This document shows, piece by piece, positions 1 to 64,000 of a stretch of DNA of 64,000 bases. The DNA lies in contig JAGWBT010000002.1 of the NCBI GenBank assembly GCA_021295755.1, positions 7,256-71,255 on the forward strand, read 5' to 3'. Below the pieces are notes generated by a model, which saw only the letters and a list, made by a program, of their open reading frames with translations, did no database searches and was not told the origin of the DNA. The DNA comes from Candidatus Poribacteria bacterium (GTDB taxonomy: Bacteria; Poribacteria; WGA-4E; PCPOR2b). The first letter of the stretch is position 1. The number at the start of each line of letters is the position of its first letter. A program made the translations under genes and the position numbers.

Positions 1-194
1 GGATTGCATGATTCTCACCCGTTTCGGCGAGGATCGAAGATTTCAAGTTACTGTACCAAACCCGCGGAGCGCGGTCAAGTCGAAAAAATCGATGTTTTTT
101 TCAACGATAGATTTAACCTTGACGCAGTTTAGGGGGCGTGATATAGTTTTATCGATTTCCGCATTCCCGCATACGCAGAAAGCGAGAAATACCG

Positions 195-1343
195 ATGCCC
201 ATCATGGCTGAACCAAACCTCAAGACCGCTCGCCTTGGTGGCGTGGATGTACCCTCCGCTGATACTCTCAAAACGATGCACCACAGTTCCTACATTCTCC
301 ATGCTCGTGCCGGGAAGTTGAGCGAGGTTCCGGTCGAAAAGGTGCTGCTGCCGCCAGATCGGGAAACAAGTCCGCAGGCAATTCAGCTTGTTAAAGCACC
401 TAACGGCACAGTATATGCCAATCTCGGTAACATTATTTGCAAGAGCAGCGATGGGGGAAGGACGTGGGCAGCATATGATAAAGGTCCTGTCCGCGGGGTT
501 TTTGAAGTCCTCAAGGACGGTACATTCATCGGCTTAGGGAGTGAAGGTGAACATCCGAACACGAAGGTGGTCATCCACTCATCGGCGGACGAAGGGCGGA
601 CGTGGCGGAAGATCGGCGAAGTTCCGAACCCGGCGGGACACTGGGGCAGTGGATCGTGGATTTTTCGTCTGCCGGATGAGACGCTACTAGCGGCAATTGG
701 TCATGTAAATCACGTCTTTGAGCAAGCGGGGACGAGATTGGTCTACAAATCGGGCGGGGGCGACCTGTTCGTATATCGTTCAACTGATAGCGGACAGACG
801 TGGATGGATCCAGTCCGTGTGCATGATTGGACAAGCGAAGGTGGTGTTACGCTGACTCCGTCGGGCAAATTGGTCGCGGCGCAACGTTACCAACGACCCA
901 TGCTGCCCGATGATCCACCCGATCTGGAGCAGCGGACTGGCAGCGCAAATCCCGGTTGGCCCTATAAGCATGTGTGTGTGGTCGAATCCGATGATTGGGG
1001 TCGCACATGGAGGGACTTTCGTCAACTCGCAACGGTGTTCGGGCAAACGCGCGGCGATCCCGTAGCGTTAGGTGATAGCACCGTGATTGTTGTTCACGAC
1101 ACACGCTACGGCCCCGGACCGCCGGGTAGCCGGGCGATGATCAGCCGTGATGAGGGCAGCACATGGGAGGACGAGGTGTACTACCTAGATTACACCACAT
1201 TCACCGGCAGTTATGCCGACAGTGTTACGCTTGCGGACGACTGCATCCTATCCGTGGTCGGCTCTAGTCAGGCGGGCAACAGCTGGGAGGCAGTGCGGGA
1301 TAACACCGATTTTTACGCTATACGCTGGCGCCCGGTGGAATAG
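195..1343 (+). CDS. BNR/Asp-box repeat beta-propeller protein (sialidase-like glycoside hydrolase fold)
   Basis: 382-aa ORF with five Asp-box motifs S-x-D-x-G-x-T-W (SSDGGRTW, SADEGRTW, STDSGQTW, ESDDWGRTW, SRDEGSTW). No signal peptide. Confidence 0.7.
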   Translation: MPIMAEPNLKTARLGGVDVPSADTLKTMHHSSYILHARAGKLSEVPVEKVLLPPDRETSPQAIQLVKAPNGTVYANLGNIICKSSDGGRTWAAYDKGPVRGVFEVLKDGTFIGLGSEGEHPNTKVVIHSSADEGRTWRKIGEVPNPAGHWGSGSWIFRLPDETLLAAIGHVNHVFEQAGTRLVYKSGGGDLFVYRSTDSGQTWMDPVRVHDWTSEGGVTLTPSGKLVAAQRYQRPMLPDDPPDLEQRTGSANPGWPYKHVCVVESDDWGRTWRDFRQLATVFGQTRGDPVALGDSTVIVVHDTRYGPGPPGSRAMISRDEGSTWEDEVYYLDYTTFTGSYADSVTLADDCILSVVGSSQAGNSWEAVRDNTDFYAIRWRPVE

Positions 1344-1351
1344 TCGAAGGC

Positions 1352-2380
1352 ATGAGGATGAGCCAGTTAAATCAGGTGATAGAGCAGACTGTCAGTGAAA
1401 CGAGTTTTTCAGGCGTGATTTTTGTTAAACTCAATGGAACCGTAGAATTTGAAAATGCCTACAACTATGCAGATAGGAGCAATAAAATTCCGAATACGGT
1501 TGACACCCGTTTCGGAATAGCGTCAGGAACCAAGTTCTTGACTGCGCTTGGCATAGGAAAACTGGTTGATCGTGGCGAACTCTCTTTAGCTTCAAGGTTG
1601 TGTGACTGTGTAAATATTGATTTTCCGAATATATCAGAAGATGTCACTATCCACCATCTCTTAACCCATACTTCTGGGGTTTATGACTATTATGATGAGG
1701 AACTTATTGAGGATGTCGATAATTTTCAATTGGATATCCCCTGCTTTGAACTAAAAGGTCTCAAGGATTACATACCGCTATTTCGTGACGGGAACATGAA
1801 GTTTAACCCAGGGGAAAGGTTTTCCTACTCAAACGGAGGGTTTATTCTACTGGGAATCGTCATTGAGGAAATCTCAGAAACTCCCTATATCGACTTTATA
1901 CAAGAAAATATCTTTGAGTTATGCGAAATGAGCGATTCGGGATTTTTTGCGATGGACCGTTTGCCAGAACGTACGGCTAGCGGATATATTGACGGGGAAG
2001 AGGGGTGGAGAACCAACATTTTTACCTTACCAATTATCGGATCATCTGATGCAGGGGCTTTCACAACAGTAAAAGATATGGACAAGTTGTGGGGGGGCTT
2101 TTTTGAGGAAAAAATCCTTTCTAAACGGTTGACGAACCTATTTTTGGAAAAGGCGGTCAAAGACAGAGATAATAGATTTTACGGTCACGGTGTCTGGATT
2201 TACCATGAGCAGAGTAAAGCTCCAGTTCATTATCTCATAGGTTGGGATGCCGGCGTTTCTTTCAAGAGCACATGCCTTGCAAGGGATACAATTATAATAG
2301 TAATCTCTAATACGTCAGCTGGTGCGTGGGCGATAGATCGCGAAATCATGAAACAGTTGAGGACTTACGCAGTTTCATAA
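1352..2380 (+). CDS. serine hydrolase, beta-lactamase/penicillin-binding-protein family
   Basis: 342-aa ORF with S-x-x-K active-site motif (ASGTKF) and Y-x-N motif (FSYSNGG), typical of class C beta-lactamase-like serine hydrolases. Its start overlaps the stop of the upstream gene. Confidence 0.75.
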   Translation: MRMSQLNQVIEQTVSETSFSGVIFVKLNGTVEFENAYNYADRSNKIPNTVDTRFGIASGTKFLTALGIGKLVDRGELSLASRLCDCVNIDFPNISEDVTIHHLLTHTSGVYDYYDEELIEDVDNFQLDIPCFELKGLKDYIPLFRDGNMKFNPGERFSYSNGGFILLGIVIEEISETPYIDFIQENIFELCEMSDSGFFAMDRLPERTASGYIDGEEGWRTNIFTLPIIGSSDAGAFTTVKDMDKLWGGFFEEKILSKRLTNLFLEKAVKDRDNRFYGHGVWIYHEQSKAPVHYLIGWDAGVSFKSTCLARDTIIIVISNTSAGAWAIDREIMKQLRTYAVS

Positions 2381-2381
2381 G

Positions 2382-2399
2382 TCCCCCTGATAAGGGGGA
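2382..2399 (+). terminator. short GC hairpin after the hydrolase stop (CCCCCT-GATA-AGGGGG)
   Basis: 6-bp perfect stem with a 4-nt loop, 2 nt after the TAA stop. The following U-tract is weak (AUUUAG), so terminator function is uncertain. Confidence 0.3.
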
Positions 2400-2464
2400 T
2401 TTAGGGGGTTAAATAAAAACACTCATGTTAAGACTCATGTTAAGAATTAGTGTAACAGCATTGA

Positions 2465-3520
2465 CCTACCTCAAAAACCGTAGGCGGGGCATCTGGTTTC
2501 CTCGCCCTTAACGCGTTCATCGTAATTGCACTCCGCTTTTTCATCTCCCTTGCCATTGAGCAGGAGCCGGATAGTACCGCAGACAACTTTGGGATTAAGC
2601 CGCTGCCGAATCTGGAGACACCCTTTATCGCAGCAAACACGCTCATCGGTCTTGAAGAGGAGCGAAACCTGACAAGTACCAAAGCGAAAGCTTTAGAGCG
2701 GGAATTGGCTGATAACCGCGAGCGGCATTTCCACGCCACAACACGCCCGCAGAAGCTGGCGTGTAAGCGAGCGGACAAAAAATTGCGTCGAGCCTTGGCG
2801 ACAAAATTAAAGCATATCGGGAGGCCTCTTGATGATGCGGAAAAAATTGCCCGTTGGGACCCCTACGACCAAAATGCAAGTGCAGATTGGTTTGATCCGG
2901 AGTGGATGTTTGGTATCGGGGAGAGGTTTGCAGAAGCAGAAGATATTTTTGCTAGTACTTATCCTGCCATCCACGCACACTTTGAGTCCTTTCGAGAGAA
3001 ACTGATTAACCGATACGATCAGGGGAAATACTTCTGGGAGTTGCGAGCGTGTGCATATTGGGAGGAATTTCAGCAACCAAAGATTGTTTATCCTGATATA
3101 GCGCAAGGTACGGCGTTTGCCTTTGATGATAGCGGTTATTTTTGGGGAAATACTTCGTATCTCTTACCAACGAAGGAAATGTGGCTTCTCGGTTTACTCA
3201 ACAGCAAAGCCATTTTCTGGTTTTACACAAAGACAAGCACACAGATTCGGGGTGGGTTCGTGAGATTTATCGCTCAATATGTATCTCAAATCCCTATTCC
3301 TCCTATCAAGCCAGCGCAGAAAGCATCTATCAGCAAAATTGTCAATCAGATCCTCGCCACCAAACGCGCTAATCCAGACGCCGATGTATCCGACCTTGAA
3401 AATGAGATTGATCAGATAGTATACTTGTTGTACGATCTCACCCCTGAAGAAATTAAAATTGTAGAGGGAACAGAAAAATGTCTGAATCACGGATTAGACA
3501 GATTACACAGATTGCGCTGA
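2465..3520 (+). pseudogene. 5'-truncated type IIG restriction-modification / N6-adenine methyltransferase gene, C-terminal TaqI-like target-recognition portion only
   Basis: The reading frame is open from the stop at 2462-2464 to 3520 (352 codons). No ATG or RBS lies near its 5' end; the first in-frame start is TTG at 2705. The translated C-terminal region (YFWELRACAYWEEFQQPKIVYPDIAQGTAFAFDDSGYFWGNTSY...PEEIKIVEG) matches the C-terminal specificity domain of MmeI/Eco57I-type enzymes. The N-terminal nuclease and methyltransferase motifs are absent. Confidence 0.5.
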
Positions 3521-3575
3521 TTTTTTAATCCGTGTAATCCCTGAATCCGCGATAATCAGCGATTCAGACAGAGAT

Positions 3576-3900
3576 AGGAGTTACGCACATGGTCAGAAAA
3601 TAGGTTATAATAACGCAAGTTGCTAGACCGTATTGACATTTATGTGGAATCTTACTCATAAATCGAGGTGAATATGGCATCAGCAAACCTTCATCGAGCT
3701 AATATGGCAGGTCAGCAAACCGTTCACAGGCAACCGCTTTAGCATAGCGCCCATCTGTAAAACCGCTCAAGTATAGTGGCCATCAGGATTCTCGGCACAC
3801 CCGACAATCTATAAATACCCGTATAGGGCATTGAAAATATTTTTTTTACCTGTCAGTGCCCTGCCAAACCGCTGAATCGTGGTGGCGTGCAATGTCCATA
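3576..3900. repeat. copy A of an intergenic repeat family (partial copy of the element at 53706-54149)
   Basis: 3579-3629 (GGAGTTACGCACATGGTCAGAAAATAGGTTATAATAACGCAAGTTGCTAGACCG) is about 90% identical to 53709-53759. 3848-3890 (ACCTGTCAGTGCCCTGCCAAACCGCTGAATCGTGGTGGCG) is about 75% identical to 54037-54080. Confidence 0.5.
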
Positions 3901-3993
3901 GTCAGACCACTTGGCTCCATTCGTGATCGGTAAAATTCTGGGTATTTTGTTGAGTATGATTTATTCAATTTAAGGGATATTAGTTCAGCGAAT

Positions 3994-4602
3994 ATGAAAA
4001 TTGCAGTTTTAGCTTCCGGCAGCGGAACCAATTTGCAGGCGTTAATTGATCAGCTCCACCACGAGAAAAATAGTGGGGTTAAAATCGCTGCGGTGATTAG
4101 TGATCGGAGAAAAGCTTACGCGCTCACTCGTGCCAAGGAAGCGGGTATTCCTACCTATGTGGTGAGGGTACGGGATTTTCCGGATCGAGATGCGTTTGAT
4201 GCAGGAATTTCGAGAATTCTTGACAAGTACGAAGTAGAGCTAATTGTTCTGGCGGGCTTTATGAAGCTGTTCCAACCAGCGTTTGTGCGGAAGTACCACA
4301 ACCGTATCATCAATATCCATCCGTCCCTACTGCCCGCGTTTCCGGGGGCGTACCCTGTGCGAGATACGCTGGCGTATGGCGTTAAGGTCAGCGGCGTAAG
4401 CGTTTTCTTTGTAGATGAAGGGGTTGATGCTGGACCTATCATCGCACAGGCTTCGGTGCCCGTATTCGACGATGATGATGAAGAAAGCCTGCTCAAGCGG
4501 ATTCATATTGAAGAGCATAAACTGTATCCACAGGTTGTTCGATGGTATGCGGCTGGTGCCCTTGAAATTGTTGGCAGAAAAGTCCTTGTGAGGGAGTCGT
4601 AA
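3994..4602 (+). CDS. purN: phosphoribosylglycinamide formyltransferase
   Basis: 202 aa with N-terminal MKIAVLASGSGTNLQALID and the formyltransferase signature NIHPSLLPAFPG. Confidence 0.9.
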   Translation: MKIAVLASGSGTNLQALIDQLHHEKNSGVKIAAVISDRRKAYALTRAKEAGIPTYVVRVRDFPDRDAFDAGISRILDKYEVELIVLAGFMKLFQPAFVRKYHNRIINIHPSLLPAFPGAYPVRDTLAYGVKVSGVSVFFVDEGVDAGPIIAQASVPVFDDDDEESLLKRIHIEEHKLYPQVVRWYAAGALEIVGRKVLVRES

Positions 4603-4603
4603 A

Positions 4604-5539
4604 ATGTTGGCTATTTCGACCATGTGGAACGCTTTGAGACAACCGGATGGGGCAGCGCTGCTTGACGAACTCAAGGAACTTGGATTTGATGCGATTGAAC
4701 TCAGCCGACACCTGACACGAGCACAGATTGAGCAGATTAAGCCTCACCTAGCGACGACACAGATCTGTTCTATTCACAACTTTTGTCCTGTTTTGCATGG
4801 TCTCCCACAATCCGAAGCGGAGAGTGATCCGATTCACTTGGCAAGTCTTGATGCGGATACGCGGAACGAAGCGGTTAAACAGACGATTCGGACGATGGAG
4901 TTGGCGGTCGAGATCGAAGTCCCAATCGTTGTGCTTCACTTGGGTAAGGTAGACACCTACGATCGTTCCTACCTGATGTATGATTTCTACGAATATGGCG
5001 AGCGGGAATTTGAGGCATTTAGGACGAAGGTGGAGGAAGCGACCGAGTGGCGTAAACGCAAGGAGGCGAAGCATCAGGATGCTGTGCTGTTTAGCCTTGA
5101 TGCGTTGAATGAAATGGCTTTGCGGATGAAGGTCTACTTAGCTATTGAGAATCGCCCACGCTACTATCAGATCCCCAATTTTGACGAGGTTGGGTTGTTC
5201 TTAGAAAAGTTCAAGGGAAGCAATATGCGGTATTGGCACGATGTCGGACACGCCATGCTTCAGGAGCGGGTGGGACTTTGTTGGTCACATCGTTGGCTGG
5301 AGAGATACACAGAAAACCTGATCGGCGTGAATTTGCACGACCTCAAGGACCTTGAGGCTTATCACCCGCCGGGATCTGGGGACCTTGACTTTGAAGAGAT
5401 CTTGGCGCAGATTCCACAAGATACGCTAACCGTTTTGGAGGTCCGAGATGCACCGGCGGAACAACTTGTTGAGGTGAGGGAAGAGTGGCAGTTATGGCGG
5501 AAACCCGAAAAACAGGATGGAGAAGACGGGCGCAGCTAG
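4604..5539 (+). CDS. sugar phosphate isomerase/epimerase (xylose isomerase-like TIM barrel) family protein
   Basis: 311 aa starting 2 nt after the purN stop, so probably co-transcribed. The N-terminal pattern ISTMWNALRQ...GFDAIELS is typical of AP-endonuclease-2/xylose-isomerase-like TIM barrels. Confidence 0.55.
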   Translation: MLAISTMWNALRQPDGAALLDELKELGFDAIELSRHLTRAQIEQIKPHLATTQICSIHNFCPVLHGLPQSEAESDPIHLASLDADTRNEAVKQTIRTMELAVEIEVPIVVLHLGKVDTYDRSYLMYDFYEYGEREFEAFRTKVEEATEWRKRKEAKHQDAVLFSLDALNEMALRMKVYLAIENRPRYYQIPNFDEVGLFLEKFKGSNMRYWHDVGHAMLQERVGLCWSHRWLERYTENLIGVNLHDLKDLEAYHPPGSGDLDFEEILAQIPQDTLTVLEVRDAPAEQLVEVREEWQLWRKPEKQDGEDGRS

Positions 5540-5792
5540 AAATATGCAGTTGAAATGAGCGGGGTAACACGATGACATGTGGTTATCCCGACACACTAAT
5601 TTTAGGGTAAACTACCCCACAAAGCCCACAACGAAACGGTTTTTAACTTGGCATCGTTGATGCATATAGACATCATCAATCTATTCTGAGCTATTTTTTT
5701 ATAACTTCGGTATAGGGTTAAACGGGATTCAGAGATTGGCTCCCAATCCAAGCCGAAGTGAAACACAGATTCTTACGTTAGGAGAATTCATC

Positions 5793-7058
5793 ATGGATAG
5801 ACTCATCATCAACGGTGGTAAGCAGCTTAAAGGTACAATTCCAGTCAGTGGCTCTAAAAACGCAACGCTTCCTATTGCCGTTGCAGCGGCGATTCTAGCA
5901 GATGGTTCTAGCGTTATTCATAACGTTCCCAGTCTGAGGGATATTGATAGCCTCTGTGCGGTACTTGAAGTGCTGGGGGCGACGACGAAGTTAGAGAATT
6001 CAACACTCTATATTGAACCGGGGAACCGAATTGCTTACGAAGCACCCTATGACCTGGTCCGGAAGATGCGAGCATCAATTTATGTACTGGGTCCCCTCGT
6101 CGCACGTTTAGGTATCGCAAAAGTCTCTTTCCCTGGTGGCTGTGCTATCGGTCCACGTCCGGTAGACTTGCACCTGAAAGGGTTGCAGCAGCTCAGTGCA
6201 GAGGTTGAGATTGACAGTGGCTATATCATAGCACGGACGAATGGGTTGGTCGGTGCGGAGATGTATTTGAGAGGACCGCACGGCTCAAGCGTTGGAGCAA
6301 CTGCAAACGTCATGATGGCTGCATCGTTGGCAGACGGTACAACGACTATTCGTGGAGCTGCCTGCGAACCGGAGGTCGCTGATCTAGCAAATTTCCTCAA
6401 TGCGATGGGGGCAGAGATCAAAGGGGTTGGCACCTCTACCTTGACAATAGATGGTGTCAAACAGCTTCACGGTACGGAATATACTGTCATTCCAGATCGC
6501 ATCGAAGCAGGAACGTTCATGGTTGCGGGCGCTATTACGAAAGGAGACGTTTTTGTGAAGGATGCCCCTGTAGAACACCTTGGTGCTACCTCCGAAAAAT
6601 TAGTTGAGACAGGTGTTGAGTTGGATTGGACGGATAATGGCGTCCGCGTGAGGGCACCACGAGAACTTCGTGCAATCAATATCGCCACTGATACATATCC
6701 GGGCTTTCCCACAGACATGCAGGCGCAGATGATGGGCCTCCTCAGTATCGCACCGGGTATTAGCACTATTACGGAAGGCATTTACTTAGATCGCTTCATG
6801 CACGCGAGCGAACTCAATCGAATGGGAGCGGATATTCGCGTCGAAGGAAACCGTGCGATGGTACGTGGTAAGCTCAGACTTAGTGGTGCGCCTGTCATGG
6901 CGTCAGACCTCCGTGCGGGTGCGGTGCTTGTTCTCGCTGGCATGGCAGCGGTAGGCGAAACGGTTGTTTCCCGTATCTATCATATTGACCGTGGATATGA
7001 AAATATTGAGCAGAAACTGGCGGGTATTGGCGCGGATATTACCCGGGTGAGTGACTAA
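5793..7058 (+). CDS. murA: UDP-N-acetylglucosamine 1-carboxyvinyltransferase
   Basis: The ATG at 5793 is preceded by GGAGAA. MDRLIINGGKQLKGTIPVSGSKNATLPI is the canonical MurA N-terminus. The 57 upstream in-frame codons are judged to be 5' leader. Confidence 0.9.
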   Translation: MDRLIINGGKQLKGTIPVSGSKNATLPIAVAAAILADGSSVIHNVPSLRDIDSLCAVLEVLGATTKLENSTLYIEPGNRIAYEAPYDLVRKMRASIYVLGPLVARLGIAKVSFPGGCAIGPRPVDLHLKGLQQLSAEVEIDSGYIIARTNGLVGAEMYLRGPHGSSVGATANVMMAASLADGTTTIRGAACEPEVADLANFLNAMGAEIKGVGTSTLTIDGVKQLHGTEYTVIPDRIEAGTFMVAGAITKGDVFVKDAPVEHLGATSEKLVETGVELDWTDNGVRVRAPRELRAINIATDTYPGFPTDMQAQMMGLLSIAPGISTITEGIYLDRFMHASELNRMGADIRVEGNRAMVRGKLRLSGAPVMASDLRAGAVLVLAGMAAVGETVVSRIYHIDRGYENIEQKLAGIGADITRVSD

Positions 7059-7073
7059 AAATCTATACGAACG

Positions 7074-8396
7074 TTGACAAGAAATGAGGAATTTTCTGTG
7101 ATCGCCATTCTTGATGCCCACTCGGACGAAGCAGCGGCTTTCATCGAAAAACTTAATCTGCGTGGAGGATTAGAAGATCCAAACATTCTGAGGACTGTCC
7201 GTAAAACTTTGCAAGATGTCCAAAGGGAGGGCGATCGAGCTGTTATTAAATATACACGCAAGCTTGACGCTCCACGAATCACTGTCAAAGAGATGCGAGT
7301 CACAGACGCAGAGATTGATGATGCATCTGCGCAGGTCGATTCAGAATTCCACGATGCGGTCAGGCTTGCGCGGACGAACATTGAGCGATTTCATCAGAAG
7401 CAGCTACGAAATTCATGGTTGTCCACAGAAGCAGATGGCGTCGTTTTAGGACACCTCATCCGTCCGTTAAGACGTATCGGTGTATGTGTTCCGTCCGTAA
7501 GTCAGTTGTTGGTTTCTTCGCTGATAATGAATCTGGTTCCTGCGAAGGTCGCGGGTGTTGAGGAGATTGCGGTCTTCATGGGACCGATGCGAAATCGGAA
7601 AATTGACCCACACATGCTGGTCGCTGCGGCATCATGTGATGTCCGTGAGATTTACAAGTGTGGCGGTGCACAAGCAGTTGGTGCGATGGCTTACGGGACA
7701 GACACCGTTCCGAAGGTGGATAAAATCGTCGGTCCGGGTAATTTATATGTCCAACTTGCGAAGAAAGAGGTCTATGGTCCTGTCGATATTGACAAGTTGG
7801 CGGGCCCCAGTGAAGTCCTGATTATCGCTGATCACACCGCAAATCCCGCCTATGTTGCAGCAGACCTAATTTCGCAAGCAGAACACAGCGTGGAATGTTC
7901 CGCCATTCTCATTACAACATCAAGAGAAATTGCAGAGCAAGTTTGTGCTGAGATTGAACGACAGGCTCAAAAGCTGCCCCGCCAATCTGAACTGACCGGT
8001 GCTTTTGAAAACTACGGTGTAGCGTTCGTTGTTGCAGATTTAGCCGAAGCAGTAGAGATTGCCAACGAAATCGCACCTGAACATGTCGAATTAGAGGTAG
8101 AAAATCCAATCGAATGGGTTGGTTCCATCCGTAATGCGGGAGCAATTATGCTGGGACCCTACACCCCCGAATCCGTTGGCGACTACATCGCCGGTCCCAA
8201 TCACATCCTGCCTACCGGTGGGGCGGCGAAATACGCATCGCCGCTGAGTGTTGATGACTTCCTAAAAAAAACAAGTATTATCTCCTATACCAAAACCGCC
8301 TTAGAAAAGGTCACGCCGGCTGTTGTCAAACTTGCTCAAATTGAGGGGCTTCAGGGACACGCGGAAGCGATGAAGATCCGATCCAATAAACATTAG
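7074..8396 (+). CDS. hisD: histidinol dehydrogenase
   Basis: 440-aa ORF with HisD motifs throughout (e.g. GPGNLYV, AGPSEVLIIAD, QAEHS). The true start may be the GTG at 7098, which follows a GAGGA ribosome-binding site. Confidence 0.88.
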   Translation: MTRNEEFSVIAILDAHSDEAAAFIEKLNLRGGLEDPNILRTVRKTLQDVQREGDRAVIKYTRKLDAPRITVKEMRVTDAEIDDASAQVDSEFHDAVRLARTNIERFHQKQLRNSWLSTEADGVVLGHLIRPLRRIGVCVPSVSQLLVSSLIMNLVPAKVAGVEEIAVFMGPMRNRKIDPHMLVAAASCDVREIYKCGGAQAVGAMAYGTDTVPKVDKIVGPGNLYVQLAKKEVYGPVDIDKLAGPSEVLIIADHTANPAYVAADLISQAEHSVECSAILITTSREIAEQVCAEIERQAQKLPRQSELTGAFENYGVAFVVADLAEAVEIANEIAPEHVELEVENPIEWVGSIRNAGAIMLGPYTPESVGDYIAGPNHILPTGGAAKYASPLSVDDFLKKTSIISYTKTALEKVTPAVVKLAQIEGLQGHAEAMKIRSNKH

Positions 8397-8513
8397 AACC
8401 GGATCAACGTCAAATACGAACGATTGGAAGAGAAGAAGGGAGAGCAACCTGCCGATCCTTTTTTGCCCCTCCAATTCCCTATTTCCCATTTCATGCAAAG
8501 GAGGTTTTTCTGC

Positions 8514-9242
8514 ATGTCACCTCTCCGGTTGGTCTGTGCGACAATCTATACCGGCATCCTTACTTTCGCCGGCACAGAATCTCATCCGTCTAATTCTAAA
8601 GTGCATGACCGCCTCATCACAACCTTTTCAATCGTTGGGCGCGATCCGGAGAATGGCGATCTTGGTGTTGCTGTTCAATCCAAGTTTTTTGCCGTTGGAG
8701 CCGTTGTGCCGTGGGCAAAGGCGGGTGTGGGGGCGGTGGCGACCCAATCGTGGACAAATACGACCTATGGAGCAAAAGGTTTGGTACTTCTGGAAAACGG
8801 ACTCACGTCCCAACAAGCGTTGGACCAGCTAGTTGCCGGGGATGATGGCAAATCGCAGCGTCAGGTCGGCATTGTTGATTCAGACGGTAACGTCGCTAAC
8901 TACACCGGCGATGAATGTCTTGACTGGGCGGGCGCGCGCAGCGGAGAGAATTACTCCGCACAGGGCAACCTACTGGCGGGCAAAGCGGTGGTCGATGCGA
9001 TGGGTAAGACGTTCGAGGAAACAGAGGGAGAACTGGCAGAAAAACTGATGGCGGCACTGATTGCGGGGCAGGAAAAAGGTGGGGATCGGCGTGGACAGCA
9101 GGCGGCAGCGTTGCTCGTCGTACGTGAGAACGGTGGAGAGGGTGGTTTTAATGATCGGTATATCGATCTACGAGTTGATGACCATAAGCAGCCAATTAAA
9201 GAGTTGCATCGGCTGCTAAAAATTCAATTGAGTATGCGGTAA
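8514..9242 (+). CDS. DUF1028 family protein (Ntn-hydrolase-like), secreted
   Basis: The ATG at 8514 follows AAAGGAGG. A signal peptide is followed by TFSIVGRDPENGDLGVAVQSKFFAVGAVVPWAKAGVGAVATQS, characteristic of DUF1028. Confidence 0.6.
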   Translation: MSPLRLVCATIYTGILTFAGTESHPSNSKVHDRLITTFSIVGRDPENGDLGVAVQSKFFAVGAVVPWAKAGVGAVATQSWTNTTYGAKGLVLLENGLTSQQALDQLVAGDDGKSQRQVGIVDSDGNVANYTGDECLDWAGARSGENYSAQGNLLAGKAVVDAMGKTFEETEGELAEKLMAALIAGQEKGGDRRGQQAAALLVVRENGGEGGFNDRYIDLRVDDHKQPIKELHRLLKIQLSMR

Positions 9243-9263
9243 GACTAGGAAACTATAAAATTA

Positions 9264-9935
9264 TTGGCAATCTGCGCTAAATTTTCTGATGATTTGCAAA
9301 TGAAAACAGCACTACCCCCTGCAGCCTTTGCACGAATTGATGAAACCGATGATCGCCTGTTTTACACCGAACCCCGTATCGTGACCCATATTGACGACAA
9401 CGCAATCGCTGTAATTAAGGAATTTTTCGATCAAACCTTACCGAGAAATACCGTCATATTAGACCTGATGAGCAGTGCCTTCTCCCACCTACCCGAAGGG
9501 TTCCCCGCTCAACGTATAGTCGGATTGGGATTGAATGCAGTAGAACTTCAAGTCAATCCTGTCCTTGACGAATATGTAATTCATGATCTCAATGCCGATC
9601 CAACCCTCCCTTTTGACGATAGGGAATTTGCAGCGGTAATCATGACTGTTTCGATGCAGTATCTGACAAAGCCAGTCAAGGTTTTTCGTGAGGTGCATCG
9701 CATTCTTCAGCCAGATGCTCCGTTCATCGTCATTTTTTCCAATCGTCTGTTCCCAACGAAAGCAGTCTACATCTGGCGTGTAACCTCTGACGGTGAGCAC
9801 GCCGAATTGGTGCAGCATTACTTCCGTTTGGCGGGCGGCTATGCGGAAGTCACATTTTTGGATTGCACCCCACAGACCGATGAATACACGGATCCTGTGT
9901 ATATCGTTATGGCGAATAAGTCTGAGGGATCTTAG
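9264..9935 (+). CDS. class I SAM-dependent methyltransferase-like protein (degenerate glycine-rich motif)
   Basis: Rossmann-like strand order is present (VILDLMSS, VIHDLNADPTLPF, PDAPFIVIF), but the usual DxGxGxG motif is replaced by DLMSSA. The start may be at 9300 (MKTALPP). Confidence 0.45.
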   Translation: MAICAKFSDDLQMKTALPPAAFARIDETDDRLFYTEPRIVTHIDDNAIAVIKEFFDQTLPRNTVILDLMSSAFSHLPEGFPAQRIVGLGLNAVELQVNPVLDEYVIHDLNADPTLPFDDREFAAVIMTVSMQYLTKPVKVFREVHRILQPDAPFIVIFSNRLFPTKAVYIWRVTSDGEHAELVQHYFRLAGGYAEVTFLDCTPQTDEYTDPVYIVMANKSEGS

Positions 9936-10006
9936 ATACGACAAACAACTGATTTTTTTATATTCGATAGTTTGACAAAACTACGGTGAAAGGAGAATTC
10001 TGAATC

Positions 10007-11866
10007 ATGGCTGATAGCAACAACACCGAAGAAATCCAAGAATTTGAGTATAAAGCAGAGATGAAACAACTTCTGCATCTCATTGTTCATTCGCTTTATA
10101 CTCATCCCGAGGTTGCCATCCGCGAATTAATTTCTAACGCTTCCGATGCGTTGCATAAAATCCGCTTCAGACAGTTGACGGATAAGAATATCCTAAATCC
10201 TGAAGTGCCTTTAAGGATTGACATCGCGGTTGATTCCGATGCACAAACATTCTCGATTACGGATACAGGCGTCGGCATGACTAGGGACGATTTGACCGAA
10301 AGAATCGGTACCGTTGCGAGTTCGGGAACGCTAGAATTTCTGGAGCAAATGAAGGAGGGAGACACACCCTTCGACGCCAACCTGATCGGTCAGTTCGGTA
10401 TCGGTTTTTATTCGGTGTTTATGCTTACGGACGAAATTACAATTGAAACGCGCCACGCTGATACCGACTCAAAGGGGTTCCGATGGCAGTCAACAGGTGA
10501 GGGCAAATTCACCATCAAGGAGATTGAACGTCCGCAGAGAGGCACCCAAATCTCCTTTAAGTTGAAAGACGAATCCAAGGAATTTAGCCAGTCGTATCGT
10601 GTTGAGCAGGTCATCCAGAAATACTCTAATTTTGTCGATTTTCCTGTTTCAGTCAATGGGAAGCAGGTGAACACTGTCAGTGCCTTGTGGCATAAGAATA
10701 GGAATGAAGTGACGGAGGAGGAGCGGAATGAGTTCTATAAATTCATATCAAACGACCTCAATCCGCCGCTCGGTCACCTACACCTTTCTCTCGAAGGTCG
10801 CGTGAATTTCAAAGCGTTGATGTTTATACCGGAAACGCAACCGCTCAGATTTCTCAGGGAGGAAGACCTGAGTTCGCTGCACCTGTATTCGAGCAAGGTC
10901 TTTATTCAGGACGATTGCAAAGAACTCCTGCCTGAATACCTTCGATTTATATCAGGGGTGGTGGATACCGAAGATCTGCCCTTGAATGTATCCCGCGAGG
11001 TGACACAATCGAGTCCTATCATGGCACGTATCCGAGAAACCTTAACGGGCAGGATACTCTCTCTGCTGGAAGATTGGGCGAAAGATGACGCAGAGAAGTA
11101 TGAGAAATTCTTCAGGAATTTCGGCTTGCTCTTCAAAACAGGACTGAGTTCAGATTTCGTCAACAAAGATCGACTGCTTCAGCTCTTGCGATTTGAGTCG
11201 ACCAAAACCGAAAGTGGCAAGTTTACCTCGCTGAAGGATTATGTCGCTGGGATGTCGGAGGATCAGGAGGAGATCTATTACTTGTCAGGTGACAGCAGAG
11301 ATGTGGTAGAACGGAATCCCAATTTGGAATATTTCAAGAAACAAGGGATTGAGGTGTTGTTCTTCATCGATCCCGTTGATCTGTTCAATATTCCCCATCT
11401 GCTTGAATATGACGAGAAACCGCTGAAAAGCATCGAAAAGGCGGATATAGATCTCAAAGCAGACGAAGAAAGCCAAGATGAAACCTTAACCGAGGATACC
11501 AACCTGATTTCTGTTTTCAAGGAGATTCTCGGCGATAAGGTGGAGGATGTGGTGGCTTCCAAAAGATTGGTTGATTCAGCAGCAACCTTGGTTGTCGGGG
11601 CAGAGGGTATGGATGCCCACATGGAGCGGATGATGAAAATGATGAATCAGGATTTCACTGGATCCAAGCGCATCTTGGAACTCAACTTTTCCCATCCGTT
11701 GATAAAGAATCTCGCACAACTCAACCAGAACCAGGGCGATGAAACCCTTATCAAGAACTGTATTTTACAGCTTTACGAGGGCGCGTTGCTAGTTGACGGA
11801 AATACCGTGGACCCACCCACGTTTGTCGCTCGGATGACGGAGATTATGGAACGAGCAACAAATTGA
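10007..11866 (+). CDS. htpG: molecular chaperone HtpG (Hsp90)
   Basis: 619 aa with the HATPase N-domain motifs LYTHPEVAIRELISNASDA and GQFGIGFYS. Length is typical of bacterial HtpG. Confidence 0.92.
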   Translation: MADSNNTEEIQEFEYKAEMKQLLHLIVHSLYTHPEVAIRELISNASDALHKIRFRQLTDKNILNPEVPLRIDIAVDSDAQTFSITDTGVGMTRDDLTERIGTVASSGTLEFLEQMKEGDTPFDANLIGQFGIGFYSVFMLTDEITIETRHADTDSKGFRWQSTGEGKFTIKEIERPQRGTQISFKLKDESKEFSQSYRVEQVIQKYSNFVDFPVSVNGKQVNTVSALWHKNRNEVTEEERNEFYKFISNDLNPPLGHLHLSLEGRVNFKALMFIPETQPLRFLREEDLSSLHLYSSKVFIQDDCKELLPEYLRFISGVVDTEDLPLNVSREVTQSSPIMARIRETLTGRILSLLEDWAKDDAEKYEKFFRNFGLLFKTGLSSDFVNKDRLLQLLRFESTKTESGKFTSLKDYVAGMSEDQEEIYYLSGDSRDVVERNPNLEYFKKQGIEVLFFIDPVDLFNIPHLLEYDEKPLKSIEKADIDLKADEESQDETLTEDTNLISVFKEILGDKVEDVVASKRLVDSAATLVVGAEGMDAHMERMMKMMNQDFTGSKRILELNFSHPLIKNLAQLNQNQGDETLIKNCILQLYEGALLVDGNTVDPPTFVARMTEIMERATN

Positions 11867-11945
11867 CGCGAATTCTAATTTGGCAAATCGTACCCCAACT
11901 TATCGGGGCTATACCTATTTATGGAAGGTTTTGAAGGAGAAATTA

Positions 11946-13031
11946 ATGAATGCAACAATTACCGTAATACCCGGAGATGGAATCGGTCAAGAAGTTACAG
12001 CTGAGGCTATTCGGGTATTGGATACGATTCAAGACAAATATGGACATCGACTTGAGTACGAATACGGACTTCTCGGCGGTTGCGCGATCGATGAAACGGG
12101 CACAGCTTTGCCGCAAGAAACGTTAGACTTGTGCCGAAGGTCTGACGCAATCCTATTCGGTGCGGCCGGAGGACCAGAGTGGGAGGATGTTCCAAGCGCA
12201 GAGCGCCCCGAACGCGCTGTCGGAACAGTGCGCAAAGAATTAGACCTTTTTGTGAACCTTCGCCCGATTCGTGGGAGAAAGGCGTTGGCACCCGTCATGC
12301 CGGTGAAGGACGAGATCATCGGTGAGGGGCTAGACTTTATCGTGATTCGTGAGTTGGCTGGTGGTTTATATTATGGTGAACCACGCGGCATCGAACCACA
12401 CGCAGATGGAGAACGTGGCTGCAATACGCTTGCTTACACGACGCGCGAGATTGACCGTGTGGTGCGCGCTGGCTTTGAACTTGCACGAAAACGCACTAAA
12501 AAACTAACCTCTGTGGCGAAGGAGAACATGCTGGAAAGCTCAAAACTCTGGCGAGAAGTTGCGACAAAGGTTAGTCAGGATTATCCCGATGTCGAATTGG
12601 ACCATATCCTAGTTGATGCGTGTGCCTATCACCTCATCCGAAACCCGAGCCAATTTGATGTTATGGTGACGGGAAATATTTTCGGAGATATCCTCACCGA
12701 CGAAGCGGCCGTGTTGGTTGGTTCACTCGGCATGTGCCCGTCAGCGAGCTACGGATATACCAAGCAAGGCTTCTACGAGCCAATTCACGGCACCGCGCCC
12801 GATATCACCGGGCAAGGGGTTGCTAACCCGATTGGGGAGATTCTGTCCGCTGCCCTTTTGCTTCAACACTCCTTCAATCTTGATACGGAGGCTGCGGATA
12901 TTGAAAACGCCGTTGACCACGCAATCGACAAAGGATTTCGCACAATCGATATTCAGCAGCCTGGGCTGAAAACGGTCGGCACTGTTGAAATGACAGACGC
13001 TATTATTGCCGAGATTCGATCCGATTCGTGA
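11946..13031 (+). CDS. leuB: 3-isopropylmalate dehydrogenase
   Basis: The ATG at 11946 follows AAGGAG. ITVIPGDGIGQEV and NLRP are conserved in isocitrate/isopropylmalate dehydrogenases, and the C-terminus reads GDILTDEAAVLVGSLGM. Confidence 0.9.
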   Translation: MNATITVIPGDGIGQEVTAEAIRVLDTIQDKYGHRLEYEYGLLGGCAIDETGTALPQETLDLCRRSDAILFGAAGGPEWEDVPSAERPERAVGTVRKELDLFVNLRPIRGRKALAPVMPVKDEIIGEGLDFIVIRELAGGLYYGEPRGIEPHADGERGCNTLAYTTREIDRVVRAGFELARKRTKKLTSVAKENMLESSKLWREVATKVSQDYPDVELDHILVDACAYHLIRNPSQFDVMVTGNIFGDILTDEAAVLVGSLGMCPSASYGYTKQGFYEPIHGTAPDITGQGVANPIGEILSAALLLQHSFNLDTEAADIENAVDHAIDKGFRTIDIQQPGLKTVGTVEMTDAIIAEIRSDS

Positions 13032-13055
13032 AGCGTAGTAAGATCATGAAAAAAG

Positions 13056-13487
13056 TTGATTATGATCAGAATCAGTACAAGAATTATCAGCAAGGACGCG
13101 CACATTCTGCGGAAACGATTCGTCTCTGGATGGATGCCCTTGCAAAGTACCTTCCCCGACCGATTGGATACAGTGATACACTATGAATTCTTTCCAACCG
13201 CCAAAGGGATTGATAACCAGAATCTTTTATGCTTGGAAGCAGTTGAGGATTTATTTTCCGCAAACGGGTTTGAGAAGGTTGCTTTGGAAACCATTCTGCA
13301 GAAAATTGACGACAGTTTGCAGGCATACTACCAGCGTATCAAAATGAGGTCGTACTCAACGTTTGAATTTATGTCAGACGAAGAATTTCAAGCGGGGTTG
13401 CTTGCAATGAAAAAAGCTGTGGATAATGAAAAAGAGCCATCGCCGGTAACTGAAGCAATTGATTTGTTAGTTTTCAAGAAATGTTAG
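13056..13487 (+). CDS. hypothetical protein, possibly the 3' part of a frameshifted gene
   Basis: 143-aa ORF with no recognisable motif. A 47-codon ORF at 13046-13186 (MKKVDYDQNQYKNYQQGRAHSAETIRLWMDALAKYLP...) overlaps it in another frame, which suggests a frameshift or sequencing error. Confidence 0.3.
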   Translation: MIMIRISTRIISKDAHILRKRFVSGWMPLQSTFPDRLDTVIHYEFFPTAKGIDNQNLLCLEAVEDLFSANGFEKVALETILQKIDDSLQAYYQRIKMRSYSTFEFMSDEEFQAGLLAMKKAVDNEKEPSPVTEAIDLLVFKKC

Positions 13488-13509
13488 TTGCAAGGAGATT
13501 TTTTTGGGT

Positions 13510-14142
13510 ATGACAAAACTTCGCAGAGAATATACCGATGCCGGCTTGAATGAGCAAGACTTAGATGCAAATCCCTTTAATCAATTTGACCAATGGTTTC
13601 AGGAGGCGATCGATGCGAAAATTGATCTGCCGGACGCGATGACGCTGGCAACAGCAACGCAGGATGGTATACCTTCGGCGAGGATTGTGCTGCTCAGAGG
13701 ACATGATGAGCGGGGTTTTGTTTTTTATACGGACTACGAAAGCCAAAAGGGGAAAGAACTCGCAGAGAATCCGAAGGCAGCGTTGGTTTTTTACTGGCGT
13801 GAACTGGATCGGCAGGTGCGTATCACCGGGCAGGTAAGCAAGGTTTCTCGTGAAAATTCCCAACACTATTTTCAGAGTCGGCCTATCGGCAGTCGTTTGG
13901 CTGCATTGGCTTCAAAACAAAGCGAGGTTATCCCTGACCGACGGGTACTGGAAGATCGATTCAATCAGTTAGCAGCGCAATATCAAGACGAAGAGATTCC
14001 GCTGCCGGCGGATTGGGGTGGTTATCGTTTATCTCCTGACATGATTGAATTCTGGAGCGGGCGTCCAAGCCGCCTGCATGACCGTCTTCGCTATACCCGC
14101 CAACCCAATAATGATTGGCGGATTGAACGGATTTCGCCGTGA
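13510..14142 (+). CDS. pdxH: pyridoxamine 5'-phosphate oxidase
   Basis: Conserved PNPOx motifs are present (ATLATATQDGIPSARIVLLRG, YTDYESQKG, ALVFYW, and IEFWSGRPSRLHDRL at the C-terminus). An alternative TTG start lies at 13504. Confidence 0.88.
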   Translation: MTKLRREYTDAGLNEQDLDANPFNQFDQWFQEAIDAKIDLPDAMTLATATQDGIPSARIVLLRGHDERGFVFYTDYESQKGKELAENPKAALVFYWRELDRQVRITGQVSKVSRENSQHYFQSRPIGSRLAALASKQSEVIPDRRVLEDRFNQLAAQYQDEEIPLPADWGGYRLSPDMIEFWSGRPSRLHDRLRYTRQPNNDWRIERISP

Positions 14143-14169
14143 TGCTTTCTCTCGAATCAGTTTCCTCGG

Positions 14170-14997
14170 TTAAATGACCACGTCGGATTTTTTTGCCTTT
14201 TCCGTTGTTTGACCGGAAATCTCGTCACCAACTTGTCGAAGTTGATTAAAGTCGCGTTGGAAGCCTTCATGTAATGCCCCCACGTCGGTCTTGTGCAGGA
14301 CAAATCGAACCCCTTCTTGAATCCACTTTGTTGACAACTCGACAGATTGCAGATGGATAGCGACAGGTATATTGCGCTCACCGGACGTGCGAATAACAAA
14401 GCGGAGCATCTCCTCGAAATCCGGATGATCGTACTGATCTGGGATGCCCATTGTGATACTCATGTCATTCGGTCCGACAAAAACTGCATCAATCCCACCG
14501 ATTTTTAAGATCTCTTCCAAATTATCGGCGGCAGGCACGCTCTCAATCCCAATCATGACAACCGTATTGCGATTTCTTTCCTGCAAATACTCTTTCGATG
14601 CCTCGCTTGGGAATTCCCCCGTTTCCATCACGCGGTCCACGAGTGCGCCTTTTAACGGACGCCATCTCGCTGCCGCGACCACTTCCTTAACTTCTTCAAC
14701 AGTTTCGCAGTATGGAACTAAGACACCGTGTGCACCGGCATCAAGCGCCATGGTTACATAGTGAGATGAGGGGATTGGGACGCGGATAATTGAGGTTGTT
14801 CCTGTTGTGTTAATTGCCGCGATGAAATCCGCTACCTCACCCCGACTATATGCTGAATGTTCATTATCAATAATTACATAATCGAAGTTGAGTTGGCCAA
14901 TAGCTCTTGCCCACCGGGGATTCCGCGATAGACTCAGCATTGTGCCGTATACGATGCCACCATTTTCTAATTTATTGCGTAGATCTATGCCAGCCAT
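14170..14997 (-). CDS. HpcH/HpaI family aldolase (2-keto-3-deoxy-sugar acid aldolase-like)
   Basis: YGTMLSLSRNP...DYVIIDNEHS...IIRVP...DAGAHGVLVPY matches the HpcH/HpaI/citrate-lyase beta fold. The ORF extends to 15069, but the ATG at 14997 (MAGIDL) is preferred. Confidence 0.75.
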   Translation of the reverse strand: MAGIDLRNKLENGGIVYGTMLSLSRNPRWARAIGQLNFDYVIIDNEHSAYSRGEVADFIAAINTTGTTSIIRVPIPSSHYVTMALDAGAHGVLVPYCETVEEVKEVVAAARWRPLKGALVDRVMETGEFPSEASKEYLQERNRNTVVMIGIESVPAADNLEEILKIGGIDAVFVGPNDMSITMGIPDQYDHPDFEEMLRFVIRTSGERNIPVAIHLQSVELSTKWIQEGVRFVLHKTDVGALHEGFQRDFNQLRQVGDEISGQTTEKAKKSDVVI

Positions 14998-15100
14998 TGA
15001 TTTCTCCGTATTGGTGTTGCTTGGATAACAGTGAGGGTAATCTGCCAAAATCAAGTTGTATGAATTCACGAATTGATTTGTGAGTTGACAGACAGTATGT

Positions 15101-15757
15101 TCATTCGGATTCGCGATTTGGGTTGATTTGTTGTTGCATCTGCTGCCGAATCATGAAGTCGTCGGGGGCAACAATTCCACCTGAAATTAGCATTTTCATG
15201 GCAGTTTCAACCTTCATGTTTGTCTCATAGATGATTTCTGGATCACAGAAGAGCAAAACGCCTGTTGTCGGGTTTGGACTGGTTGGGACAAAAACAGAAG
15301 CAACTGGAACGGGATTCCCTTCTTCGTGGAACTCTCCTGTAACGAAGCCGATAACACGTATCGTCGATCCGGGAGTCTTAACCGCAACCGCTCGTGAGAA
15401 TTCGCTTGAGCTTGAGGTCATCAAAGCCATTTGCACCACCTGTTTGACAGGGGCGTAGACTTCACGCACGAGCGGAATCTTTGTTAAAATTTTCTCTCCT
15501 GCCCCAAGTAGCTTTTGTCCCAAAAAATTGGAGACGATTAAACCCACTAGGTAGACGAGCAGGAGCGTCGCTAGCACTCCCATACCGATGTGATATCTTT
15601 CCTCCAAGACCTGTGACAATATCGGCGACATTACCGGCTTAAGCCAGCCATCAATTGTAGTGAAAAGGAACTTCAGTACAAAGATGGTGACACCCAACGG
15701 TATCAGCGTTAAAATTCCTGTGATTAGTGTACTTCTGAAATGTCTTCTAATACCCAT
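15101..15757 (-). CDS. DUF502 domain membrane protein
   Basis: The N-terminal transmembrane helix and conserved segment (LITGILTLIPLGVTIFVLKFLFTTIDGWL...LGQKLLGAGEKILTKIPLVREVY) are typical of DUF502. Confidence 0.7.
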   Translation of the reverse strand: MGIRRHFRSTLITGILTLIPLGVTIFVLKFLFTTIDGWLKPVMSPILSQVLEERYHIGMGVLATLLLVYLVGLIVSNFLGQKLLGAGEKILTKIPLVREVYAPVKQVVQMALMTSSSSEFSRAVAVKTPGSTIRVIGFVTGEFHEEGNPVPVASVFVPTSPNPTTGVLLFCDPEIIYETNMKVETAMKMLISGGIVAPDDFMIRQQMQQQINPNRESE

Positions 15758-16234
15758 TTTTGTTTGAATTGATAAAGTAAGGCTAAACGACGTCAAATTT
15801 ATTTCATTGGTTGTTAATTACGCCGTAAAACTAAAGATTGAATAACGTGGCTTGCTACGCATAGGATATGCCGCAGTTAGACGAAAGAGAATCTAAGCAA
15901 AAAACAATACACACAAGGGTTCGCTGGATAAGCAATTTTACTTCCACCACCCTCGGCTGGATTAGATCTTTCTATCTAGGCTGAACAAGGCTATAGCATA
16001 CAACGCAAAAGGGTAAAAAAAGATGCAAAATATCTTAATTTCCGATAGGTAGTATTCTAATAATTATGATAGCATACAACCACTGCATCGTCAATCAGGG
16101 TACACATTTCCACAACCAAGTTAACCGCTATGAGAATTTTTGTGAAATGCGTGAATCTTGTTGTTATTGAGATTTAATCGCGTTAGAATACAGTCAGTTC
16201 GACGTAAAAACTGATTCAGGAAAGGTGTAAGCGC

Positions 16235-17404
16235 GTGAAAATCACTAAAGTTGATACACTTCGGGCGAGCCGATTCATGTACGTCAAAGTTGAAACAGAT
16301 GAAGGCATCACAGGGGTTGGTGAGCTTCATCCTGCTAGTGGTACTGGTGGCACTCCATTTTTGCCGATCGCAGGGGTTGAATATTGCGCCGAATACCTCG
16401 TTGGCAAGGACCCATTACACATCGAACGGCACTGGCAGCATACATTCCGTCGCTGTTTATTCCGTGGCGGCGCAGACGTGATGTCTGCCATCGGTGCGAT
16501 TGACATCGCGTTGTGGGACATCAAGGGCAAGGTGCTCGATGCACCGGTTTATGAACTAATTGGGGGACCCACACGAGAGAAAATTCGTCTTTATACACAT
16601 CTGGGCGGAAACACACCCGAAGAATTGGCAGAGCAAGCTGCCGCGCGGGTTGAAGAGGGGTTCACTGCTGTGAGGTTGTATCCGTTTGGTGATTTTGGCG
16701 TGTTTGATTTCGAGGAGGGACGCGGTCTGGAAAGCATGAGCTATACCGCGATGGTTCGTAACGCTGAACAGCGGGTCGGAGCGGTTCGAGACGCGGTGGG
16801 TCCGGATGTAGATGTCATGATTGATGTTGTCAACCGACTTACCCCAGCGGAAGCCATCGCTGTGGGACGTGCACTTGAGCCGTATAACCTATACTTTTTC
16901 GAGGATCCGATTGAACCTGAAAATATGGACGCATGGGAGTACGTTGCGGCTAGCGTTCCTATGCCGCTTGCGATGGGGGAACGGCTCTACACAATTTACC
17001 AGTTCCGGGACCTGCTGAACCACAACGGCGCTGCATTCGTCCGTCCCGACCTGTCGCTCGCCGGGGGCATCACAAATGTCAAGAAAATCGCGACCCTTGC
17101 AGAGGCGAGTTACATCGGTGTGGTGCCGCACAACCCGTTGAGTTGTGTCCTCACTGCCGCGTGTGTGCAGATTGATGCAGCTATTCACAATCTTGCTATG
17201 CAAGAGTATCCGCTGGGTGAAGATAAATCCCCCAAGGACGATCTTGTCAAAGAACCGATTAAGCGCGAAGGTGGATATTTAATTCCTCCGGACACCCCCG
17301 GAATTGGAATTGAACTCAACGAAGAGGCGTTCAAGCATTACCCTCCGGAGCCGTATGTGCGTCCACCACTCATTACGCCAGATGGGGGATTGAAGGAATA
17401 TTAA
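16235..17404 (+). CDS. mandelate racemase/muconate lactonizing enzyme family dehydratase (enolase superfamily; galactonate dehydratase-like)
   Basis: GTG start with a GGAAAGG ribosome-binding site. MKITKVDT...YVKVETDEGITGVGE is the typical N-terminal capping domain, and the barrel carries the metal ligands (DVNxxxT, EDP). Confidence 0.8.
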   Translation: MKITKVDTLRASRFMYVKVETDEGITGVGELHPASGTGGTPFLPIAGVEYCAEYLVGKDPLHIERHWQHTFRRCLFRGGADVMSAIGAIDIALWDIKGKVLDAPVYELIGGPTREKIRLYTHLGGNTPEELAEQAAARVEEGFTAVRLYPFGDFGVFDFEEGRGLESMSYTAMVRNAEQRVGAVRDAVGPDVDVMIDVVNRLTPAEAIAVGRALEPYNLYFFEDPIEPENMDAWEYVAASVPMPLAMGERLYTIYQFRDLLNHNGAAFVRPDLSLAGGITNVKKIATLAEASYIGVVPHNPLSCVLTAACVQIDAAIHNLAMQEYPLGEDKSPKDDLVKEPIKREGGYLIPPDTPGIGIELNEEAFKHYPPEPYVRPPLITPDGGLKEY

Positions 17405-18507
17405 TTACTTGGTATTGGCAACCACATCCCACCAGTTTTTCTCGCTAGCGCCTTTTGCTCACGTTCAGCTTTGAGCGGATCGTCGGCTTCGGTTCTATCA
17501 GTTACGCCCCCAATTATATCCAATGTGATTTCTGCTGCCCAGCATCGTTGTAGCACCTCTTGAATTGTATAGGGACCTGTGCACGGTGCATCGGTGATGA
17601 GGATAAAACGCCGTCGTGCCCCCGGACGGAATTTTATCCTCGTGATCGATTTGACAATCGCCTCATAAGCCCGTTCAGCCCCACTGCATTCGAGATTTTC
17701 TAGAAGACGTTCATACCTCTGATAATCCTTTGTTGGTTGATGAAAATGCTGTGCCAGATACTTAAACGGCACCATTGCCATTGTGAAATCTAGCTGTTCT
17801 GCTTGGAAGATTTCCACCATATCAACCAAACGCCTTCCCACTGCGCGAATATTATCTTCCATACTTCCGCTAGTATCTAACAAAAAGACGATATCTACGG
17901 TTGGTGTATCTTTCCCGCTCGCGATACCGCTGGCAATTGTCTGAAGAAGCGAGCCAATCTGTGCATCGCGATCAAGCGATGGTGTCTTAGCACTGTCAGT
18001 TTGCGGTCTTTCTATTTGCGACAGATCTTGCTCAACTTCAGTGGAGGTTGATTGAGGAATTTCGGCCACGGTTTCTAGTGGTTCGGCAATTGATTCTTGT
18101 AAATGCCAATCGTCTTCGGAGGCTTCTGCAAACGGCGTATCTGATGTGGGGAGTAGGTGAGCCGTTGTACTCAGCGGTTTAGCGGTTGACTGAACCGGCG
18201 GGGTTACTTGGTTTACCTGCACTGCTAAATCCTTTGGGGACATTGTTGGTGTAGAATGCACACTGTTTGCGTAAAGTTGGTTAGGGATGTCAGCATGAAA
18301 GATTGGCTTTTTGATTTCTACGGGATGGAGACGTTGGGAATGAAATTCGACCTCAATAAGTTCTGCAATAATCGAATCTGGTGGCGGAGGTGGTCGATAC
18401 CATCGCGGCAAATTGACGCTAACCATAAGGACCGCAATCAGGTGCAGCAGCAAGGAGGTAAAAAACGAGAAACGTGTGCGACGATTCGCTCTGGCTCGAT
18501 TGGACAT
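17401..18507 (-). CDS. von Willebrand factor A domain membrane protein
   Basis: The vWA MIDAS motif is present (DIVFLLDTSGSM). The N-terminus has a transmembrane helix and a Pro-rich segment (RPPPPPD). The start at 18507 was chosen over the 427-aa extension. Confidence 0.7.
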   Translation of the reverse strand: MSNRARANRRTRFSFFTSLLLHLIAVLMVSVNLPRWYRPPPPPDSIIAELIEVEFHSQRLHPVEIKKPIFHADIPNQLYANSVHSTPTMSPKDLAVQVNQVTPPVQSTAKPLSTTAHLLPTSDTPFAEASEDDWHLQESIAEPLETVAEIPQSTSTEVEQDLSQIERPQTDSAKTPSLDRDAQIGSLLQTIASGIASGKDTPTVDIVFLLDTSGSMEDNIRAVGRRLVDMVEIFQAEQLDFTMAMVPFKYLAQHFHQPTKDYQRYERLLENLECSGAERAYEAIVKSITRIKFRPGARRRFILITDAPCTGPYTIQEVLQRCWAAEITLDIIGGVTDRTEADDPLKAEREQKALARKTGGMWLPIPSN

Positions 18508-18839
18508 CGGTGGCCATCGGAGATTTTCGGGCGTGGGGCGAGAAGCGTGCGACGCAGAGCGTTGAAAGTCAACCAGGGCACTGCCTCTATAAAATCTAAA
18601 TCGCGATATGCGACGGGTAAATATGGTTCGCCAATTCATTGGATTCCTCACTCGCCAATTTGCGCGCTGCGATTTTATCACCAAGCGTTCTGTCTGTCAA
18701 AGGAAATCCCGCTTGAGATCAAGTCAGCTAAGGGATGGAGAATAGAGATTTTTGCTTGCAGGTTCAAAGAGGGGTGTGTTACAATAATCTCAATTTTCAT
18801 GTTTTCGGTAATTTAGGCTTCATAATTGGAACGGGAACC

Positions 18840-19331
18840 ATGGAAGCAAATGTACTGGTATTAAATGCAAGCTATGAAGCAATTAACGTTTGCAACCTAA
18901 GACGTGCAATGAAGATGCTTGTCAAAGTTTCTGATCTTGAGATTCGTTCGCCGACCATGTCGATGAAGATACCGTTGGTAATTCGTCTGGTGAACTATGT
19001 CCATATCCCTCATTGCGTCGTGAAGTTTTCACGTAAGAATGTCTTGACTCGAGATCAATACACATGTCAATATTGCGATGAACATTTTCCACCGTCAACG
19101 CTAACAATTGATCATGTCAAACCTCGTTCGAGAGGTGGAACGACCGTGTGGGAAAATGTGGCGACCGCGTGTAAAAGGTGTAACGCCAAGAAGGGCGATC
19201 GCACGCCCCATGAAGCGGGTATGTTCCCCAAGCGTTCGCCCAAGGCACCCTCAATTATTTCCTATCTGCACCTGAGCCGGAATGGTCGGTCCTATGACGA
19301 ATCTTGGAAAAAGTACCTATACATCAACTAA
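18840..19331 (+). CDS. HNH endonuclease
   Basis: HNH motif CQYCDEHFPPSTLTIDHVKPRSRGGTTVWENVATACKRCNAKK with paired Cys-x-x-Cys zinc ligands. Confidence 0.75.
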   Translation: MEANVLVLNASYEAINVCNLRRAMKMLVKVSDLEIRSPTMSMKIPLVIRLVNYVHIPHCVVKFSRKNVLTRDQYTCQYCDEHFPPSTLTIDHVKPRSRGGTTVWENVATACKRCNAKKGDRTPHEAGMFPKRSPKAPSIISYLHLSRNGRSYDESWKKYLYIN

Positions 19332-19475
19332 GGTTTTGTCTTGATGGAAATCAACAAAGTGGGCCGAAAACGGCAGATGCTATCTCAGCGGGGGCCAATA
19401 TTGTACCTATTGAGAAAAATCGCAAAAAGTCGCCAATGCTTTTCTGTTCCTTTGGTTATGTATTCGTGTGCTCGT

Positions 19476-20132
19476 ATGTGTATTTCTAATGCGTTGATAT
19501 TGAGCCTTTCATTCCTACTGCTGGGTTGTACGCTACACGCTCCGGAAGACTATTACTATGAATTCGCCCTGATGGAAGGGTGGGGAAAAACGAACCGACA
19601 GAAAACTGGACGAGAGCTTCATGAAGTCATACGTCATCCAGAAAACAGCGAACCGCTTGTTATTGCATTTGAAGTTGGTAAACCACCTGCAGCGTTACTC
19701 GGTTTTATTCCGTATGATGTTTCAGATTTACCGGAGGTGGATCAACCATCTACTATTGCGACTCCGAAAGTGCCAATTTCATTACGGGGTGAAGTATTGC
19801 AGCAACTCTTTAATGAGAAACAGATTCGGGTTGTTCATTGGCGGCTGAGGAATGGTCGTCTGAGGGACGATCAGAACGTTGTGCTGCTTAACTTTATTCC
19901 ACGCGCATTTTCCGAACGCGTGATCAAGGAAGAGTTCCTCATGATTTTTGCGCTTGTGCATGCGGCACAAACAGAGGCGGACACAATTGATGTCATACGG
20001 GTGATGGCAGAGGACGAAAACGGCACACCGCAGATGAGTTTGGAGGCTCAAGTTGTAAATTATACTGCCTATTTGCAAGGGAAAATTGACGGACAGCAGT
20101 GGGAGCAGCGACTTCGACTCCAGAGATTTTAA
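19476..20132 (+). CDS. hypothetical lipoprotein
   Basis: Lipobox LSFLLLGC after a hydrophobic stretch; no other known motif. The ORF extends upstream to 19341. Confidence 0.4.
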   Translation: MCISNALILSLSFLLLGCTLHAPEDYYYEFALMEGWGKTNRQKTGRELHEVIRHPENSEPLVIAFEVGKPPAALLGFIPYDVSDLPEVDQPSTIATPKVPISLRGEVLQQLFNEKQIRVVHWRLRNGRLRDDQNVVLLNFIPRAFSERVIKEEFLMIFALVHAAQTEADTIDVIRVMAEDENGTPQMSLEAQVVNYTAYLQGKIDGQQWEQRLRLQRF

Positions 20133-20146
20133 TATGGCGCGTAAAG

Positions 20147-20458
20147 TTGGAATTTCAACGGGGGTATAAAAAGGGGAAAAAGTACTGGAATCGCCATCTT
20201 GTTATCTATGTTTTCAGACAATCTCTCTCCTCCACCCGTTTGGGTATTACCGTCAGTAAAAAGATTGGAAACAGTGTTAAACGGAACCGCCTTAAACGTC
20301 TGATCCGGGAATCGTTTAGGCTATCACAACAGCAAATACCTCAAGGGTATGATATTGTTGTTGTTGGTCGGTCTGCGGCGGTCGGTGTAAAATGTCAGCA
20401 AATTCAAGCGTCCTTCTTGCAACTGCTACAACAAGCCAAGGTTTGCAGATCCGAGTAG
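20147..20458 (+). CDS. rnpA: ribonuclease P protein component
   Basis: LEFQRGYKKGKKYWNRHLVIYVF...GITVSKKIGNSVKRNRLKRLIRE is the RnpA fold signature. There is no in-frame ATG after the upstream stop, so a TTG at 20147 is proposed. Start confidence is low. Confidence 0.7.
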   Translation: MEFQRGYKKGKKYWNRHLVIYVFRQSLSSTRLGITVSKKIGNSVKRNRLKRLIRESFRLSQQQIPQGYDIVVVGRSAAVGVKCQQIQASFLQLLQQAKVCRSE

Positions 20459-20506
20459 TTCCATACTTATGTAAACCTGTTCAACTCTGTAAACCTTGTC
20501 AATACC

Positions 20507-20716
20507 ATGAAGATCTTACTCATCTACGCCATACGCTGCTATCGCAAACTGATTTCACCTCTCTTTCCGCCAACCTGCCGGTTTTATCCCACATGCTCGC
20601 AATATGCCCTTGAAGCAGTTACAAAGTATGGAGCTATAAGAGGAGGGTGGCTTGCGCTTAAACGGCTATCTAAGTGTCACCCTTATCACCCTGGTGGTTA
20701 CCATCCCTTGAAGTAA
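20507..20716 (+). CDS. yidD: membrane protein insertion efficiency factor YidD
   Basis: 69 aa: [32 protein letters not shown]...[11 protein letters not shown] is the canonical YidD sequence. Confidence 0.85.
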
Positions 20717-20757
20717 AATTCTATTGTCAAAAAGATCGCCCCGAGGAGATTCGTTAA

Positions 20758-22647
20758 ATGGAGAAACGTTATGTCTTAGCCCTTGTACTCATGGTTGCTG
20801 TCATGTTTGGTTGGAGTTGGTTTTATGGTCGAAAACTCCCCAAGCCTGAACAAACAACTGAGCAAGTGACTGAGCAATCGAGGGAAGCCTCACCCCTCTC
20901 ACCAGATTCATCGTCATTTTCTAGTGAATCCACAGTTGATACAGTCCAATCAGCGCAAGTAGATTCCCCATCGCGTCCCCGACAACCGGTTAGAGAGAGT
21001 CAAACGGTTCAAGTTGAAACTGGGAAATATCATATTATATTTTCGGTTGGACGATTCGCTTATGCACATGAATGGGCACTAAAAGAATATCCAGACAGAT
21101 CCGGTGTGGATCAATCATTGTTTAACCTGATTCCAGAAACAGCCCAAAACTGCTTGTCAGTCCACTTTTTTAATCAGAGCCTGACGGTTGATGCAATGGA
21201 CAGCTTCTGGGCAGCGGACAAAACGGAGCTAATTCTTACAGATCAAAATCCGCAAGACACCCTTACGTTTACCAAGCAGATTGGAGAACACCTCAGGGTC
21301 CTCAAGCAATTTACATTTTATCATGATGGGTATTACGTTGACCTTGAATTAACGTTCCAAAATTTATCGAATCAACCGTTAATTTCTCTTGATTCGATGA
21401 GCGATAACCGTAACGGATATAAACTTCGTTGGGGTCCTGGGATTAATGCGGATCTTCTTGCACATGAACGCAAAGATGGCAAACGTGGGAGACACCATTC
21501 CAAAAACGAGGGTGCCAGAGCCTTGAGCAGTGGGGCTAGCAAACCTGTTAAAGAACTTGATGATTCTCAAAATATGGATTCGGTCTTGTGGGCAGGCATG
21601 AATAATAAGTATTTTGCTGTGCTCATGATTCCAGATGGAGTGATTAACGCGACATACGAACTGGAAACTCTCTCAGACAACGGAGCAACGGCGCCGGCAG
21701 TTATTACCGCCCCATCTGAAGCTGCAAGCCTCATTGTTCCTGGGTTTTCATTAGATTCCAACAACAGCCGGGCAGATCAATTCCGCATTTATGTTGGTCC
21801 AAAGGAGTACAAAGTTCTCAAGGCAATCGTGCCACCGGGCACTCAGGAGGAAGACCTCCAACTCGCCGATATTATCGACTTCGGTTTCTTTTGGTATATT
21901 GCTTGGGTAATGCTTTGGCTTCTGAATTTCTTCTATGGTATCATCAAAAACTATGGAGTTGCCATTATTCTCCTGACCTTGTTAGTAAAAGTGGTTTCAT
22001 ACCCGCTGACCCGTAAGGGTTACAAGTCGATGCAGGCGATGCAGAAACTCCAACCCTTGCTTACGGAGATCCGTGAAAAGCATCGAGATGATCCGCAGAA
22101 ACTCAATAAGGCGACGATGCAATTATACAAAGAACACGGCGTGAATCCATTCGGTGGTTGTATCCCTTGGATTCCACAGATTCCGGTCTTCATTGCACTA
22201 TTTGCACTTCTCGGTAACGCAGTTGAATTACGAGGGGCACCTTTCTGTTTATGGATAGATGATCTTGCTGCCCCTGATGTCCTATTTACGCTTCCCTTTA
22301 CGATTCCATTCATTGGAAATGCATTTCGATTTCTACCGATTGTCAACGGTTTTACTACTTGGTTACAACAGAAAACGTCAGGCGGTATGGCACCTACGAC
22401 CGATAATGTACAAGCAAAGATTATGCAATTTATGCCTTTGATTTTTGTTTTTATCCTGTATAATTTTGCGTCGGGGTTGGCGCTCTATTGGCTATGTAAC
22501 AATATTTTTACCATCGGTCAACAATACTTACCCAAATTATGGCAGTCCGATGAAGCAGAGGAAGTCACCTCTGTTAATACCTCATCCAGAAAAAAACAAC
22601 CTCAATCCAAGAAACGACAGTTCCCAAACGCGAACCGTAAAACATGA
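20758..22647 (+). CDS. yidC: membrane protein insertase YidC
   Basis: 629 aa with an N-terminal transmembrane helix, a large periplasmic domain and a C-terminal 5-TM core carrying the 60-kDa inner-membrane-protein motifs (GFFWYIAW, LLTLLVKVVSYPLT, PFGGCIPWIPQIPVF). It follows yidD as in the conserved operon. Confidence 0.9.
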   Translation: MEKRYVLALVLMVAVMFGWSWFYGRKLPKPEQTTEQVTEQSREASPLSPDSSSFSSESTVDTVQSAQVDSPSRPRQPVRESQTVQVETGKYHIIFSVGRFAYAHEWALKEYPDRSGVDQSLFNLIPETAQNCLSVHFFNQSLTVDAMDSFWAADKTELILTDQNPQDTLTFTKQIGEHLRVLKQFTFYHDGYYVDLELTFQNLSNQPLISLDSMSDNRNGYKLRWGPGINADLLAHERKDGKRGRHHSKNEGARALSSGASKPVKELDDSQNMDSVLWAGMNNKYFAVLMIPDGVINATYELETLSDNGATAPAVITAPSEAASLIVPGFSLDSNNSRADQFRIYVGPKEYKVLKAIVPPGTQEEDLQLADIIDFGFFWYIAWVMLWLLNFFYGIIKNYGVAIILLTLLVKVVSYPLTRKGYKSMQAMQKLQPLLTEIREKHRDDPQKLNKATMQLYKEHGVNPFGGCIPWIPQIPVFIALFALLGNAVELRGAPFCLWIDDLAAPDVLFTLPFTIPFIGNAFRFLPIVNGFTTWLQQKTSGGMAPTTDNVQAKIMQFMPLIFVFILYNFASGLALYWLCNNIFTIGQQYLPKLWQSDEAEEVTSVNTSSRKKQPQSKKRQFPNANRKT

Positions 22648-22731
22648 GATGCGGAACGCGCATCATCGATTCCAATAACACCATTCAAATAACTATAGAT
22701 ATTATGCGGTTATTCGGGAGGACACTGAATC

Positions 22732-23382
22732 GTGCACCAATATATTGAAGTTGAAGAAGATACGACAGAAGAAGCGTTGGAGGTTGCCCTTAAAGAGCTT
22801 GGTGTTAATCGTGAACAGGTTAGTGTGAAGGTTATACATGAACCCACAAAAGGCATCCTTGGCTTAGGGGCAAAACTTGCTAAAATCCGTGTAACGTTAA
22901 AAGAGGATATTTCTTCGACGCCAGAGGTGGTGCTTCATGAAATTCTAAGTCATATGGGGCTTGAGGCGGAGATTGAATCTCAAATCATCAATGGAAGTGT
23001 ACATCTTACGGTGAGTTCTGATAACCCCGGCATACTAATCGGCAAACATGGTCAGACGCTAAACGCTGTCGAATATTTGTTGAATTGTATATTAAATAGA
23101 TCATCTCTTGTGAAGAAAAAAGTCTTCGTTGATGCGGAGGGATACCGTGAACGCCGTGAGCAGATGCTGATAGATCTGGCTTATCGTGCTGCTGCAAAGG
23201 TCAAGCAGACCCATCAAGAAATCGTCCTAGACCCGATGCCGCCTCGTGACCGCCGAATTATTCACGTCACCTTACAATCAGATGAGGATATTCGCACGTA
23301 CAGCCGGGGTGAGGGGATGATGCGGCGCGTTGCTGTCACCACACGCGAAAGGTATGAGTCAAACTCAAAGCAGTATGATTGA
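22732..23382 (+). CDS. jag: Jag/KhpB family RNA-binding protein (KH + R3H domains)
   Basis: GTG start after GGGAGG. The Jag_N, KH (GILGLGAKLAKIRV) and R3H (HVTLQSDEDIRTYSRGEG) domains are present. Its position downstream of yidC is conserved. Confidence 0.8.
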   Translation: MHQYIEVEEDTTEEALEVALKELGVNREQVSVKVIHEPTKGILGLGAKLAKIRVTLKEDISSTPEVVLHEILSHMGLEAEIESQIINGSVHLTVSSDNPGILIGKHGQTLNAVEYLLNCILNRSSLVKKKVFVDAEGYRERREQMLIDLAYRAAAKVKQTHQEIVLDPMPPRDRRIIHVTLQSDEDIRTYSRGEGMMRRVAVTTRERYESNSKQYD

Positions 23383-24760
23383 ATGGGATACAATTGCAGC
23401 CATTGCGACACCGCGGGGCGAAGGTGGTGTCGGTATTGTCCGAGTGAGTGGTAGTCTTGCTATTCCCATTGCCTGCCAGATTTTTCGTTCGTCTCGTCGC
23501 GTTTCCGCGGCTGAGTTGCCGAGCCACACACTGAACTACGGGCATGTTGTCCAACCATTATCAGGAGAAGTTATTGATGAAGTAGTGCTCGGTATCATGC
23601 GGGCTCCAAAATCGTATACGGCAGAGGATGTAGTTGAATTTAACTGCCATGGCGGTATTGTCCCCCTCAGAGGTGTGCTTGAGCTAACGGTGAAAGCCGG
23701 AGCGCGTCTCGCGGCACCGGGTGAATTTACCAAACGCGCTTTTCTCAATGGTCGGCTAGATCTAGCGCAGGCAGAAGCGGTCATAGATCTCATTCGCTCA
23801 AAGACTGACCTCACCCGTCGAATTGCGATAGATCAGTTGTCCGGCAAGTTGTCTCAAACGATTAACGCACTCAACGATCGGCTTGCGAATCTGCTTGCAG
23901 AAGTCGAAGCATCTATCGATTTTCCTGAAGAAGAGCTCGATTTCATGGGTTTAACGGTAATGAGGCAGACTGCTCAAGACATCCTCGATGACTTAGACCG
24001 GTTAATTGCGACCGCATCGGAGGGCAAACTCCTGCGGGAAGGTGTGAACATCGCAATACTCGGACGACCGAACGTTGGAAAATCGAGTTTACTAAATGCT
24101 TTGTTACAGGAAGATCGAGCGATAGTTACAGAAATACCGGGGACGACACGCGATACAATTGAAGCGCCACTGAATCTTGGTGGGATTCCACTCAATTTAA
24201 TAGACACCGCTGGGATACATCAAACCACAGATGTTGTTGAGCAGCAAGGGGTAATGCGGAGCAAAGCCTATCTTGACCGAGCCGACTTGCTTTTGATCAT
24301 GTTTGATTCGTCTCGGGCCTTAACTGAGGAAGATCGAGAGTTACTCCGTGCGGCGAAAGTCCGTAAATCAATCCTGATTCTAAACAAAATCGATCTACCT
24401 ATCGTTACAACTCCCGTAGACCTACACGCCGATGCGGCTCAGAAGCCGGTGGTCCAGATCTCTCTTCTCAATGGCAAAGGGGTTGAAGAGTTGAAATCGG
24501 CAGTTCATCAAGAACTCCTTGAAGGAGATGCGGTATGGGGTGATTCTCCGATTGTTACCAATGTCCGTCACCATGATGCGCTGCGTCGCGGAAGACTTGC
24601 GCTTGGACACGCAATAGAGAGCGTTGCCCAACATATGCCTCCAGACCTTGTAGCGGTCGATCTGCACAGCAGTTTAGATTGTCTCGGTGAAATTGTTGGC
24701 AAAACAACGACGGAAGATATTCTGGGTAGAATTTTTTCCCAATTCTGTGTTGGAAAGTAA
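23354..24760 (+). CDS. mnmE: tRNA uridine-5-carboxymethylaminomethyl modification GTPase MnmE
   Basis: N-terminal DTIAAIATPRGEGGVGIVRVSG, G-domain GRPNVGKSSLLNAL, and the C-terminal CxGK motif (CVGK at the end). Confidence 0.9.
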   Translation: MSQTQSSMIEWDTIAAIATPRGEGGVGIVRVSGSLAIPIACQIFRSSRRVSAAELPSHTLNYGHVVQPLSGEVIDEVVLGIMRAPKSYTAEDVVEFNCHGGIVPLRGVLELTVKAGARLAAPGEFTKRAFLNGRLDLAQAEAVIDLIRSKTDLTRRIAIDQLSGKLSQTINALNDRLANLLAEVEASIDFPEEELDFMGLTVMRQTAQDILDDLDRLIATASEGKLLREGVNIAILGRPNVGKSSLLNALLQEDRAIVTEIPGTTRDTIEAPLNLGGIPLNLIDTAGIHQTTDVVEQQGVMRSKAYLDRADLLLIMFDSSRALTEEDRELLRAAKVRKSILILNKIDLPIVTTPVDLHADAAQKPVVQISLLNGKGVEELKSAVHQELLEGDAVWGDSPIVTNVRHHDALRRGRLALGHAIESVAQHMPPDLVAVDLHSSLDCLGEIVGKTTTEDILGRIFSQFCVGK

Positions 24761-24794
24761 AATGAAGCGGTAGAAAATCAACATATTAAGAATA

Positions 24795-25028
24795 GTGAAG
24801 GAGGGATATGAAATGTTGACACAGCAACAGCAGTGGTGTCCTCGCTGCAAACGCTATGTTGAGACGGAACAGAAGCAGAATAAATTGGGTAGGCGCGGCA
24901 ATCTAGTGCAACTTGTCACAACCTGCCAAAAGTGTCGAATAACACTGACTAGCAAAACAGTTAGTGCTGCAACTCTTGAACAGACGCAAATAGAATCTGC
25001 TGCTAGCCAGTCGACCTCTGAAGAATAA
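24795..25028 (+). CDS. small zinc-ribbon protein (hypothetical)
   Basis: 77 aa with CPRC...CQKC (2x CxxC) spacing. No other homology is recognisable. Confidence 0.35.
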   Translation: MKEGYEMLTQQQQWCPRCKRYVETEQKQNKLGRRGNLVQLVTTCQKCRITLTSKTVSAATLEQTQIESAASQSTSEE

Positions 25029-25147
25029 TTAGCAACTAATTTGCAATGCAAGTCACACTTTTTGGGTCTCCATTCGTTTAAGATAGTAATAGACTTTACT
25101 TGGATTTTTTATTTTTATCCCTAAATTCCTTACAAAGGAGAAAAACG

Positions 25148-26032
25148 ATGTTAAGTTTTGTTTGGAAACACAGACAGTCTATCGTGCTTGTCACTCTGCT
25201 ATTGGTTGTTTGTGCAAGTCCGATGGCACTGGCAAAGGAGAAGATTCAGTGGGTGGAATCAGTCGAGAAAGGATTTGCAGAAGCCAAAAAAACGGGCAAA
25301 CCAATCATGATGGATTTCTACACCGAATGGTGAGGCTTTTGTAAGCGGCTGGATGCCGAAACATTTACGGATGAAAAAGTTGTTGCTCTATCGAAAAACT
25401 TTGTCAACCTCAAGGTCAATCCTGAAGATACAGACCATCCCGAAAACGAGGAGGTCCGTATCAAATACGGTGTCAGTGGATATCCAACGGTTGCATTTGT
25501 CAATTCCGAGGGAGAATTAATTGGTCTCAATCCTGGCTATAGCCCTCCAGAGGAATTTTTCGGAGTGATGGAAGGCATCTTCAAAGAGGAGGAGGCATTT
25601 AAGGCGTTGAAGGTGGCGGTTCAGAAGAATCCGGGTGACGTAAAGGCTAACGCTGGACTCGCGCTAATTTACATCAAGCGCGGCGAATTTGAGCTGGGAA
25701 AACCGCTATTTGATAAGGTTACAAAACAGGATCCAAGAAATGCAACGGGGCTTTTACCGGAGTTGTATGTGAATTTTGGGCTCCATTATGGGAATAGCGC
25801 TGCTGGCGACAATGCGCAGGACTATTTCCAGAAGGCGGAAGCGTTTTTCCAGAAGGTCATTGACACCTATCCCGACAGCAAGTTTTACGAGGATGCACAA
25901 TATTACTTGGGGATTACCTACGCAATTCAAGAAAAATCCGAATTGGCAATTGCAACGCTTGAGAAGTTGACTGATGCTAAAAATGAAGAAATTCGTGAAC
26001 AGACGGCAATACTTCTAAAGCGTCTCAAATAG
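25148..26032 (+). CDS. secreted thioredoxin-fold thiol:disulfide oxidoreductase with in-frame TGA (putative selenocysteine) in the W-U-G-F-C active site, fused to a C-terminal TPR-like domain
   Basis: The ATG at 25148 follows AAAGGAG and a signal peptide follows. The TGA at 25331-25333 sits exactly where the first Cys of the Trx WCxxC motif would be (PIMMDFYTEW-TGA-GFCKRL). The same frame stays open for 232 more codons with no stop. It contains the Trx cis-Pro loop (GVSGYPTVAFV) and a TPR-like tail (...ALIYIKRGEFELGKPLF...EDAQYYLGITYA...). The standard-code ORFs 25100-25333 and 25565-26032 are in the same frame. Confidence 0.6.
25334..25370 (+). promoter_or_regulatory. candidate bacterial SECIS hairpin immediately 3' of the in-frame UGA
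   Basis: G25341-U25345 (GUAAG) pairs with A25364-C25368 (AUUAC read 3'->5'; G:C, U:A, A:U, A:U, G:U). The upper stem C25346-C25349 (CGGC) pairs with G25355-G25358 (GCCG). The apical loop UGGAU (25350-25354) lies 17-21 nt downstream of the UGA. It was folded by eye only. Confidence 0.4.
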
Positions 26033-26084
26033 AATGTCTCAAAAGTTCGATGGAGTAGTCTGTTGCCAACTTGAATATATTCAC

Positions 26085-26127
26085 GAAACAAGCCCATTAC
26101 CAATGAATTGGTGTGGGCTTGTTTTGT
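26085..26127 (+). terminator. rho-independent terminator
   Basis: AACAAGCCCA...TGGGCTTGTT stem followed by TTTGTT, about 55 nt after the stop of the 25148-26032 gene. Confidence 0.6.
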
Positions 26128-26184
26128 TCTCGCTGGGTAATGATACGCTCGCGATTGTATTGTAGACGTTAGTACAATCGCCGC

Positions 26185-26214
26185 TTGTCAACCCAACCTG
26201 CTTCGTGCTATAAT
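26185..26214 (+). promoter_or_regulatory. sigma70-type promoter upstream of argH
   Basis: TTGTCA (26185-26190), an 18-nt spacer, then TATAAT (26209-26214), about 75 nt upstream of the argH ATG. Confidence 0.5.
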
Positions 26215-26289
26215 ACCGCCCAATCCGATGTTTTGATAGCAGAGATTTAACAGGCTACCGCAACTCCCTATTTTCAGGTACAGTCAACA

Positions 26290-27801
26290 ATGAACACTTC
26301 TACCAAGCTCTGGGGCGGTCGATTTCGCTCCGATCTGTCAACTGAAACCGAAGACTTCACACAATCCATTGAGGTTGATTCCCGCTTGATCGCACATGAC
26401 ATCTGGGGAAGTCAAGTCCACGCGATCATGTTGGCGCGGCAGGGTATCATCTCCGATGAGGATCTTCGGCAGATCTTGCACTGGCTGGGCAAAGCGGAAT
26501 CGGATTTTCGTGATGGGAAGTTTGTCCTCAAACCCGAAAAGGAAGATGTCCACATGAATGTGGAGTCCTACCTTATCGAAGGTGCCGGAAGTGAGTATGG
26601 TGGAAAGCTGCACACTGCGCGGTCTCGAAACGATCAGGTGCTCGTCGATGCGCATCTCTACATCCGCGAACAGCTTCTCGACACACAGAAGGGCGTATCG
26701 CGCTTGTGCCGTGCGTTTCTCTCTATCGCGCAGGAGCACACCGAAACAGTAATGCCGGGCTACACGCACACACAACACGCACAGCCAATCAGCCTTGGGT
26801 TTTGGGCGACAGCCTACGTCAGCATGTTCCTCCGTGATCAGAAGCGATTGAACGCTGCTTACGAACTTGCCAATCTCAATCCACTCGGTGCTTGTGCGCT
26901 TGCGGGGACCTCTTTCCCAATCGATCGAAAATTGACGACCGAGTTACTCGGTTTTGATAGGACGCATGAACATGCGTTGGATGTAATTAGCTCCCGCGAT
27001 TTTATCGCTGAACCGCTTTTTGCGCTGACGCTGCTGATGACCACCCTCTCAAGGCTCGGTGAGGAGATTGTTTACTGGACAACTTATGAATTTAACATCG
27101 CAACGCTTGATGATGCGTATGCGACGGGCAGCTCGATCATGCCCCAGAAAAAGAACGCGGACATCGCGGAATTGACACGTGGACGGACGGGGAAGGTTTA
27201 TGCAGCGCTTATGGATCTCTTGACGAATCTCAAAGGGCTGCCTACAGGATATAACCGCGATCTTCAAGAGGACAAACCGCCACTGTGGGGTGCGTTTGAT
27301 GTGGTTCAATCCTGTTTGGGGATTCTGCCCGGTCTTCTCAAAACACTTAACTTTAACGCGGACCGGTTGGAACTGCTCGCCAATGCGAACTTTGCAACGG
27401 CAACAGAATTAGCCAATTTCCTCGTTAGTGAACGGGGATTGCCATTCCGCAAATGTCATGAGATAGTTGGGAACATTGTAGGAGGCTTGGCGAAGCAGAG
27501 GAAAACCTTTGGAGCTTGGAAGGAAACGCAAGAACTGTTGCATGCCGAAGGTATTGACCTAGCTATCCCACAACTCCAACGCATTCTTAATCCGAAACTT
27601 TCTCTCCACAATAACCAGAGCCGTGGTGGTACATCGCCTACGGAGGTGAAACGAATGGCGGGTGAGTTTGAGGCAAAGCTAGACGAAATCGACAACCAGA
27701 TCCATTCGCGGCAGGAGCAGATTAATGCCGCTTACCAGAAAACGCTTCGGATAACCGAACAGGTACTAAACGGTAAAACGATTGCAGAGATTCGTTTTTA
27801 G
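26290..27801 (+). CDS. argH: argininosuccinate lyase
   Basis: 503 aa with N-terminal KLWGGRF and the fumarate-lyase signature GSSIMPQKKN. The C-terminal extension is slightly longer than in E. coli ArgH. Confidence 0.92.
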   Translation: MNTSTKLWGGRFRSDLSTETEDFTQSIEVDSRLIAHDIWGSQVHAIMLARQGIISDEDLRQILHWLGKAESDFRDGKFVLKPEKEDVHMNVESYLIEGAGSEYGGKLHTARSRNDQVLVDAHLYIREQLLDTQKGVSRLCRAFLSIAQEHTETVMPGYTHTQHAQPISLGFWATAYVSMFLRDQKRLNAAYELANLNPLGACALAGTSFPIDRKLTTELLGFDRTHEHALDVISSRDFIAEPLFALTLLMTTLSRLGEEIVYWTTYEFNIATLDDAYATGSSIMPQKKNADIAELTRGRTGKVYAALMDLLTNLKGLPTGYNRDLQEDKPPLWGAFDVVQSCLGILPGLLKTLNFNADRLELLANANFATATELANFLVSERGLPFRKCHEIVGNIVGGLAKQRKTFGAWKETQELLHAEGIDLAIPQLQRILNPKLSLHNNQSRGGTSPTEVKRMAGEFEAKLDEIDNQIHSRQEQINAAYQKTLRITEQVLNGKTIAEIRF

Positions 27802-27816
27802 TTAAGGAAGGGAAAA

Positions 27817-29346
27817 ATGAGGATTGGTATCGCGAGTCTCTGGCACGAGACTAACACCTTTGCTGTAGAGCAGAACGATAGTATGGACACTGTTCATATC
27901 CAACGCGGAGAGTCGCTTAGGCGCGCACAACCTATGAATTTTATCGGTGGCTTTGTGGAAGGTGCCAAGCGACGCGATGTAGAATTGGTTCCGACCGTCG
28001 GAATTGGCTTTGCGCACGGCGGCATTATCCATGCCGAAGTTTACGAACGGTGTCGTGATATGATTGTGACAGGCCTGCAGGAGGCGCAACCGTTAGATGG
28101 CGTCTACTTTGCACTTCATGGAGCGATGGTCGCCGAGACGCCCTATACCGATGCCGAAGGCGAATTGGTGCAGGAAGCGCGCCGGGTCCTAGGGAATATC
28201 CCTATGGTCGGCACTTACGACTTTCACACTATCATGAGCGATCAAGAGGCTGAAGCACTAGTTCCGTTTCCCAATAACACCAATCCCCATATCGATGGTT
28301 ACGAGCGGGGAGTGGAGGCGGCAGAATGTCTCCTACAAATGTTAGACGGAAAAATCAATCCGGTTACCCATCGGGTGTTTGTGCCGATCATCGGTCCCAA
28401 TATCGGTCAGAGCACTTGGTCACACCTGCCGCAAGAGGAACAGGGACTGCTGCTCTATCAGTTGAACGAAAAGCGCGCGGAGATGGAGAAGACTCCCAAG
28501 GTTATCAATATCACCATTCTCGGCGGCTATGGGTATGGTGATTCCCCGGATGCCGGTATGTCAATCATAGCGACGACTGACGGCGAACCTGAACTCGCCA
28601 AGCGGTTGGCTCAAGAGTTGGCAGAGGATCTGTGGGAGCAACGCAAGCAACTGAAAACGGTGCGACCGGTACAGTCCATTGACGAAGGGGTGAAAATGGC
28701 GATGGTTGACTCGCAAAAACCGATTCTCTTGGTTGATCTAGGTGACGACCCCGGCAGCGCCTGTCCTGCCGATAGTCCGGCGGTGCTCGAAAGTCTCCTC
28801 CGCTGTGGAGCACAGGATTGCGCGCTCACTATCCGTGATGCGGAGGTGGTGCGCTCAGGTATAGCAGCCGGAGTGGGCGCAGAACTCAACATCAGGGTGG
28901 GAGGCAAGATAGATCAACGCTTCTACCAACCGCTGGAAATAACGGCTCAGGTCAAATCCATTGACGATGGCAGATACATGATCTGCGGTCCCACCCATGG
29001 TGGTTGGGGGCGTGAAGTCAACGAGGAAACATTTCGTGAAGCGAATGTCGGTAAGCGGGTTGTGCTGCGCACCGGGAATAAAATCGACGTTATCTTTTCT
29101 CAACGGGGGACCGGCAAAGACCGAGATTTTTTTAAGAGTGCCGGTATCCTATTGGAAGAGAAACAGATCCTTGTTGTCAAATCCAATCAAGCACATCGTG
29201 CCTCCTTTGATCCGGTCGTCGCTGGTACGATTGAACTAAACACCCCGGGTGTCAGTACCGTGAACTACGCCAGTCTTCCTTATCGTTATCTGCGCCGTCC
29301 GATCTGGCCTATTGATGAGAAGATGCACTGGACATCGTCTGCATAG
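27817..29346 (+). CDS. M81 family metallopeptidase (MlrC/microcystinase C-like)
   Basis: N-terminus MRIGIASLWHETNTFA and overall length (509 aa) are typical of the DUF1485+DUF1357 MlrC family. Confidence 0.55.
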   Translation: MRIGIASLWHETNTFAVEQNDSMDTVHIQRGESLRRAQPMNFIGGFVEGAKRRDVELVPTVGIGFAHGGIIHAEVYERCRDMIVTGLQEAQPLDGVYFALHGAMVAETPYTDAEGELVQEARRVLGNIPMVGTYDFHTIMSDQEAEALVPFPNNTNPHIDGYERGVEAAECLLQMLDGKINPVTHRVFVPIIGPNIGQSTWSHLPQEEQGLLLYQLNEKRAEMEKTPKVINITILGGYGYGDSPDAGMSIIATTDGEPELAKRLAQELAEDLWEQRKQLKTVRPVQSIDEGVKMAMVDSQKPILLVDLGDDPGSACPADSPAVLESLLRCGAQDCALTIRDAEVVRSGIAAGVGAELNIRVGGKIDQRFYQPLEITAQVKSIDDGRYMICGPTHGGWGREVNEETFREANVGKRVVLRTGNKIDVIFSQRGTGKDRDFFKSAGILLEEKQILVVKSNQAHRASFDPVVAGTIELNTPGVSTVNYASLPYRYLRRPIWPIDEKMHWTSSA

Positions 29347-29423
29347 TATCTACGGAGAATTTGCTAACATTTAATAGTTCTATTTGCTGTGTTAAGAAAA
29401 TATTCTAGAATTTATGTTTTGTA

Positions 29424-30341
29424 ATGTTAATTTTCAGTTTCGATACTGATGGTAACAGGATAGTTGCCGTATGGAATGAGAAACTTTCTAGTCAGAACAA
29501 CAGGAGATTGCTGATGGAACAGCAACTACGAGATAAATATCAACTCACCCTTGATCAGCGGCACTTCTTTGGCACACAAGGCTATCTCAAAGTCGAAGGA
29601 TTGTTGAGTGCAGAAGATCTTCGCGAGCTTGATCGCCATTCGATGGATATGGCGCTGGGGAAGGTTGACTTCAGCCAACTGGAAGGGGTTACACCGAGAA
29701 GTGAGGGTAACACCCCCGCGGAGATGGAGGACAAGTTTTTCCGCTTCATCCAATTCCACCGTCATCTGGAGATCCATGAGCGGTTTCTGTTACACCTCCG
29801 CATCCTCGATGTGTTGGAAACCTTGATTGGGCCCGATGTAATGGCAATGCAGTCAATGCTTTTCCTTAAGCCACCGAAGAAATCCGGTCAGGCTTATCAT
29901 CAGGATTCCTTTTACATCAAAACTGCCCCGGACACGCTGTGCGGAGCTTGGATAGCCATTGATGATTGTGATGAGGAAAACGGCTGCATGTATGTTGTTC
30001 CCGGCTCCCACTTGCACCCAATCTATGAAGAGGTAGCACTACCGGACAATACCGAGGATTTTCAGGAAAGGTTGACCGAAATTGTAGGTGTGAAAGAAAA
30101 TAGCGAGGTAGCGGCAACTGCTAATGCTGGAGATGTTATCTTTTTCCACGGTCACCTCATCCACAGATCTAAGCAGAACCGGTCAAACAACCGATTTCGG
30201 CGATCGTACGTCTGCCACTATGCCAACGCCCGATCTTATACCGAATGGGGCGAAGGCAATCACAATCATATTCTTGCGCGTGGGACGACACATATGCCGT
30301 TTGCGACGTCTCGATTTGTTACGCATGACCCGCTTGGTTAG
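29424..30341 (+). CDS. phytanoyl-CoA dioxygenase (PhyH) family Fe(II)/2-oxoglutarate oxygenase
   Basis: 2-His-1-carboxylate ligands YHQDSFY...VVPGSHL...HRS. The start may be at 29514 (MEQQLRD). Confidence 0.7.
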   Translation: MLIFSFDTDGNRIVAVWNEKLSSQNNRRLLMEQQLRDKYQLTLDQRHFFGTQGYLKVEGLLSAEDLRELDRHSMDMALGKVDFSQLEGVTPRSEGNTPAEMEDKFFRFIQFHRHLEIHERFLLHLRILDVLETLIGPDVMAMQSMLFLKPPKKSGQAYHQDSFYIKTAPDTLCGAWIAIDDCDEENGCMYVVPGSHLHPIYEEVALPDNTEDFQERLTEIVGVKENSEVAATANAGDVIFFHGHLIHRSKQNRSNNRFRRSYVCHYANARSYTEWGEGNHNHILARGTTHMPFATSRFVTHDPLG

Positions 30342-30403
30342 AGTTCCAATTCAGTTTTTAGGTATATCAGTTAAGTTGTGTCGAAACTTGGAAAGGAGTT
30401 CAC

Positions 30404-31255
30404 ATGAAAAATCAAGATTTCAAACTGACGGATCAGCAAATCAATTTTTTTCAGACCTTTGGTTATCTAAGTTTTCCCGGACTTCTAGCAGACCGTAGCG
30501 AGGAAATCGTTGATGCGTTTGAGGCGGTTTGGGGGGAACGTGGAGGCGGTCATAACGGAAAACCTCACGAGGGGACAGCACGCTCCTGTATTGTTCCGTT
30601 CATTGATCAGAGCGAATACTTATCTTCTCTGTTGGACGACCCCCGTATATTGGGGATAACGACCACTCTTCTCGGCGACGATTTCAACTATATGGGTAGC
30701 GATGGAAACTACTACGTCGGCGATACACGCTGGCATTCCGATGGGGGACACAAACCGGAGGATCCTACCCACCTCAAAATTGCATTTTACCTTGACCATT
30801 TAAACCGCGACACCGGTGCGCTGCGAGTTATTCCAGGCAGCCATCTCTTTGGGGATGGTTACGCAGATCGGCTTCAGGAAGAGATTCGGGAGAGTGAGAC
30901 AGACTGGGGTGTTCATGGCAGGGACGTACCAGCAATCGCATTCGAGACACAGCCGGGGGATGTGGTTTGTTTCAATCACAATACCAAGCATGCTGCGTTT
31001 GGCGGTGGTACACGCCGACGGATGTTTACCATGAATCTCTGTGAACGTTACCCTGAAGACCGTTTGGAGGATCTACGCACCTACATTGGTAACTCAGCGC
31101 GGTTCTGGATTGACCGCAAATATGGTCCGAAGATGGTAGGTACTGCGGGACCAGAACGGTTGGTGCACCTAGAACAGGTGATGGCTAACGATGGGCATCT
31201 CGCTGAACTTTCTCGTAAAGCGCAGGAAACAATGAGCGAACCTTCGCGTGGGTAA
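30404..31255 (+). CDS. phytanoyl-CoA dioxygenase (PhyH) family oxygenase, paralog
   Basis: RWHSDGGH...VIPGSHL...HAAFGG matches the PhyH fold. The ATG is preceded by a GGAAAGGAG ribosome-binding site. Confidence 0.7.
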   Translation: MKNQDFKLTDQQINFFQTFGYLSFPGLLADRSEEIVDAFEAVWGERGGGHNGKPHEGTARSCIVPFIDQSEYLSSLLDDPRILGITTTLLGDDFNYMGSDGNYYVGDTRWHSDGGHKPEDPTHLKIAFYLDHLNRDTGALRVIPGSHLFGDGYADRLQEEIRESETDWGVHGRDVPAIAFETQPGDVVCFNHNTKHAAFGGGTRRRMFTMNLCERYPEDRLEDLRTYIGNSARFWIDRKYGPKMVGTAGPERLVHLEQVMANDGHLAELSRKAQETMSEPSRG

Positions 31256-31320
31256 TTTTTTCTATTGTAGCTTGTTTATTCTCTCATTTCACACAACTAC
31301 GATTTGTGTTCACGGGTTGG

Positions 31321-32361
31321 CTAAAAAGCGGATTGCACCCTTTCCGTCTTGCCACTCCTTGCAGACCGCTCGCACGCATCTAACACAGCGATGACCTTCG
31401 TACCGACCTCTGCGTTGATTAGTGGCTGTTTGTCGTGCTTGAGACAGTCTTCAAAATGTAGCATATAGCGCACCACTTCGCCGATATGTCCGACATCGGC
31501 AATCTCATCTGTCTCCATAGCAACAGCATCTTCGACGGGGATGACGCTGCGATGGTCATCATCGAAAATTGCCTGTCCATTGACAACACTGCCGGCAGTT
31601 CCGTAGACCGATAGCCCTAGCATTGGCATCGGTGCATGGCAGATACCGTAAAGCCCAAGCACACGTCCGAGCCGTCCATCCTCATAGATCAGATTGACCA
31701 TCCAGTTGTCGTTGAAATGTCCCTCGCCTGACGGATATCGCTCATCAATTCCGCTTTCGTGGGCAATTGCCTGTACGGCACTAGGGAAACCGAGAAACCA
31801 GATAATGAGATCCATCGGATGGCACACACCACCGTAGAGCGTTTTCTGAGGCATCTGGTGTCTCCAAGGTGTCGCTGTAAGCACACTGCGCATATCATGT
31901 ACATAATGGGCTTCGGCTGCGACGATATTGCCAAGTTTTCCAGACTCCATTAATCGGTGCGTGTGCATGAAGTCTGGTCGGAAGCGACAGGTCTGTCCCA
32001 CCATGAGTTTCAAACCGGTCTCACGCGTCTTCTGTAATACACGAACCGCATCGTCGAGGCTGTCAACGAAGCCTTTTGTACAGATTATATGTCTACCACA
32101 ATTGAGGGCATCAAGGCAGTGCTGTGCATGGAGCGGATCCGGTGTGTAGATGCCTACGATGTCAATTTCATCCCGCTGGAGGAGTTCCCGATAATCTATC
32201 GTTGCGAACGGGACGTTATGTTCGGTACGGATACTTTCGAGCCGATTCGCATCTGTATCACAAATCCCTCGGATTTCCAGATCAGTATCGGGAATCTGTC
32301 GAATCCCAAACATTGACTTCCCCATTCCCAATCCAATAATACCGACGCCAATTTTTTCCAT
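31321..32361 (-). CDS. Gfo/Idh/MocA family NAD(P)-dependent oxidoreductase
   Basis: N-terminal Rossmann sequence MEKIGVGIIGLGMGK and the C-terminal GFO_IDH_MocA_C fold. The ORF extends 9 codons upstream. Confidence 0.8.
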   Translation of the reverse strand: MEKIGVGIIGLGMGKSMFGIRQIPDTDLEIRGICDTDANRLESIRTEHNVPFATIDYRELLQRDEIDIVGIYTPDPLHAQHCLDALNCGRHIICTKGFVDSLDDAVRVLQKTRETGLKLMVGQTCRFRPDFMHTHRLMESGKLGNIVAAEAHYVHDMRSVLTATPWRHQMPQKTLYGGVCHPMDLIIWFLGFPSAVQAIAHESGIDERYPSGEGHFNDNWMVNLIYEDGRLGRVLGLYGICHAPMPMLGLSVYGTAGSVVNGQAIFDDDHRSVIPVEDAVAMETDEIADVGHIGEVVRYMLHFEDCLKHDKQPLINAEVGTKVIAVLDACERSARSGKTERVQSAF

Positions 32362-32764
32362 GTTGCTATCCTTCCTGTTTCGATGCAATTAATGAATTTT
32401 TGAACTAATGAACTCTTAAACTCAATGATTTCATGGGGCGGAAGTTACGGCATACGAAGTATGCCTAATACCAGCGACTTGGGTTAACTTTAATGGATTT
32501 TTAGGGAAAACGCAAGGCTACTGAAGCAATTATATCGAACAATAGAATTTTGCTTGTATAAAAATTCGGTTTGTGCTACAATATGACAAATCTTTGGGTG
32601 CGCTTTAGCGTATCATGCTGTATTGCAGGTTAGATTCCTGCTCTAGTAACTTGCACCAGCAAACCTAACCTCAACTGTGATGTTTGTGTATTGATACACG
32701 ATTGGTTGATGGTTTAGTAGAACCCATGATTCTACAACTTGAATGTTTCAGTAGGAAATATATC

Positions 32765-33049
32765 ATGCAGACATCTCACTGGATAGCCCTGTCTATAGGG
32801 CTATTTGCAGTCTTAGGTGGATTCACTGGTTTGGGGGTTTTGCTATTCAGTCTGCACAAATCAACAACGAGATATTTTGATGCCAAGTTTGAACAAGTTG
32901 ACATAAGGTTTGAACAAGTTGACACAAGGTTTGAACATATCGAAGTTAGATTCAACAATATCGAAAAGAGGCTATCAGAATTGTCCGATAGTATTGCAGC
33001 TCTGAATAAAGCCCACATCGATCACTTGGATCATCATATTACCAACTGA
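32765..33049 (+). CDS. hypothetical membrane-anchored repeat protein (FEQVD-R octapeptide repeats)
   Basis: An N-terminal TM helix (IALSIGLFAVLGGFTGLGVLLF) is followed by FEQVDIRFEQVDTRFEHIEVRFNNIEKR, encoded by 24-bp tandem DNA repeats. No known motif. It may lie inside degenerate intron sequence. Confidence 0.3.
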   Translation: MQTSHWIALSIGLFAVLGGFTGLGVLLFSLHKSTTRYFDAKFEQVDIRFEQVDTRFEHIEVRFNNIEKRLSELSDSIAALNKAHIDHLDHHITN

Positions 33050-33255
33050 AAAGTCATCGTGGGAAGCAGGGGGAAACGGTGAATACAACGAGAGAATGTA
33101 GACTCTTTCATGCACATCAGGTTAGAGTGGCATGACTAAATTGAAAGATGAACTGATGTCGGAAGCCTCATAAATACCGAACAGGTGAATCCACAATAAT
33201 AAGTTTGTAACCAATAAGGTATTGAACCTAGGTTGATGTTTCCAATATGCAGTTA

Positions 33256-33636
33256 TCAGCATTGAGGGTTTTGGCTATAGACCGAATCTGTCGAGTGAAC
33301 ACTGGCAAGTATACTGCTGGAGTTGATGGAGTTTCTACTCCGTGAACAAAAGCAGAACGCCTTGACTTTATGACAGAATTGTTCTATAATCTTGATATAA
33401 CCAAAGAATCCGACCCCATAAGGCGGGTATACATACCCAAATCCGAGGGCAAACAGTGTCCTTTGGGTATTCCTACAATTCGACATTTTCGATTCTTCAA
33501 TATCGAATATCTGAACACAACCAATGGGTTGATTGCCGCCAATCATCATTTATAAATCGGCGAACCGTGTGCGGTGAAAGTCGCACGCACGGTTCTGATA
33601 GGGAGAAAGATAAAACGATTTATCCTACCTATCCAT
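33256..33636 (+). mobile_element. group II intron remnant: degenerate intron-encoded RT fragment followed by canonical domain V and a domain VI-like hairpin
   Basis: The ORF fragment carries RT motif 0 (TGKYTAGVDGVSTP, then an in-frame TGA) and motif 1 (RRVYIPKSEGKQCPLGIPTIR), then diverges and stops. At 33562-33595, GAACCGTGTGCGGTGAAAGTCGCACGCACGGTTC folds as a 34-nt domain V: a 10-bp lower stem, a 2-nt AC bulge on the 3' strand, a 4-bp upper stem and a GAAA tetraloop. A domain VI-like hairpin with bulged A lies at 33597-33633. The 5' boundary was not identified. Confidence 0.55.
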
Positions 33637-33703
33637 ACAAATTGTCATACCATAAACCATATTCATTCACTTTAGAATGAATTATCTCTTCGAGGAGGTA
33701 ACA

Positions 33704-34576
33704 ATGAGAAGTATAGCAGGAATAACAATTGTTAGCATTTTTGTTTTTAGTATTATCCTCAGTGGCTGCGGCAAATTGAGCAAAGAAGAGTTTGCCATGG
33801 AGATGGATAAATACAACCAAGAAAATGCATCGGCACACACCGATTTGGGCAACCAAGTCTCTGAGCTTAGTGGCAAGGTTGATGCTCAAGGGGATGCTTT
33901 GAGGTCGGAGGTGTCTATGGCAAAAGAAGCCGCTATTACCGCCTCTCAACAAGGTGATGCGGATACAATTTCAGCCGCCAAAGAGGTAGCTGAAAGTGGG
34001 GATGCCAAACTGCGTGAGGAACTCATGCAGACCGCAGATATGGTTAGCGAAAAGGCGCAACAGGCCGCCGCATCTGGAGATCAGAAACTCCAAGACCAGA
34101 TTGCTGCAGTTGAGGATACAACCAAAATGCAAGCCCAAAAGATATCCGATTTGGAAGCTGCACTCATGGAGACAAAAAAGGCTCTCACTGCAACTAAAGA
34201 GATGGCTGCTGCCAAACCAATGATGGTGGCTACAGTTCAGTTCCCCAGTGGGAAAATCGGCTTGACTGCGGCTGCCATGGAAACCCTTGATAAAGCAGTA
34301 GCAAAGATTCAAGCAGATGCTGAGGCATCGGTACTCGTCAAAGGGCACGCGGATGGCAGCCCTGTACTAAGGGGAAGATACCGCAGCAACTGGGATCTTT
34401 CTCAAGCCCGCGCAGATTCGGTTGTGCAATATCTCCAGAGCAAAGGCGTAACGAATACAATTCAATCTCGTGGACTTGGACATACGGAACCTATCGCTCC
34501 AGTTAAGACGAGAGAGGGGCGCGCCCAGAACCGGCGAGCAGAAGTCATTATCTTGCCAGCTGGTTCGATGATGTAG
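33704..34576 (+). CDS. OmpA family lipoprotein with coiled-coil linker
   Basis: GAGGAGG ribosome-binding site. Lipobox ILSGCGK and an Ala/Gln-rich helical segment. The C-terminal OmpA-like peptidoglycan-binding domain reads VLVKGHADGSP...NWDLSQARADSVVQYL...NRRAEVIIL. Confidence 0.8.
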   Translation: MRSIAGITIVSIFVFSIILSGCGKLSKEEFAMEMDKYNQENASAHTDLGNQVSELSGKVDAQGDALRSEVSMAKEAAITASQQGDADTISAAKEVAESGDAKLREELMQTADMVSEKAQQAAASGDQKLQDQIAAVEDTTKMQAQKISDLEAALMETKKALTATKEMAAAKPMMVATVQFPSGKIGLTAAAMETLDKAVAKIQADAEASVLVKGHADGSPVLRGRYRSNWDLSQARADSVVQYLQSKGVTNTIQSRGLGHTEPIAPVKTREGRAQNRRAEVIILPAGSMM

Positions 34577-34608
34577 CACTTCACACTGTATCTAGCTTTA
34601 AGGGAAAT

Positions 34609-34653
34609 TGGATGGAATCTGCTTCATCCCAATTTCCCTTTTTTTATGGTAAT
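34609..34653 (+). terminator. rho-independent terminator
   Basis: GGGAAATTGG...CCAATTTCCC stem followed by TTTTTTT, about 35 nt after the OmpA-family stop. Confidence 0.65.
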
Positions 34654-34871
34654 TAAGGTGCTAAAAAGTTCGTAGATCGAGTTTCTATACTCAATAGTGA
34701 CTAGAAGAGTTGCTGTGCAAGGAACATTGTTTTTCCGGGCTTATCATACGTCATCCGAATAATATATATCTGTTGTTCTGCTGGAACTTTAAGAGTCAGA
34801 CTAGGAAACCTGCGCTGCCAACACTCAGTGGCATATAGAGTACCAATTGTAAGTTACCGTCTGGAAAGCAC

Positions 34872-35339
34872 ATGGCAAGTAAGAACCAACTATTTGAAAC
34901 AAAAACAGAATTTATCGGCACACGCGGCGTTAGAGAGTACCGTGAGACCATCCCTGTTTGGGTGAATACAAGTGATGTTGTGCTAGAAATCGGTTGTGAG
35001 TGGGGCACAACAACTGCGTTGATTGCGCCACATTGTAAGAAGGTCATTGGTACTGACATCAGTTCTAAGTGTATCGAGCGTGCACGGGAAATGCATCCTG
35101 ACCTGCACTTTGAGGTCCTAGATGGATTCGATGTTAAAGCAGCGCTTGAGTTTGGTGAACAGTTTAACAAGATTTATATTGATATATCCGGTTTATCCGG
35201 CTACCGGTCTCTGCTTGATACAATTTCTTTACTCATGATGTATGCGACTGTGCTGCGGCCCGAAGCAATTATCGTTAAAAGTGGCGCGCTCAAACGTTTT
35301 GCTGCACACTGTATCCCGTGGCGGTCAGCGTCATCTTAA
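34872..35339 (+). CDS. small class I SAM-dependent methyltransferase-like protein
   Basis: Motif I-like VLEIGCEWGTT and motif II-like KVIGTDIS in only 155 aa. Confidence 0.4.
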   Translation: MASKNQLFETKTEFIGTRGVREYRETIPVWVNTSDVVLEIGCEWGTTTALIAPHCKKVIGTDISSKCIERAREMHPDLHFEVLDGFDVKAALEFGEQFNKIYIDISGLSGYRSLLDTISLLMMYATVLRPEAIIVKSGALKRFAAHCIPWRSASS

Positions 35340-35402
35340 TCATCGTTTGAGGAGATTTTGGTCAATCCAGTGCCAGACTGATCGATTGCCGTTTCGCGCA
35401 CC

Positions 35403-36137
35403 ATGCACCTCCCACAGGGTCCTGTCACTTATAAATATGTAGAGGTTGGTAAGACACTCTATCAAGCGGTGTCAACGCGGACACCGCGATTTCCGCCTCG
35501 TGTTGCGTATGTGATGCTTAACTCGCTATTTGAGGAAGAGCGGGAGCCAATCACGGTGTATGATCCGTTCTGCGGTAACGGCGTCATCCTCTGCACAGCA
35601 TACCTTCTTTTTTGGCGGAAAATAAAAAAATTGATCGGGGCAGACCTGCATCCAGTTGTGTTAGAAACAGCGCAGCAAAATTTTCAGTGGATGAAGGAGC
35701 AGAACGCCCTTGAGCAACGGTTACACGCAATCCAGGCGTACAAAACCGAGAATGATGAACTGAAAAGGTCCTATCAGAAGCGGTGCCGATTAATCTTCAA
35801 TCACGCGCAACAGATTCACCTTGAGGTGGAACTCTTGCAACATGATGCAACTCGGATTCAGGATCATCTGGCTTTGATTGATGGCAAGGTCGCGCTCGTC
35901 ACGGATCCGCCTTACGCTCACAATGACCATTGGCATCCAAAAGATGGACCTGAATCAGCGGATTTTGGTCCTCTTGAGCCGTTTCTTCAACAGATTGCAG
36001 AAGCGCCAAATGTGGCTACGCTCCTAATCTGTTACCGAGTCGATCAGCCAATTCGCAGGTTGTTGGAGACGTACTTTATGGTGACGCCGCTCGGTGGAAC
36101 AAAAGGTAGAGCCATCTACCGATGCCAACCGAGATGA
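35403..36137 (+). CDS. putative N6-adenine/N2-guanine-type methyltransferase (DPPY motif)
   Basis: Motif I VYDPFCGNGVIL and motif IV LVTDPPYAHND are present, with a long helical insertion between them. Confidence 0.5.
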   Translation: MHLPQGPVTYKYVEVGKTLYQAVSTRTPRFPPRVAYVMLNSLFEEEREPITVYDPFCGNGVILCTAYLLFWRKIKKLIGADLHPVVLETAQQNFQWMKEQNALEQRLHAIQAYKTENDELKRSYQKRCRLIFNHAQQIHLEVELLQHDATRIQDHLALIDGKVALVTDPPYAHNDHWHPKDGPESADFGPLEPFLQQIAEAPNVATLLICYRVDQPIRRLLETYFMVTPLGGTKGRAIYRCQPR

Positions 36138-36200
36138 CGTTGATATGTGCAATGTAGTGACAACCAAGAACAGAATGGGACCGTTGACAATTCGCAAGAA

Positions 36201-36914
36201 ATGAACAGATCTTATACAGTACCTCCATTGTTGCTCATAGTGCTTATTGGCTGTTTCGTGGGAAATATCTCACTTGAATCAGCGGTTGTCTCAGAGACGC
36301 CAACTGAAGGCGAACAGACGAACCTATTGCCGGATTTTATGAGGCGTGGCGTCGAATCCACATCGTTTCACATCGCTTTCTTTTCCTACAAGCCAAACTT
36401 AGAGCAGCTCACAGGGTTGCTGAACAGTCTCGGTGCGCCAGCGCTCAACGCCGGGTTGATGCCCGTTGCTTCGGTGAAACTGAAGCACACGACGGAGCTA
36501 TCTTCCCAAATAGCACTTGGGTATTGGACGAATGAAACGGTACTACCGCCGCCAACTGCTGCGGACCTTTCCGCGACCTTTATCCCCATTTCGTTCAGTT
36601 TGCTCTACCGTCCGGTGATGCTTTATGACTTTCTGCCGCTTTATGTTGGGGGTGGCGTTGGGTATTCACACTTGAGTGTTGACGGCAGCGGTCTTGTCCT
36701 ATTGGCGGAACAAGGAATCGTTCTTGATAACGGGAATTCTGGTTTGACAGGGTATGTGCAGATTGGGTTAACCTATCTACTTCTCGACGATCGGCTTACC
36801 CTTACCCTTGAGGCAAAGCGGATCCTTAAGACGTTCAAGGGGAGCGGGGCGCTTCCCTTCGATCTTGATTTTGACGGCACAGCGATTGGCGTGGGGATTG
36901 GACTACACTTCTGA
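36201..36914 (+). CDS. hypothetical outer-membrane beta-barrel protein
   Basis: Signal peptide, alternating hydrophobic beta-strand pattern, and a C-terminal aromatic residue (…GIGLHF). Confidence 0.4.
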   Translation: MNRSYTVPPLLLIVLIGCFVGNISLESAVVSETPTEGEQTNLLPDFMRRGVESTSFHIAFFSYKPNLEQLTGLLNSLGAPALNAGLMPVASVKLKHTTELSSQIALGYWTNETVLPPPTAADLSATFIPISFSLLYRPVMLYDFLPLYVGGGVGYSHLSVDGSGLVLLAEQGIVLDNGNSGLTGYVQIGLTYLLLDDRLTLTLEAKRILKTFKGSGALPFDLDFDGTAIGVGIGLHF

Positions 36915-36919
36915 GGAGA

Positions 36920-37444
36920 ATGAAGTTGAACGCGGATTCTTTGAAAGATAAAACAGCTAGAGAAATCTTGCCTTGGCTCGCTTGGGCATGTCTAATCGCA
37001 ATTTTAGGTTGTGAGACCGGTGTAATAGACAATTTCGAAGGTATCAAGGTCGAAACCACTTTTCGGCCTGATCGGATTGATTTCGACATTTTTCTGTTGA
37101 ATGAGAACGGTCGGCCGTTGATCCAGACTGGAAGTATCTTGACACCGGGAACTGGTCCTAGGAGCCTCTCGGAGTCCAAATTCACAGCACATGTCGAGAT
37201 CTACTCAATGCGGAATGATGCTAGAAGCAAAAAAGTCTACGATGGACGTCCCATAGATTTGCGATGGGGGGCACTCGGTGGAAACCGTAGGGTCCTTTTT
37301 GCAGAAATACCCCATCGGCTGATTGAAGAAGATGAGCAGCGTGACACGAGGAGGGGCGTGATTATTGTCACATTGCAAACGGACAAACAGGGGCCATTTA
37401 AGGATACTCTGGGGAAGGCACAGATTTATAGCCGGGTGCCCTAA
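36920..37444 (+). CDS. hypothetical lipoprotein
   Basis: Lipobox LIAILGCETG. No known motif. Confidence 0.4.
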   Translation: MKLNADSLKDKTAREILPWLAWACLIAILGCETGVIDNFEGIKVETTFRPDRIDFDIFLLNENGRPLIQTGSILTPGTGPRSLSESKFTAHVEIYSMRNDARSKKVYDGRPIDLRWGALGGNRRVLFAEIPHRLIEEDEQRDTRRGVIIVTLQTDKQGPFKDTLGKAQIYSRVP

Positions 37445-37606
37445 TTTAATCAGCAATCTCCAATATTTTCTCTCCCTATGTTTATTCGATTAACCTTCCT
37501 GAATTCTTATCACACAATTTTAGTTAATCCCTTCTTCCCTTTTTTCGTCATTCTAATAGCTAAATATACACTATAGCCGAACCCCTAAGCACCAAAAGAA
37601 GAAAGT

Positions 37607-39835
37607 ATGAGTTTCGATCTGCGTCAATTCCCTGAAATTAGAAGATACCTGTTTCTTTTAAGTTTTATATTCTTATTTCCGATCTGCATAAGCTCTGCCT
37701 CTGAACCGATAGAATATCGAGCCGAGGCGTATCGAACTTTTCAGAGCATTGAGATTGACGGGGATTTCAATGAAACCGATTGGCAGCATGCAAAACTGAT
37801 AAATCAGTTTGTCCAAACCGAACCTGATGAAGGCGTGCCGATAACTGAATCGACAGCGGTCCGCATCCTTTACGATGAGAAAAACATCTACTTCGGTTTT
37901 ACCTGTTCAAGTTCATGGCGTGATAGCATTGTTGCCAACGAAATGCGTCGAGATGCAGAAAATTTGCGTGAGAACGATAATGTTTTCATCCTTTTGGATA
38001 CCTACAACGATAAACGTAATGGGGTTTTCTTCCGCATCAATCCATTAGGTGCGATGCAGGATATAGCGTTGACAAACAGCGGAGATAGCCAGAACAGGAG
38101 TTGGGATGCCGTATGGGACTGTCGCTCCAAGATCAATGATGACCATTGGACAACGGAGATTGCTATTCCCTTTAGTCAACTCCGTTTCAACAGAAGCGAG
38201 TCGATGGTCTGGGGTATAAATTTTGGACGAACCATCCGGCAAAAGAATGAAGAGGCAACGTGGGTTCCCGTATCGAGACAGTATGGCAGTCGATCGAAAT
38301 ATCGAACCGCTAACCTCGGCAGCCTAGTTGGTTTGGCAGGCATAACTCCGTCTAGGCGGCTTGAAGTTCTGCCTTATGTTTTACCGGGGGTGAGCCGAAT
38401 CGAGGGCGAGGAGGGCACCGATGGGGTATTCGACATTGGATTAGATCTCAAGTACGGTTTAACCTCGAACCTTACCGCAGATCTGACTCTTAACACCGAC
38501 TTTGCGCAAGTTGAAGCGGATCAGGAACAGGTCAACTTGACGCGCTTCAGTTTGTATTTCCCGGAGAAGCGTCCCTTCTTCTTGGAAGGCGCCGGATTAT
38601 TTGATTTCGGTATTCCTCGCCCCAGTTTCTTTAGTCCTCCTCCGTTAATTCTCTTTTACAGTCGTCGCATCGGTCTTGAGGAAGGTTACGCCATTCCGAT
38701 TCTCGGTGGGGGCAAGATTACAGGCAAAATGGGACCATACGGCATTGGTCTGTTGAATGTGTTGACAGATGAGTTTCACACGGATCCATCGGTTACGGAT
38801 GAAGACGATATTGTTGATCTGTCTAGGACAAACTACTCCGTGCTGCGTGTGACGCGAGATCTCTTCAGTGGTTCTAGCATCGGGGCGATTGCGATTAATA
38901 AACAGGATACGGATACATACAACCGCGCGGGAGGATTGGACTTCGCATATCGTCCAAACGACAGTATTGATGTGCGTGGACTGTGGGCACGGACTTATGA
39001 GGAGGAGGTTTCTGGCAAGAATGATGCGATGTACTTTGGCGGTACTTGGCGAAACAGTCTACTTCGATTTAATGGAACATATACGTTCATCGGTGAGGAT
39101 TTCAACCCTGAGGTCGGATTCGTCCGTCGTCAGGGCAGCCGACGATTCCGTGGACAGATGCGTTTTACCCCTTGGCCCAGAAAATTCGGTGTTCGCCGCA
39201 TTTTCATGGGACCGGAGGTTGACTATATCCTCAACCAAGATGATGAACTGGAAACGCGGGAGTTTTCACTCACCAATTGGTTTCAACTTGAGCAGGGCAG
39301 TTGGATCAACGTTGAGATTCGACGAACCTCTGAATTTCTCGACGAGGATTTTGAAATCCGAGAGGGCGTTATCATACCAGTTGACGATTACAATTTAACT
39401 ACCCTCAGAACGATGATCGATACGGATGAAGGAAGGAAAATTTCGGGTCGATTCGGGGCAAATTACGGTACCTTTTTTAACGGTACAAATCGTGGGTTTG
39501 ATATCCAAGCGAACTTTAAACCGAGCGGCCGCCTCGCCTTTGAAACGCAATATCAATTTAACCGGGTGAATCTCCCGAGTGAAGATCCTTTCAATGTGAA
39601 TATTTTCGGGAGCCGTATTGTTTATTCTTTCACCACAACTCTTTTTGCGAAGTTGTTCGCCCAATGGAACAGCGATGATGAACTGATTTCCGCCAATTTC
39701 CTGCTGAACTACATCTACCGTCCCGGCAGCGATTTCTACCTCGTTTTCAATCGGATTTATGATAGTGGTAGCGCGAAAACGACACCTGGGGAATCTACGG
39801 TTGTTGCAAAGATGACTTATTGGTGGAATCCGTAA
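37607..39835 (+). CDS. DUF5916-like outer-membrane protein with N-terminal CBM9-like domain (paralog 1 of 4)
   Basis: 742 aa with a signal peptide. N-terminal EYRAEAYRTFQSIEIDGDFNETDWQHA...DTYNDKRNG resembles carbohydrate-binding family 9/DOMON-like domains. Conserved core LTADLTLNTDFAQVEADQEQVNLTRFSLYFPEKRPFFLEGAG, and a C-terminal TYWWNP. About 60-70% aa identity to the ORFs at 39892, 42270 and 48514. The family name is from memory. Confidence 0.75.
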   Translation: MSFDLRQFPEIRRYLFLLSFIFLFPICISSASEPIEYRAEAYRTFQSIEIDGDFNETDWQHAKLINQFVQTEPDEGVPITESTAVRILYDEKNIYFGFTCSSSWRDSIVANEMRRDAENLRENDNVFILLDTYNDKRNGVFFRINPLGAMQDIALTNSGDSQNRSWDAVWDCRSKINDDHWTTEIAIPFSQLRFNRSESMVWGINFGRTIRQKNEEATWVPVSRQYGSRSKYRTANLGSLVGLAGITPSRRLEVLPYVLPGVSRIEGEEGTDGVFDIGLDLKYGLTSNLTADLTLNTDFAQVEADQEQVNLTRFSLYFPEKRPFFLEGAGLFDFGIPRPSFFSPPPLILFYSRRIGLEEGYAIPILGGGKITGKMGPYGIGLLNVLTDEFHTDPSVTDEDDIVDLSRTNYSVLRVTRDLFSGSSIGAIAINKQDTDTYNRAGGLDFAYRPNDSIDVRGLWARTYEEEVSGKNDAMYFGGTWRNSLLRFNGTYTFIGEDFNPEVGFVRRQGSRRFRGQMRFTPWPRKFGVRRIFMGPEVDYILNQDDELETREFSLTNWFQLEQGSWINVEIRRTSEFLDEDFEIREGVIIPVDDYNLTTLRTMIDTDEGRKISGRFGANYGTFFNGTNRGFDIQANFKPSGRLAFETQYQFNRVNLPSEDPFNVNIFGSRIVYSFTTTLFAKLFAQWNSDDELISANFLLNYIYRPGSDFYLVFNRIYDSGSAKTTPGESTVVAKMTYWWNP

Positions 39836-39891
39836 CGCATGAAACATAGCACATTTTTAAATATTTGATTTTTTCGCAAAGGAAACTGTCT

Positions 39892-42129
39892 ATGATTTAT
39901 CATTTTAACAGAATACCTACAACGTCAAGGTGTGGAAAATCTTTTCTTATTTTGTCTATGTGCTGTCTGTTGTTTCCGTTCATTGTGAATGCAGATGCGG
40001 ACTCTATGGAATACCGCGCTGAAGCATATCGAACATATCAGAGCATTGAGATTGACGGAGAATTCAACGAGGAAGACTGGCAGAATGCAAAAACTATCAC
40101 TCGACTCATCCAATATGAACCTGTCGAGGGAGAGTTAATTTCGCAACCTACAGAGATACGCATTCTTTATGACGCGAAGGAAATCTACTTTGGATTTACC
40201 TGTTTTGACGACGATATTTCCAAAATGGTTGCCAATGAGATGCGCCGCGATGGCAGTGGTCAGGACGGATTGCGTGAAAATGACCATGTCTCTATCCTTC
40301 TGGATACCTATAACGATCGGCGCAATGGATTTTACTTCCGTGTCAATCCGCTAGGAGCAAAGGAAGACATCGCTTTAATAAACAGCGGAGAGAGTCGAAA
40401 TCAGGCTTGGGATGCGATCTGGGAATGTCGGACCAAAATCAATGATAACCATTGGACAGCAGAGATAGGTATTCCTTTCAGCCAACTTCGTTTCAGTAAG
40501 AGTGACGATATGACATGGGGGCTGAATTTGGGACGAAGCCTTATGCGCGACCAAGAGGACGCAACATGGGCACCGCTTTCCAAAGCGCATGGATTCTTTG
40601 CGAGATACCGCACTGATGTTATTGGTGATTTGGTCGGGTTGCAAGGGATTACTCCCCCTCGGAATCTGGAACTGCTGCCCTATGTCTTGCCGGGGGTGAA
40701 TCGTATTGAAGCCGAAAAGACAACTGATGGAGTATTCGACATCGGCTTGGACCTTAAGTACGGTGTGACCTCCAATCTGACAGCGGACCTGACGTTTAAC
40801 ACCGATTTTGCGCAAGTCGAGGCGGATCAGGAGCAGGTCAACCTCACCCGTTTCAGCCTGTTTTTCCCGGAGAAGCGTCCCTTCTTCCTAGAAGGTGCGG
40901 GGCTGTTTGATTTCGGCATTCCCCGCACTAGCTTCCGCCGTCCGCCGCCGCTGCTTCTGTTTTATAGCCGCCGCATCGGTCTTGAGGAGGGACGTGCCAT
41001 CCCGATTATCGGTGGGGGCAAGATTACAGGCAAAGCAGGGCCTTACGGCATCGGTATGCTGAATGTGTTCACGAATAAATTGCTTGATGAGACCGATCCT
41101 GAGGAGATTATTGATGTGCAGCGCACCAATTATTCCGTGTTGAGGTTGACGCGGGATGTTTTCAGTACCTCTCGGATTGGATTAATTGGCATCAACAAGC
41201 AAGATACTGACACATACAACCGGGCAAGCGGACTTGACTTCACATATCGTCCAACCGATAGCCTTGATGTACGTGGCCTCTGGGCTCGCACATTTGAAGC
41301 GGATGTCTCCGGTCAGAACAACGCTTTGTACCTCGGCAGCACTTGGCGAAACAGGGATCTTCGCTTGGAGGGTTCATATATGGACATCGGTGAGAACTTT
41401 AACCCCGAGGTCGGATTTATCCGGCGAGAGGGAATCCGCCGAATCAATAGTCAAATCCGTTATAGTCCCCGGCTCGGCAAATTTGGGATTCGCCAAATCT
41501 ATACAGGACCGGAGTTTGATTTTATCCTCAATCAAGACAACCAACTGGAAACTCAAGAAATCACATTGACCAACTATTTTCGGTTTGAAAGCGGTGCCTA
41601 CATTGGGTTTCTACCTAAACGAACCACTGAACACCTTGATGAGGATTTTGAAATCCGAGATGGGATTACTATCCCTCCGGGCGAATACAGCTTCACTGAA
41701 ATGATGATTAGAGGTTCCACCGATGATACGAAAGCCCTCGCAGGGCAGTATAGTGTGAATTTTGGTAACTTCTACAATGGAAGCAGGTGGGGATTTACCC
41801 TCGACGCGAGCTTCAAACCGAACGGGCGTTTGAATGTTGAACCTATATTTCAGTTTAACCGTGTTACGCTTCCCCAAGAGGCATTTAATGCAAGCATTTT
41901 TGGTGCCCGTGTCGGCTACTCCTTTTCGACAACGCTTTTTGCAAAGATATTCGCCCAATGGAGCAGCGACGATGACATAATCGCTACCAATGTTCTGCTG
42001 AATTACATCTACCGTCCTGGTAGTGATTTTTATCTCGTTTTCAACCAGATTTATAATACTGGCGGTACAAAAACAGCACTTGACGAATCCACAGTTGTTG
42101 CAAAAATGACTTACTGGTGGAACCCGTAA
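39892..42129 (+). CDS. DUF5916-like outer-membrane protein with N-terminal CBM9-like domain (paralog 2)
   Basis: The ATG at 39892 follows AAAGGAAA. Domain order and motifs match paralog 1 (EYRAEAYRTYQSIEIDGEFNEEDWQNA...TYWWNP). Confidence 0.75.
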   Translation: MIYHFNRIPTTSRCGKSFLILSMCCLLFPFIVNADADSMEYRAEAYRTYQSIEIDGEFNEEDWQNAKTITRLIQYEPVEGELISQPTEIRILYDAKEIYFGFTCFDDDISKMVANEMRRDGSGQDGLRENDHVSILLDTYNDRRNGFYFRVNPLGAKEDIALINSGESRNQAWDAIWECRTKINDNHWTAEIGIPFSQLRFSKSDDMTWGLNLGRSLMRDQEDATWAPLSKAHGFFARYRTDVIGDLVGLQGITPPRNLELLPYVLPGVNRIEAEKTTDGVFDIGLDLKYGVTSNLTADLTFNTDFAQVEADQEQVNLTRFSLFFPEKRPFFLEGAGLFDFGIPRTSFRRPPPLLLFYSRRIGLEEGRAIPIIGGGKITGKAGPYGIGMLNVFTNKLLDETDPEEIIDVQRTNYSVLRLTRDVFSTSRIGLIGINKQDTDTYNRASGLDFTYRPTDSLDVRGLWARTFEADVSGQNNALYLGSTWRNRDLRLEGSYMDIGENFNPEVGFIRREGIRRINSQIRYSPRLGKFGIRQIYTGPEFDFILNQDNQLETQEITLTNYFRFESGAYIGFLPKRTTEHLDEDFEIRDGITIPPGEYSFTEMMIRGSTDDTKALAGQYSVNFGNFYNGSRWGFTLDASFKPNGRLNVEPIFQFNRVTLPQEAFNASIFGARVGYSFSTTLFAKIFAQWSSDDDIIATNVLLNYIYRPGSDFYLVFNQIYNTGGTKTALDESTVVAKMTYWWNP

Positions 42130-42269
42130 ACTTGAAACGTAAAATGTGAAACGTATGATCAGTATACTGCATTCCCCCGATTCAATCGGGGAGACGACTG
42201 ATATACTCGCATTGCCACAGATCCTTACCTTAGAATCAATTCCGGAGCCATTTTGAAAGGAGACCGTTT

Positions 42270-44519
42270 GTGATTTATCACCTCAATTTTTGGTATCAGT
42301 TGTCAAGTGGTAGTATTCTGCGACATGGAAAATGTTTTTTTCTGTTAGCTATCTGCTATTTGGTATTTCCATTCGCTGTGGGTGCTGACCCTGGTCCCGT
42401 AGAGTACAAGATTGAAGCATACCGAACGTTTCAGAGCATTGAAGTTGATGGTGATTTCAATGAATCTGATTGGCAGCACGCGAGTCCGATTGATCGGTTT
42501 TTCCAAATTGAGCCCGATGAAGGCGAGTCGATAAGCGAACCGATGGAAGTCCGCATCCTGTACGATGACAAGAATATCTACTTCGGTTTTACCTGTTTTG
42601 AATCACAGATGTCAAAACTGGTTGCCAACGACATGCGTCATGACGCACAAGATCTACATGAAAATGACAATGTCTTTCTGATATTAGACACTTATAACGA
42701 TCAGCGCAACGGGTTTTCCTTCCGCATCAATCCGCTGGGGGCATACCAAGACAGAGCTGTAACGAATGGTGGAGACAGCTTGAATCGGAGTTGGGATGCG
42801 GTTGTCGCATGTCAGGCGAAGATCAATGGGGACCACTGGACAGCCGAACTCGGCATCCCGTTCAGCCAACTCCGTTTTGATAAAAGTGACAGGATGACTT
42901 GGGGGATGAATGTAGGACGGGGAGTTCGTAAGAACAATGAGGAAGCGATATGGGTGCCGGTGCCGAGACAGTATGGAGGGATGGCGAAATACCGCCTCGG
43001 CAACCTCGGCAGCCTTACTGGTTTAGAAGGGATTGCCCCATCTCGTCGCCTGGAACTGCTGCCTTATGTCTTGCCGGGGATGAGCCGTACCGAAGAAAAT
43101 GAGGACACCGATGGAGTATTTGATATCGGCTTGGACCTCAAGTACGGTATCAACTCTAATCTTACTGCGGATTTGACCTTTAACACCGACTTTGCCCAGG
43201 TTGAAGCTGATGAAGAACAGGTCAACCTCACCCGTTTTAGCCTATTCTTTCCTGAGAAGCGTCCCTTTTTCTTAGAAGGGGCGGGGTTATTTGATTTTGG
43301 TATTGGTCGCAGTAGTTTCCGCCGTCCGCCGCCGCTGCTTCTGTTTTATAGCCGCCGCATCGGTCTTGAGGAGGGACGCGCCATCCCGATTATTACAGGG
43401 GGTAAGATCACCGGCAAAATGGGACCTTACGGCGTCGGTATGCTGAATGTGTTGACAAATGAATTTCACGATGATACAGATCCGGAGGAAATTGTTGATG
43501 TGTCACGCACCAATTACTCCGTGTTGAGGTTGACGCGAGACCTGTTCAGCGGCTCACGTGTCGGATTAATCGGGATCAATAAGCAAGATGGAGATGCCTA
43601 CAATCGTGCTGGCGGATTCGATTTTTCATACCGTCCGGCAGACAATTTCGATGTGCGCGGACTGTGGGCGTATACTTCCGATTCGGATGAGGAAGATGGG
43701 AGCGATAATGCGTGGTATGTCGGCAGCACTTGGCGGAATGACTTACTTCGAGTAGGTGGTTCATACACGGACATCGGTGAGGACTTCAACCCTGAAGTTG
43801 GATACATCCGGCGGGAGGGCATGCGTCAAATCCGGAGTGACCTGCGTTTTACCCCTTGGCCCAGAAAGTTTGGGATTCGCCGCATCTGGACGGGTCCGGA
43901 ATTTGATCTTGTCCTCAATCGGGACGGTGACTTAGAGACCCGCTCCATCCGCTACAGCAACTGGTTTGAACTGGAAAGAGGTGGTCGCTTACAATTTGAG
44001 GTGCGGCAGACTGCTGAACACCTTGAGGAAGATTTTGAAATCCGAGATGATGTCATCATACCCATTGATGAGTATAGTTTTACATCAGCTAGGGCAGGGA
44101 TTCAGACCGATGAAAGTAAAATGCTTGCTGCGGAATTTGATGTGGATTTTGGTGAGTTCTACAATGGTAATAGGCGCGGCTTTGACATCGGGGCGACCTT
44201 CAAGCCGAGCGGACGTTTCGCCCTTGAATCCCAATATCAATTTAACCGGGTAACCCTCCCTGGGGAAGACCCCTTCAATGTAAATGTGTTTGGAGGTCGC
44301 TTCGCCTATTCCTTCTCGACCCAACTCTTTGCGAAACTGTTCGCCCAGTGGAACAGCGACGATAATGTGGTTTCCACCAACTTTCTGCTCAACTATATCT
44401 ATCGCCCCGGCAGTGACTTCTACCTTGTTTTTAACCAGATTTATGACGGCAACGGTGGAGGCGCCAATCTTGAGGAATCCACACTTGTTGGAAAGCTAAC
44501 GTATTGGTGGAATCCGTAA
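42270..44519 (+). CDS. DUF5916-like outer-membrane protein with N-terminal CBM9-like domain (paralog 3)
   Basis: GTG start after AAAGGAGA. EYKIEAYRTFQSIEVDGDFNESDWQHA...LTYWWNP. It shares a roughly 77-nt near-identical tract with paralog 2. Confidence 0.75.
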   Translation: MIYHLNFWYQLSSGSILRHGKCFFLLAICYLVFPFAVGADPGPVEYKIEAYRTFQSIEVDGDFNESDWQHASPIDRFFQIEPDEGESISEPMEVRILYDDKNIYFGFTCFESQMSKLVANDMRHDAQDLHENDNVFLILDTYNDQRNGFSFRINPLGAYQDRAVTNGGDSLNRSWDAVVACQAKINGDHWTAELGIPFSQLRFDKSDRMTWGMNVGRGVRKNNEEAIWVPVPRQYGGMAKYRLGNLGSLTGLEGIAPSRRLELLPYVLPGMSRTEENEDTDGVFDIGLDLKYGINSNLTADLTFNTDFAQVEADEEQVNLTRFSLFFPEKRPFFLEGAGLFDFGIGRSSFRRPPPLLLFYSRRIGLEEGRAIPIITGGKITGKMGPYGVGMLNVLTNEFHDDTDPEEIVDVSRTNYSVLRLTRDLFSGSRVGLIGINKQDGDAYNRAGGFDFSYRPADNFDVRGLWAYTSDSDEEDGSDNAWYVGSTWRNDLLRVGGSYTDIGEDFNPEVGYIRREGMRQIRSDLRFTPWPRKFGIRRIWTGPEFDLVLNRDGDLETRSIRYSNWFELERGGRLQFEVRQTAEHLEEDFEIRDDVIIPIDEYSFTSARAGIQTDESKMLAAEFDVDFGEFYNGNRRGFDIGATFKPSGRFALESQYQFNRVTLPGEDPFNVNVFGGRFAYSFSTQLFAKLFAQWNSDDNVVSTNFLLNYIYRPGSDFYLVFNQIYDGNGGGANLEESTLVGKLTYWWNP

Positions 44520-44582
44520 ATTGGTACATTAATGAACGGATGTACTAATGAACTAACATATTTCGAGAAAGGAGCATTACCT

Positions 44583-45518
44583 ATGAATCAAGAAACAGTT
44601 TGGTTACTTTCAGAAACGGGCATATTAGATTTCAACGGCGAACCGATTCACGATGCTCCATTTCAGCCTGCATCGGTCATTGCGGGAGATGTGGGGCAAG
44701 ATCGGTTATCTGTTATTGCCAACGACCATGAGGTTTGGACGTATGCTTCGGGGGTATGGGATCAGCAGGTTTCAACGGATATCACCCTGAACTGCGTGTG
44801 TTGGACGTCCGACGATCGGCTACTCGTGGGTACGGAGCGCGCTCGGCTCGCATGGGTTGCCGATGGCGAGTTGAATTTTATCGACGGTTTTGACGCTGTG
44901 CCGGAACGCAGGCTGTGGAAAACGCCGTGGGGTGGACCTCCGGATGTACGCTCTTTGGCTGTCTCCACAGACGGAACCATCTACGCGAACATTCATGTCG
45001 GTTGGGTTGTCCGCTCGCGTGACGGTGGAAAGACGTGGGAAAATCTTCAGGAAGGGTTGGAGATGGATGTGCATCAGGTCGCTACGCACCCAACCGATCC
45101 GGCAACCGTCTTCGCTGCGACCGCTCACGGGTTCTATCTCAGTAGAGATTATGGTGATACGTTTGCGCACCAGCGGAGTGGTATGCCCTACTATTATCAA
45201 CGGGCATGCGCTTGCTTTCCTGAAAGTGATGTATATCTAGTTTCCACCTCACGAGGTCCCCACAGCAGGGTAGATGCCCAACTTTATCGAAGCGATGACG
45301 CAGGCGAAAACTGGACGTTGGTCACTGGTCTACCGGAACAGATCGGTGAGAATATTGACACCTTTCAGATTATTACCTTTGGTAAGGCGAACGCGCTGGT
45401 TGTTGTGGACGACACCACGCTGTACCAGACCGACGACTACGGGCTAAATTGGCAAAAGGTAGCCGATTATCCGAGGTTGTTCGGTGGACTCGTCGTTCAA
45501 ATGCCGCAAGCGGCTTGA
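44583..45518 (+). CDS. BNR/Asp-box-like beta-propeller protein (Ycf48/sialidase-like fold)
   Basis: Degenerate Asp-box repeats (SRDGGKTW, SRDYGDTF, SDDAGENW, TDDYGLNW). The ATG at 44583 follows AAAGGAG. No signal peptide. Confidence 0.65.
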   Translation: MNQETVWLLSETGILDFNGEPIHDAPFQPASVIAGDVGQDRLSVIANDHEVWTYASGVWDQQVSTDITLNCVCWTSDDRLLVGTERARLAWVADGELNFIDGFDAVPERRLWKTPWGGPPDVRSLAVSTDGTIYANIHVGWVVRSRDGGKTWENLQEGLEMDVHQVATHPTDPATVFAATAHGFYLSRDYGDTFAHQRSGMPYYYQRACACFPESDVYLVSTSRGPHSRVDAQLYRSDDAGENWTLVTGLPEQIGENIDTFQIITFGKANALVVVDDTTLYQTDDYGLNWQKVADYPRLFGGLVVQMPQAA

Positions 45519-45577
45519 GATTTCGGTTTTCTTTTACTTAGCAGCTACAAATCTACCCGTAGGAGAAAGTAATACCA

Positions 45578-47887
45578 TTGGCATATCAAGAGATGTTAGA
45601 TACATTACCCACCTCAATAGAAACAGCTTTAAAGGCAGCGAACATTTCTTTAGACAAGGTAAGATTCGCCGCACAGAGTGATCTCAATCCCGACGGTCTG
45701 TTCGGTGAAAGCTGGTTCGTCCTGACCGATACAGAGATCTTGGCACTTGATGCGGGAGGCGTTGTTCTCCATCGCGTGCTATATAGCGAAGTGGTAGAAG
45801 TGCGTTCGGAAGCAGTTGTTGACGGAGGAATTCTCGTTCTGGAGATGATGGGAGATGCCCTGGATCTCATCCGTTACTCAAACGGTCTGATGCCGAAGTT
45901 TGGGTATATAGCGAAATTTCTCAGTGAAGAGATCGAGCACCGTCAAGGGAAACGCGACGAAGCACCGATGTGGGAGTACGAAGAGGAGCAGAAGTTCTGC
46001 AAGGCGTGTGGCTTGCCGCTTCCCGATGTGTTTTTGCCGTGTCCAGCGTGCACCAAGAAGCATCGTGTTATGTTGCGCATTCTCTCCTATCTCAAGCCAC
46101 ATAAAAAGCGCGCGGCTGTGGTGGTGTTGCTCATGCTTGTCTCAACACTGATTGCGCTCATGCCGCCCTATTTTACAAAGATTCTCATTGATGATGTGTT
46201 GAAGCTAAACGAAGACCTCGCAGCAGCGCAAGGTGCTGCAAAAACGGCGGTGAGTCAATTCTTTCGGTCGTTTGAGACAGCAGCACTTGCCTTGACGGTT
46301 GCCGTCGGTTGTCTCGTGGTAGCACATATCCTCACCCATATCCTCGATATTTTTCGTGGGCGTTTGGCTGCGTGGTTGACCTTCCGCATGATAGCAGACA
46401 TCCGTGACCAGATTTATGAGCGATTGCACGGGCTTTCGCTTCGGTTCTTCGATAAGCGCAAGACAGGGACCGTTATCTCCCATATCACAGAGGATAGTAC
46501 GCGCCTACAGTGGTTTCTGTTAGATGGGCTTCAGTTCCTCGTTATTGACCTGTTGATGCTTCTTGGCATTGGTGCTTTCCTATTTTCGATGAACTGGAGA
46601 TTGGCGTGCTTTATCCTAATTCCAATCCCGTTGGTAGTCCTTGGCGCGAGGTGGTTCTGGAAGAAGGTTCGTGGACTCTGGCATCGGGCGTGGCGGCGAA
46701 GATCGAAGATGTACGATATTGTGAACGACTCGGTCTCCGGTATCCGTGTTGTTCGGGCATTCGGTCAGCAGAAGAGTGAAGTTGGACGGTTTTCCTATAC
46801 GAACGAAGATGCCCGCAATTACGACACGGTTGCCGAAAAGGTTTGGGCAACCTATTATCCGTTGCTGCAGTTTGCTGTTCAGTTAGGAACGATTATCGTC
46901 TGGTATGCTGGAGGATTGCAGATTCTCATCGACGGAATGACGTTCGGTACGTTGATGGCGTTTCACTTTTATTTGGCGATGTTTTACGGACCGTTACGAC
47001 ATCTGAGTCCAATGGTTAACTGGGCGTCGCGGGCAATGACAGCAGCGGAACGGATCTTTGAGGTCATCGACTCTGAGCCAGAGCAATTAGATGACACTAG
47101 GCTCGTCTCGAAATCAAAACTCCAAGGAGAGGTCAAATTCCACAATATGACCTTCGGTTATGATTCGCATAAGCCTGTCCTCCGAGATATCAATCTCCAC
47201 GTCAAACCGGGTGAGATGATCGGCTTAGTTGGGCATTCTGGGGCAGGAAAATCGACACTAATTAATCTCATTTGCCGGTTTTACATGCCGGATTCAGGGA
47301 GTCTCACCATTGATGGTATAGATATAACGGAAATTCGCCTTGAGGACCTGCGGCAACAGATTGGTGTCGTGCTCCAAGAGCCGTACCTTTTCAATGGGAC
47401 CATTGCGGAGAACATCGCCTACGCAAAACCGGGCGCGGGGATGGAAGCAGTCATTACCGCCGCAAAAGCTGCCAACGCCCATGAGTTCATTGTGAAGTTT
47501 CCTGATGGATATGACACGGAGGTTGGTGAACGGGGTGGTAGGCTGTCCGGCGGAGAACGGCAGCGAATATCAATTGCACGGGCAATCCTACACAATCCGC
47601 GCATCCTGATTCTCGATGAAGCGACCTCGTCGGTTGACGTTCAGACGGAGCGCAAAATCCAGCAGGCGATTGATCGACTTGTGCAAAACCGTACCACCTT
47701 TGCCATTGCCCATCGGCTCTCCACCCTGCGGAACGCAGACCGCCTCTTTGTTATAGACAAGGGCCGAGGTGTCGAATGTGGGTCACATGAAGAATTGATG
47801 GAGAAGAAGGGAATTTACTACAACCTCGTCGAGACACAGCGGCAAGCTTCCGAACTTCGCGCAGAGGCACAGATTGTCAAGGGATAA
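45578..47887 (+). CDS. ABC transporter, fused permease/ATP-binding protein (exporter type) with ~170-aa N-terminal extension containing a zinc ribbon
   Basis: Six-TM exporter domain plus an NBD with Walker A GHSGAGKST, signature LSGGERQRISIAR and Walker B ILILDEATS. The N-terminal extension (aa 1-170) contains CKACG...CPAC. The TTG at 45578 or the ATG at 45593 could be the start. Confidence 0.85.
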   Translation: MAYQEMLDTLPTSIETALKAANISLDKVRFAAQSDLNPDGLFGESWFVLTDTEILALDAGGVVLHRVLYSEVVEVRSEAVVDGGILVLEMMGDALDLIRYSNGLMPKFGYIAKFLSEEIEHRQGKRDEAPMWEYEEEQKFCKACGLPLPDVFLPCPACTKKHRVMLRILSYLKPHKKRAAVVVLLMLVSTLIALMPPYFTKILIDDVLKLNEDLAAAQGAAKTAVSQFFRSFETAALALTVAVGCLVVAHILTHILDIFRGRLAAWLTFRMIADIRDQIYERLHGLSLRFFDKRKTGTVISHITEDSTRLQWFLLDGLQFLVIDLLMLLGIGAFLFSMNWRLACFILIPIPLVVLGARWFWKKVRGLWHRAWRRRSKMYDIVNDSVSGIRVVRAFGQQKSEVGRFSYTNEDARNYDTVAEKVWATYYPLLQFAVQLGTIIVWYAGGLQILIDGMTFGTLMAFHFYLAMFYGPLRHLSPMVNWASRAMTAAERIFEVIDSEPEQLDDTRLVSKSKLQGEVKFHNMTFGYDSHKPVLRDINLHVKPGEMIGLVGHSGAGKSTLINLICRFYMPDSGSLTIDGIDITEIRLEDLRQQIGVVLQEPYLFNGTIAENIAYAKPGAGMEAVITAAKAANAHEFIVKFPDGYDTEVGERGGRLSGGERQRISIARAILHNPRILILDEATSSVDVQTERKIQQAIDRLVQNRTTFAIAHRLSTLRNADRLFVIDKGRGVECGSHEELMEKKGIYYNLVETQRQASELRAEAQIVKG

Positions 47888-47889
47888 AC

Positions 47890-48465
47890 ATGAACACAGA
47901 AAAAGAAAAGATGTCTAAGGGTATCGCCGCCTTGGAATCGGGGCCTCCACTCCCACTCTCGCTTGACGATGATGATTTCACGCCGAGATATTTGGATCCG
48001 GAGAAGATACGCCTATTTCGGTCACCGATGGGAACTCCGCGTCTGGAGATCCTAGAAGAGGTCTGCTACACTCGTGTGGCGGTGCGCCGCATCCTCCCGT
48101 TGAGCGACCCCAATCGTTATATCTCGCTTGGGATTGGAGAGGAGGTAGAAATCGGTATCATTGAAGACCCATCACGACTCGACTCCGAAAGTCTCGAAAT
48201 CCTGCGCGAGGAGCTCGATAAACGATACTTCACACCTATCATACAGAAGGTTTACCGCGTCAAGGAGCGATTCGGCATCCATGACTGGGAGGTTGAAACA
48301 TCGCGTGGACGAATCACGTTCTCTGTGCAGGGGCTTCATCAGAACGTTAGACATTTTCCACCTGCGCGACTGCTTGTAACAGATGTCCGTGGGAATCGGT
48401 ACGATATTCCAGACTATCACAGACTCGATTCAAACAGTTTTAATCAAATTCAGCGACATCTGTAG
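47890..48465 (+). CDS. DUF1854 domain protein
   Basis: 191 aa starting 3 nt after the ABC transporter stop. The assignment to DUF1854, a family often encoded next to ABC transporters, is from memory and carries moderate confidence. Confidence 0.5.
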   Translation: MNTEKEKMSKGIAALESGPPLPLSLDDDDFTPRYLDPEKIRLFRSPMGTPRLEILEEVCYTRVAVRRILPLSDPNRYISLGIGEEVEIGIIEDPSRLDSESLEILREELDKRYFTPIIQKVYRVKERFGIHDWEVETSRGRITFSVQGLHQNVRHFPPARLLVTDVRGNRYDIPDYHRLDSNSFNQIQRHL

Positions 48466-48513
48466 GTTGGTCCAGTGATTACTAATTTGAACAATCAAGA
48501 CGGGAGACAAGCA

Positions 48514-50787
48514 ATGACTGCTTATTTTAGTCTTTGGAATCAACTTTCACTATGTAGAATTGCTCAAAATCGAGGATTATTTCCCGCGATAAGATTGGGA
48601 TTCAAAGCAATCTGTTTGACCATCTTTTTGTCATTTCCGCTAATTGTGAGCGCAGATCCCTCCCCGATAGAGTACAAAGCAGAGGCGTACCGGACCTTTC
48701 AAGCCATTGAGATTGATGGCGATCTTACTGAACCTGATTGGCAGAACGCCAAGCGCATTGGTCAGTTTGTCCAGATGGAGCCGGACGAGGGCAAGCCGAT
48801 GACGGAGGCAACAGAGGTTCGCATTCTTTATGATGACAAAAACATCTATTTTGGTTTTACCTGTTTTGACTCGGATATTTCTAAAGTGGCCGCCAACGAG
48901 ATGCGCCGCGACGGCAACCTATGGGACAACGACAATGTCTTTGTACTTTTAGATACCTATAACGACCAGCGGAGCGGGTTTTTCTTCCGTGTCAATCCAT
49001 TGGGGGCAATGGAAGATGTTGCTATAATGGACAATGGAGACAGCCGGAACGAAAACTGGGATGCAGTCTGGGACTGTCGCACAAAAGCTAATGAGAAGTA
49101 CTGGACAGCAGAGATTGGTATTCCGTTCAGTCAACTCCGTTTTGATCGTGGTGATGTAATGACATGGGGCATGAATATGGGACGGAGCCTCATGCGCAAC
49201 CAAGAAGAAGGGATGTGGGCACCGGTTTCCAGAGCACATGGTTGGCGAGCCAGATATCGCACTGCTAATATTGGACGTTTGGTAGGCTTAAAAGGAATTA
49301 CGCCCTCCCGGAATCTCGAGTTGTTGCCTTACGTTTTGCCGGGGGTGAGTCGAATCGAGGTAGATGACGATACGAATGGAGAGCTTGAACTCGGCCTTGA
49401 TGCTAAGTATGGGATTACCTCAAATCTTATCGCGGATCTCACCTTCAACACTGATTTCGCGCAGGTCGAAGCCGATGAGGAACAGGTTAACTTAACCCGT
49501 TTCAGCCTGTTCTTCCCGGAGAAGCGTCCTTTCTTCTTAGAAGGTGCCGGGCTGTTTGATTTCGGTATCCCCCGCACTAGTTTCCGCCGCCCACCGCCAC
49601 TACTCCTCTTTTATAGCCGTCGCATCGGTCTTGCGGAGGGACATGCTGTCCCGATTATCACTGGTGGCAAGATTACCGGTAAAATGGGACCTTACGGCAT
49701 CGGTCTATTAAATGTTTTTACGGATAAATTTCACACTGATGCCTCTGTTACTGACCCTGATGAAATCGTTGATGAGCCGCGTATGAACTACTCGGTATTG
49801 CGCATGAGGCGAGATCTCTTCAGCGGTTCGACTGTTGGATTGATTGCGGTCAATAAACAAAACGCTGACACATACAACCGCGCAGGTGGATTTGACGTTG
49901 CGTATCGTCCTTCCGATAATATCAACTTTCGTGGGCTATGGGCTCGCACGTTTGAAGAGGGCGTGTTCGATCAAAGGGATGCTTTGTACTTTGGGGGTGA
50001 TTGGCGGAATGAGAATTTACGCCTAGAGGGTTCATACATAGATATCGGCGAGAACTTTCAACCCGGAGTTGGATATGTCCGGCGGCAAGATGTCCGCCGC
50101 TTCCGCGGTGAAATGCGATTTACACCTATGCTTGCTAAATTTGGGATTCGTCAAATTTGGGCGGGCCCTGAAGTTGACTTCATCCTCAATCGAGATAATG
50201 AGCTAGCAACCCGAGAGTTTACATATATGAACTGGTTTGAGCTAGAAGGCGGAGGTTGGTTTGGTTTTCAGGCGCAGCGAACCTTTGAACGCCTCGACGA
50301 GGATTTTGAAATTCGAGATGACATCACGATTCCGATCGACGAATATCATTTCAATTCCTTCCGGGTTTCGATTAATACCGATGACTCACAGATGGTGTCT
50401 CTCCAATTAGGAACGAATTTTGGGGGGTTCTTCGATGGGGAAAGGGTCGGTTTTGATATCGGACCGGATTTCAAGCCAAATGGGCACTTCAGTCTTGAGC
50501 CGCGTTTCCAATTTAATCGGGTTACCCTTCCTGCGGGTTCATTCAATGCGAGCATTTTCGGTACGCGTGTAAGCTATTCCTTTTCCACAAGATTCTTTAC
50601 TAAACTGTTTGCCCAATGGAACAGCGATAGCGGTGAGATTTCCGCTAACTTTCTGCTTAACTACATCTACCGCCCCGGCAGCGACTTCTACCTTGTTTTC
50701 AATCAAATCTATGACGGCAGCGGCGCAGGTGCCAAGTTGGAGGAATCCACATTTGTCGGAAAGATGACTTATTGGTGGAACCCGTAA
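48514..50787 (+). CDS. DUF5916-like outer-membrane protein with N-terminal CBM9-like domain (paralog 4)
   Basis: The ATG at 48514 follows GGGAGA. EYKAEAYRTFQAIEIDGDLTEPDWQNA...MTYWWNP. A signal peptide is present. Confidence 0.75.
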   Translation: MTAYFSLWNQLSLCRIAQNRGLFPAIRLGFKAICLTIFLSFPLIVSADPSPIEYKAEAYRTFQAIEIDGDLTEPDWQNAKRIGQFVQMEPDEGKPMTEATEVRILYDDKNIYFGFTCFDSDISKVAANEMRRDGNLWDNDNVFVLLDTYNDQRSGFFFRVNPLGAMEDVAIMDNGDSRNENWDAVWDCRTKANEKYWTAEIGIPFSQLRFDRGDVMTWGMNMGRSLMRNQEEGMWAPVSRAHGWRARYRTANIGRLVGLKGITPSRNLELLPYVLPGVSRIEVDDDTNGELELGLDAKYGITSNLIADLTFNTDFAQVEADEEQVNLTRFSLFFPEKRPFFLEGAGLFDFGIPRTSFRRPPPLLLFYSRRIGLAEGHAVPIITGGKITGKMGPYGIGLLNVFTDKFHTDASVTDPDEIVDEPRMNYSVLRMRRDLFSGSTVGLIAVNKQNADTYNRAGGFDVAYRPSDNINFRGLWARTFEEGVFDQRDALYFGGDWRNENLRLEGSYIDIGENFQPGVGYVRRQDVRRFRGEMRFTPMLAKFGIRQIWAGPEVDFILNRDNELATREFTYMNWFELEGGGWFGFQAQRTFERLDEDFEIRDDITIPIDEYHFNSFRVSINTDDSQMVSLQLGTNFGGFFDGERVGFDIGPDFKPNGHFSLEPRFQFNRVTLPAGSFNASIFGTRVSYSFSTRFFTKLFAQWNSDSGEISANFLLNYIYRPGSDFYLVFNQIYDGSGAGAKLEESTFVGKMTYWWNP

Positions 50788-50959
50788 CGTAAGATTTGGC
50801 CCTTGGTAGACTCTCACGCTCAAACCGACGCATCTCCTCTCGGATCTACAAATTCCTGATACCTCCTCGGCGTATTTTTACGGTTAACAGTTTATGTTGG
50901 CATAGATTGTGCTTGCCTTACAAACCGTATTTTTACGTTTGACGTTTCCGGGGGATACC

Positions 50960-53281
50960 ATGAAACGCTTGATTTCATCATTTTCAGTCTTTTTCGCCGT
51001 CCTTTTCTGTGTAAACAGCTATGCTGAGTTCTCTCACCAATTTCTGTTTGGACATACTGGACGGGCGCTTTCCGTTGCGTTTAGTCTTGATGGAAGGTGG
51101 CTCGCTTCTGGTGGTGCAAATGAAATTCTCATCTGGGAAATCGGTGTCAGTGAACCAATGTATACCCTGACTGGACATACAGGCAAAGTCGAAGACCTCG
51201 CTTTCCGCTCCAACGGCAATCTTGTATCTGCGTCCCTTGATGGAACGGTGCGATTGTGGAATATACAGGCGCAACAAGAGATTCGTGCGTTTGAGGGACA
51301 TGTTGGACAGGTCACGTCTGTGGATTTTAATTCCGATGGGAGCCGCATCGTTTCTGGATCACGAGATCGGACGCTCAAACTGTGGGAAGCGGACACTGGT
51401 GCACTTATAACAACTCTTGAAGGGCATACAGACGTTGTCTGGTCTGTTGCATTTAGTCCAGATGGCGGCATAATCGCCTCCGGATCAGAGGATGGCACTG
51501 TGCGTCTGTGGAATGCCTCTGATGGTTCACAACTTCATAGCTTGACTGGACATATGCAAGGGATTCTTTCTGTTGCATTCCATCCGGACGGTAATCTCAT
51601 CGCGTCGGGGGCTAGGGATGGAACTGTCCGACTGTGGAACATCAATACGGCGGCACCCGGTGACAGGATCGGGGAGACGGAACCGTTTGCGACCTATGAC
51701 CGCCAAGTGATGTCAGTTCGTTTTAATCCTAACGGACGCCTCCTCGCTGTGGGGCTACTAAATTCACCGGCTGACAACACCCTCAAACTGTGGGATGTTT
51801 CTACCCGCTCTGAACTCCAATCTTTCGACACGCAAATCATACACGATCTCTCGTTCAGTCCAACTAGTCCTCAACTAGCAGTCGTAGGGGCAGCCGAGGG
51901 AACGATCATTATCTGGAATTCAAGTCATTTAAGGCCGGTGCTCGTTGAACCACAAGGAGGCAAGTTTGTCAAACCTTCACAAATCAACTTGAAATGGGGA
52001 GCCGTTAAAGATGCAGTCTACTACGATATTGCAATTTCCAGCGATTCAAACTTTATTACTGCGAACACACGATTAATAACTGCTACTGTCAACGAGCTAT
52101 CCTTTGATGCTGAGAACAATATCTCCCACTATTGGTGGCGCGTTCGTACCGGCAGCTTCGGCAGAGTCAGTGATTGGTCTGAGGTCCGGGACTTCCAAGC
52201 CCTAGGTTGTGTGGTGAGGATAGTTCCCTCGGTTCGGCGGATCAATTTAGGAGAGGAGTTTGCGGTTGACGTTTTCGTCGAATCCGTCATCGACTTAAGA
52301 GGGTTTGAGTTCGATTTGCAATGGACCAATCCTGATGCGCTAACGTTTGTGACTGTCACCAAGTTCCGAACTATTTTTGGAGAATCTGGAATTGGACATC
52401 AGCCGACAGAGCCACCAGACCAGATAAATGGGATATACAAAGATGTCAGTGCTGCCATAACAGGCGCTAGCGGAATAACTGGTAGCGGCATCATGTTGGG
52501 CGCTTCATTTCGGGCAAAAGCCGTTGGATTGAGCAAAATTCAGTTGCGAAATCTTATTCTTGTCGACTCAAATGAGGAGCGAATCGATTGTGAAATTCAC
52601 GAGTTAAAAGTGATTGTCGAAGACCCCGTTCAACCGTGGGATGTCAACGTCGATGGGGTTGTGAACATCTTCGATCTTAGCATTGTCGTGCGATCCATAG
52701 GGCAGCCAATTCCGACAGACTTGGATATTTATCCAGATGTCAATGGTGACGGTGTTATCGATATCAACGATTCTGTACTAGTAAGTGCACATTTTGGTGA
52801 ATCCTATCAGACTGATGAAACCCGTGCTGCTCCGCAAGCCGCCGGTGAATCCCTGTACTTAATTCCACCATCGATACGCAAGCAGCTTGAATCAATTTAC
52901 CGCGAACTCTTGTTGATGCCTAACAATTCTCCAGAGTTTATCCGGGCTAGACAGGTTTTGCAATATCTCCTTTTCCCACCGGTCCCGGTGCATAATCAGT
53001 TGCTGCAAAACTATCCTAACCCATTCAATCCAGAAACGTGGATTCCTTTCCACCTTGCTTCAGCCGGTCAGGTCACGATTGGGATCTATGATACTACTGC
53101 GACGCTTATCCGTCAGCTCGACTTGGGATACCTGATGCCCGGACACTATCTGACTCGAGGCAAGGCAGCGTACTGGGATGGAAGGAATGTATATGGTGAG
53201 CCTGTCGCCAGCGGGATCTATTTCTACACACTTTCCACAGCGTCCTTCCATGCAACCCGGAAAATGATTATCGGCAAATAG
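50960..53281 (+). CDS. secreted WD40-repeat protein with dockerin-like repeats and T9SS-type C-terminal sorting domain
   Basis: Signal peptide. At least 7 WD40 repeats (…GHTGRALSVAFS…GTVRLWN…). Dockerin-like calcium-binding repeats (DVNVDGVVNIFD, DVNGDGVIDIND). The C-terminal tail LLQNYPNPFNPETWIPFHL…IGIYD…YWDGRN…ASGIYFY resembles the Por-secretion tail/FlgD-Ig family. Confidence 0.8.
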   Translation: MKRLISSFSVFFAVLFCVNSYAEFSHQFLFGHTGRALSVAFSLDGRWLASGGANEILIWEIGVSEPMYTLTGHTGKVEDLAFRSNGNLVSASLDGTVRLWNIQAQQEIRAFEGHVGQVTSVDFNSDGSRIVSGSRDRTLKLWEADTGALITTLEGHTDVVWSVAFSPDGGIIASGSEDGTVRLWNASDGSQLHSLTGHMQGILSVAFHPDGNLIASGARDGTVRLWNINTAAPGDRIGETEPFATYDRQVMSVRFNPNGRLLAVGLLNSPADNTLKLWDVSTRSELQSFDTQIIHDLSFSPTSPQLAVVGAAEGTIIIWNSSHLRPVLVEPQGGKFVKPSQINLKWGAVKDAVYYDIAISSDSNFITANTRLITATVNELSFDAENNISHYWWRVRTGSFGRVSDWSEVRDFQALGCVVRIVPSVRRINLGEEFAVDVFVESVIDLRGFEFDLQWTNPDALTFVTVTKFRTIFGESGIGHQPTEPPDQINGIYKDVSAAITGASGITGSGIMLGASFRAKAVGLSKIQLRNLILVDSNEERIDCEIHELKVIVEDPVQPWDVNVDGVVNIFDLSIVVRSIGQPIPTDLDIYPDVNGDGVIDINDSVLVSAHFGESYQTDETRAAPQAAGESLYLIPPSIRKQLESIYRELLLMPNNSPEFIRARQVLQYLLFPPVPVHNQLLQNYPNPFNPETWIPFHLASAGQVTIGIYDTTATLIRQLDLGYLMPGHYLTRGKAAYWDGRNVYGEPVASGIYFYTLSTASFHATRKMIIGK

Positions 53282-53294
53282 GAGAAGTATTTCA

Positions 53295-53678
53295 ATGAAG
53301 AACAGGTCTCGTTCTTTATTGCTTGCAGAGCAATATCTCGGTAAGGAGGTCTCAATTATTATGGACAGACCTCTCGGCAGCAACCATCCTAAACACGGTT
53401 TCGTCTATGAGGTCAATTACGGCTATGTTCCCGGAACACAATCCGCTGACGGTGAAGAATTAGATGCATATTATTTAGGGGTCAGCCGACCTCTACGTGT
53501 AGCAGAAGGTAGATGTATTGCCATTATCCATCGGTTGAACGACGACGATGACAAGTTAATTGTTGTTCCTGAAACCCACATAGATTTAACGGACGGCGAA
53601 ATCGCCAAAGCCGTCAACTTTCAAGAACAGTGGTTTGATTGTGAAATTCGTCGGACACGCGCTTCAAGTAACTGTTGA
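53295..53678 (+). CDS. short inorganic pyrophosphatase-like protein
   Basis: VNYGYVPGTQSADGEELDAYYLG and DKLIVVPE match the family I PPase core (NYGFIP…DGDPLDVLV…DDKIIAV). The protein is only 127 aa and lacks the usual N-terminal third. Confidence 0.45.
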   Translation: MKNRSRSLLLAEQYLGKEVSIIMDRPLGSNHPKHGFVYEVNYGYVPGTQSADGEELDAYYLGVSRPLRVAEGRCIAIIHRLNDDDDKLIVVPETHIDLTDGEIAKAVNFQEQWFDCEIRRTRASSNC

Positions 53679-53705
53679 CCAAGACAACAAATGGTAATAA
53701 AGTTA

Positions 53706-54149
53706 GGACTTACGCACATGGTCAAAAAATAGGTTATAATAACGCAAGGTGCTAGGACGGATCATTACATGATTTTTACACATTAGGACTTACGCACTTC
53801 AGAGTTTTGACCTGTAAGGGACCTGACAAATCCCTGACATTTGGCGAGGTTATGGTGCCATTTCAGTGAAAAACGGTTCATAAATATTGTGTATTTGGCA
53901 GTTCAAAAAGCCATCTACACGCACCTTCTGTTGCGTGGTAAAAATCTACAAACGCCCTGAAGCTAGGCCCCATCAGGGTTCAAAGAGACATCCACCAAAG
54001 ATGAACCCCCGATGGGAGGGTGAATTTTTTTCTGGGACCTAACAGGGCCCTGCCAAATTGCCGAATCGTGCCGGTGGGGCATTGAAACGGAACCGAGTAT
54101 CGGGACTAGCCGAAGGGGTTGGATTTTACCGTTCAACTGCGTAAGTCCT
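53706..54149. repeat. MITE-like intergenic repeat element, copy B, bounded by 13-bp terminal inverted repeats
   Basis: TTAGGACTTACGC at 53706-53718 and its exact reverse complement GCGTAAGTCCTAA at 54137-54149. An internal direct copy of the terminal motif lies at 53784-53799. Two blocks are homologous to 3576-3900. It is non-coding (no ORF longer than 60 aa). Confidence 0.5.
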
Positions 54150-54186
54150 AAAAGTAATTAGCATTGTTAGTTTGGATATCTACACA

Positions 54187-57100
54187 ATGAGTGCATTTCT
54201 CTATTTTTTTCAATCTTTTCATCTACGCATCGACTTATTTTCCAAATATAGTTTTCACTTCCCGTTTCGCCTTTCACCTGTCGCGTTCTCTATTATTCTT
54301 TTCCTTCTGGTACCTGACACCACATTTGCCCAGCAAAACTTTCAATGGCGAAATTTCACACGATTCAGCGATAATAATCTAATCAGCAACAATGTGAGAA
54401 CTATCGTTGAGGATCGGTCCGGGCAAATTTGGATAGGAACAGACAGGGGATTAAGCCGTTTAGACGGCTTCTGGCACGAAGCCGGTAGGTCGAATGGGGG
54501 ACCCCAAAGTGCTGATATTTTCAAGGTATTTGAAGACAATATGGGCTTCATTTGGGTTGCGACGGAGGCGGGAGTTTATCGAGGAGTATGGGACAATTCA
54601 CAAGGACAGGTTGATTGGTTACAACATTATACCCAGGGAACGGGATTGATCGGTATCGGTGAGCGTGTTGTGACAATGATCCAACGCCAAAATGGCGAAA
54701 TCTGGGTTGGGACGCCGATTGGGGTCAACTGGTTTGATGGTTCGGCTTGGCACTCTGTGGATAGCGCAGAAGTTGGACAACTCAATCAAGGCGTACAGAT
54801 TATCTATGAAGATAAGGCTGGGGTCCTCTGGTTTGGTCTTTCACAGAGCAACCGTCTCCAAAGTGGAAATCTTATCAGTCGTTTCAATAACGGGGGCTGG
54901 GAAATTTTTAGCGTGAACGATGGCTTACCGAATGGTGATGTGCAGGCGATTTTGGAGGACAGATTCGGCAATCTTTGGATCGGTACAACGGCTGGTGCGG
55001 CGGTTTACGATGGTTCAGCTTGGCATGTTGTAACGGCAGAAGATGGGCTTCTGATCGGAAGCAATGTGCAAGCCATAATGAGCGATGGGGAAGGAACAAT
55101 CTGGATTGGGACCACTGCTGGCATCAGCCAATTTTACCCGCTTGCACAATTTTCCCCAACGGCACTCCGTGATTTAGGACGTTGGCGGCATCTGACCAGA
55201 GCGAACGGTTTGGCAAGCAACAATATTCAAGCCCTGTTTGAAACACGAACCGGCGAGATCTGGGTTGGGACACGCGATAATGGGGTCAATTTTTCAGATC
55301 GATCTTGGACATCGATTACTATAGATGACGGATTAAGTCACAATAGTGTGACAGCGATGCTGAAGGACCGGCGGGGTAGGCTTTGGATCGGAACACGCAG
55401 TGGATTGAGCTACTATACGCAGAATAGGATTGAGTTGGTCACCGAGACACCGGGAAATGAGGTTCGGGCGTTAGCCGAGGATCTTCGGGATCGAATCTGG
55501 GTTGGTACGAACGCTGGTATAGGCATTTTCGATGGAGTATCGTGGGAAGTTTTTCGGATTCCAGATATCAACGTCAATAGTGTTCAATCCATTATTGCCG
55601 ATTCAGTTGGCGATGTTTGGGCTGCTACGGGTTTCTTGCCGACCGATGACCTCCCCGGTTTGGACCGTTATGATGGGCAACAGTGGGAAAGAAATCAATT
55701 TCTGGAAATTGACCGAACAATCGTCGTTATGTTCACAGACTCGCAGGGGCGGCTCTACTTTGGTACGGTTGGCAACGAAGAAGGTGGTAGCGATTTGTGG
55801 GTTTACGATGGACGAAATTTACACAATTTTTACAGCCTGCCTAAACCATTCTCGATTCACACAATTTTAGAGGTGCCTAGCGGCGAAATCTGGGTTGGAA
55901 CAGATACCGGCATCCAGATTTTTGACAAACAGACTTTGAATCTCACTGTTTCGCTGACAACCACCGATAGATTGGCAGATAACCGTGTGCAGGCACTTTA
56001 CCGCGATGGAGATAATCGAATCTGGATCGGAACCGCAGATGGTGTCAGTTTATTCCAAAACGGCCGGTTTGAACGGACACTGACTGCGAATGATGGACTC
56101 AACAGCAACAACATTTCTGCAATCGCCGAAGTGGATGGGCTACTCTGGTTTGGTAGTAGGGATAACGGTGGGTTAAGCATCTTCAGTCCGGAGAAGGCTC
56201 CACCTCGTACAAGAATTACCGATGATAGTCCGCAAAACGGCGAGATTGTTGGAGAGACAAGTGTTGTCTTTAAGTTTGAAGGAGGCGATGCTAGTACGCC
56301 AACTGGGGAACTTCGTTATCTCTACCAACTTGACGATGGACCGCTAATCCCCACTGACGATGAGGGCGAGGATAAACGGGCAGTATTATCAGGTCTCACA
56401 GAGGGACCGCATCGTTTTACGGTTTATGCCATTGATAGGGAAGGCAACCGGGATTTGACGGGGGCAAGCAGGGAGTTTGTGATTGACTCCCTCGCTCCGA
56501 CCGTGATCATTACCGCGCCAAAAGCAAACGCTGTGATTGGCGACGTTTATGAAATCAAAGGTACTGCGACTGATGCAACAGATTTTCTGGATTACCAGAT
56601 CCGTATCTTTCCCGGTGATTCTATTTCAGGTGAATCCCTGCCTCCTTTTGTTTCAACAGCGCCTGTTACAGACGACACACTTTATCGTTGGGATACACGA
56701 ACGGCGGCCGCCGGTTTATACACGATTGAGTTGATAGCGAGGGATACTCCGAATGGTGATTACGATAAGGAACCGCATCTTGCGACTACGTCGGTTACGG
56801 TCGAAGTTGATAGACTCCGCCCGCAGGTCGAAATCCTTTCTCCCGCTGAGAACGAACAGGTGCGACAGAGAATCGAGATCCGTGGCACCGCAGATGACCG
56901 AAATTTCAAGGAATATATCCTTGAATATGGGGCCGGGGAATCTCCTGATACTTGGTTGCCTATCTCCAAACCGCCGGCGTTTTCCAACCCTGTCACCCGT
57001 GATGTACTAGCACTGTGGGATGCACCGAACTTATCAGGACGATATACCTTGCGGTTGATTGTGGAAGATACAGCAGGACATAGAGAAGTTGATCAGGTGC

Positions 57101-57819
57101 ATATATTTTTCAATCCGAATATAGATCGTGAAATCGGTGGCATAGTGGCAAGCCATGACAATCGTGCCAAAATCACTTTTCCGCCGAACAGCTTGCCACG
57201 GACAACTGTTGTGACAATAAATCCGGTGGCAGAGAAATCTTCGCTCCCTGTTTCCCCGATACCCTTTCAGGCTTACGATTTTGCGCCTGAGGATTTACGG
57301 CTACACCAGTTGAAACCGGCGACCCTCCAATTTTCCGTTGAAGATGCAGCACTACTTTCGAGCTCTAAAATAAAAGAGGCCTTGACAATCACTCACTGGG
57401 ATGGCAAAACATGGCGTCCTATTGGTGGGACAATTAATGCACAGCGCGGAACAATCTCAACGGTGGTTTCGGTCCTTGGACGATATGCCATCACAACAAG
57501 ACCTGCTGTAGAAACGGATGAAAACACAATTATCTCCGATTTAACCTGCCAACCACGGGTATTCTCACCTAGCCGGGAATCAACGTGGATCTCATTTCGA
57601 TTGAATCGTCCTGATGATATAACGATTAAAATCTATAATGAAGCCGGACGCTTGCGACGTTTACTAAGAGAATCGGAACCCTTGTCGGTGGGAGGACATG
57701 TTTTCGAGTGGGACGGGCATGATGATGACAACCGGCGGGTCGTCAGCAATTTTTACTTCGTCACCGTTGAGAGCGAGGGAGCGTTGGGGACAAAAGTTGT
57801 TGTAGTACAGAATGATTAA
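54187..57819 (+). CDS. large secreted protein with two-component-regulator-propeller (Reg_prop) repeats, Ig-like domains and C-terminal FlgD-Ig/T9SS-like sorting domain
   Basis: Repeated IWIGT/IWVGT-x-GV/GL-x-x-FDG units (Reg_prop-like). A C-terminal FlgD-Ig-like tail (RVFSPSRESTWISFRLNRPDDITIKIYNEAGRLRRLL…FEWDGHDDDNRRVVSNFYFVTVE). The ORF extends to 54172 with TTG. Confidence 0.8.
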   Translation: MSAFLYFFQSFHLRIDLFSKYSFHFPFRLSPVAFSIILFLLVPDTTFAQQNFQWRNFTRFSDNNLISNNVRTIVEDRSGQIWIGTDRGLSRLDGFWHEAGRSNGGPQSADIFKVFEDNMGFIWVATEAGVYRGVWDNSQGQVDWLQHYTQGTGLIGIGERVVTMIQRQNGEIWVGTPIGVNWFDGSAWHSVDSAEVGQLNQGVQIIYEDKAGVLWFGLSQSNRLQSGNLISRFNNGGWEIFSVNDGLPNGDVQAILEDRFGNLWIGTTAGAAVYDGSAWHVVTAEDGLLIGSNVQAIMSDGEGTIWIGTTAGISQFYPLAQFSPTALRDLGRWRHLTRANGLASNNIQALFETRTGEIWVGTRDNGVNFSDRSWTSITIDDGLSHNSVTAMLKDRRGRLWIGTRSGLSYYTQNRIELVTETPGNEVRALAEDLRDRIWVGTNAGIGIFDGVSWEVFRIPDINVNSVQSIIADSVGDVWAATGFLPTDDLPGLDRYDGQQWERNQFLEIDRTIVVMFTDSQGRLYFGTVGNEEGGSDLWVYDGRNLHNFYSLPKPFSIHTILEVPSGEIWVGTDTGIQIFDKQTLNLTVSLTTTDRLADNRVQALYRDGDNRIWIGTADGVSLFQNGRFERTLTANDGLNSNNISAIAEVDGLLWFGSRDNGGLSIFSPEKAPPRTRITDDSPQNGEIVGETSVVFKFEGGDASTPTGELRYLYQLDDGPLIPTDDEGEDKRAVLSGLTEGPHRFTVYAIDREGNRDLTGASREFVIDSLAPTVIITAPKANAVIGDVYEIKGTATDATDFLDYQIRIFPGDSISGESLPPFVSTAPVTDDTLYRWDTRTAAAGLYTIELIARDTPNGDYDKEPHLATTSVTVEVDRLRPQVEILSPAENEQVRQRIEIRGTADDRNFKEYILEYGAGESPDTWLPISKPPAFSNPVTRDVLALWDAPNLSGRYTLRLIVEDTAGHREVDQVHIFFNPNIDREIGGIVASHDNRAKITFPPNSLPRTTVVTINPVAEKSSLPVSPIPFQAYDFAPEDLRLHQLKPATLQFSVEDAALLSSSKIKEALTITHWDGKTWRPIGGTINAQRGTISTVVSVLGRYAITTRPAVETDENTIISDLTCQPRVFSPSRESTWISFRLNRPDDITIKIYNEAGRLRRLLRESEPLSVGGHVFEWDGHDDDNRRVVSNFYFVTVESEGALGTKVVVVQND

Positions 57820-58238
57820 TGAATGAAGCGTGAAACGTAAGACGTGAGTGAGGGGATTCTGGAAGCTGAAGCAAATGGCTAAAACGGTTAGAAATATGGT
57901 AAAATTATAAAATCAAAGTTGCCGGCTGTCAAAACTTTTCTTGTCACAGGGTAAATTTCTCGCCAGCGGGTACGTGGGGAATTTCTATTGTCATAGATTT
58001 TAGAATTTGCGTCTCGTTACCTATTAACAAAAAATCACTTTAGGGGTAAGTCCTCATCCTTTAGGTTGGGGATACACCCATGCTTTAGCATAGTTTCTTT
58101 CAAGGCTTTAGCCTTGATTCCAATGGTAAAATGTGGTATACATGTGTTGTCTTTCGGTGGGAAGGTATCACGCCACCGCTCGGTGGTGCTTCCCACACCC
58201 TTTGATACAGGATATGAAAGACCGAAAGAACAATCCTC

Positions 58239-59388
58239 ATGTATACAACTAAGAAACTCAAAGTGTCACCGACCCCTGAATTGGATACGCTTGCCCATGA
58301 ATCAGGTTGTTGCTATTCAAAGATAGTTTCGCTGATTCACAAGGTCCGAAAGAAAAAAGGGTTTTGGCTATCTCAAGGAGCCGTCCAAAAGTATATGCGC
58401 TTGCGTGGATGCAATCTTCATTCACAGACAGTGCAAGCGATAATCCAATCCTATTTTGACTCACTCAAGAGTTACTTTCGTGCTGTCAAGAGTAATTGAG
58501 ATGCCAAACCACCGTTTCGGACTCGCCGTTTCTACAAGGTGCGTTGGATACAAAATGGTATTACCTTCATAGATGGTGTTATCCGACTGTCAAATGGTAA
58601 AGGTAATGCGGCTATCCCCCTCAAATCAGATGTAAAGCCAGTGTATGTAGAAGTACTTCCAACGGGGCAGTTACTACTTTTCATTGGTTTACAAAGCACA
58701 AACACCGCCCAAGCGTGAGACGGGTAAAGTGGTTGCTATAGACATGGGTGAAATCCACCCGATAGTTTCTCATGACGGCGACCACACCATAATCTACAAC
58801 GGGCGCGCTTTACGTGCTATTAAGCAATATCTGAACAAAGTGAAGACCATTTTCCAATCCAAAATGGACAAGTGCAAGAAACGGTCTAAACGTTGGTATC
58901 ATCTCAAGCGAGTTAAGCAGAAGATGTTAGCAAAATTGAATGCTCAAATCAATGATGCTGAACATAAAATCACGAGTCGATTCATATCTGACTGCATCAA
59001 GGCGAAGGCAGATACGATAGTGATGGAAGACCTAAATGGCATCCGTGACCAAGCGAAGTTTAGTAAGAAGGCTAACCAGAAGGTGCACCAGTGGGCGTTT
59101 GCCCGACTCCAATTCATGATATGCTACAAAGCAGAACTTGCAGGACTCAAAGTCCAGCTTGTATCTGAGGCATACACCTCTCAGACCTGTCCGCAGTGTG
59201 GCAATCGAAAGAAGCCAACCAGCCGGAACTATCAGTGCAATCACTGCGGCTTTGAATATCACCGAGATGGTGTAGGTGCAATCAACCTCTGGAATAAAGT
59301 ATCGGGATTCATACTGAGTCCCGTAGTTGGGGCGATGGCGTCCCCGATAGGTGTCCGGTTCAATCCACACCTATTTAAACTCGGCTAG
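58239..59388 (+). pseudogene. tnpB: disrupted IS200/IS605-family tnpB (IS1341-like, no tnpA seen)
   Basis: The N-terminal 86 codons (MYTTKKLKVSPTPELDTLAHESGCCYSKIV…) end in a stop at 58499. The C-terminal part resumes in another frame at 58684. RuvC-I (VAIDMGE), RuvC-II (IVMEDL), the zinc finger (CPQCGN…CNHCG) and RuvC-III (HRDGVGAINL) are intact, but the reading frame is broken between the halves. Confidence 0.7.
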
Positions 59389-59418
59389 CACAGCGTGTAA
59401 GAATCCCCTCCCCTCAGG

Positions 59419-61608
59419 GTGGGGGAGTACGTCAAAGAGTCTTCAGTCTCAATGATATGGATTACCGAAATAGTCTTAACAAAACTGAGTGCACTTCACG
59501 TGATATTCGGAGTGCGATGCTATCTTTCAGTATGTTTCATGTTATGCGTGACAACTACGATATATGGTGCTGAGGAGCAGGCGACAATAGGTGCCCGTGC
59601 CATCGGTATGGGAGGGGCATTCATCGGGGTTGCGGACGATGAAAACGCCGTGCGTCGAAACCCCGCCGGACTGCCCCGTTTGGATAGATATGCTGTAGGG
59701 TTTGAACAGACGCCCTCTGGGTTGTTCAAGGCATTGGAAACAAGCTATCTCAGCGCGGTTTTGCCAACCTCCGAGAAGATGGCGCTCGGCATTGATTGGC
59801 TGCAGGTTGGTATTGAAGACGAAGAGCTTGATTCAAGTCGTAGCAGCTTCAACTTCGCTTATAGTTATGCTCCCTTGTCTCAACTATCCCTTGGGGCAAA
59901 TCTAAAATACTTTACGTGGTCAATTGCACTGGATGGTCGATCAAGAGGGGCAGCAACAGGTTGGGGCACGGATGTTGGTCTTCTGTACCAGCCGCACCCC
60001 CGCTGGAAGTTGGGGATACTTGCGCAAGATTTTATCGGTTTTGGATCTAGGGAAGGATTGAGCTACGGCACTTGGATACGTCACGATTCAGATGTCAGCG
60101 AAAAGGTCTTTCCAACTGCATACAAATTTGGTATCGCATATCGTCCCGTTTCAGATTGGCTAATCTCGGCAGATCTGACAGACCGGTTGCAGCTCGGCAC
60201 AGAATTTGGGCCGACTCAAAATTTTGCCCTCCGTGCAGGATTCCAGAAAGATTTGTATACATCGGAGCCGCCGACCTATTCGATAGGCGGAAGCATAAGA
60301 TATAGATGGATGGATTTTAACGTTGCGTATCTTCTCCCTCCGACGTTGCCACCAACTGCCTATGTTGGGCTTTCACTCAGCTTCGATTTTCGGAAGTTGC
60401 CGGTGCTCATTGAGGATGTTCGCATAAGAGATCTCTATCCGGTTCTTCGTCGGTATTATGCTACATCGAATCGAGATCTAGAGAAGGAGATCTTGGATAG
60501 TGCTACGCCGCTCGTAATTACAGAGGCGGATCGAGAGTATTACTATCCACTTGAGAGAGCGAATCAGATTGGAAGGATTTGGCTCAAAAACGAGAGCAAC
60601 AAAGAGATAACCGTTCATATCAAACTCTTTATTCCTGAATTTGTCAGCAAAAACGGCACGGAAGTTGCTTCTGTTATTGAAATGCAGCCGTTAGAACGCG
60701 CTTCGGTGCCAATACAACAACTGGTCTTAACACCGAAGGCGCTGCAATTGTCGCAAAATCAACCTGTCGAGGCACAGATTCAAGTGATTGAGAGCGGTGG
60801 CTCCGCCTACCGAACTTTTCCTGTAACATTTTTGTTACACGATAATCATTCAATCCAGTTGGATGATGTTGCGAAACTTGCTTGTTTCATTTCCTCGGAA
60901 AGTTCGGCGGCGGATTCGGCAATTGGTGCGTTCATCAATCAGGTGCGTACTGCATTTCAGACGGAGATGGATACTGTGGATATGCCAGAGAATTTGTATG
61001 TCGCCATGTTGTTATTTAATGTTCTGCACGGTGTATCGTATGCGCGGGATCCAAATATACCACGGCAGAGGGGGACAATTGATGAAATTAAGTATCCCCA
61101 TGAAATGCTGGAGAGCCTCATGGGGCAGCACTCAGGAGATGACGATAAATCGACCTTTGGCGACTGTGATGACAGCACAGTCCTTTACTGCTCTCTGCTT
61201 GAATCAGTTGGCATCAAAACAGCACTCATTCAATTACAAAGTCATGTGTTGATGGCATTCAATCTAGGCAATATTTCTGTTAAACAAGCGCAGGAGATAG
61301 GCTTGCCCAACGATTACTACGAGACAGTCAACGGGCAGGCTTGGATTCCGATTGAGACAACCCTTATCAACAAAGGCTTTGCCGCTGCATGGCAGGAAGG
61401 GGGTCGATCGCTCCAAGCGGTAAATATCCGGGCTGAAACTGTTGAGGATGCCTGGGAAAAATATGGTGAGAGTTCCTTGCCGGGAAAACCGATCCAGTTT
61501 TCTATTCCAAAAGACCTCACCCAAAAACGGATCGATGCGGACCTCGCCACTCCATGGCTGATGGAATTTTTGAACGCACTCTCCGACGTTAGTCCATTAG
61601 TAGATTAG
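59419..61608 (+). CDS. outer-membrane FadL/PorV-like beta-barrel fused to C-terminal transglutaminase-like cysteine-protease domain
   Basis: N-terminal GARAIGMGGAFIGVADDENAVRRNPAGL resembles the FadL/PorV barrel N-terminal motif. C-terminal GDCDDSTVLYCSLLESVGIKTALIQLQSHVLMAF carries the transglutaminase-like Cys/His core. The true start is uncertain (possibly the GTG near 59509). Confidence 0.65.
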   Translation: MGEYVKESSVSMIWITEIVLTKLSALHVIFGVRCYLSVCFMLCVTTTIYGAEEQATIGARAIGMGGAFIGVADDENAVRRNPAGLPRLDRYAVGFEQTPSGLFKALETSYLSAVLPTSEKMALGIDWLQVGIEDEELDSSRSSFNFAYSYAPLSQLSLGANLKYFTWSIALDGRSRGAATGWGTDVGLLYQPHPRWKLGILAQDFIGFGSREGLSYGTWIRHDSDVSEKVFPTAYKFGIAYRPVSDWLISADLTDRLQLGTEFGPTQNFALRAGFQKDLYTSEPPTYSIGGSIRYRWMDFNVAYLLPPTLPPTAYVGLSLSFDFRKLPVLIEDVRIRDLYPVLRRYYATSNRDLEKEILDSATPLVITEADREYYYPLERANQIGRIWLKNESNKEITVHIKLFIPEFVSKNGTEVASVIEMQPLERASVPIQQLVLTPKALQLSQNQPVEAQIQVIESGGSAYRTFPVTFLLHDNHSIQLDDVAKLACFISSESSAADSAIGAFINQVRTAFQTEMDTVDMPENLYVAMLLFNVLHGVSYARDPNIPRQRGTIDEIKYPHEMLESLMGQHSGDDDKSTFGDCDDSTVLYCSLLESVGIKTALIQLQSHVLMAFNLGNISVKQAQEIGLPNDYYETVNGQAWIPIETTLINKGFAAAWQEGGRSLQAVNIRAETVEDAWEKYGESSLPGKPIQFSIPKDLTQKRIDADLATPWLMEFLNALSDVSPLVD

Positions 61609-61678
61609 TACATTCATTAATGAACCTGTAAACGAATGAACCAATGAACTAAAATAGGTTACACTAGGAGGAAACTCA

Positions 61679-62554
61679 ATGATAGCCCACAAAACCTTGA
61701 CCTCTACAATCTGTTTACTCTGTATGATGCTGGCGTACACCTCGTATGCCGAATCGGGAGAGTCAACAGCGACATTTACATTTGGTGAGATAGAAATTCT
61801 AAAAACTGGCGAACAGGAGTGGCGTTTTCTGGAGAAAGGCATGGTCCTCGCTGCAGACGATTTAGTGCGAATGCCACCTTTCTCGCTGATGCGATTAAAA
61901 ATAGAAGATGACACCCGCTTACCGACCCTGTCAGGTGGACGTGAGGTCCTTGTTCGTACGTTAATCAATGAAGGACTTCAGCACCGGGAAGCCCAAAAAG
62001 GGAGGCGGATTAGTGAAGATTTTGATGAAGATCCCGCAACGGATGTGCTGCCCGTTGGCAATAAGCGAAAAACACGGAATCGCGCTTCGGCTCTTGAGGG
62101 ACTACCTGCGGTGAAGGTAAGCCAGAGTGAACTGGAAACCCTCCGGCACAAAATCGATCTGCTTCCCGATGAGATTGCATCGTTGGTCTCTCCTGTCCTC
62201 GTTAACTCTGTCCGAGAAAATGCGGAAGATCCTGTGTATCCTGCGCCCAATCTGGACTTAGCTCGAAAAATCTACGGTATACTCAACAAGATTGAGGTGA
62301 AAATATCACGTCGTCCTTTGCTGTATGCTCAACTGCTTCACCATGCTGGTCTTAATGTTGATCTCGACGTAAATGAAAAAGGGCAGCTGTTCGTTGTTTT
62401 TGACAGTGAGGTCCTCTCCAACAACGCCAAACAGATTGCCGCAAATCAGCAGTTAATCCACGAGAGGCAGGGGGAAGATACGGTCTGGATTGCTGTGCAG
62501 ATCCAATCGTCTCAACAGAATTTCACGACAGCGTGGTATCAAGGGAGTCAGTAG
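61679..62554 (+). CDS. hypothetical secreted protein
   Basis: Signal peptide (ICLLCMMLAYTSYA). No known motif. Confidence 0.45.
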   Translation: MIAHKTLTSTICLLCMMLAYTSYAESGESTATFTFGEIEILKTGEQEWRFLEKGMVLAADDLVRMPPFSLMRLKIEDDTRLPTLSGGREVLVRTLINEGLQHREAQKGRRISEDFDEDPATDVLPVGNKRKTRNRASALEGLPAVKVSQSELETLRHKIDLLPDEIASLVSPVLVNSVRENAEDPVYPAPNLDLARKIYGILNKIEVKISRRPLLYAQLLHHAGLNVDLDVNEKGQLFVVFDSEVLSNNAKQIAANQQLIHERQGEDTVWIAVQIQSSQQNFTTAWYQGSQ

Positions 62555-62625
62555 TAGAGGGAAAACAGGGGAGTGAGCCCGTGAGCAAATAAGTTGATTG
62601 CACATTTTACGCCTCACCCAACTTT

Positions 62626-64000
62626 ATGCTCTCAAAACTAGCGCGATCTCAGAAAGTATATCTCCTGATCGGCATCGTGAGCCTGCTGCCGTTCATAGTA
62701 GTTGGGTTTCTACGTGATCTGGGTACTTTTGAGTTTATTGAACTGAAGACGCTAGATAGCCGACTACGGTGGACTGCGCCTCCTGTTCCGCCAATTTCCT
62801 CTCAAGTTGCGTTGGTTACGATTGATGCCAAGAGTGAGGAGGTGCTTGGGCCGATGCCATGGCGTTCCGATCTTTACGCTGCGTTGATAAGAACTCTCCA
62901 GCAAGTAGATCCGAAGGCAATCGGTTTAGTTGCATCATTCAATCGTGAGTGGCCAGACGCACAGCGGATTCCCGGTAAAAAGCTATTTGTTATCCGGCCC
63001 TACCCTAAGCCGAAGACCGTAGACCGTCATGTGCTGCCAAAAGTCACCGATTGGCGCACCTTACCCGATAGTTTAGCACAAGCGCAGGGTTGGGGCTTTA
63101 GCTATTTTCCATTGAGTGATTCCGATGGCATTTGCCGCTCTGCTCAACTTGTCGTCGAAGATCGTGCCACAGGGACCTATCGTTACTCCCTCGTAATGTC
63201 GATCCTGTATCAAACCTATGGTGTTTTCCCGACCGCCGTAAAAGTGCGGGAGGGATTTTGGATTGGAAAACATCTGGAATTCAACTCGCCGGCGGGAGAG
63301 GTGGTTCGTATTCCTATTGACTCACGGGGGCGATTGTTCATTCGATTTGCCGGTGATGAGGGGGTGTTTCAACCTGTTTCTTTTGTTGATGCCCTATCAA
63401 TGTCGGATAATGAGACGGACCGATTTCGGCACGAATTTAGCAATAAGTGCATGTTGATTGGTATCACGACGGAAGGTGTCAACAAAAGGGCGACACCTTT
63501 GGGTGAACTGTCAGCACTGGCTCTGCGGGCAAATCTTCTCAACGGTCTGTTAAATCAAGATTTCGTTTGGCAATTTAGTCGAGGTGGAAATCGGCTCTAT
63601 ATTGTTTGTCTTGCGATTCTCTCTGCTGTAGCAACAATATTAATCTACCGGAGCGGACATAGTTACCGATCTATGCTACTTTTTGGCAGCGGATTGATAC
63701 TATGTCACCTTCTTTTTGTTGGTGGGATGTTTGTTCTCTTTGACCTTTGGATTGAAGTTACCGGATCAAGTCTGGCATTGCTGCTTAGTAGTGGGATCAG
63801 CAGCTTACTCCTAGCGCATCTTCGGCTGCGGCATTTGCTAGGGCAGTTACAAACGACGCAAGATCAGTTGGTCAGATCAGAAAAAGAAGCTGTGTTTGGT
63901 GTGATGTCGGCACGTGTTCGCCATGAGTTACGAAATGCCCTGAACCTGATCCGGGCTCCTGCAGAAATGATCCGGGTTAACTTCCAAAAGCAAGACCCTC
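62626..64000 (+). CDS. CHASE2-domain sensor histidine kinase, 3'-partial (runs off the window)
   Basis: The ATG at 62626 opens a frame to the window end that is not in the ORF track because it has no stop. The N-terminal TM helix, the periplasmic CHASE2-like domain and 3 TM helices are followed by the HisKA H-box VRHELRNALNLI. Confidence 0.7.
   Translation, partial: MLSKLARSQKVYLLIGIVSLLPFIVVGFLRDLGTFEFIELKTLDSRLRWTAPPVPPISSQVALVTIDAKSEEVLGPMPWRSDLYAALIRTLQQVDPKAIGLVASFNREWPDAQRIPGKKLFVIRPYPKPKTVDRHVLPKVTDWRTLPDSLAQAQGWGFSYFPLSDSDGICRSAQLVVEDRATGTYRYSLVMSILYQTYGVFPTAVKVREGFWIGKHLEFNSPAGEVVRIPIDSRGRLFIRFAGDEGVFQPVSFVDALSMSDNETDRFRHEFSNKCMLIGITTEGVNKRATPLGELSALALRANLLNGLLNQDFVWQFSRGGNRLYIVCLAILSAVATILIYRSGHSYRSMLLFGSGLILCHLLFVGGMFVLFDLWIEVTGSSLALLLSSGISSLLLAHLRLRHLLGQLQTTQDQLVRSEKEAVFGVMSARVRHELRNALNLIRAPAEMIRVNFQKQDP

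Follow-up and report, generated by a model that had tools for sequence, protein, structure and literature searches.

A Predicted Poribacterial Selenoprotein with an In-Frame UGA at the Active Site of a Thioredoxin Fold and a C-Terminal TPR Domain

1. Introduction

Does an in-frame TGA that falls on the first catalytic position of a thioredoxin fold terminate a short and truncated gene, or does it specify selenocysteine (Sec) within a longer one? The question is raised by positions 25148-26032 of the 64,000-nucleotide stretch of DNA analysed here (the window). No kind of bacterial selenoprotein is commoner than thioredoxin-fold proteins with a UxxC motif, and a family with a DsbD-gamma-type “thiol:disulfide interchange” domain has already been catalogued; recoding in itself would thus be unsurprising. 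On sequence and comparative grounds, we consider it highly probable (roughly 0.85) that 25148-26032 encodes one 294-residue protein in which the UGA at 25331-25333 is decoded as Sec. This interpretation, first put forward in the original prediction, is supported by the conservation of the TGA and its presence in independent assemblies, by homologues with Cys at the same column, by a conserved hairpin and by published reports of SelA, SelB and SelD in Poribacteria. The features of the locus are collected in Table 1.

Table 1. Features of the predicted selenoprotein locus (positions in the window).
Feature	Position	Strand	Basis and remarks
Shine-Dalgarno AAGGAG	25135..25140	+	7 nt 5' of ATG; read directly from the sequence
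Selenoprotein CDS, complete (predicted)	25148..26032	+	294 sense codons, one of them for Sec, and a TAG stop
Predicted Sec-type signal peptide	25148..25234	+	Residues 1-29: basic n-region KHR, hydrophobic IVLVTLLLVV, cleavage motif A-L-A/K; by inspection
Thioredoxin-fold domain, DsbD-gamma / DsbH / Thioredoxin_7 type	25235..25561	+	Pfam PF13098, PF13899, PF03190; PDB; Foldseek
Predicted Sec codon, in-frame TGA	25331..25333	+	Residue 62, position 1 of U-x-x-C; conserved TGA, Cys in distant homologues
SECIS-like stem-loop in CDS, window MFE structure	25338..25371	+	-9.7 to -9.9 kcal/mol; nt 8-41 counted from U of UGA
Resolving Cys codon TGT	25340..25342	+	Residue 65 of UxxC; column C65 invariant in alignment A1
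Hairpin core CGGC-UGGAU-GCCG	25346..25358	+	Nearly invariant nucleotides; apical loop 25350-25354, 16 nt after UGA
Cis-Pro codon (P113, G-Y-P-T-V)	25484..25486	+	Invariant in alignments A1, A4, A5; aligns with YPT of 2kuc
C-terminal all-helical TPR domain	25589..26029	+	Residues 148-294; Pfam TPR_19, TPR_2, TPR_6, others over 148-280
Probable transcription terminator, strong hairpin and U-rich tail	26083..26127	+	-27.8 kcal/mol, z = -7.0; direct folding

2. Reading Frame, Gene Context and Selection

Read from the sequence, a single frame leads from the ATG at 25148 to the TAG at 26030-26032, and its sole interruption is the TGA (...KPIMMDFYTEW*GFCKRLDAETF...YGVSGYPTVAFV... around that codon). 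Two standard-code open reading frames, 25100-25333 and 25565-26032, had been proposed to share one frame that stays open from the TGA to 26032; the frame check agrees, and the readthrough product that had been reconstituted from them comes to 294 sense codons plus the TAG. The N-terminus (MLxxVW/R[KR]..) is kept across orthologues, and the start is thus placed at the ATG at 25148 and not at the TTG at 25100. The hairpin downstream of the gene was missed by a strict terminator scan, apparently because an unpaired base interrupts its stem. In every poribacterial lineage sampled the gene occupies a fixed position downstream of mnmE. The window is poribacterial: its MnmE shares 91% identity with a named Candidatus Poribacteria protein, the named top matches are all from Poribacteria, and MYE90429.1 points the same way. 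Poribacteria are a phylum of sponge symbionts.

If the UGA were a real stop, the locus would specify an exported peptide of 61 residues, followed by a thioredoxin remnant and a TPR domain that are either reinitiated or part of a decaying pseudogene. Gene callers do deliver 61-aa ORFs and truncated “TPR proteins”, and the folding energy of the hairpin is unremarkable; however, termination would leave the thioredoxin fold truncated at the active site, and the 77 codons past the TGA (25334 to 25564) contain no in-frame ATG, GTG or TTG from which translation could resume, the first downstream start in orthologues being variable (+2 to +78). This start-free stretch is itself under purifying selection, with dN/dS of 0.12-0.20 (ungapped comparison of codons +1 to +77, L090 and L092 being set aside as invalid through an indel), and a pseudogene would have gathered more stops or frameshifts than are seen in the ~15 distinct sequences that keep the TGA. 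Termination is therefore very improbable. Over the gene as a whole, dN/dS lies at 0.08-0.29 before the TGA and at 0.14-0.23 after it, indicating purifying selection on both sides; 25148-26032 is one coding unit across the TGA.

3. Conservation of the UGA Codon

Of the 44 long ORFs in the window, 10 end in TGA and have another gene close behind; TGA is thus a true stop in this genome, which uses the standard code, and the alternative genetic codes 4 and 25 are ruled out. As for other selenoprotein candidates, the window contains 32 TGA-interrupted frames, all of which, apart from 25148-26032, overlap longer ORFs or translate into junk-like sequence.

At the locus itself, the TGA stands at the identical column in 19 of 20 orthologous loci, with the frame intact on either side, so that orthologues neither end nor shift frame at this point. 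These loci, taken from assemblies of different samples (ENA, Logan and JGI), represent ~15 distinct sequences of 44-90% protein identity. An assembly or sequencing error would need only one base difference to conceal a true TGC or TGT, but the same TGA recurs in assemblies made independently of each other, from many samples and with several sequencing technologies, and error is excluded for all practical purposes. A metagenome scan with the post-UGA region as query returned three loci.

In more distant relatives, from Zixibacteria, Armatimonadota, Ignavibacteria, Omnitrophota, Planctomycetota and other phyla, the column is occupied by Cys, as in the homologues P0064, P0066, P0067 and P0069, in keeping with the proposal that the TGA replaces the first Cys of the thioredoxin WCxxC motif, here W-U-G-F-C-K. 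Among 80 GTDB loci inspected, out of 368 confirmed relatives, 75 carry C-x-x-C. The pattern of this GTDB genome scan demanded a Cys codon, and the scan therefore yields Cys forms only, from zero poribacterial genomes, and serves as a Cys control. Taken with the 19 TGA-bearing orthologues, it bears out the expectation that homologues have either Cys or Sec at this position.

The sole locus without TGA, L006, has TGG at the column, and several “full-length” database proteins show W there; both would suit a reading in which near-cognate tRNA (Trp) readthrough, or a lineage-wide reassignment of UGA, places W at residue 62. The DNA behind the database entries, however, has TGA and was translated under another code, and L006 is the most divergent member, found on a contig of 5x coverage with a split mnmE and a preceding codon that is also different. 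The 10 of 44 window genes that end at TGA with another gene close behind stand equally against such a reading, as does the identity of the column, which is that of the catalytic Cys in all distant homologues. Insertion of Trp thus has hardly any probability.

4. The SECIS-Like Stem-Loop

Decoding of UGA as Sec would call for a recruiting structure, and a hairpin starting 8 nt after the UGA had been proposed as a bacterial SECIS (bSECIS) element. Published criteria for such elements include an apical loop of 3-9 nt with a G in the first two loop positions, an upper stem of 4-16 bp, a distance of 16-37 nt from the UGA and an MFE of -7.5 kcal/mol or lower (PMC13188914 Fig. 2). The window hairpin falls marginally within these bounds, with a 5-nt UGGAU loop (G at loop position 2, then another G), a 4-bp CGGC/GCCG stem, a distance of 16 nt and an energy of -9.7 kcal/mol; stem length and spacing are both the smallest that these bounds allow. 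Of 15 TGA-bearing orthologues, 14 can form a core-containing fold at or below the -7.5 kcal/mol threshold, the exception being L097 at -5.0 kcal/mol. In 7 of 16 sequences the pair C16-G28 is replaced by a C.A mismatch (3 bp plus a 1x1 mismatch), and the uninterrupted upper stem of these sequences is thus 3 bp, under the published 4-bp minimum.

The proposal stands as far as the presence and conservation of the hairpin and its agreement with the published bounds are concerned, but not in its energy, which is undistinctive, nor in covariation. As many as 177 of 200 shuffled sequences fold as well as the native one (-9.9 kcal/mol; z = +0.93); since the folding energy is not above chance, the significance of the hairpin lies solely in comparative data. 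RNAalifold and two hand-specified helices gave no compensatory pair (0), a result that is uninformative because the core never varies. A search of Rfam, for which the inclusion of a bacterial SECIS family is not stated, gave no match at the locus.

The comparative data are of several kinds. The composite structure is 86% paired over the 16 sequences; sliding the 3' partners lowers this figure to 24-44%. The hairpin coincides with the synonymous-conservation peak of the gene: 8-codon windows whose first codon lies between -1 and +11 relative to the TGA show a synonymous-codon identity of 0.73-0.82, while the gene-wide value is 0.55 and no other well-populated window exceeds 0.70. The block CGG-CTG-GAT-GCC is composed of minor codons (CGG 19%, CTG 17%, GCC 18%; joint expectation 0.004), and it does not change even between lineages in which synonymous sites have reached saturation. 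The core occurs once in the window; it is found at the same position in 17 Sec- or Trp-form loci and in none of 80 Cys-form loci, and the three Cys forms that share the KRLDA peptide all spell it with other codons. The intact core of L006, next to its TGG, indicates that the core can outlast the UGA, at least for a while.

5. Selenocysteine Machinery

The window had been said to lack selA, selB, selD and tRNA-Sec, and the scans bear this out: no tRNA is present in the window and no SelA, SelB or SelD domain in the 40 other long ORFs scanned there, the remaining three long ORFs being yidC, jag and argH, identified via orthologues. About 190 kb of orthologous flanks likewise contain no selA, selB, selD or tRNA-Sec, the last sought in 10 flanks. 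The machinery of the source genome is therefore deduced from other Poribacteria, in which SelA/SelB/SelD counts of 2/1/1 (Ca. Poribacteria WGA-3G), 2/1/1 (bin70) and 4/1/2 (bin44) have been reported (Slaby et al. 2017, Table S4); the phyla that have Sec-type group 4 hydrogenases also include Poribacteria.

The same hairpin and SelB might also recode the UGA as cysteine by means of a tRNA(ReC)-type allo-tRNA, the mature site then being an ordinary CxxC. There is precedent for this, since tRNA(ReC) reads SECIS-associated UGA as Cys and is present in ~13-17% of surveyed genomes (PMC13582414), and the sequence holds nothing that separates Sec from Cys. However, neither the window nor the flanks contain a tRNA(ReC)-type tRNA, and Poribacteria genomes do encode SelA and SelD, two proteins required for nothing but Sec; moreover, a clade-wide UGA with a constrained hairpin would be a costly means of obtaining a residue for which one base change to UGC or UGU suffices. 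Cysteine insertion is thus improbable, and decoding as Sec remains the preferred reading.

6. Protein Architecture and Comparison with Known Systems

The original prediction described the product as secreted, with a thioredoxin cis-Pro loop (GYPTV) and a TPR-like domain, and all three descriptions are supported. By inspection, the N-terminus has the n-h-c layout of a signal sequence ending in ALA before K, a layout that is conserved in orthologues and also in the Cys homologue P0064; the P113 column is invariant; and the TPR domain is recovered both by Pfam and in an AlphaFold model. This model was built on P0001, an orthologue of 90% identity, and has a pLDDT of 93, with values above 94 for the eight helices of the TPR domain and below 50 for the equivalents of the signal peptide; in it, the Sec position directly precedes the N-terminus of helix 1 (helix 51-60, P0001 numbering). 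When U is replaced by C, residues 29-138 match the Pfam families Thioredoxin_2 (3e-16), Thioredoxin_7 (5e-16) and DsbH/DUF255 (3e-12), the PF13098 score being 60 bits against a gathering cut-off of 27 with U-G-F-C as the motif. Sequence matches in the PDB are led by 2kuc (5.6e-15), with DsbD-gamma at ~1e-9.

The nearest described selenoproteins are those of the “Thiol:disulfide interchange protein” family (PF13098, UxxC, reference WP_011366075.1; PMC13188914), listed in the GOS survey as “Trx-like 2” with cd02953 DsbD-gamma (PMC2398784 Table 2). The poribacterial protein shares with them the Thioredoxin_2/DsbD-gamma fold, Sec (here predicted) as the first residue of UxxC and abundant Cys homologues, but, compared with the family as described, it adds a signal peptide and a C-terminal TPR domain of ~150 residues. 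A TPR-fused form is mentioned neither in the review (PMC13188914) nor in BSepDB or deep-Sep, and the matches of the homologue search include no Sec form from outside Poribacteria.

In structural terms, the best matches of the thioredoxin domain are the periplasmic thiol-disulfide reductases DsbD (its gamma domain) and DsbH (PDB 1vrs, 2fwg, 1uc7, 2ju5), with Foldseek TM scores of 0.70-0.79, rmsd of 2.5-2.8 Å and 21-26% identity. Common to these proteins are the WCxxCK active-site context, the cis-Pro loop and the periplasmic location, the latter predicted here; unlike them, the poribacterial protein is predicted to use Sec in place of Cys. DsbD-gamma receives its electrons from a membrane domain to which it is attached, whereas the poribacterial protein would be free-standing and soluble and carries a TPR domain. 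The NCBIfam DsbD model (NF001419) gives 61 bits against a cut-off of 330, the gamma-like domain alone matching.

In domain order, an N-terminal thioredoxin followed by a C-terminal TPR at nearly the same length, the protein resembles the chaperedoxin CnoX/YbbN (PDB 3qou, 3qdn). The top full-length Foldseek match is 3qou (E 7e-07), at a TM of 0.30 and 14% identity. The two differ in inter-domain orientation and thioredoxin subfamily, and in the signal peptide and UxxC of the poribacterial protein; CnoX is cytoplasmic and the motif of E. coli CnoX is SxxC. The likeness is one of architecture (domain order) only and does not speak for common descent, and no CnoX-specific family appears among the Pfam and NCBIfam results.

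Fusion of a DsbD-like or Thioredoxin_7 domain to another module is also seen in the selenoprotein TsoB (NF045694) and in the Trx7/PDZ (seleno)protein (NF041199). The C-terminal domain of TsoB is the best NCBIfam match (8e-23), with profile positions 428-568 alone matching; the scores, 80 bits against a cut-off of 805 for TsoB and 33 against 300 for Trx7/PDZ, leave the poribacterial protein outside both families. Unlike these, it has no rhodanese or PDZ module, and the Trx7/PDZ family has CxxU and not UxxC.

7. Proposed Mechanism and Significance

The scheme that follows is inferred, for Sec insertion itself as well as for export, for which way the redox reaction runs, for what the TPR domain does and for where the electrons come from. 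SelB loaded with Sec-tRNA(Sec) would be recruited by the small stem-loop inside the coding sequence, whose core GGC/UGGAU/GCC, with its loop 16 nt after the UGA, is accompanied by variable lower pairings, and the ribosome would insert Sec at the UGA instead of terminating. The predicted N-terminal Sec-pathway signal peptide suggests that the product is exported to the periplasm. At the U-G-x-C site, Sec would act as the attacking nucleophile and Cys65 as the resolving residue. The TPR domain most likely holds a partner or client protein, the activity is most likely the reduction or isomerisation of disulfides or sulfenylated cysteines in envelope proteins, and electrons may come from a membrane reductase of the DsbD/CcdA type.

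A more speculative and rather doubtful extension is that Poribacteria as a clade keep a periplasmic, selenium-dependent counterpart of CnoX, in which the TPR domain would hold unfolded or oxidised envelope proteins and the Sec-Cys site would see to the reduction or protection of their cysteines, served by an unusually minimal SECIS with an upper stem of 3-4 bp at the shortest allowed distance of 16 nt. If true, Poribacteria would have the first selenoprotein “holdase-reductase”, and no earlier Sec enzyme of a host-associated bacterium would have been linked to the quality control of envelope proteins.

Almost no selenoprotein literature on Poribacteria was found, and the present locus points to a thioredoxin-TPR selenoprotein that is conserved in every poribacterial lineage sampled. 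Entries for the family in public databases are systematically wrong, appearing either as a truncated “tetratricopeptide repeat protein” accompanied by an orphan 61-aa ORF or with an active-site Trp, and no NCBIfam model rescues its annotation. A very small bSECIS supported by synonymous-site constraint, and not by energy or covariation, should be useful for benchmarking selenoprotein predictors. For the organisms themselves, an exported CnoX-like architecture with a predicted Sec suggests that selenium may have a role in the maintenance of envelope redox state in sponge symbionts.

Reading frame and conservation of the TGA

Direct translation gives one frame from ATG to TAG that is broken once, by the TGA at 25331-25333, and reads KPIMMDFYTEW-*-GFCKRLDAETF around it; the single frame of the original prediction is thus present, as is the thioredoxin cis-Pro loop that it placed 3' of the TGA (YGVSGYPTVAFV). 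TGA is the stop codon of 10 of the window's 44 long ORFs, in most cases with the following gene close behind, and the organism therefore uses the standard code, which rules out an alternative genetic code. Among the 32 TGA-joined pairs of open stretches in the window, this gene alone is coding-like.

The readthrough product retrieved 69 relatives in a protein search, the close ones being nearly all either truncated, starting just past the TGA column or later, or full-length with W in that column. The codon was read directly in the DNA of 19 orthologous loci (L001-L009 and L090-L099) chosen from these truncated and W-type matches. With the window included, TGA is kept in 19 of 20 loci; these comprise about 15 distinct sequences, with 44-90% protein identity to the window's product, and in them the frame resumes after the TGA rather than ending or shifting there; this conservation bears against a sequencing error. 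Every locus has 61-63 codons from ATG to TGA followed by 127-275 in-frame codons (the lower figure coming from a locus on a truncated contig), in a constant neighborhood of yidC-jag-mnmE and a small ORF upstream and argH or rluB downstream. The Trp of the W proteins, the apparent mark of near-cognate Trp readthrough, is TGA in the DNA, the short contigs having been called with a TGA=Trp code. The exception is L006 (10116-10118), the most divergent member, where TGG replaces TGA and the preceding codon is TCG (Ser) instead of the TGG (W) found elsewhere; its contig is covered only 5x, and mnmE is split there. This TGG may reflect either an error in sequencing or a recent Sec-to-Trp loss in which the resolving Cys alone was spared. 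L006 retains the core of the downstream hairpin (CGGCTGGATGCC).

True termination at the UGA would leave two separate halves. In the window, no in-frame ATG, GTG or TTG occurs in the 77 codons following the TGA, so that the remaining thioredoxin domain is not translatable separately, and among orthologues the first possible start varies from codon +2 to +78. Nei-Gojobori dN/dS values against the window are 0.08-0.29 over the 33 codons upstream of the TGA, 0.14-0.23 over everything downstream and 0.12-0.20 across the 77 start-free codons; low values on both sides, together with the start-free stretch and the variable first start, therefore make the two halves one translated unit.

Distant relatives with the same thioredoxin-plus-TPR layout carry Cys at the TGA column (WCGWCK, WCTWCK), as expected of homologues of a selenoprotein. 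Relatives were confirmed in GTDB species genomes, 368 in all, by a scan whose pattern demanded a Cys codon; they belong to Armatimonadota, Ignavibacteria, Omnitrophota, Planctomycetota, Zixibacteria and others, and C-x-x-C stands at the motif in 75 of 80 loci inspected. The TGA orthologues and Cys homologues are the classical Sec/Cys pair.

Hairpin downstream of the UGA

The hairpin proposed as a SECIS element exists, as the minimum free energy (MFE) fold of the 65 nt from the UGA, but its energy (-9.9 kcal/mol) is no better than that of shuffled sequence (z = +0.93), and the hairpin alone therefore proves nothing. Published criteria for bacterial SECIS elements (PMC13188914) are a loop of 3-9 nt with G in its first two positions, an upper stem of 4-16 bp, a spacing of 16-37 nt and an MFE of -7.5 kcal/mol or lower; the window hairpin falls within all of these bounds, with a 5-nt loop having G at position 2 and then G, a 4-bp upper stem, a 16-nt spacing and an MFE of -9.7, stem length and spacing lying at the lower limits. 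A core-containing fold of -7.5 kcal/mol or lower is found in 14 of 15 TGA-bearing orthologues, the exception being L097 (-5.0).

Conservation is more telling than energy. Aligned without gaps over 60 nt starting with the TGA (A3), the sequences hardly vary in the block CGGCUGGAUGCC. Synonymous-codon identity, the fraction of same-amino-acid sequence pairs sharing a codon, is 0.55 gene-wide versus 0.73-0.82 in 8-codon windows whose start lies at -1 to +11 relative to the TGA; no other well-populated window scores as high. The hairpin codons are minor in the genome (CGG 19% of Arg, CUG 17% of Leu, GCC 18% of Ala), and their combination, expected at 0.004 per sequence, is kept between lineages with otherwise saturated synonymous sites. 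The core (GGC/UGGAU/GCC) occurs once in the window and at the matching position in 17 TGA or TGG loci, the other two being off by one base; it was found in none of 80 Cys-form loci, and in three of these an identical KRLDA peptide is encoded by other codons. The invariant 3-bp GGC/GCC stem closes a UGGAU or UGGAC loop. A C16-G28 pair lengthens this stem in nine sequences, and G15-C29 and A14-U30 do so across a C.A mismatch in seven; wherever position +10 is Thr (seven sequences), the codon is ACU, allowing C29 and U30 to pair with G15 and A14. A further lower stem is present in many sequences. No compensatory changes were found in the hairpin pairs, so covariation is uninformative.

Domain organization and structural relatives

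The proposed signal peptide, thioredoxin-like and TPR-like domains are all recovered. By inspection, residues 1-29 (MLSFVWKHRQSIVLVTLLLVVCASPMALA/K) form a predicted, typical Sec signal peptide, a layout common to orthologues and Cys homologues. When Cys stands in for the TGA, Pfam matches to Thioredoxin_2, Thioredoxin_7 and DsbH/DUF255 span residues 29-138 (E 3e-16 to 3e-12), and those to several TPR families span residues 148-280. In the AlphaFold model of a 90%-identical orthologue (P0001; pLDDT 93, pTM 0.82), the predicted thioredoxin fold has the Sec position directly before the N-terminus of helix 1 and an invariant cis-Pro ahead of strand 3, followed by eight helices. The nearest structures to the thioredoxin domain, also matched in sequence, are DsbH and DsbD-gamma (TM 0.70-0.79). 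The best full-length structural match is E. coli YbbN/CnoX, which shares the thioredoxin-then-TPR order but only TM 0.30 and 14% identity. The protein passes no NCBIfam model; its best match is to the DsbD-like C-terminal domain of selenoprotein TsoB, scoring 80 bits where the cut-off is 805.

Selenocysteine machinery and proposed decoding

The window MnmE is 91% identical to a Candidatus Poribacteria bacterium protein, all named matches among the best 120 being Poribacteria, and the C-terminal fragment P0014 (MYE90429.1) is from Candidatus Poribacteria; a G+C content of 47.7% and WD40 and BNR proteins are consistent with this origin. As stated in the original prediction, the window lacks Sec machinery: no SelA, SelB or SelD was found among 40 other long ORFs, the remaining three being yidC, jag and argH by their orthologues, and no tRNA in the window or ten orthologous flanks. 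The machinery is documented at lineage level, in other Poribacteria genomes: SelA/SelB/SelD number 2/1/1 in Ca. Poribacteria WGA-3G, 2/1/1 in bin70 and 4/1/2 in bin44 (47.2% G+C) (Slaby et al. 2017, PMC5649159 Table S4), and Poribacteria are among nine phyla with Sec-type group 4 hydrogenases (PMC13582414). The latter work also raises Cys insertion at UGA via tRNA(ReC), which together with true termination, near-cognate Trp readthrough and sequencing error makes up a set of alternatives that is jointly improbable.

What the comparisons demonstrate is a single conserved frame that continues through a conserved UGA, placed where a CxxC motif has its nucleophile, and a hairpin under constraint at SECIS distance from it. 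That this UGA is genuinely decoded as Sec, the initial interpretation, is judged correct with a probability of about 0.85. SelB-dependent insertion would yield an exported selenoprotein, probably a periplasmic thiol-disulfide oxidoreductase with Sec62 as the attacking and Cys65 as the resolving residue; the TPR domain may bind a partner or client, and a DsbD/CcdA-type membrane protein may perform re-reduction.

Other features of the window

Features of the window (forward strand)
Feature	Position	Strand	Remarks
Small ORF	24795-25028	+	77 aa; two CxxC pairs (CPRC...CQKC, zinc-ribbon-like); no Pfam match
Shine-Dalgarno AAGGAG	25135-25140	+	Ahead of ATG 25148
Predicted selenoprotein gene	25148-26032	+	TAG 26030-26032
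Hairpin, 20 bp, U-rich tail	26083-26127	+	-27.8 kcal/mol, z = -7.0; directly after selenoprotein gene
Near-consensus extended -10 promoter	26185-26214	+	TTGTCA-18-TATAAT, upstream TG, 11/12 matches; before argH
Gap without long ORF	32389-33676		1.29 kb
Group II intron domain V/VI (Rfam)	33560-33628	+	59 bits, E 4e-09; inside gap
Four DUF5916 paralogues	37607-44519 and 48475-50787	+	~750 aa; one also with CBM9
WD40 repeat protein	50909-53281	+	790 aa
Reg_prop/Big_7 repeat protein	54172-57816	+	1215 aa
Truncated TnpB/Cas12f-like protein	58684-59388	+	234 aa; OrfB_IS605 and TNB domains

In L001-L005, L093, L096 and L099 an ORF of 65-81 aa likewise separates mnmE from the selenoprotein gene, and the small ORF looks like a conserved gene. 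The U-tailed hairpin, a probable terminator, escaped a strict terminator scan. The GFO_IDH-to-OmpA gap is only ~376 nt in L001; this difference and the intron match in an ORF-less gap suggest insertion of an ORF-less group II intron or its remnant. A full-length 439-aa TnpB/Cas12f-like copy lies between two PhyH genes of the orthologous locus L003 (14993-16312, minus strand), and IS605-family elements are evidently active in these genomes. The DUF5916 paralogues flank an ABC transporter fusion and a DUF1854 protein, and the large repeat proteins match the high WD40 (COG2319) counts of Poribacteria genomes (Slaby et al., PMC5649159 Table S4).

Implications

Known classes include the 'Thiol:disulfide interchange protein' family (PF13098, UxxC) of a 2026 prokaryotic selenoprotein inventory (PMC13188914) and the 'Trx-like 2, cd02953' family of the GOS survey (PMC2398784), and by domain and motif the gene is predicted to fall in this class. 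Neither the TPR-fused form nor Poribacteria is mentioned in the PMC13188914 review, BSepDB or deep-Sep, and in the literature searched a single paper contains both 'Poribacteria' and 'selenoprotein'. The gene is therefore rated an addition to a known class, and the thioredoxin-plus-TPR form is arguably a new architectural subfamily of it.

In practical terms, the finding corrects a clade-wide annotation error: public records mis-annotate the family throughout (e.g., MYE90429.1, P0001-P0005, P0050), showing either a truncated 'tetratricopeptide repeat protein' accompanied by an orphan 61-aa ORF or a full-length product whose active site carries Trp. It also suggests a hypothesis, that the protein is a periplasmic analogue of CnoX that depends on selenium.

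Follow-up and report, generated by a model that had tools for sequence, protein, structure and literature searches.

A 447-bp insertion in a Candidatus Poribacteria genome is very probably a MITE of the IS701 family

The DNA analysed here (the window) is a stretch of 64,000 nucleotides from a Candidatus Poribacteria genome. It carries at positions 53704 to 54150 of the + strand a complete non-autonomous element (MITE) of 447 bp, which we assign with high confidence to the ISMesi2-like clade of the IS701 family. The element was delimited by its terminal repeats, by a target-site duplication and by comparison with empty sites, and is devoid of any transposase remnant; its orientation (+) is that of an IS read from the left to the right end. 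An earlier note, made from the sequence of the window, had pointed to a MITE-like segment at 53706-54149. The features of this segment were confirmed, while its coordinates were found to lie about 1 to 3 nucleotides off the actual ends. The proposal of a MITE family is likewise supported by dispersed copies, by a 5-bp duplication together with empty sites, and by a cognate IS701-family transposase encoded between the same termini.

The element is bounded by 13-bp inverted repeats, which are perfect as had been claimed. The left repeat TAGGACTTACGCA (53704-53716, + strand) was defined by motif search and by comparison with IS termini, and the right repeat (54138-54150, − strand), also recovered by motif search, reads TGCGTAAGTCCTA on the + strand. 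The left repeat shows no more than one mismatch to the IS701-family termini of the Poribacteria loci L019 and L033-L035, of ISMesi2 and of ISPlag1. Exact matches to the motif TTAGGACTTACGC are found on the + strand at 53703-53715 and at 53783-53795, the latter being the internal copy noticed earlier at 53784, and a match on the opposite strand is located at 54139-54151. In these matches, the terminal T and A stem from the duplicated target and thus fall outside the element proper. When up to two mismatches were allowed, the 64-kb window contained six matches to this motif against 0.94 expected, and none of 100 shuffled sequences gave six or more. The segment had also been described as free of open reading frames. 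It does contain two short ORFs (51 and 57 aa), yet the absence of transposase coding sequence holds, as tblastn with the family transposases on both elements of the window revealed neither similarity nor a transposase remnant. No autonomous copy and no intact transposase of the family were found within the 64-kb window.

The target-site duplication was looked for on both sides and is the pentamer AAAGT, at 53699-53703 on the left and at 54151-54155 on the right. Both copies were delimited by comparison with four Poribacteria loci (L029-L032), which were collected through their pyrophosphatase orthologues (83-89% identity). The gene order DUF5916 – WD40 – pyrophosphatase – Reg_prop protein is kept in all four of them, and all four are empty: the spacer between the pyrophosphatase and Reg_prop genes measures 56 nucleotides, as compared to 508 nucleotides in the lineage of the window. 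The filled site reads GGTAAT AAAGT (TAGGAC...447 bp...GTCCTA) AAAGT AATTAGC, and the empty site of L029 reads GGTAAT-AAAGT-AATTAGC, with AAAGT present once. Because syntenic genomes have an empty site with a 56-nucleotide spacer and a single AAAGT, the 447-bp element is an insertion, and the comparison of filled and empty sites therefore sets its limits at 53704-54150, with 13-bp repeats and a 5-bp duplication. The element is present on all contigs that carry the identical pyrophosphatase gene, six contigs at the strain level. The insertion occurred after the lineage of the window split from those of L029-L032. Elsewhere in the window, a cluster of four paralogous genes for DUF5916/CBM9-like proteins of 742 to 770 aa was also observed at 37607-50787, all on one strand and with 65-80% DNA identity.

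The duplication also bears on another origin, namely that the element is a hairpin-ended derivative of the IS200/IS605 type, mobilised by or linked to a TnpB element located 4 kb downstream. A decayed TnpB ORF is indeed found at 58684-59388, and the terminal motif is matched with two mismatches at 58044-58056. However, IS200/IS605 elements have neither terminal inverted repeats nor a target duplication; they carry subterminal hairpins and insert next to a fixed short motif, whereas the 447-bp element is bounded by inverted repeats and by a 5-bp duplication whose sequence varies. The match at 58044 is no better than chance (0.94 expected) and was dismissed as a common end; the TnpB element constitutes an insertion in its own right, 1406 bp long, with boundaries at 58028-59433. 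The link is thus refuted by the duplication, the terminal repeats and the IS701-type cognate elements, and we consider it next to impossible. The TnpB ORF itself matches the NCBIfam model guided_TnpB over profile positions 187-389 only. The orthologous loci L029-L031 also lack the 1406-bp insertion, so that two mobile elements have inserted in a lineage-specific manner, one on either side of the Reg_prop gene.

The IS701-type MITE of the window belongs to a dispersed family. When one genome of each species was searched for exact matches to AAATAGGTTATAATAACGCAAG, a 22-mer of its conserved block, 15 loci were returned, all in Candidatus Poribacteria MAGs, distributed over 8 genomes with at most five copies per genome; further copies of the element thus exist, and the window itself holds two copies of the family. 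In every copy, the conserved sequence starts abruptly at TAGGA(C/G)TTACGCA. The 13-mer TAGGACTTACGCA was matched 35 times, with up to two mismatches, in 184 kb of Poribacteria DNA, and the sequences adjoining it fall into consistent types, several of them 'left' and one 'right' (...GCAGTTGAA). Two further complete copies, which reside in one genome, are flanked by 5-bp duplications of their own, AAAAC at L025 and ACCTT at L027. No recognisable duplication surrounds the copy at L028 or the old site shared by L014, L016 and L020. As its site is common to L014 and L016, the MITE copy at L020 predates the split of three species-level genomes. The copy at L020 harbours in turn a nested IS630-family IS (1640-2914; two ORFs, TA duplication, repeats AGTGATTTCAG). 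At L019 (1768-3831), two elements of 129 and 496 bp with IS701-type MITE termini flank a gene for an APH-like kinase; both outer flanks read TTCCA, and this arrangement of about 2.06 kb may be a MITE-based composite transposon.

The second copy of the window lies near purN, at 3575-3925 (+ strand, 351 bp), and was defined by alignments and by a search for termini. It comprises a left repeat TAGGAGTTACGCA (3575-3587), the hexamer TATAAT (3606-3611) and an IS982-type repeat (3612-3626). The earlier note had described a partial copy about 50 kb away that shares two blocks of roughly 75-90% identity, and both blocks were retrieved: 62 nucleotides (3572-3633 versus 53701-53762) are 89% identical, and 50 nucleotides (3832-3881 versus 54021-54070) are 74% identical. 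The latter block (repeat family D13; + strand, …ACCT..CAG.GCCCTGCCAAA..GC.GAATCGTG) is conserved in 10 copies of the family. The purN copy aligns with the 447-bp element over its whole length, with a mean column identity of 74%, and is 88.5% identical to L022 over 3575-3925; homology to the members of the family ends at 3925. A right terminal repeat was looked for at this copy and none was found. The purN copy is a dead fragment that has lost its right end, and because this end is missing it cannot move. As a candidate for the empty site, L018 was rejected as an orthologue of the purN locus, its matches being to dispersed repeats only. Directly upstream of the purN copy, positions 3498-3573 are occupied by a different dispersed repeat (…aatccgtgtaatccctgaatccgcgataatcagcgattcagac…), which occurs several times in L018 and L024 and also inside the composite elements of L022, L025 and L027. 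A unit of about 31 nucleotides (AAACCTTAATCGATGCGAATATGGCAGGTCAGC), present in one to three tandem copies, was observed at 3650-3720 of the window and in the class 1 interiors of L014, L024, L025 and L027, where TGGCAGG has an inverted counterpart, CCTGCCA, towards the right side; these units could be protein-binding repeats or simply a minisatellite. The window also contains at 2359-2385 (+ strand) a short remnant of IS701-type termini, GAGGACTTACGCAGTT-tca-TAAGTCC, which shows one mismatch to the repeat followed by the extension GTT of the right-end type. This remnant forms a hairpin and overlaps the 3′ end of a beta-lactamase-family ORF (1352-2380), to which it supplies the last codons and the stop.

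The cognate transposase was found in other Poribacteria. Searches with pieces of the transposase disclosed three IS copies, at L033, L034 and L035, of which L033 and L035 are decayed; the intact IS of L034 was reached with the N-terminal half of the transposase from L033. This IS (1371-2409, 1039 bp) has the termini TAGGAGTTACGCA and TGCGTAACTCCTA, a TATAT duplication and an ORF of 329 aa, whose product (P0150) scored 367.7 bits against the IS701-family model NF049921 (transpos_IS701_2), for a cut-off of 250. Its terminus is that of the MITE with a single mismatch, a G instead of a C at position 6. Protein P0134 obtained 320 bits with the same model, and the cognate transposases also match the Pfam families DDE_5 and DDE_Tnp_1. 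At L019 (6496-7586), 1091 bp between 13-mer termini represent a decayed IS in which the IS701-family transposase is split into two ORFs (NF049921, E values of 3e-45 and 3e-43; Pfam DDE_Tnp_1). Elsewhere in L019, the conserved block is succeeded by a ribosome-binding site and by what is left of an IS701-family transposase after internal deletion; a protein search with this 78-aa remnant yielded only fragments of 66 to 132 aa. Both ends of the MITE resemble those of the IS. The first 37 nucleotides (53704-53740, + strand), which include TATAAT at 53735-53740, correspond to an IS701-type left end and are 76-84% identical to their counterparts at L033-L035 (76-89% over the Poribacteria IS left ends as a whole); the last 30 nucleotides or so match the right ends of these IS copies and ISMesi2 at 68-77% identity. 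The MITEs and the IS of L034 have duplications of 5 bp, as compared to direct repeats of 8 bp (L033, 1478-3398), 6 bp (L035, 703-1689) and 7 bp (L156, 111-1202) at other full-length IS copies. Either the length of the duplication varies or some of these matches extend by chance.

The same termini are found well beyond the Poribacteria. A tblastn search of plasmids with the Poribacteria transposase gave matches of 62% identity in cyanobacteria and of 53% in Thermaceae, the latter annotated as 'IS701-like element ISMesi2 family transposase'; Acinetobacter records are among the matches below 60% identity. ISMesi2, as annotated in RefSeq on plasmid pMESIL01 of Allomeiothermus silvanus, carries TAGGAGTTACGCA as its left terminus; its right terminus, TAGGACTTACGCA, is identical to the 13-bp repeat of the MITE. 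Its transposase is about 53% identical to the Poribacteria enzyme, and its length of 1092 bp is close to that of the Poribacteria IS copies (1039-1091 bp). ISMesi2 is, however, autonomous and encodes its transposase, whereas the MITE is a non-coding element of 447 bp with a mosaic interior, and the ISMesi2 copy that was examined is flanked by a repeat of 7 bp instead of 5 bp. A Gloeocapsa IS copy is bounded by CAGGAGTTACGCA and by an ATGCT duplication. In a text search of the literature for the terminal sequence, ISPlag1 was the sole match. This IS701-group element of Planktothrix is 1306 bp long and has a 29-bp terminal repeat beginning with CAGGACTTACGCA... / CAGGACTTACGCAAGC...; remnants of 197 bp retain its ends only (PMC2464740). 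ISPlag1 and the MITE share the core of the terminal repeat and the existence of short end-only derivatives, but ISPlag1 has a cyanobacterial host and its termini diverge from those of the MITE past the first 13 nucleotides. ISAba11, an IS701-family element of Acinetobacter of about 1.1 kb, produces a characteristic 5-bp duplication (PMC7760358, PMC7885321). This is also the duplication length of the MITE.

The termini are also widespread in JGI metagenomes, in which TAGGACTTACGCAGTTGAA was found on at least 120 contigs. Among the contigs listed, 66 pairs of termini were delimited, mostly bounding elements of 72, 104 or 117 bp, and half of them (33 of 66) are flanked by duplications of exactly 5 bp, as compared to about 1% in a control with shuffled partners. 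The duplicated targets of these pairs show a weak A...T preference, into which AAAGT fits, and several pairs of 1.04 to 1.09 kb encode full-length homologues of the Poribacteria transposase (51-60% identity). Bacterial MITEs such as MITEAba12 and Nezha are likewise small and non-coding, and their repeats and duplication length match those of a resident IS; filled and empty sites show their mobility, they can be part of composite transposons, and they may carry promoters (PMC6382973, PMC3184786). Their parents belong to other IS families (ISAba12 and ISNpu3-like), whereas the parent of the MITE of the window is of the IS701 family. Furthermore, MITEAba12 and Nezha are only 113 to 170 bp long; the MITE described here is larger and contains the terminus of a nested second element.

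This nested terminus, AACGCAAGGTGCTAG (53741-53755, + strand), immediately follows the 37 nucleotides of the IS701 left end and belongs to an IS982-type family, as judged from inverted pairs at other loci. This terminal repeat makes up the latter half of the conserved block, AACGCAAG(T/G)TGCTAG, and forms inverted pairs in L017, L021, L025, L027 and L034. At L021, the repeats AACGCAAGTTGCTAG bound an IS982-family IS of 924 bp (6105-7028), the transposase of which scored 167 bits with NF033520 (cut-off 130); the family of this IS is the source of the second half of the block. The block shared by the two copies of the window is thus a 37-nucleotide IS701 left end fused to an IS982-type terminal repeat. 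At L025 and L027, the IS982-type element sits inside an IS701 left end with ATAAT on both flanks, and the IS sequence resumes behind it with the start of the transposase (…GGGGTTATGAACCC…). The junction 22-mer AAATAGGTTATAATAACGCAAG had no match in the JGI metagenomes, so that the chimeric subfamily is seen in Poribacteria MAGs only. The interior of the 447-bp element is mosaic, with repeats that have been nested or rearranged. A second IS701-type terminal repeat, of the 'L2' left-end type, lies on the + strand at 53784-53796, in an arrangement also seen in L016 and L020, and the sequence and predicted folds indicate a long hairpin at 53969-54016 (+ strand), with arms of about 14 bp (CCCATCAGGGTTCA ... 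TGAACCCCCGATGGG). The architecture of the element of the window is common to L016 and L020, and that of the purN copy to L022, L024, L025, L027 and L028.

From these arrangements we propose how the family may have arisen. An IS982-type MITE would have landed in an IS701 copy between the −10-like box and the ATG, duplicating ATAAT and separating the transposase gene from the promoter presumed to drive it. Later deletions and nesting, including the acquisition of the internal terminus at 53784, may then have produced non-autonomous units with two usable IS701 ends; the order of these events is suggested by few copies. The interior of the 447-bp element would not be a simple deletion derivative. 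The element probably owes its movement to the DDE transposase encoded by such an IS, acting in trans; after binding to both termini, this enzyme would excise or copy the intervening DNA and integrate it at a target cut with a 5-bp stagger.

The alternative raised by the earlier note, a structured RNA or a regulatory region (a shared operator) used twice, was also considered. In its favour, the sequence folds better than its shuffled versions, with paired termini and z scores of −3.7 (RNA) and −3.8 (DNA), and several blocks are conserved between copies. In its RNA form, a conserved non-coding RNA or riboswitch-like leader would occur at two loci, with the terminal repeat as its closing helix. 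The scan of the whole window at the gathering threshold and a permissive search of both copies at E values up to 10 gave no Rfam match to the element. In an RNAalifold analysis of 10 copies, the covariation term was +0.08 and one of 36 pairs was compensatory; the internal hairpin at 53969-54016 shows no covariation supporting an RNA either. Moreover, the termini are those of an IS that encodes a transposase, the duplication and the empty sites show that the whole unit was inserted, and the purN copy has no 3′ partner for the supposed closing helix. Folding in excess of shuffled sequences is what a MITE with paired termini and internal hairpins would show. The alternative therefore received no support; the structured-RNA reading is largely refuted and appears very improbable. 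Elsewhere in the window, the Rfam group II intron model RF00029 matched positions 33560-33628 (59 bits, E 4e-9); upstream of this match, no reverse-transcriptase ORF is evidently intact.

The earlier note had drawn attention to a conserved block with a TATAAT-like hexamer, and had suggested an outward promoter. The block with its TATAAT is present in both copies, but it is the chimera of an IS701 left end and an IS982-type terminus described above. In the parent IS copies, TATAAT is located 7 nucleotides before the ATG of the transposase, and we therefore interpret the hexamer as the −10-like box of the parent transposase gene. This box faces inward from the left end, and the sigma-70 scan revealed no −35 partner for it; an outward promoter is not supported. 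In the same scan, the TATAAT was not called as a promoter, and no terminator was predicted on the + strand of the element.

A role in the expression of neighbouring genes is nevertheless worth weighing. The MITE or its chimeric left-end module might have been recruited as a portable promoter, or as a long 5′ leader, for the gene downstream, that is, for the 1210-aa Reg_prop protein at the 447-bp element and for purN at the purN copy. At 13 of 14 independent sites of the family, the element has the orientation of the next downstream gene (two-sided binomial, about 0.002), although this bias could also reflect a bias of insertion or replication, or selection against antisense insertions. The 447-bp element ends 36 nucleotides upstream of the start codon of Reg_prop, and its insertion point coincides with the 3′ edge of a host sequence resembling a promoter, TTGACC-17-TAAAGT (53675-53703); however, L030-L032, which have the empty site, do not conserve the −10-like TAAAGT of this sequence. 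The position of TATAAT, 7 nucleotides from the transposase start in the parent IS, is consistent with co-option, and promoters borne by MITEs are documented, for instance in MITEAba12 (PMC6382973). Against this stand the missing −35 partner in the sigma-70 scan and the way in which the copies were gathered, with a 22-mer that contains TATAAT, so that the conservation of this hexamer is biased. On sequence grounds, we hold such a co-option to be unlikely, though a good deal less remote than a structured RNA. Slightly more doubtful still is the specific form in which the chimeric module, an IS701 −10-like box joined to an IS982-type terminus and carried by the MITE, would have been domesticated as a mobile promoter or 5′-leader cassette. 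If true, this domestication would explain the co-orientation at 13 of 14 sites and the position just upstream of start codons.

The IS701-type MITE represents a well-known kind of mobile DNA and leaves the current understanding of transposons unchanged. Candidatus Poribacteria are uncultivated sponge symbionts, and our literature search found no paper describing MITEs in them; the present element provides this group with a fully documented MITE, for which termini, target duplication, empty site and parent IS are all at hand. The sequence TAGGACTTACGCA together with a 5-bp duplication gives a simple signature to mask or annotate a metagenome-wide repeat family (at least 120 contigs) that breaks assemblies, and the insertion at 53704-54150 is a lineage marker that separates close lineages of Poribacteria. 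Finally, the nested IS701/IS982 junction illustrates how a non-autonomous family can arise from an IS through a single insertion.
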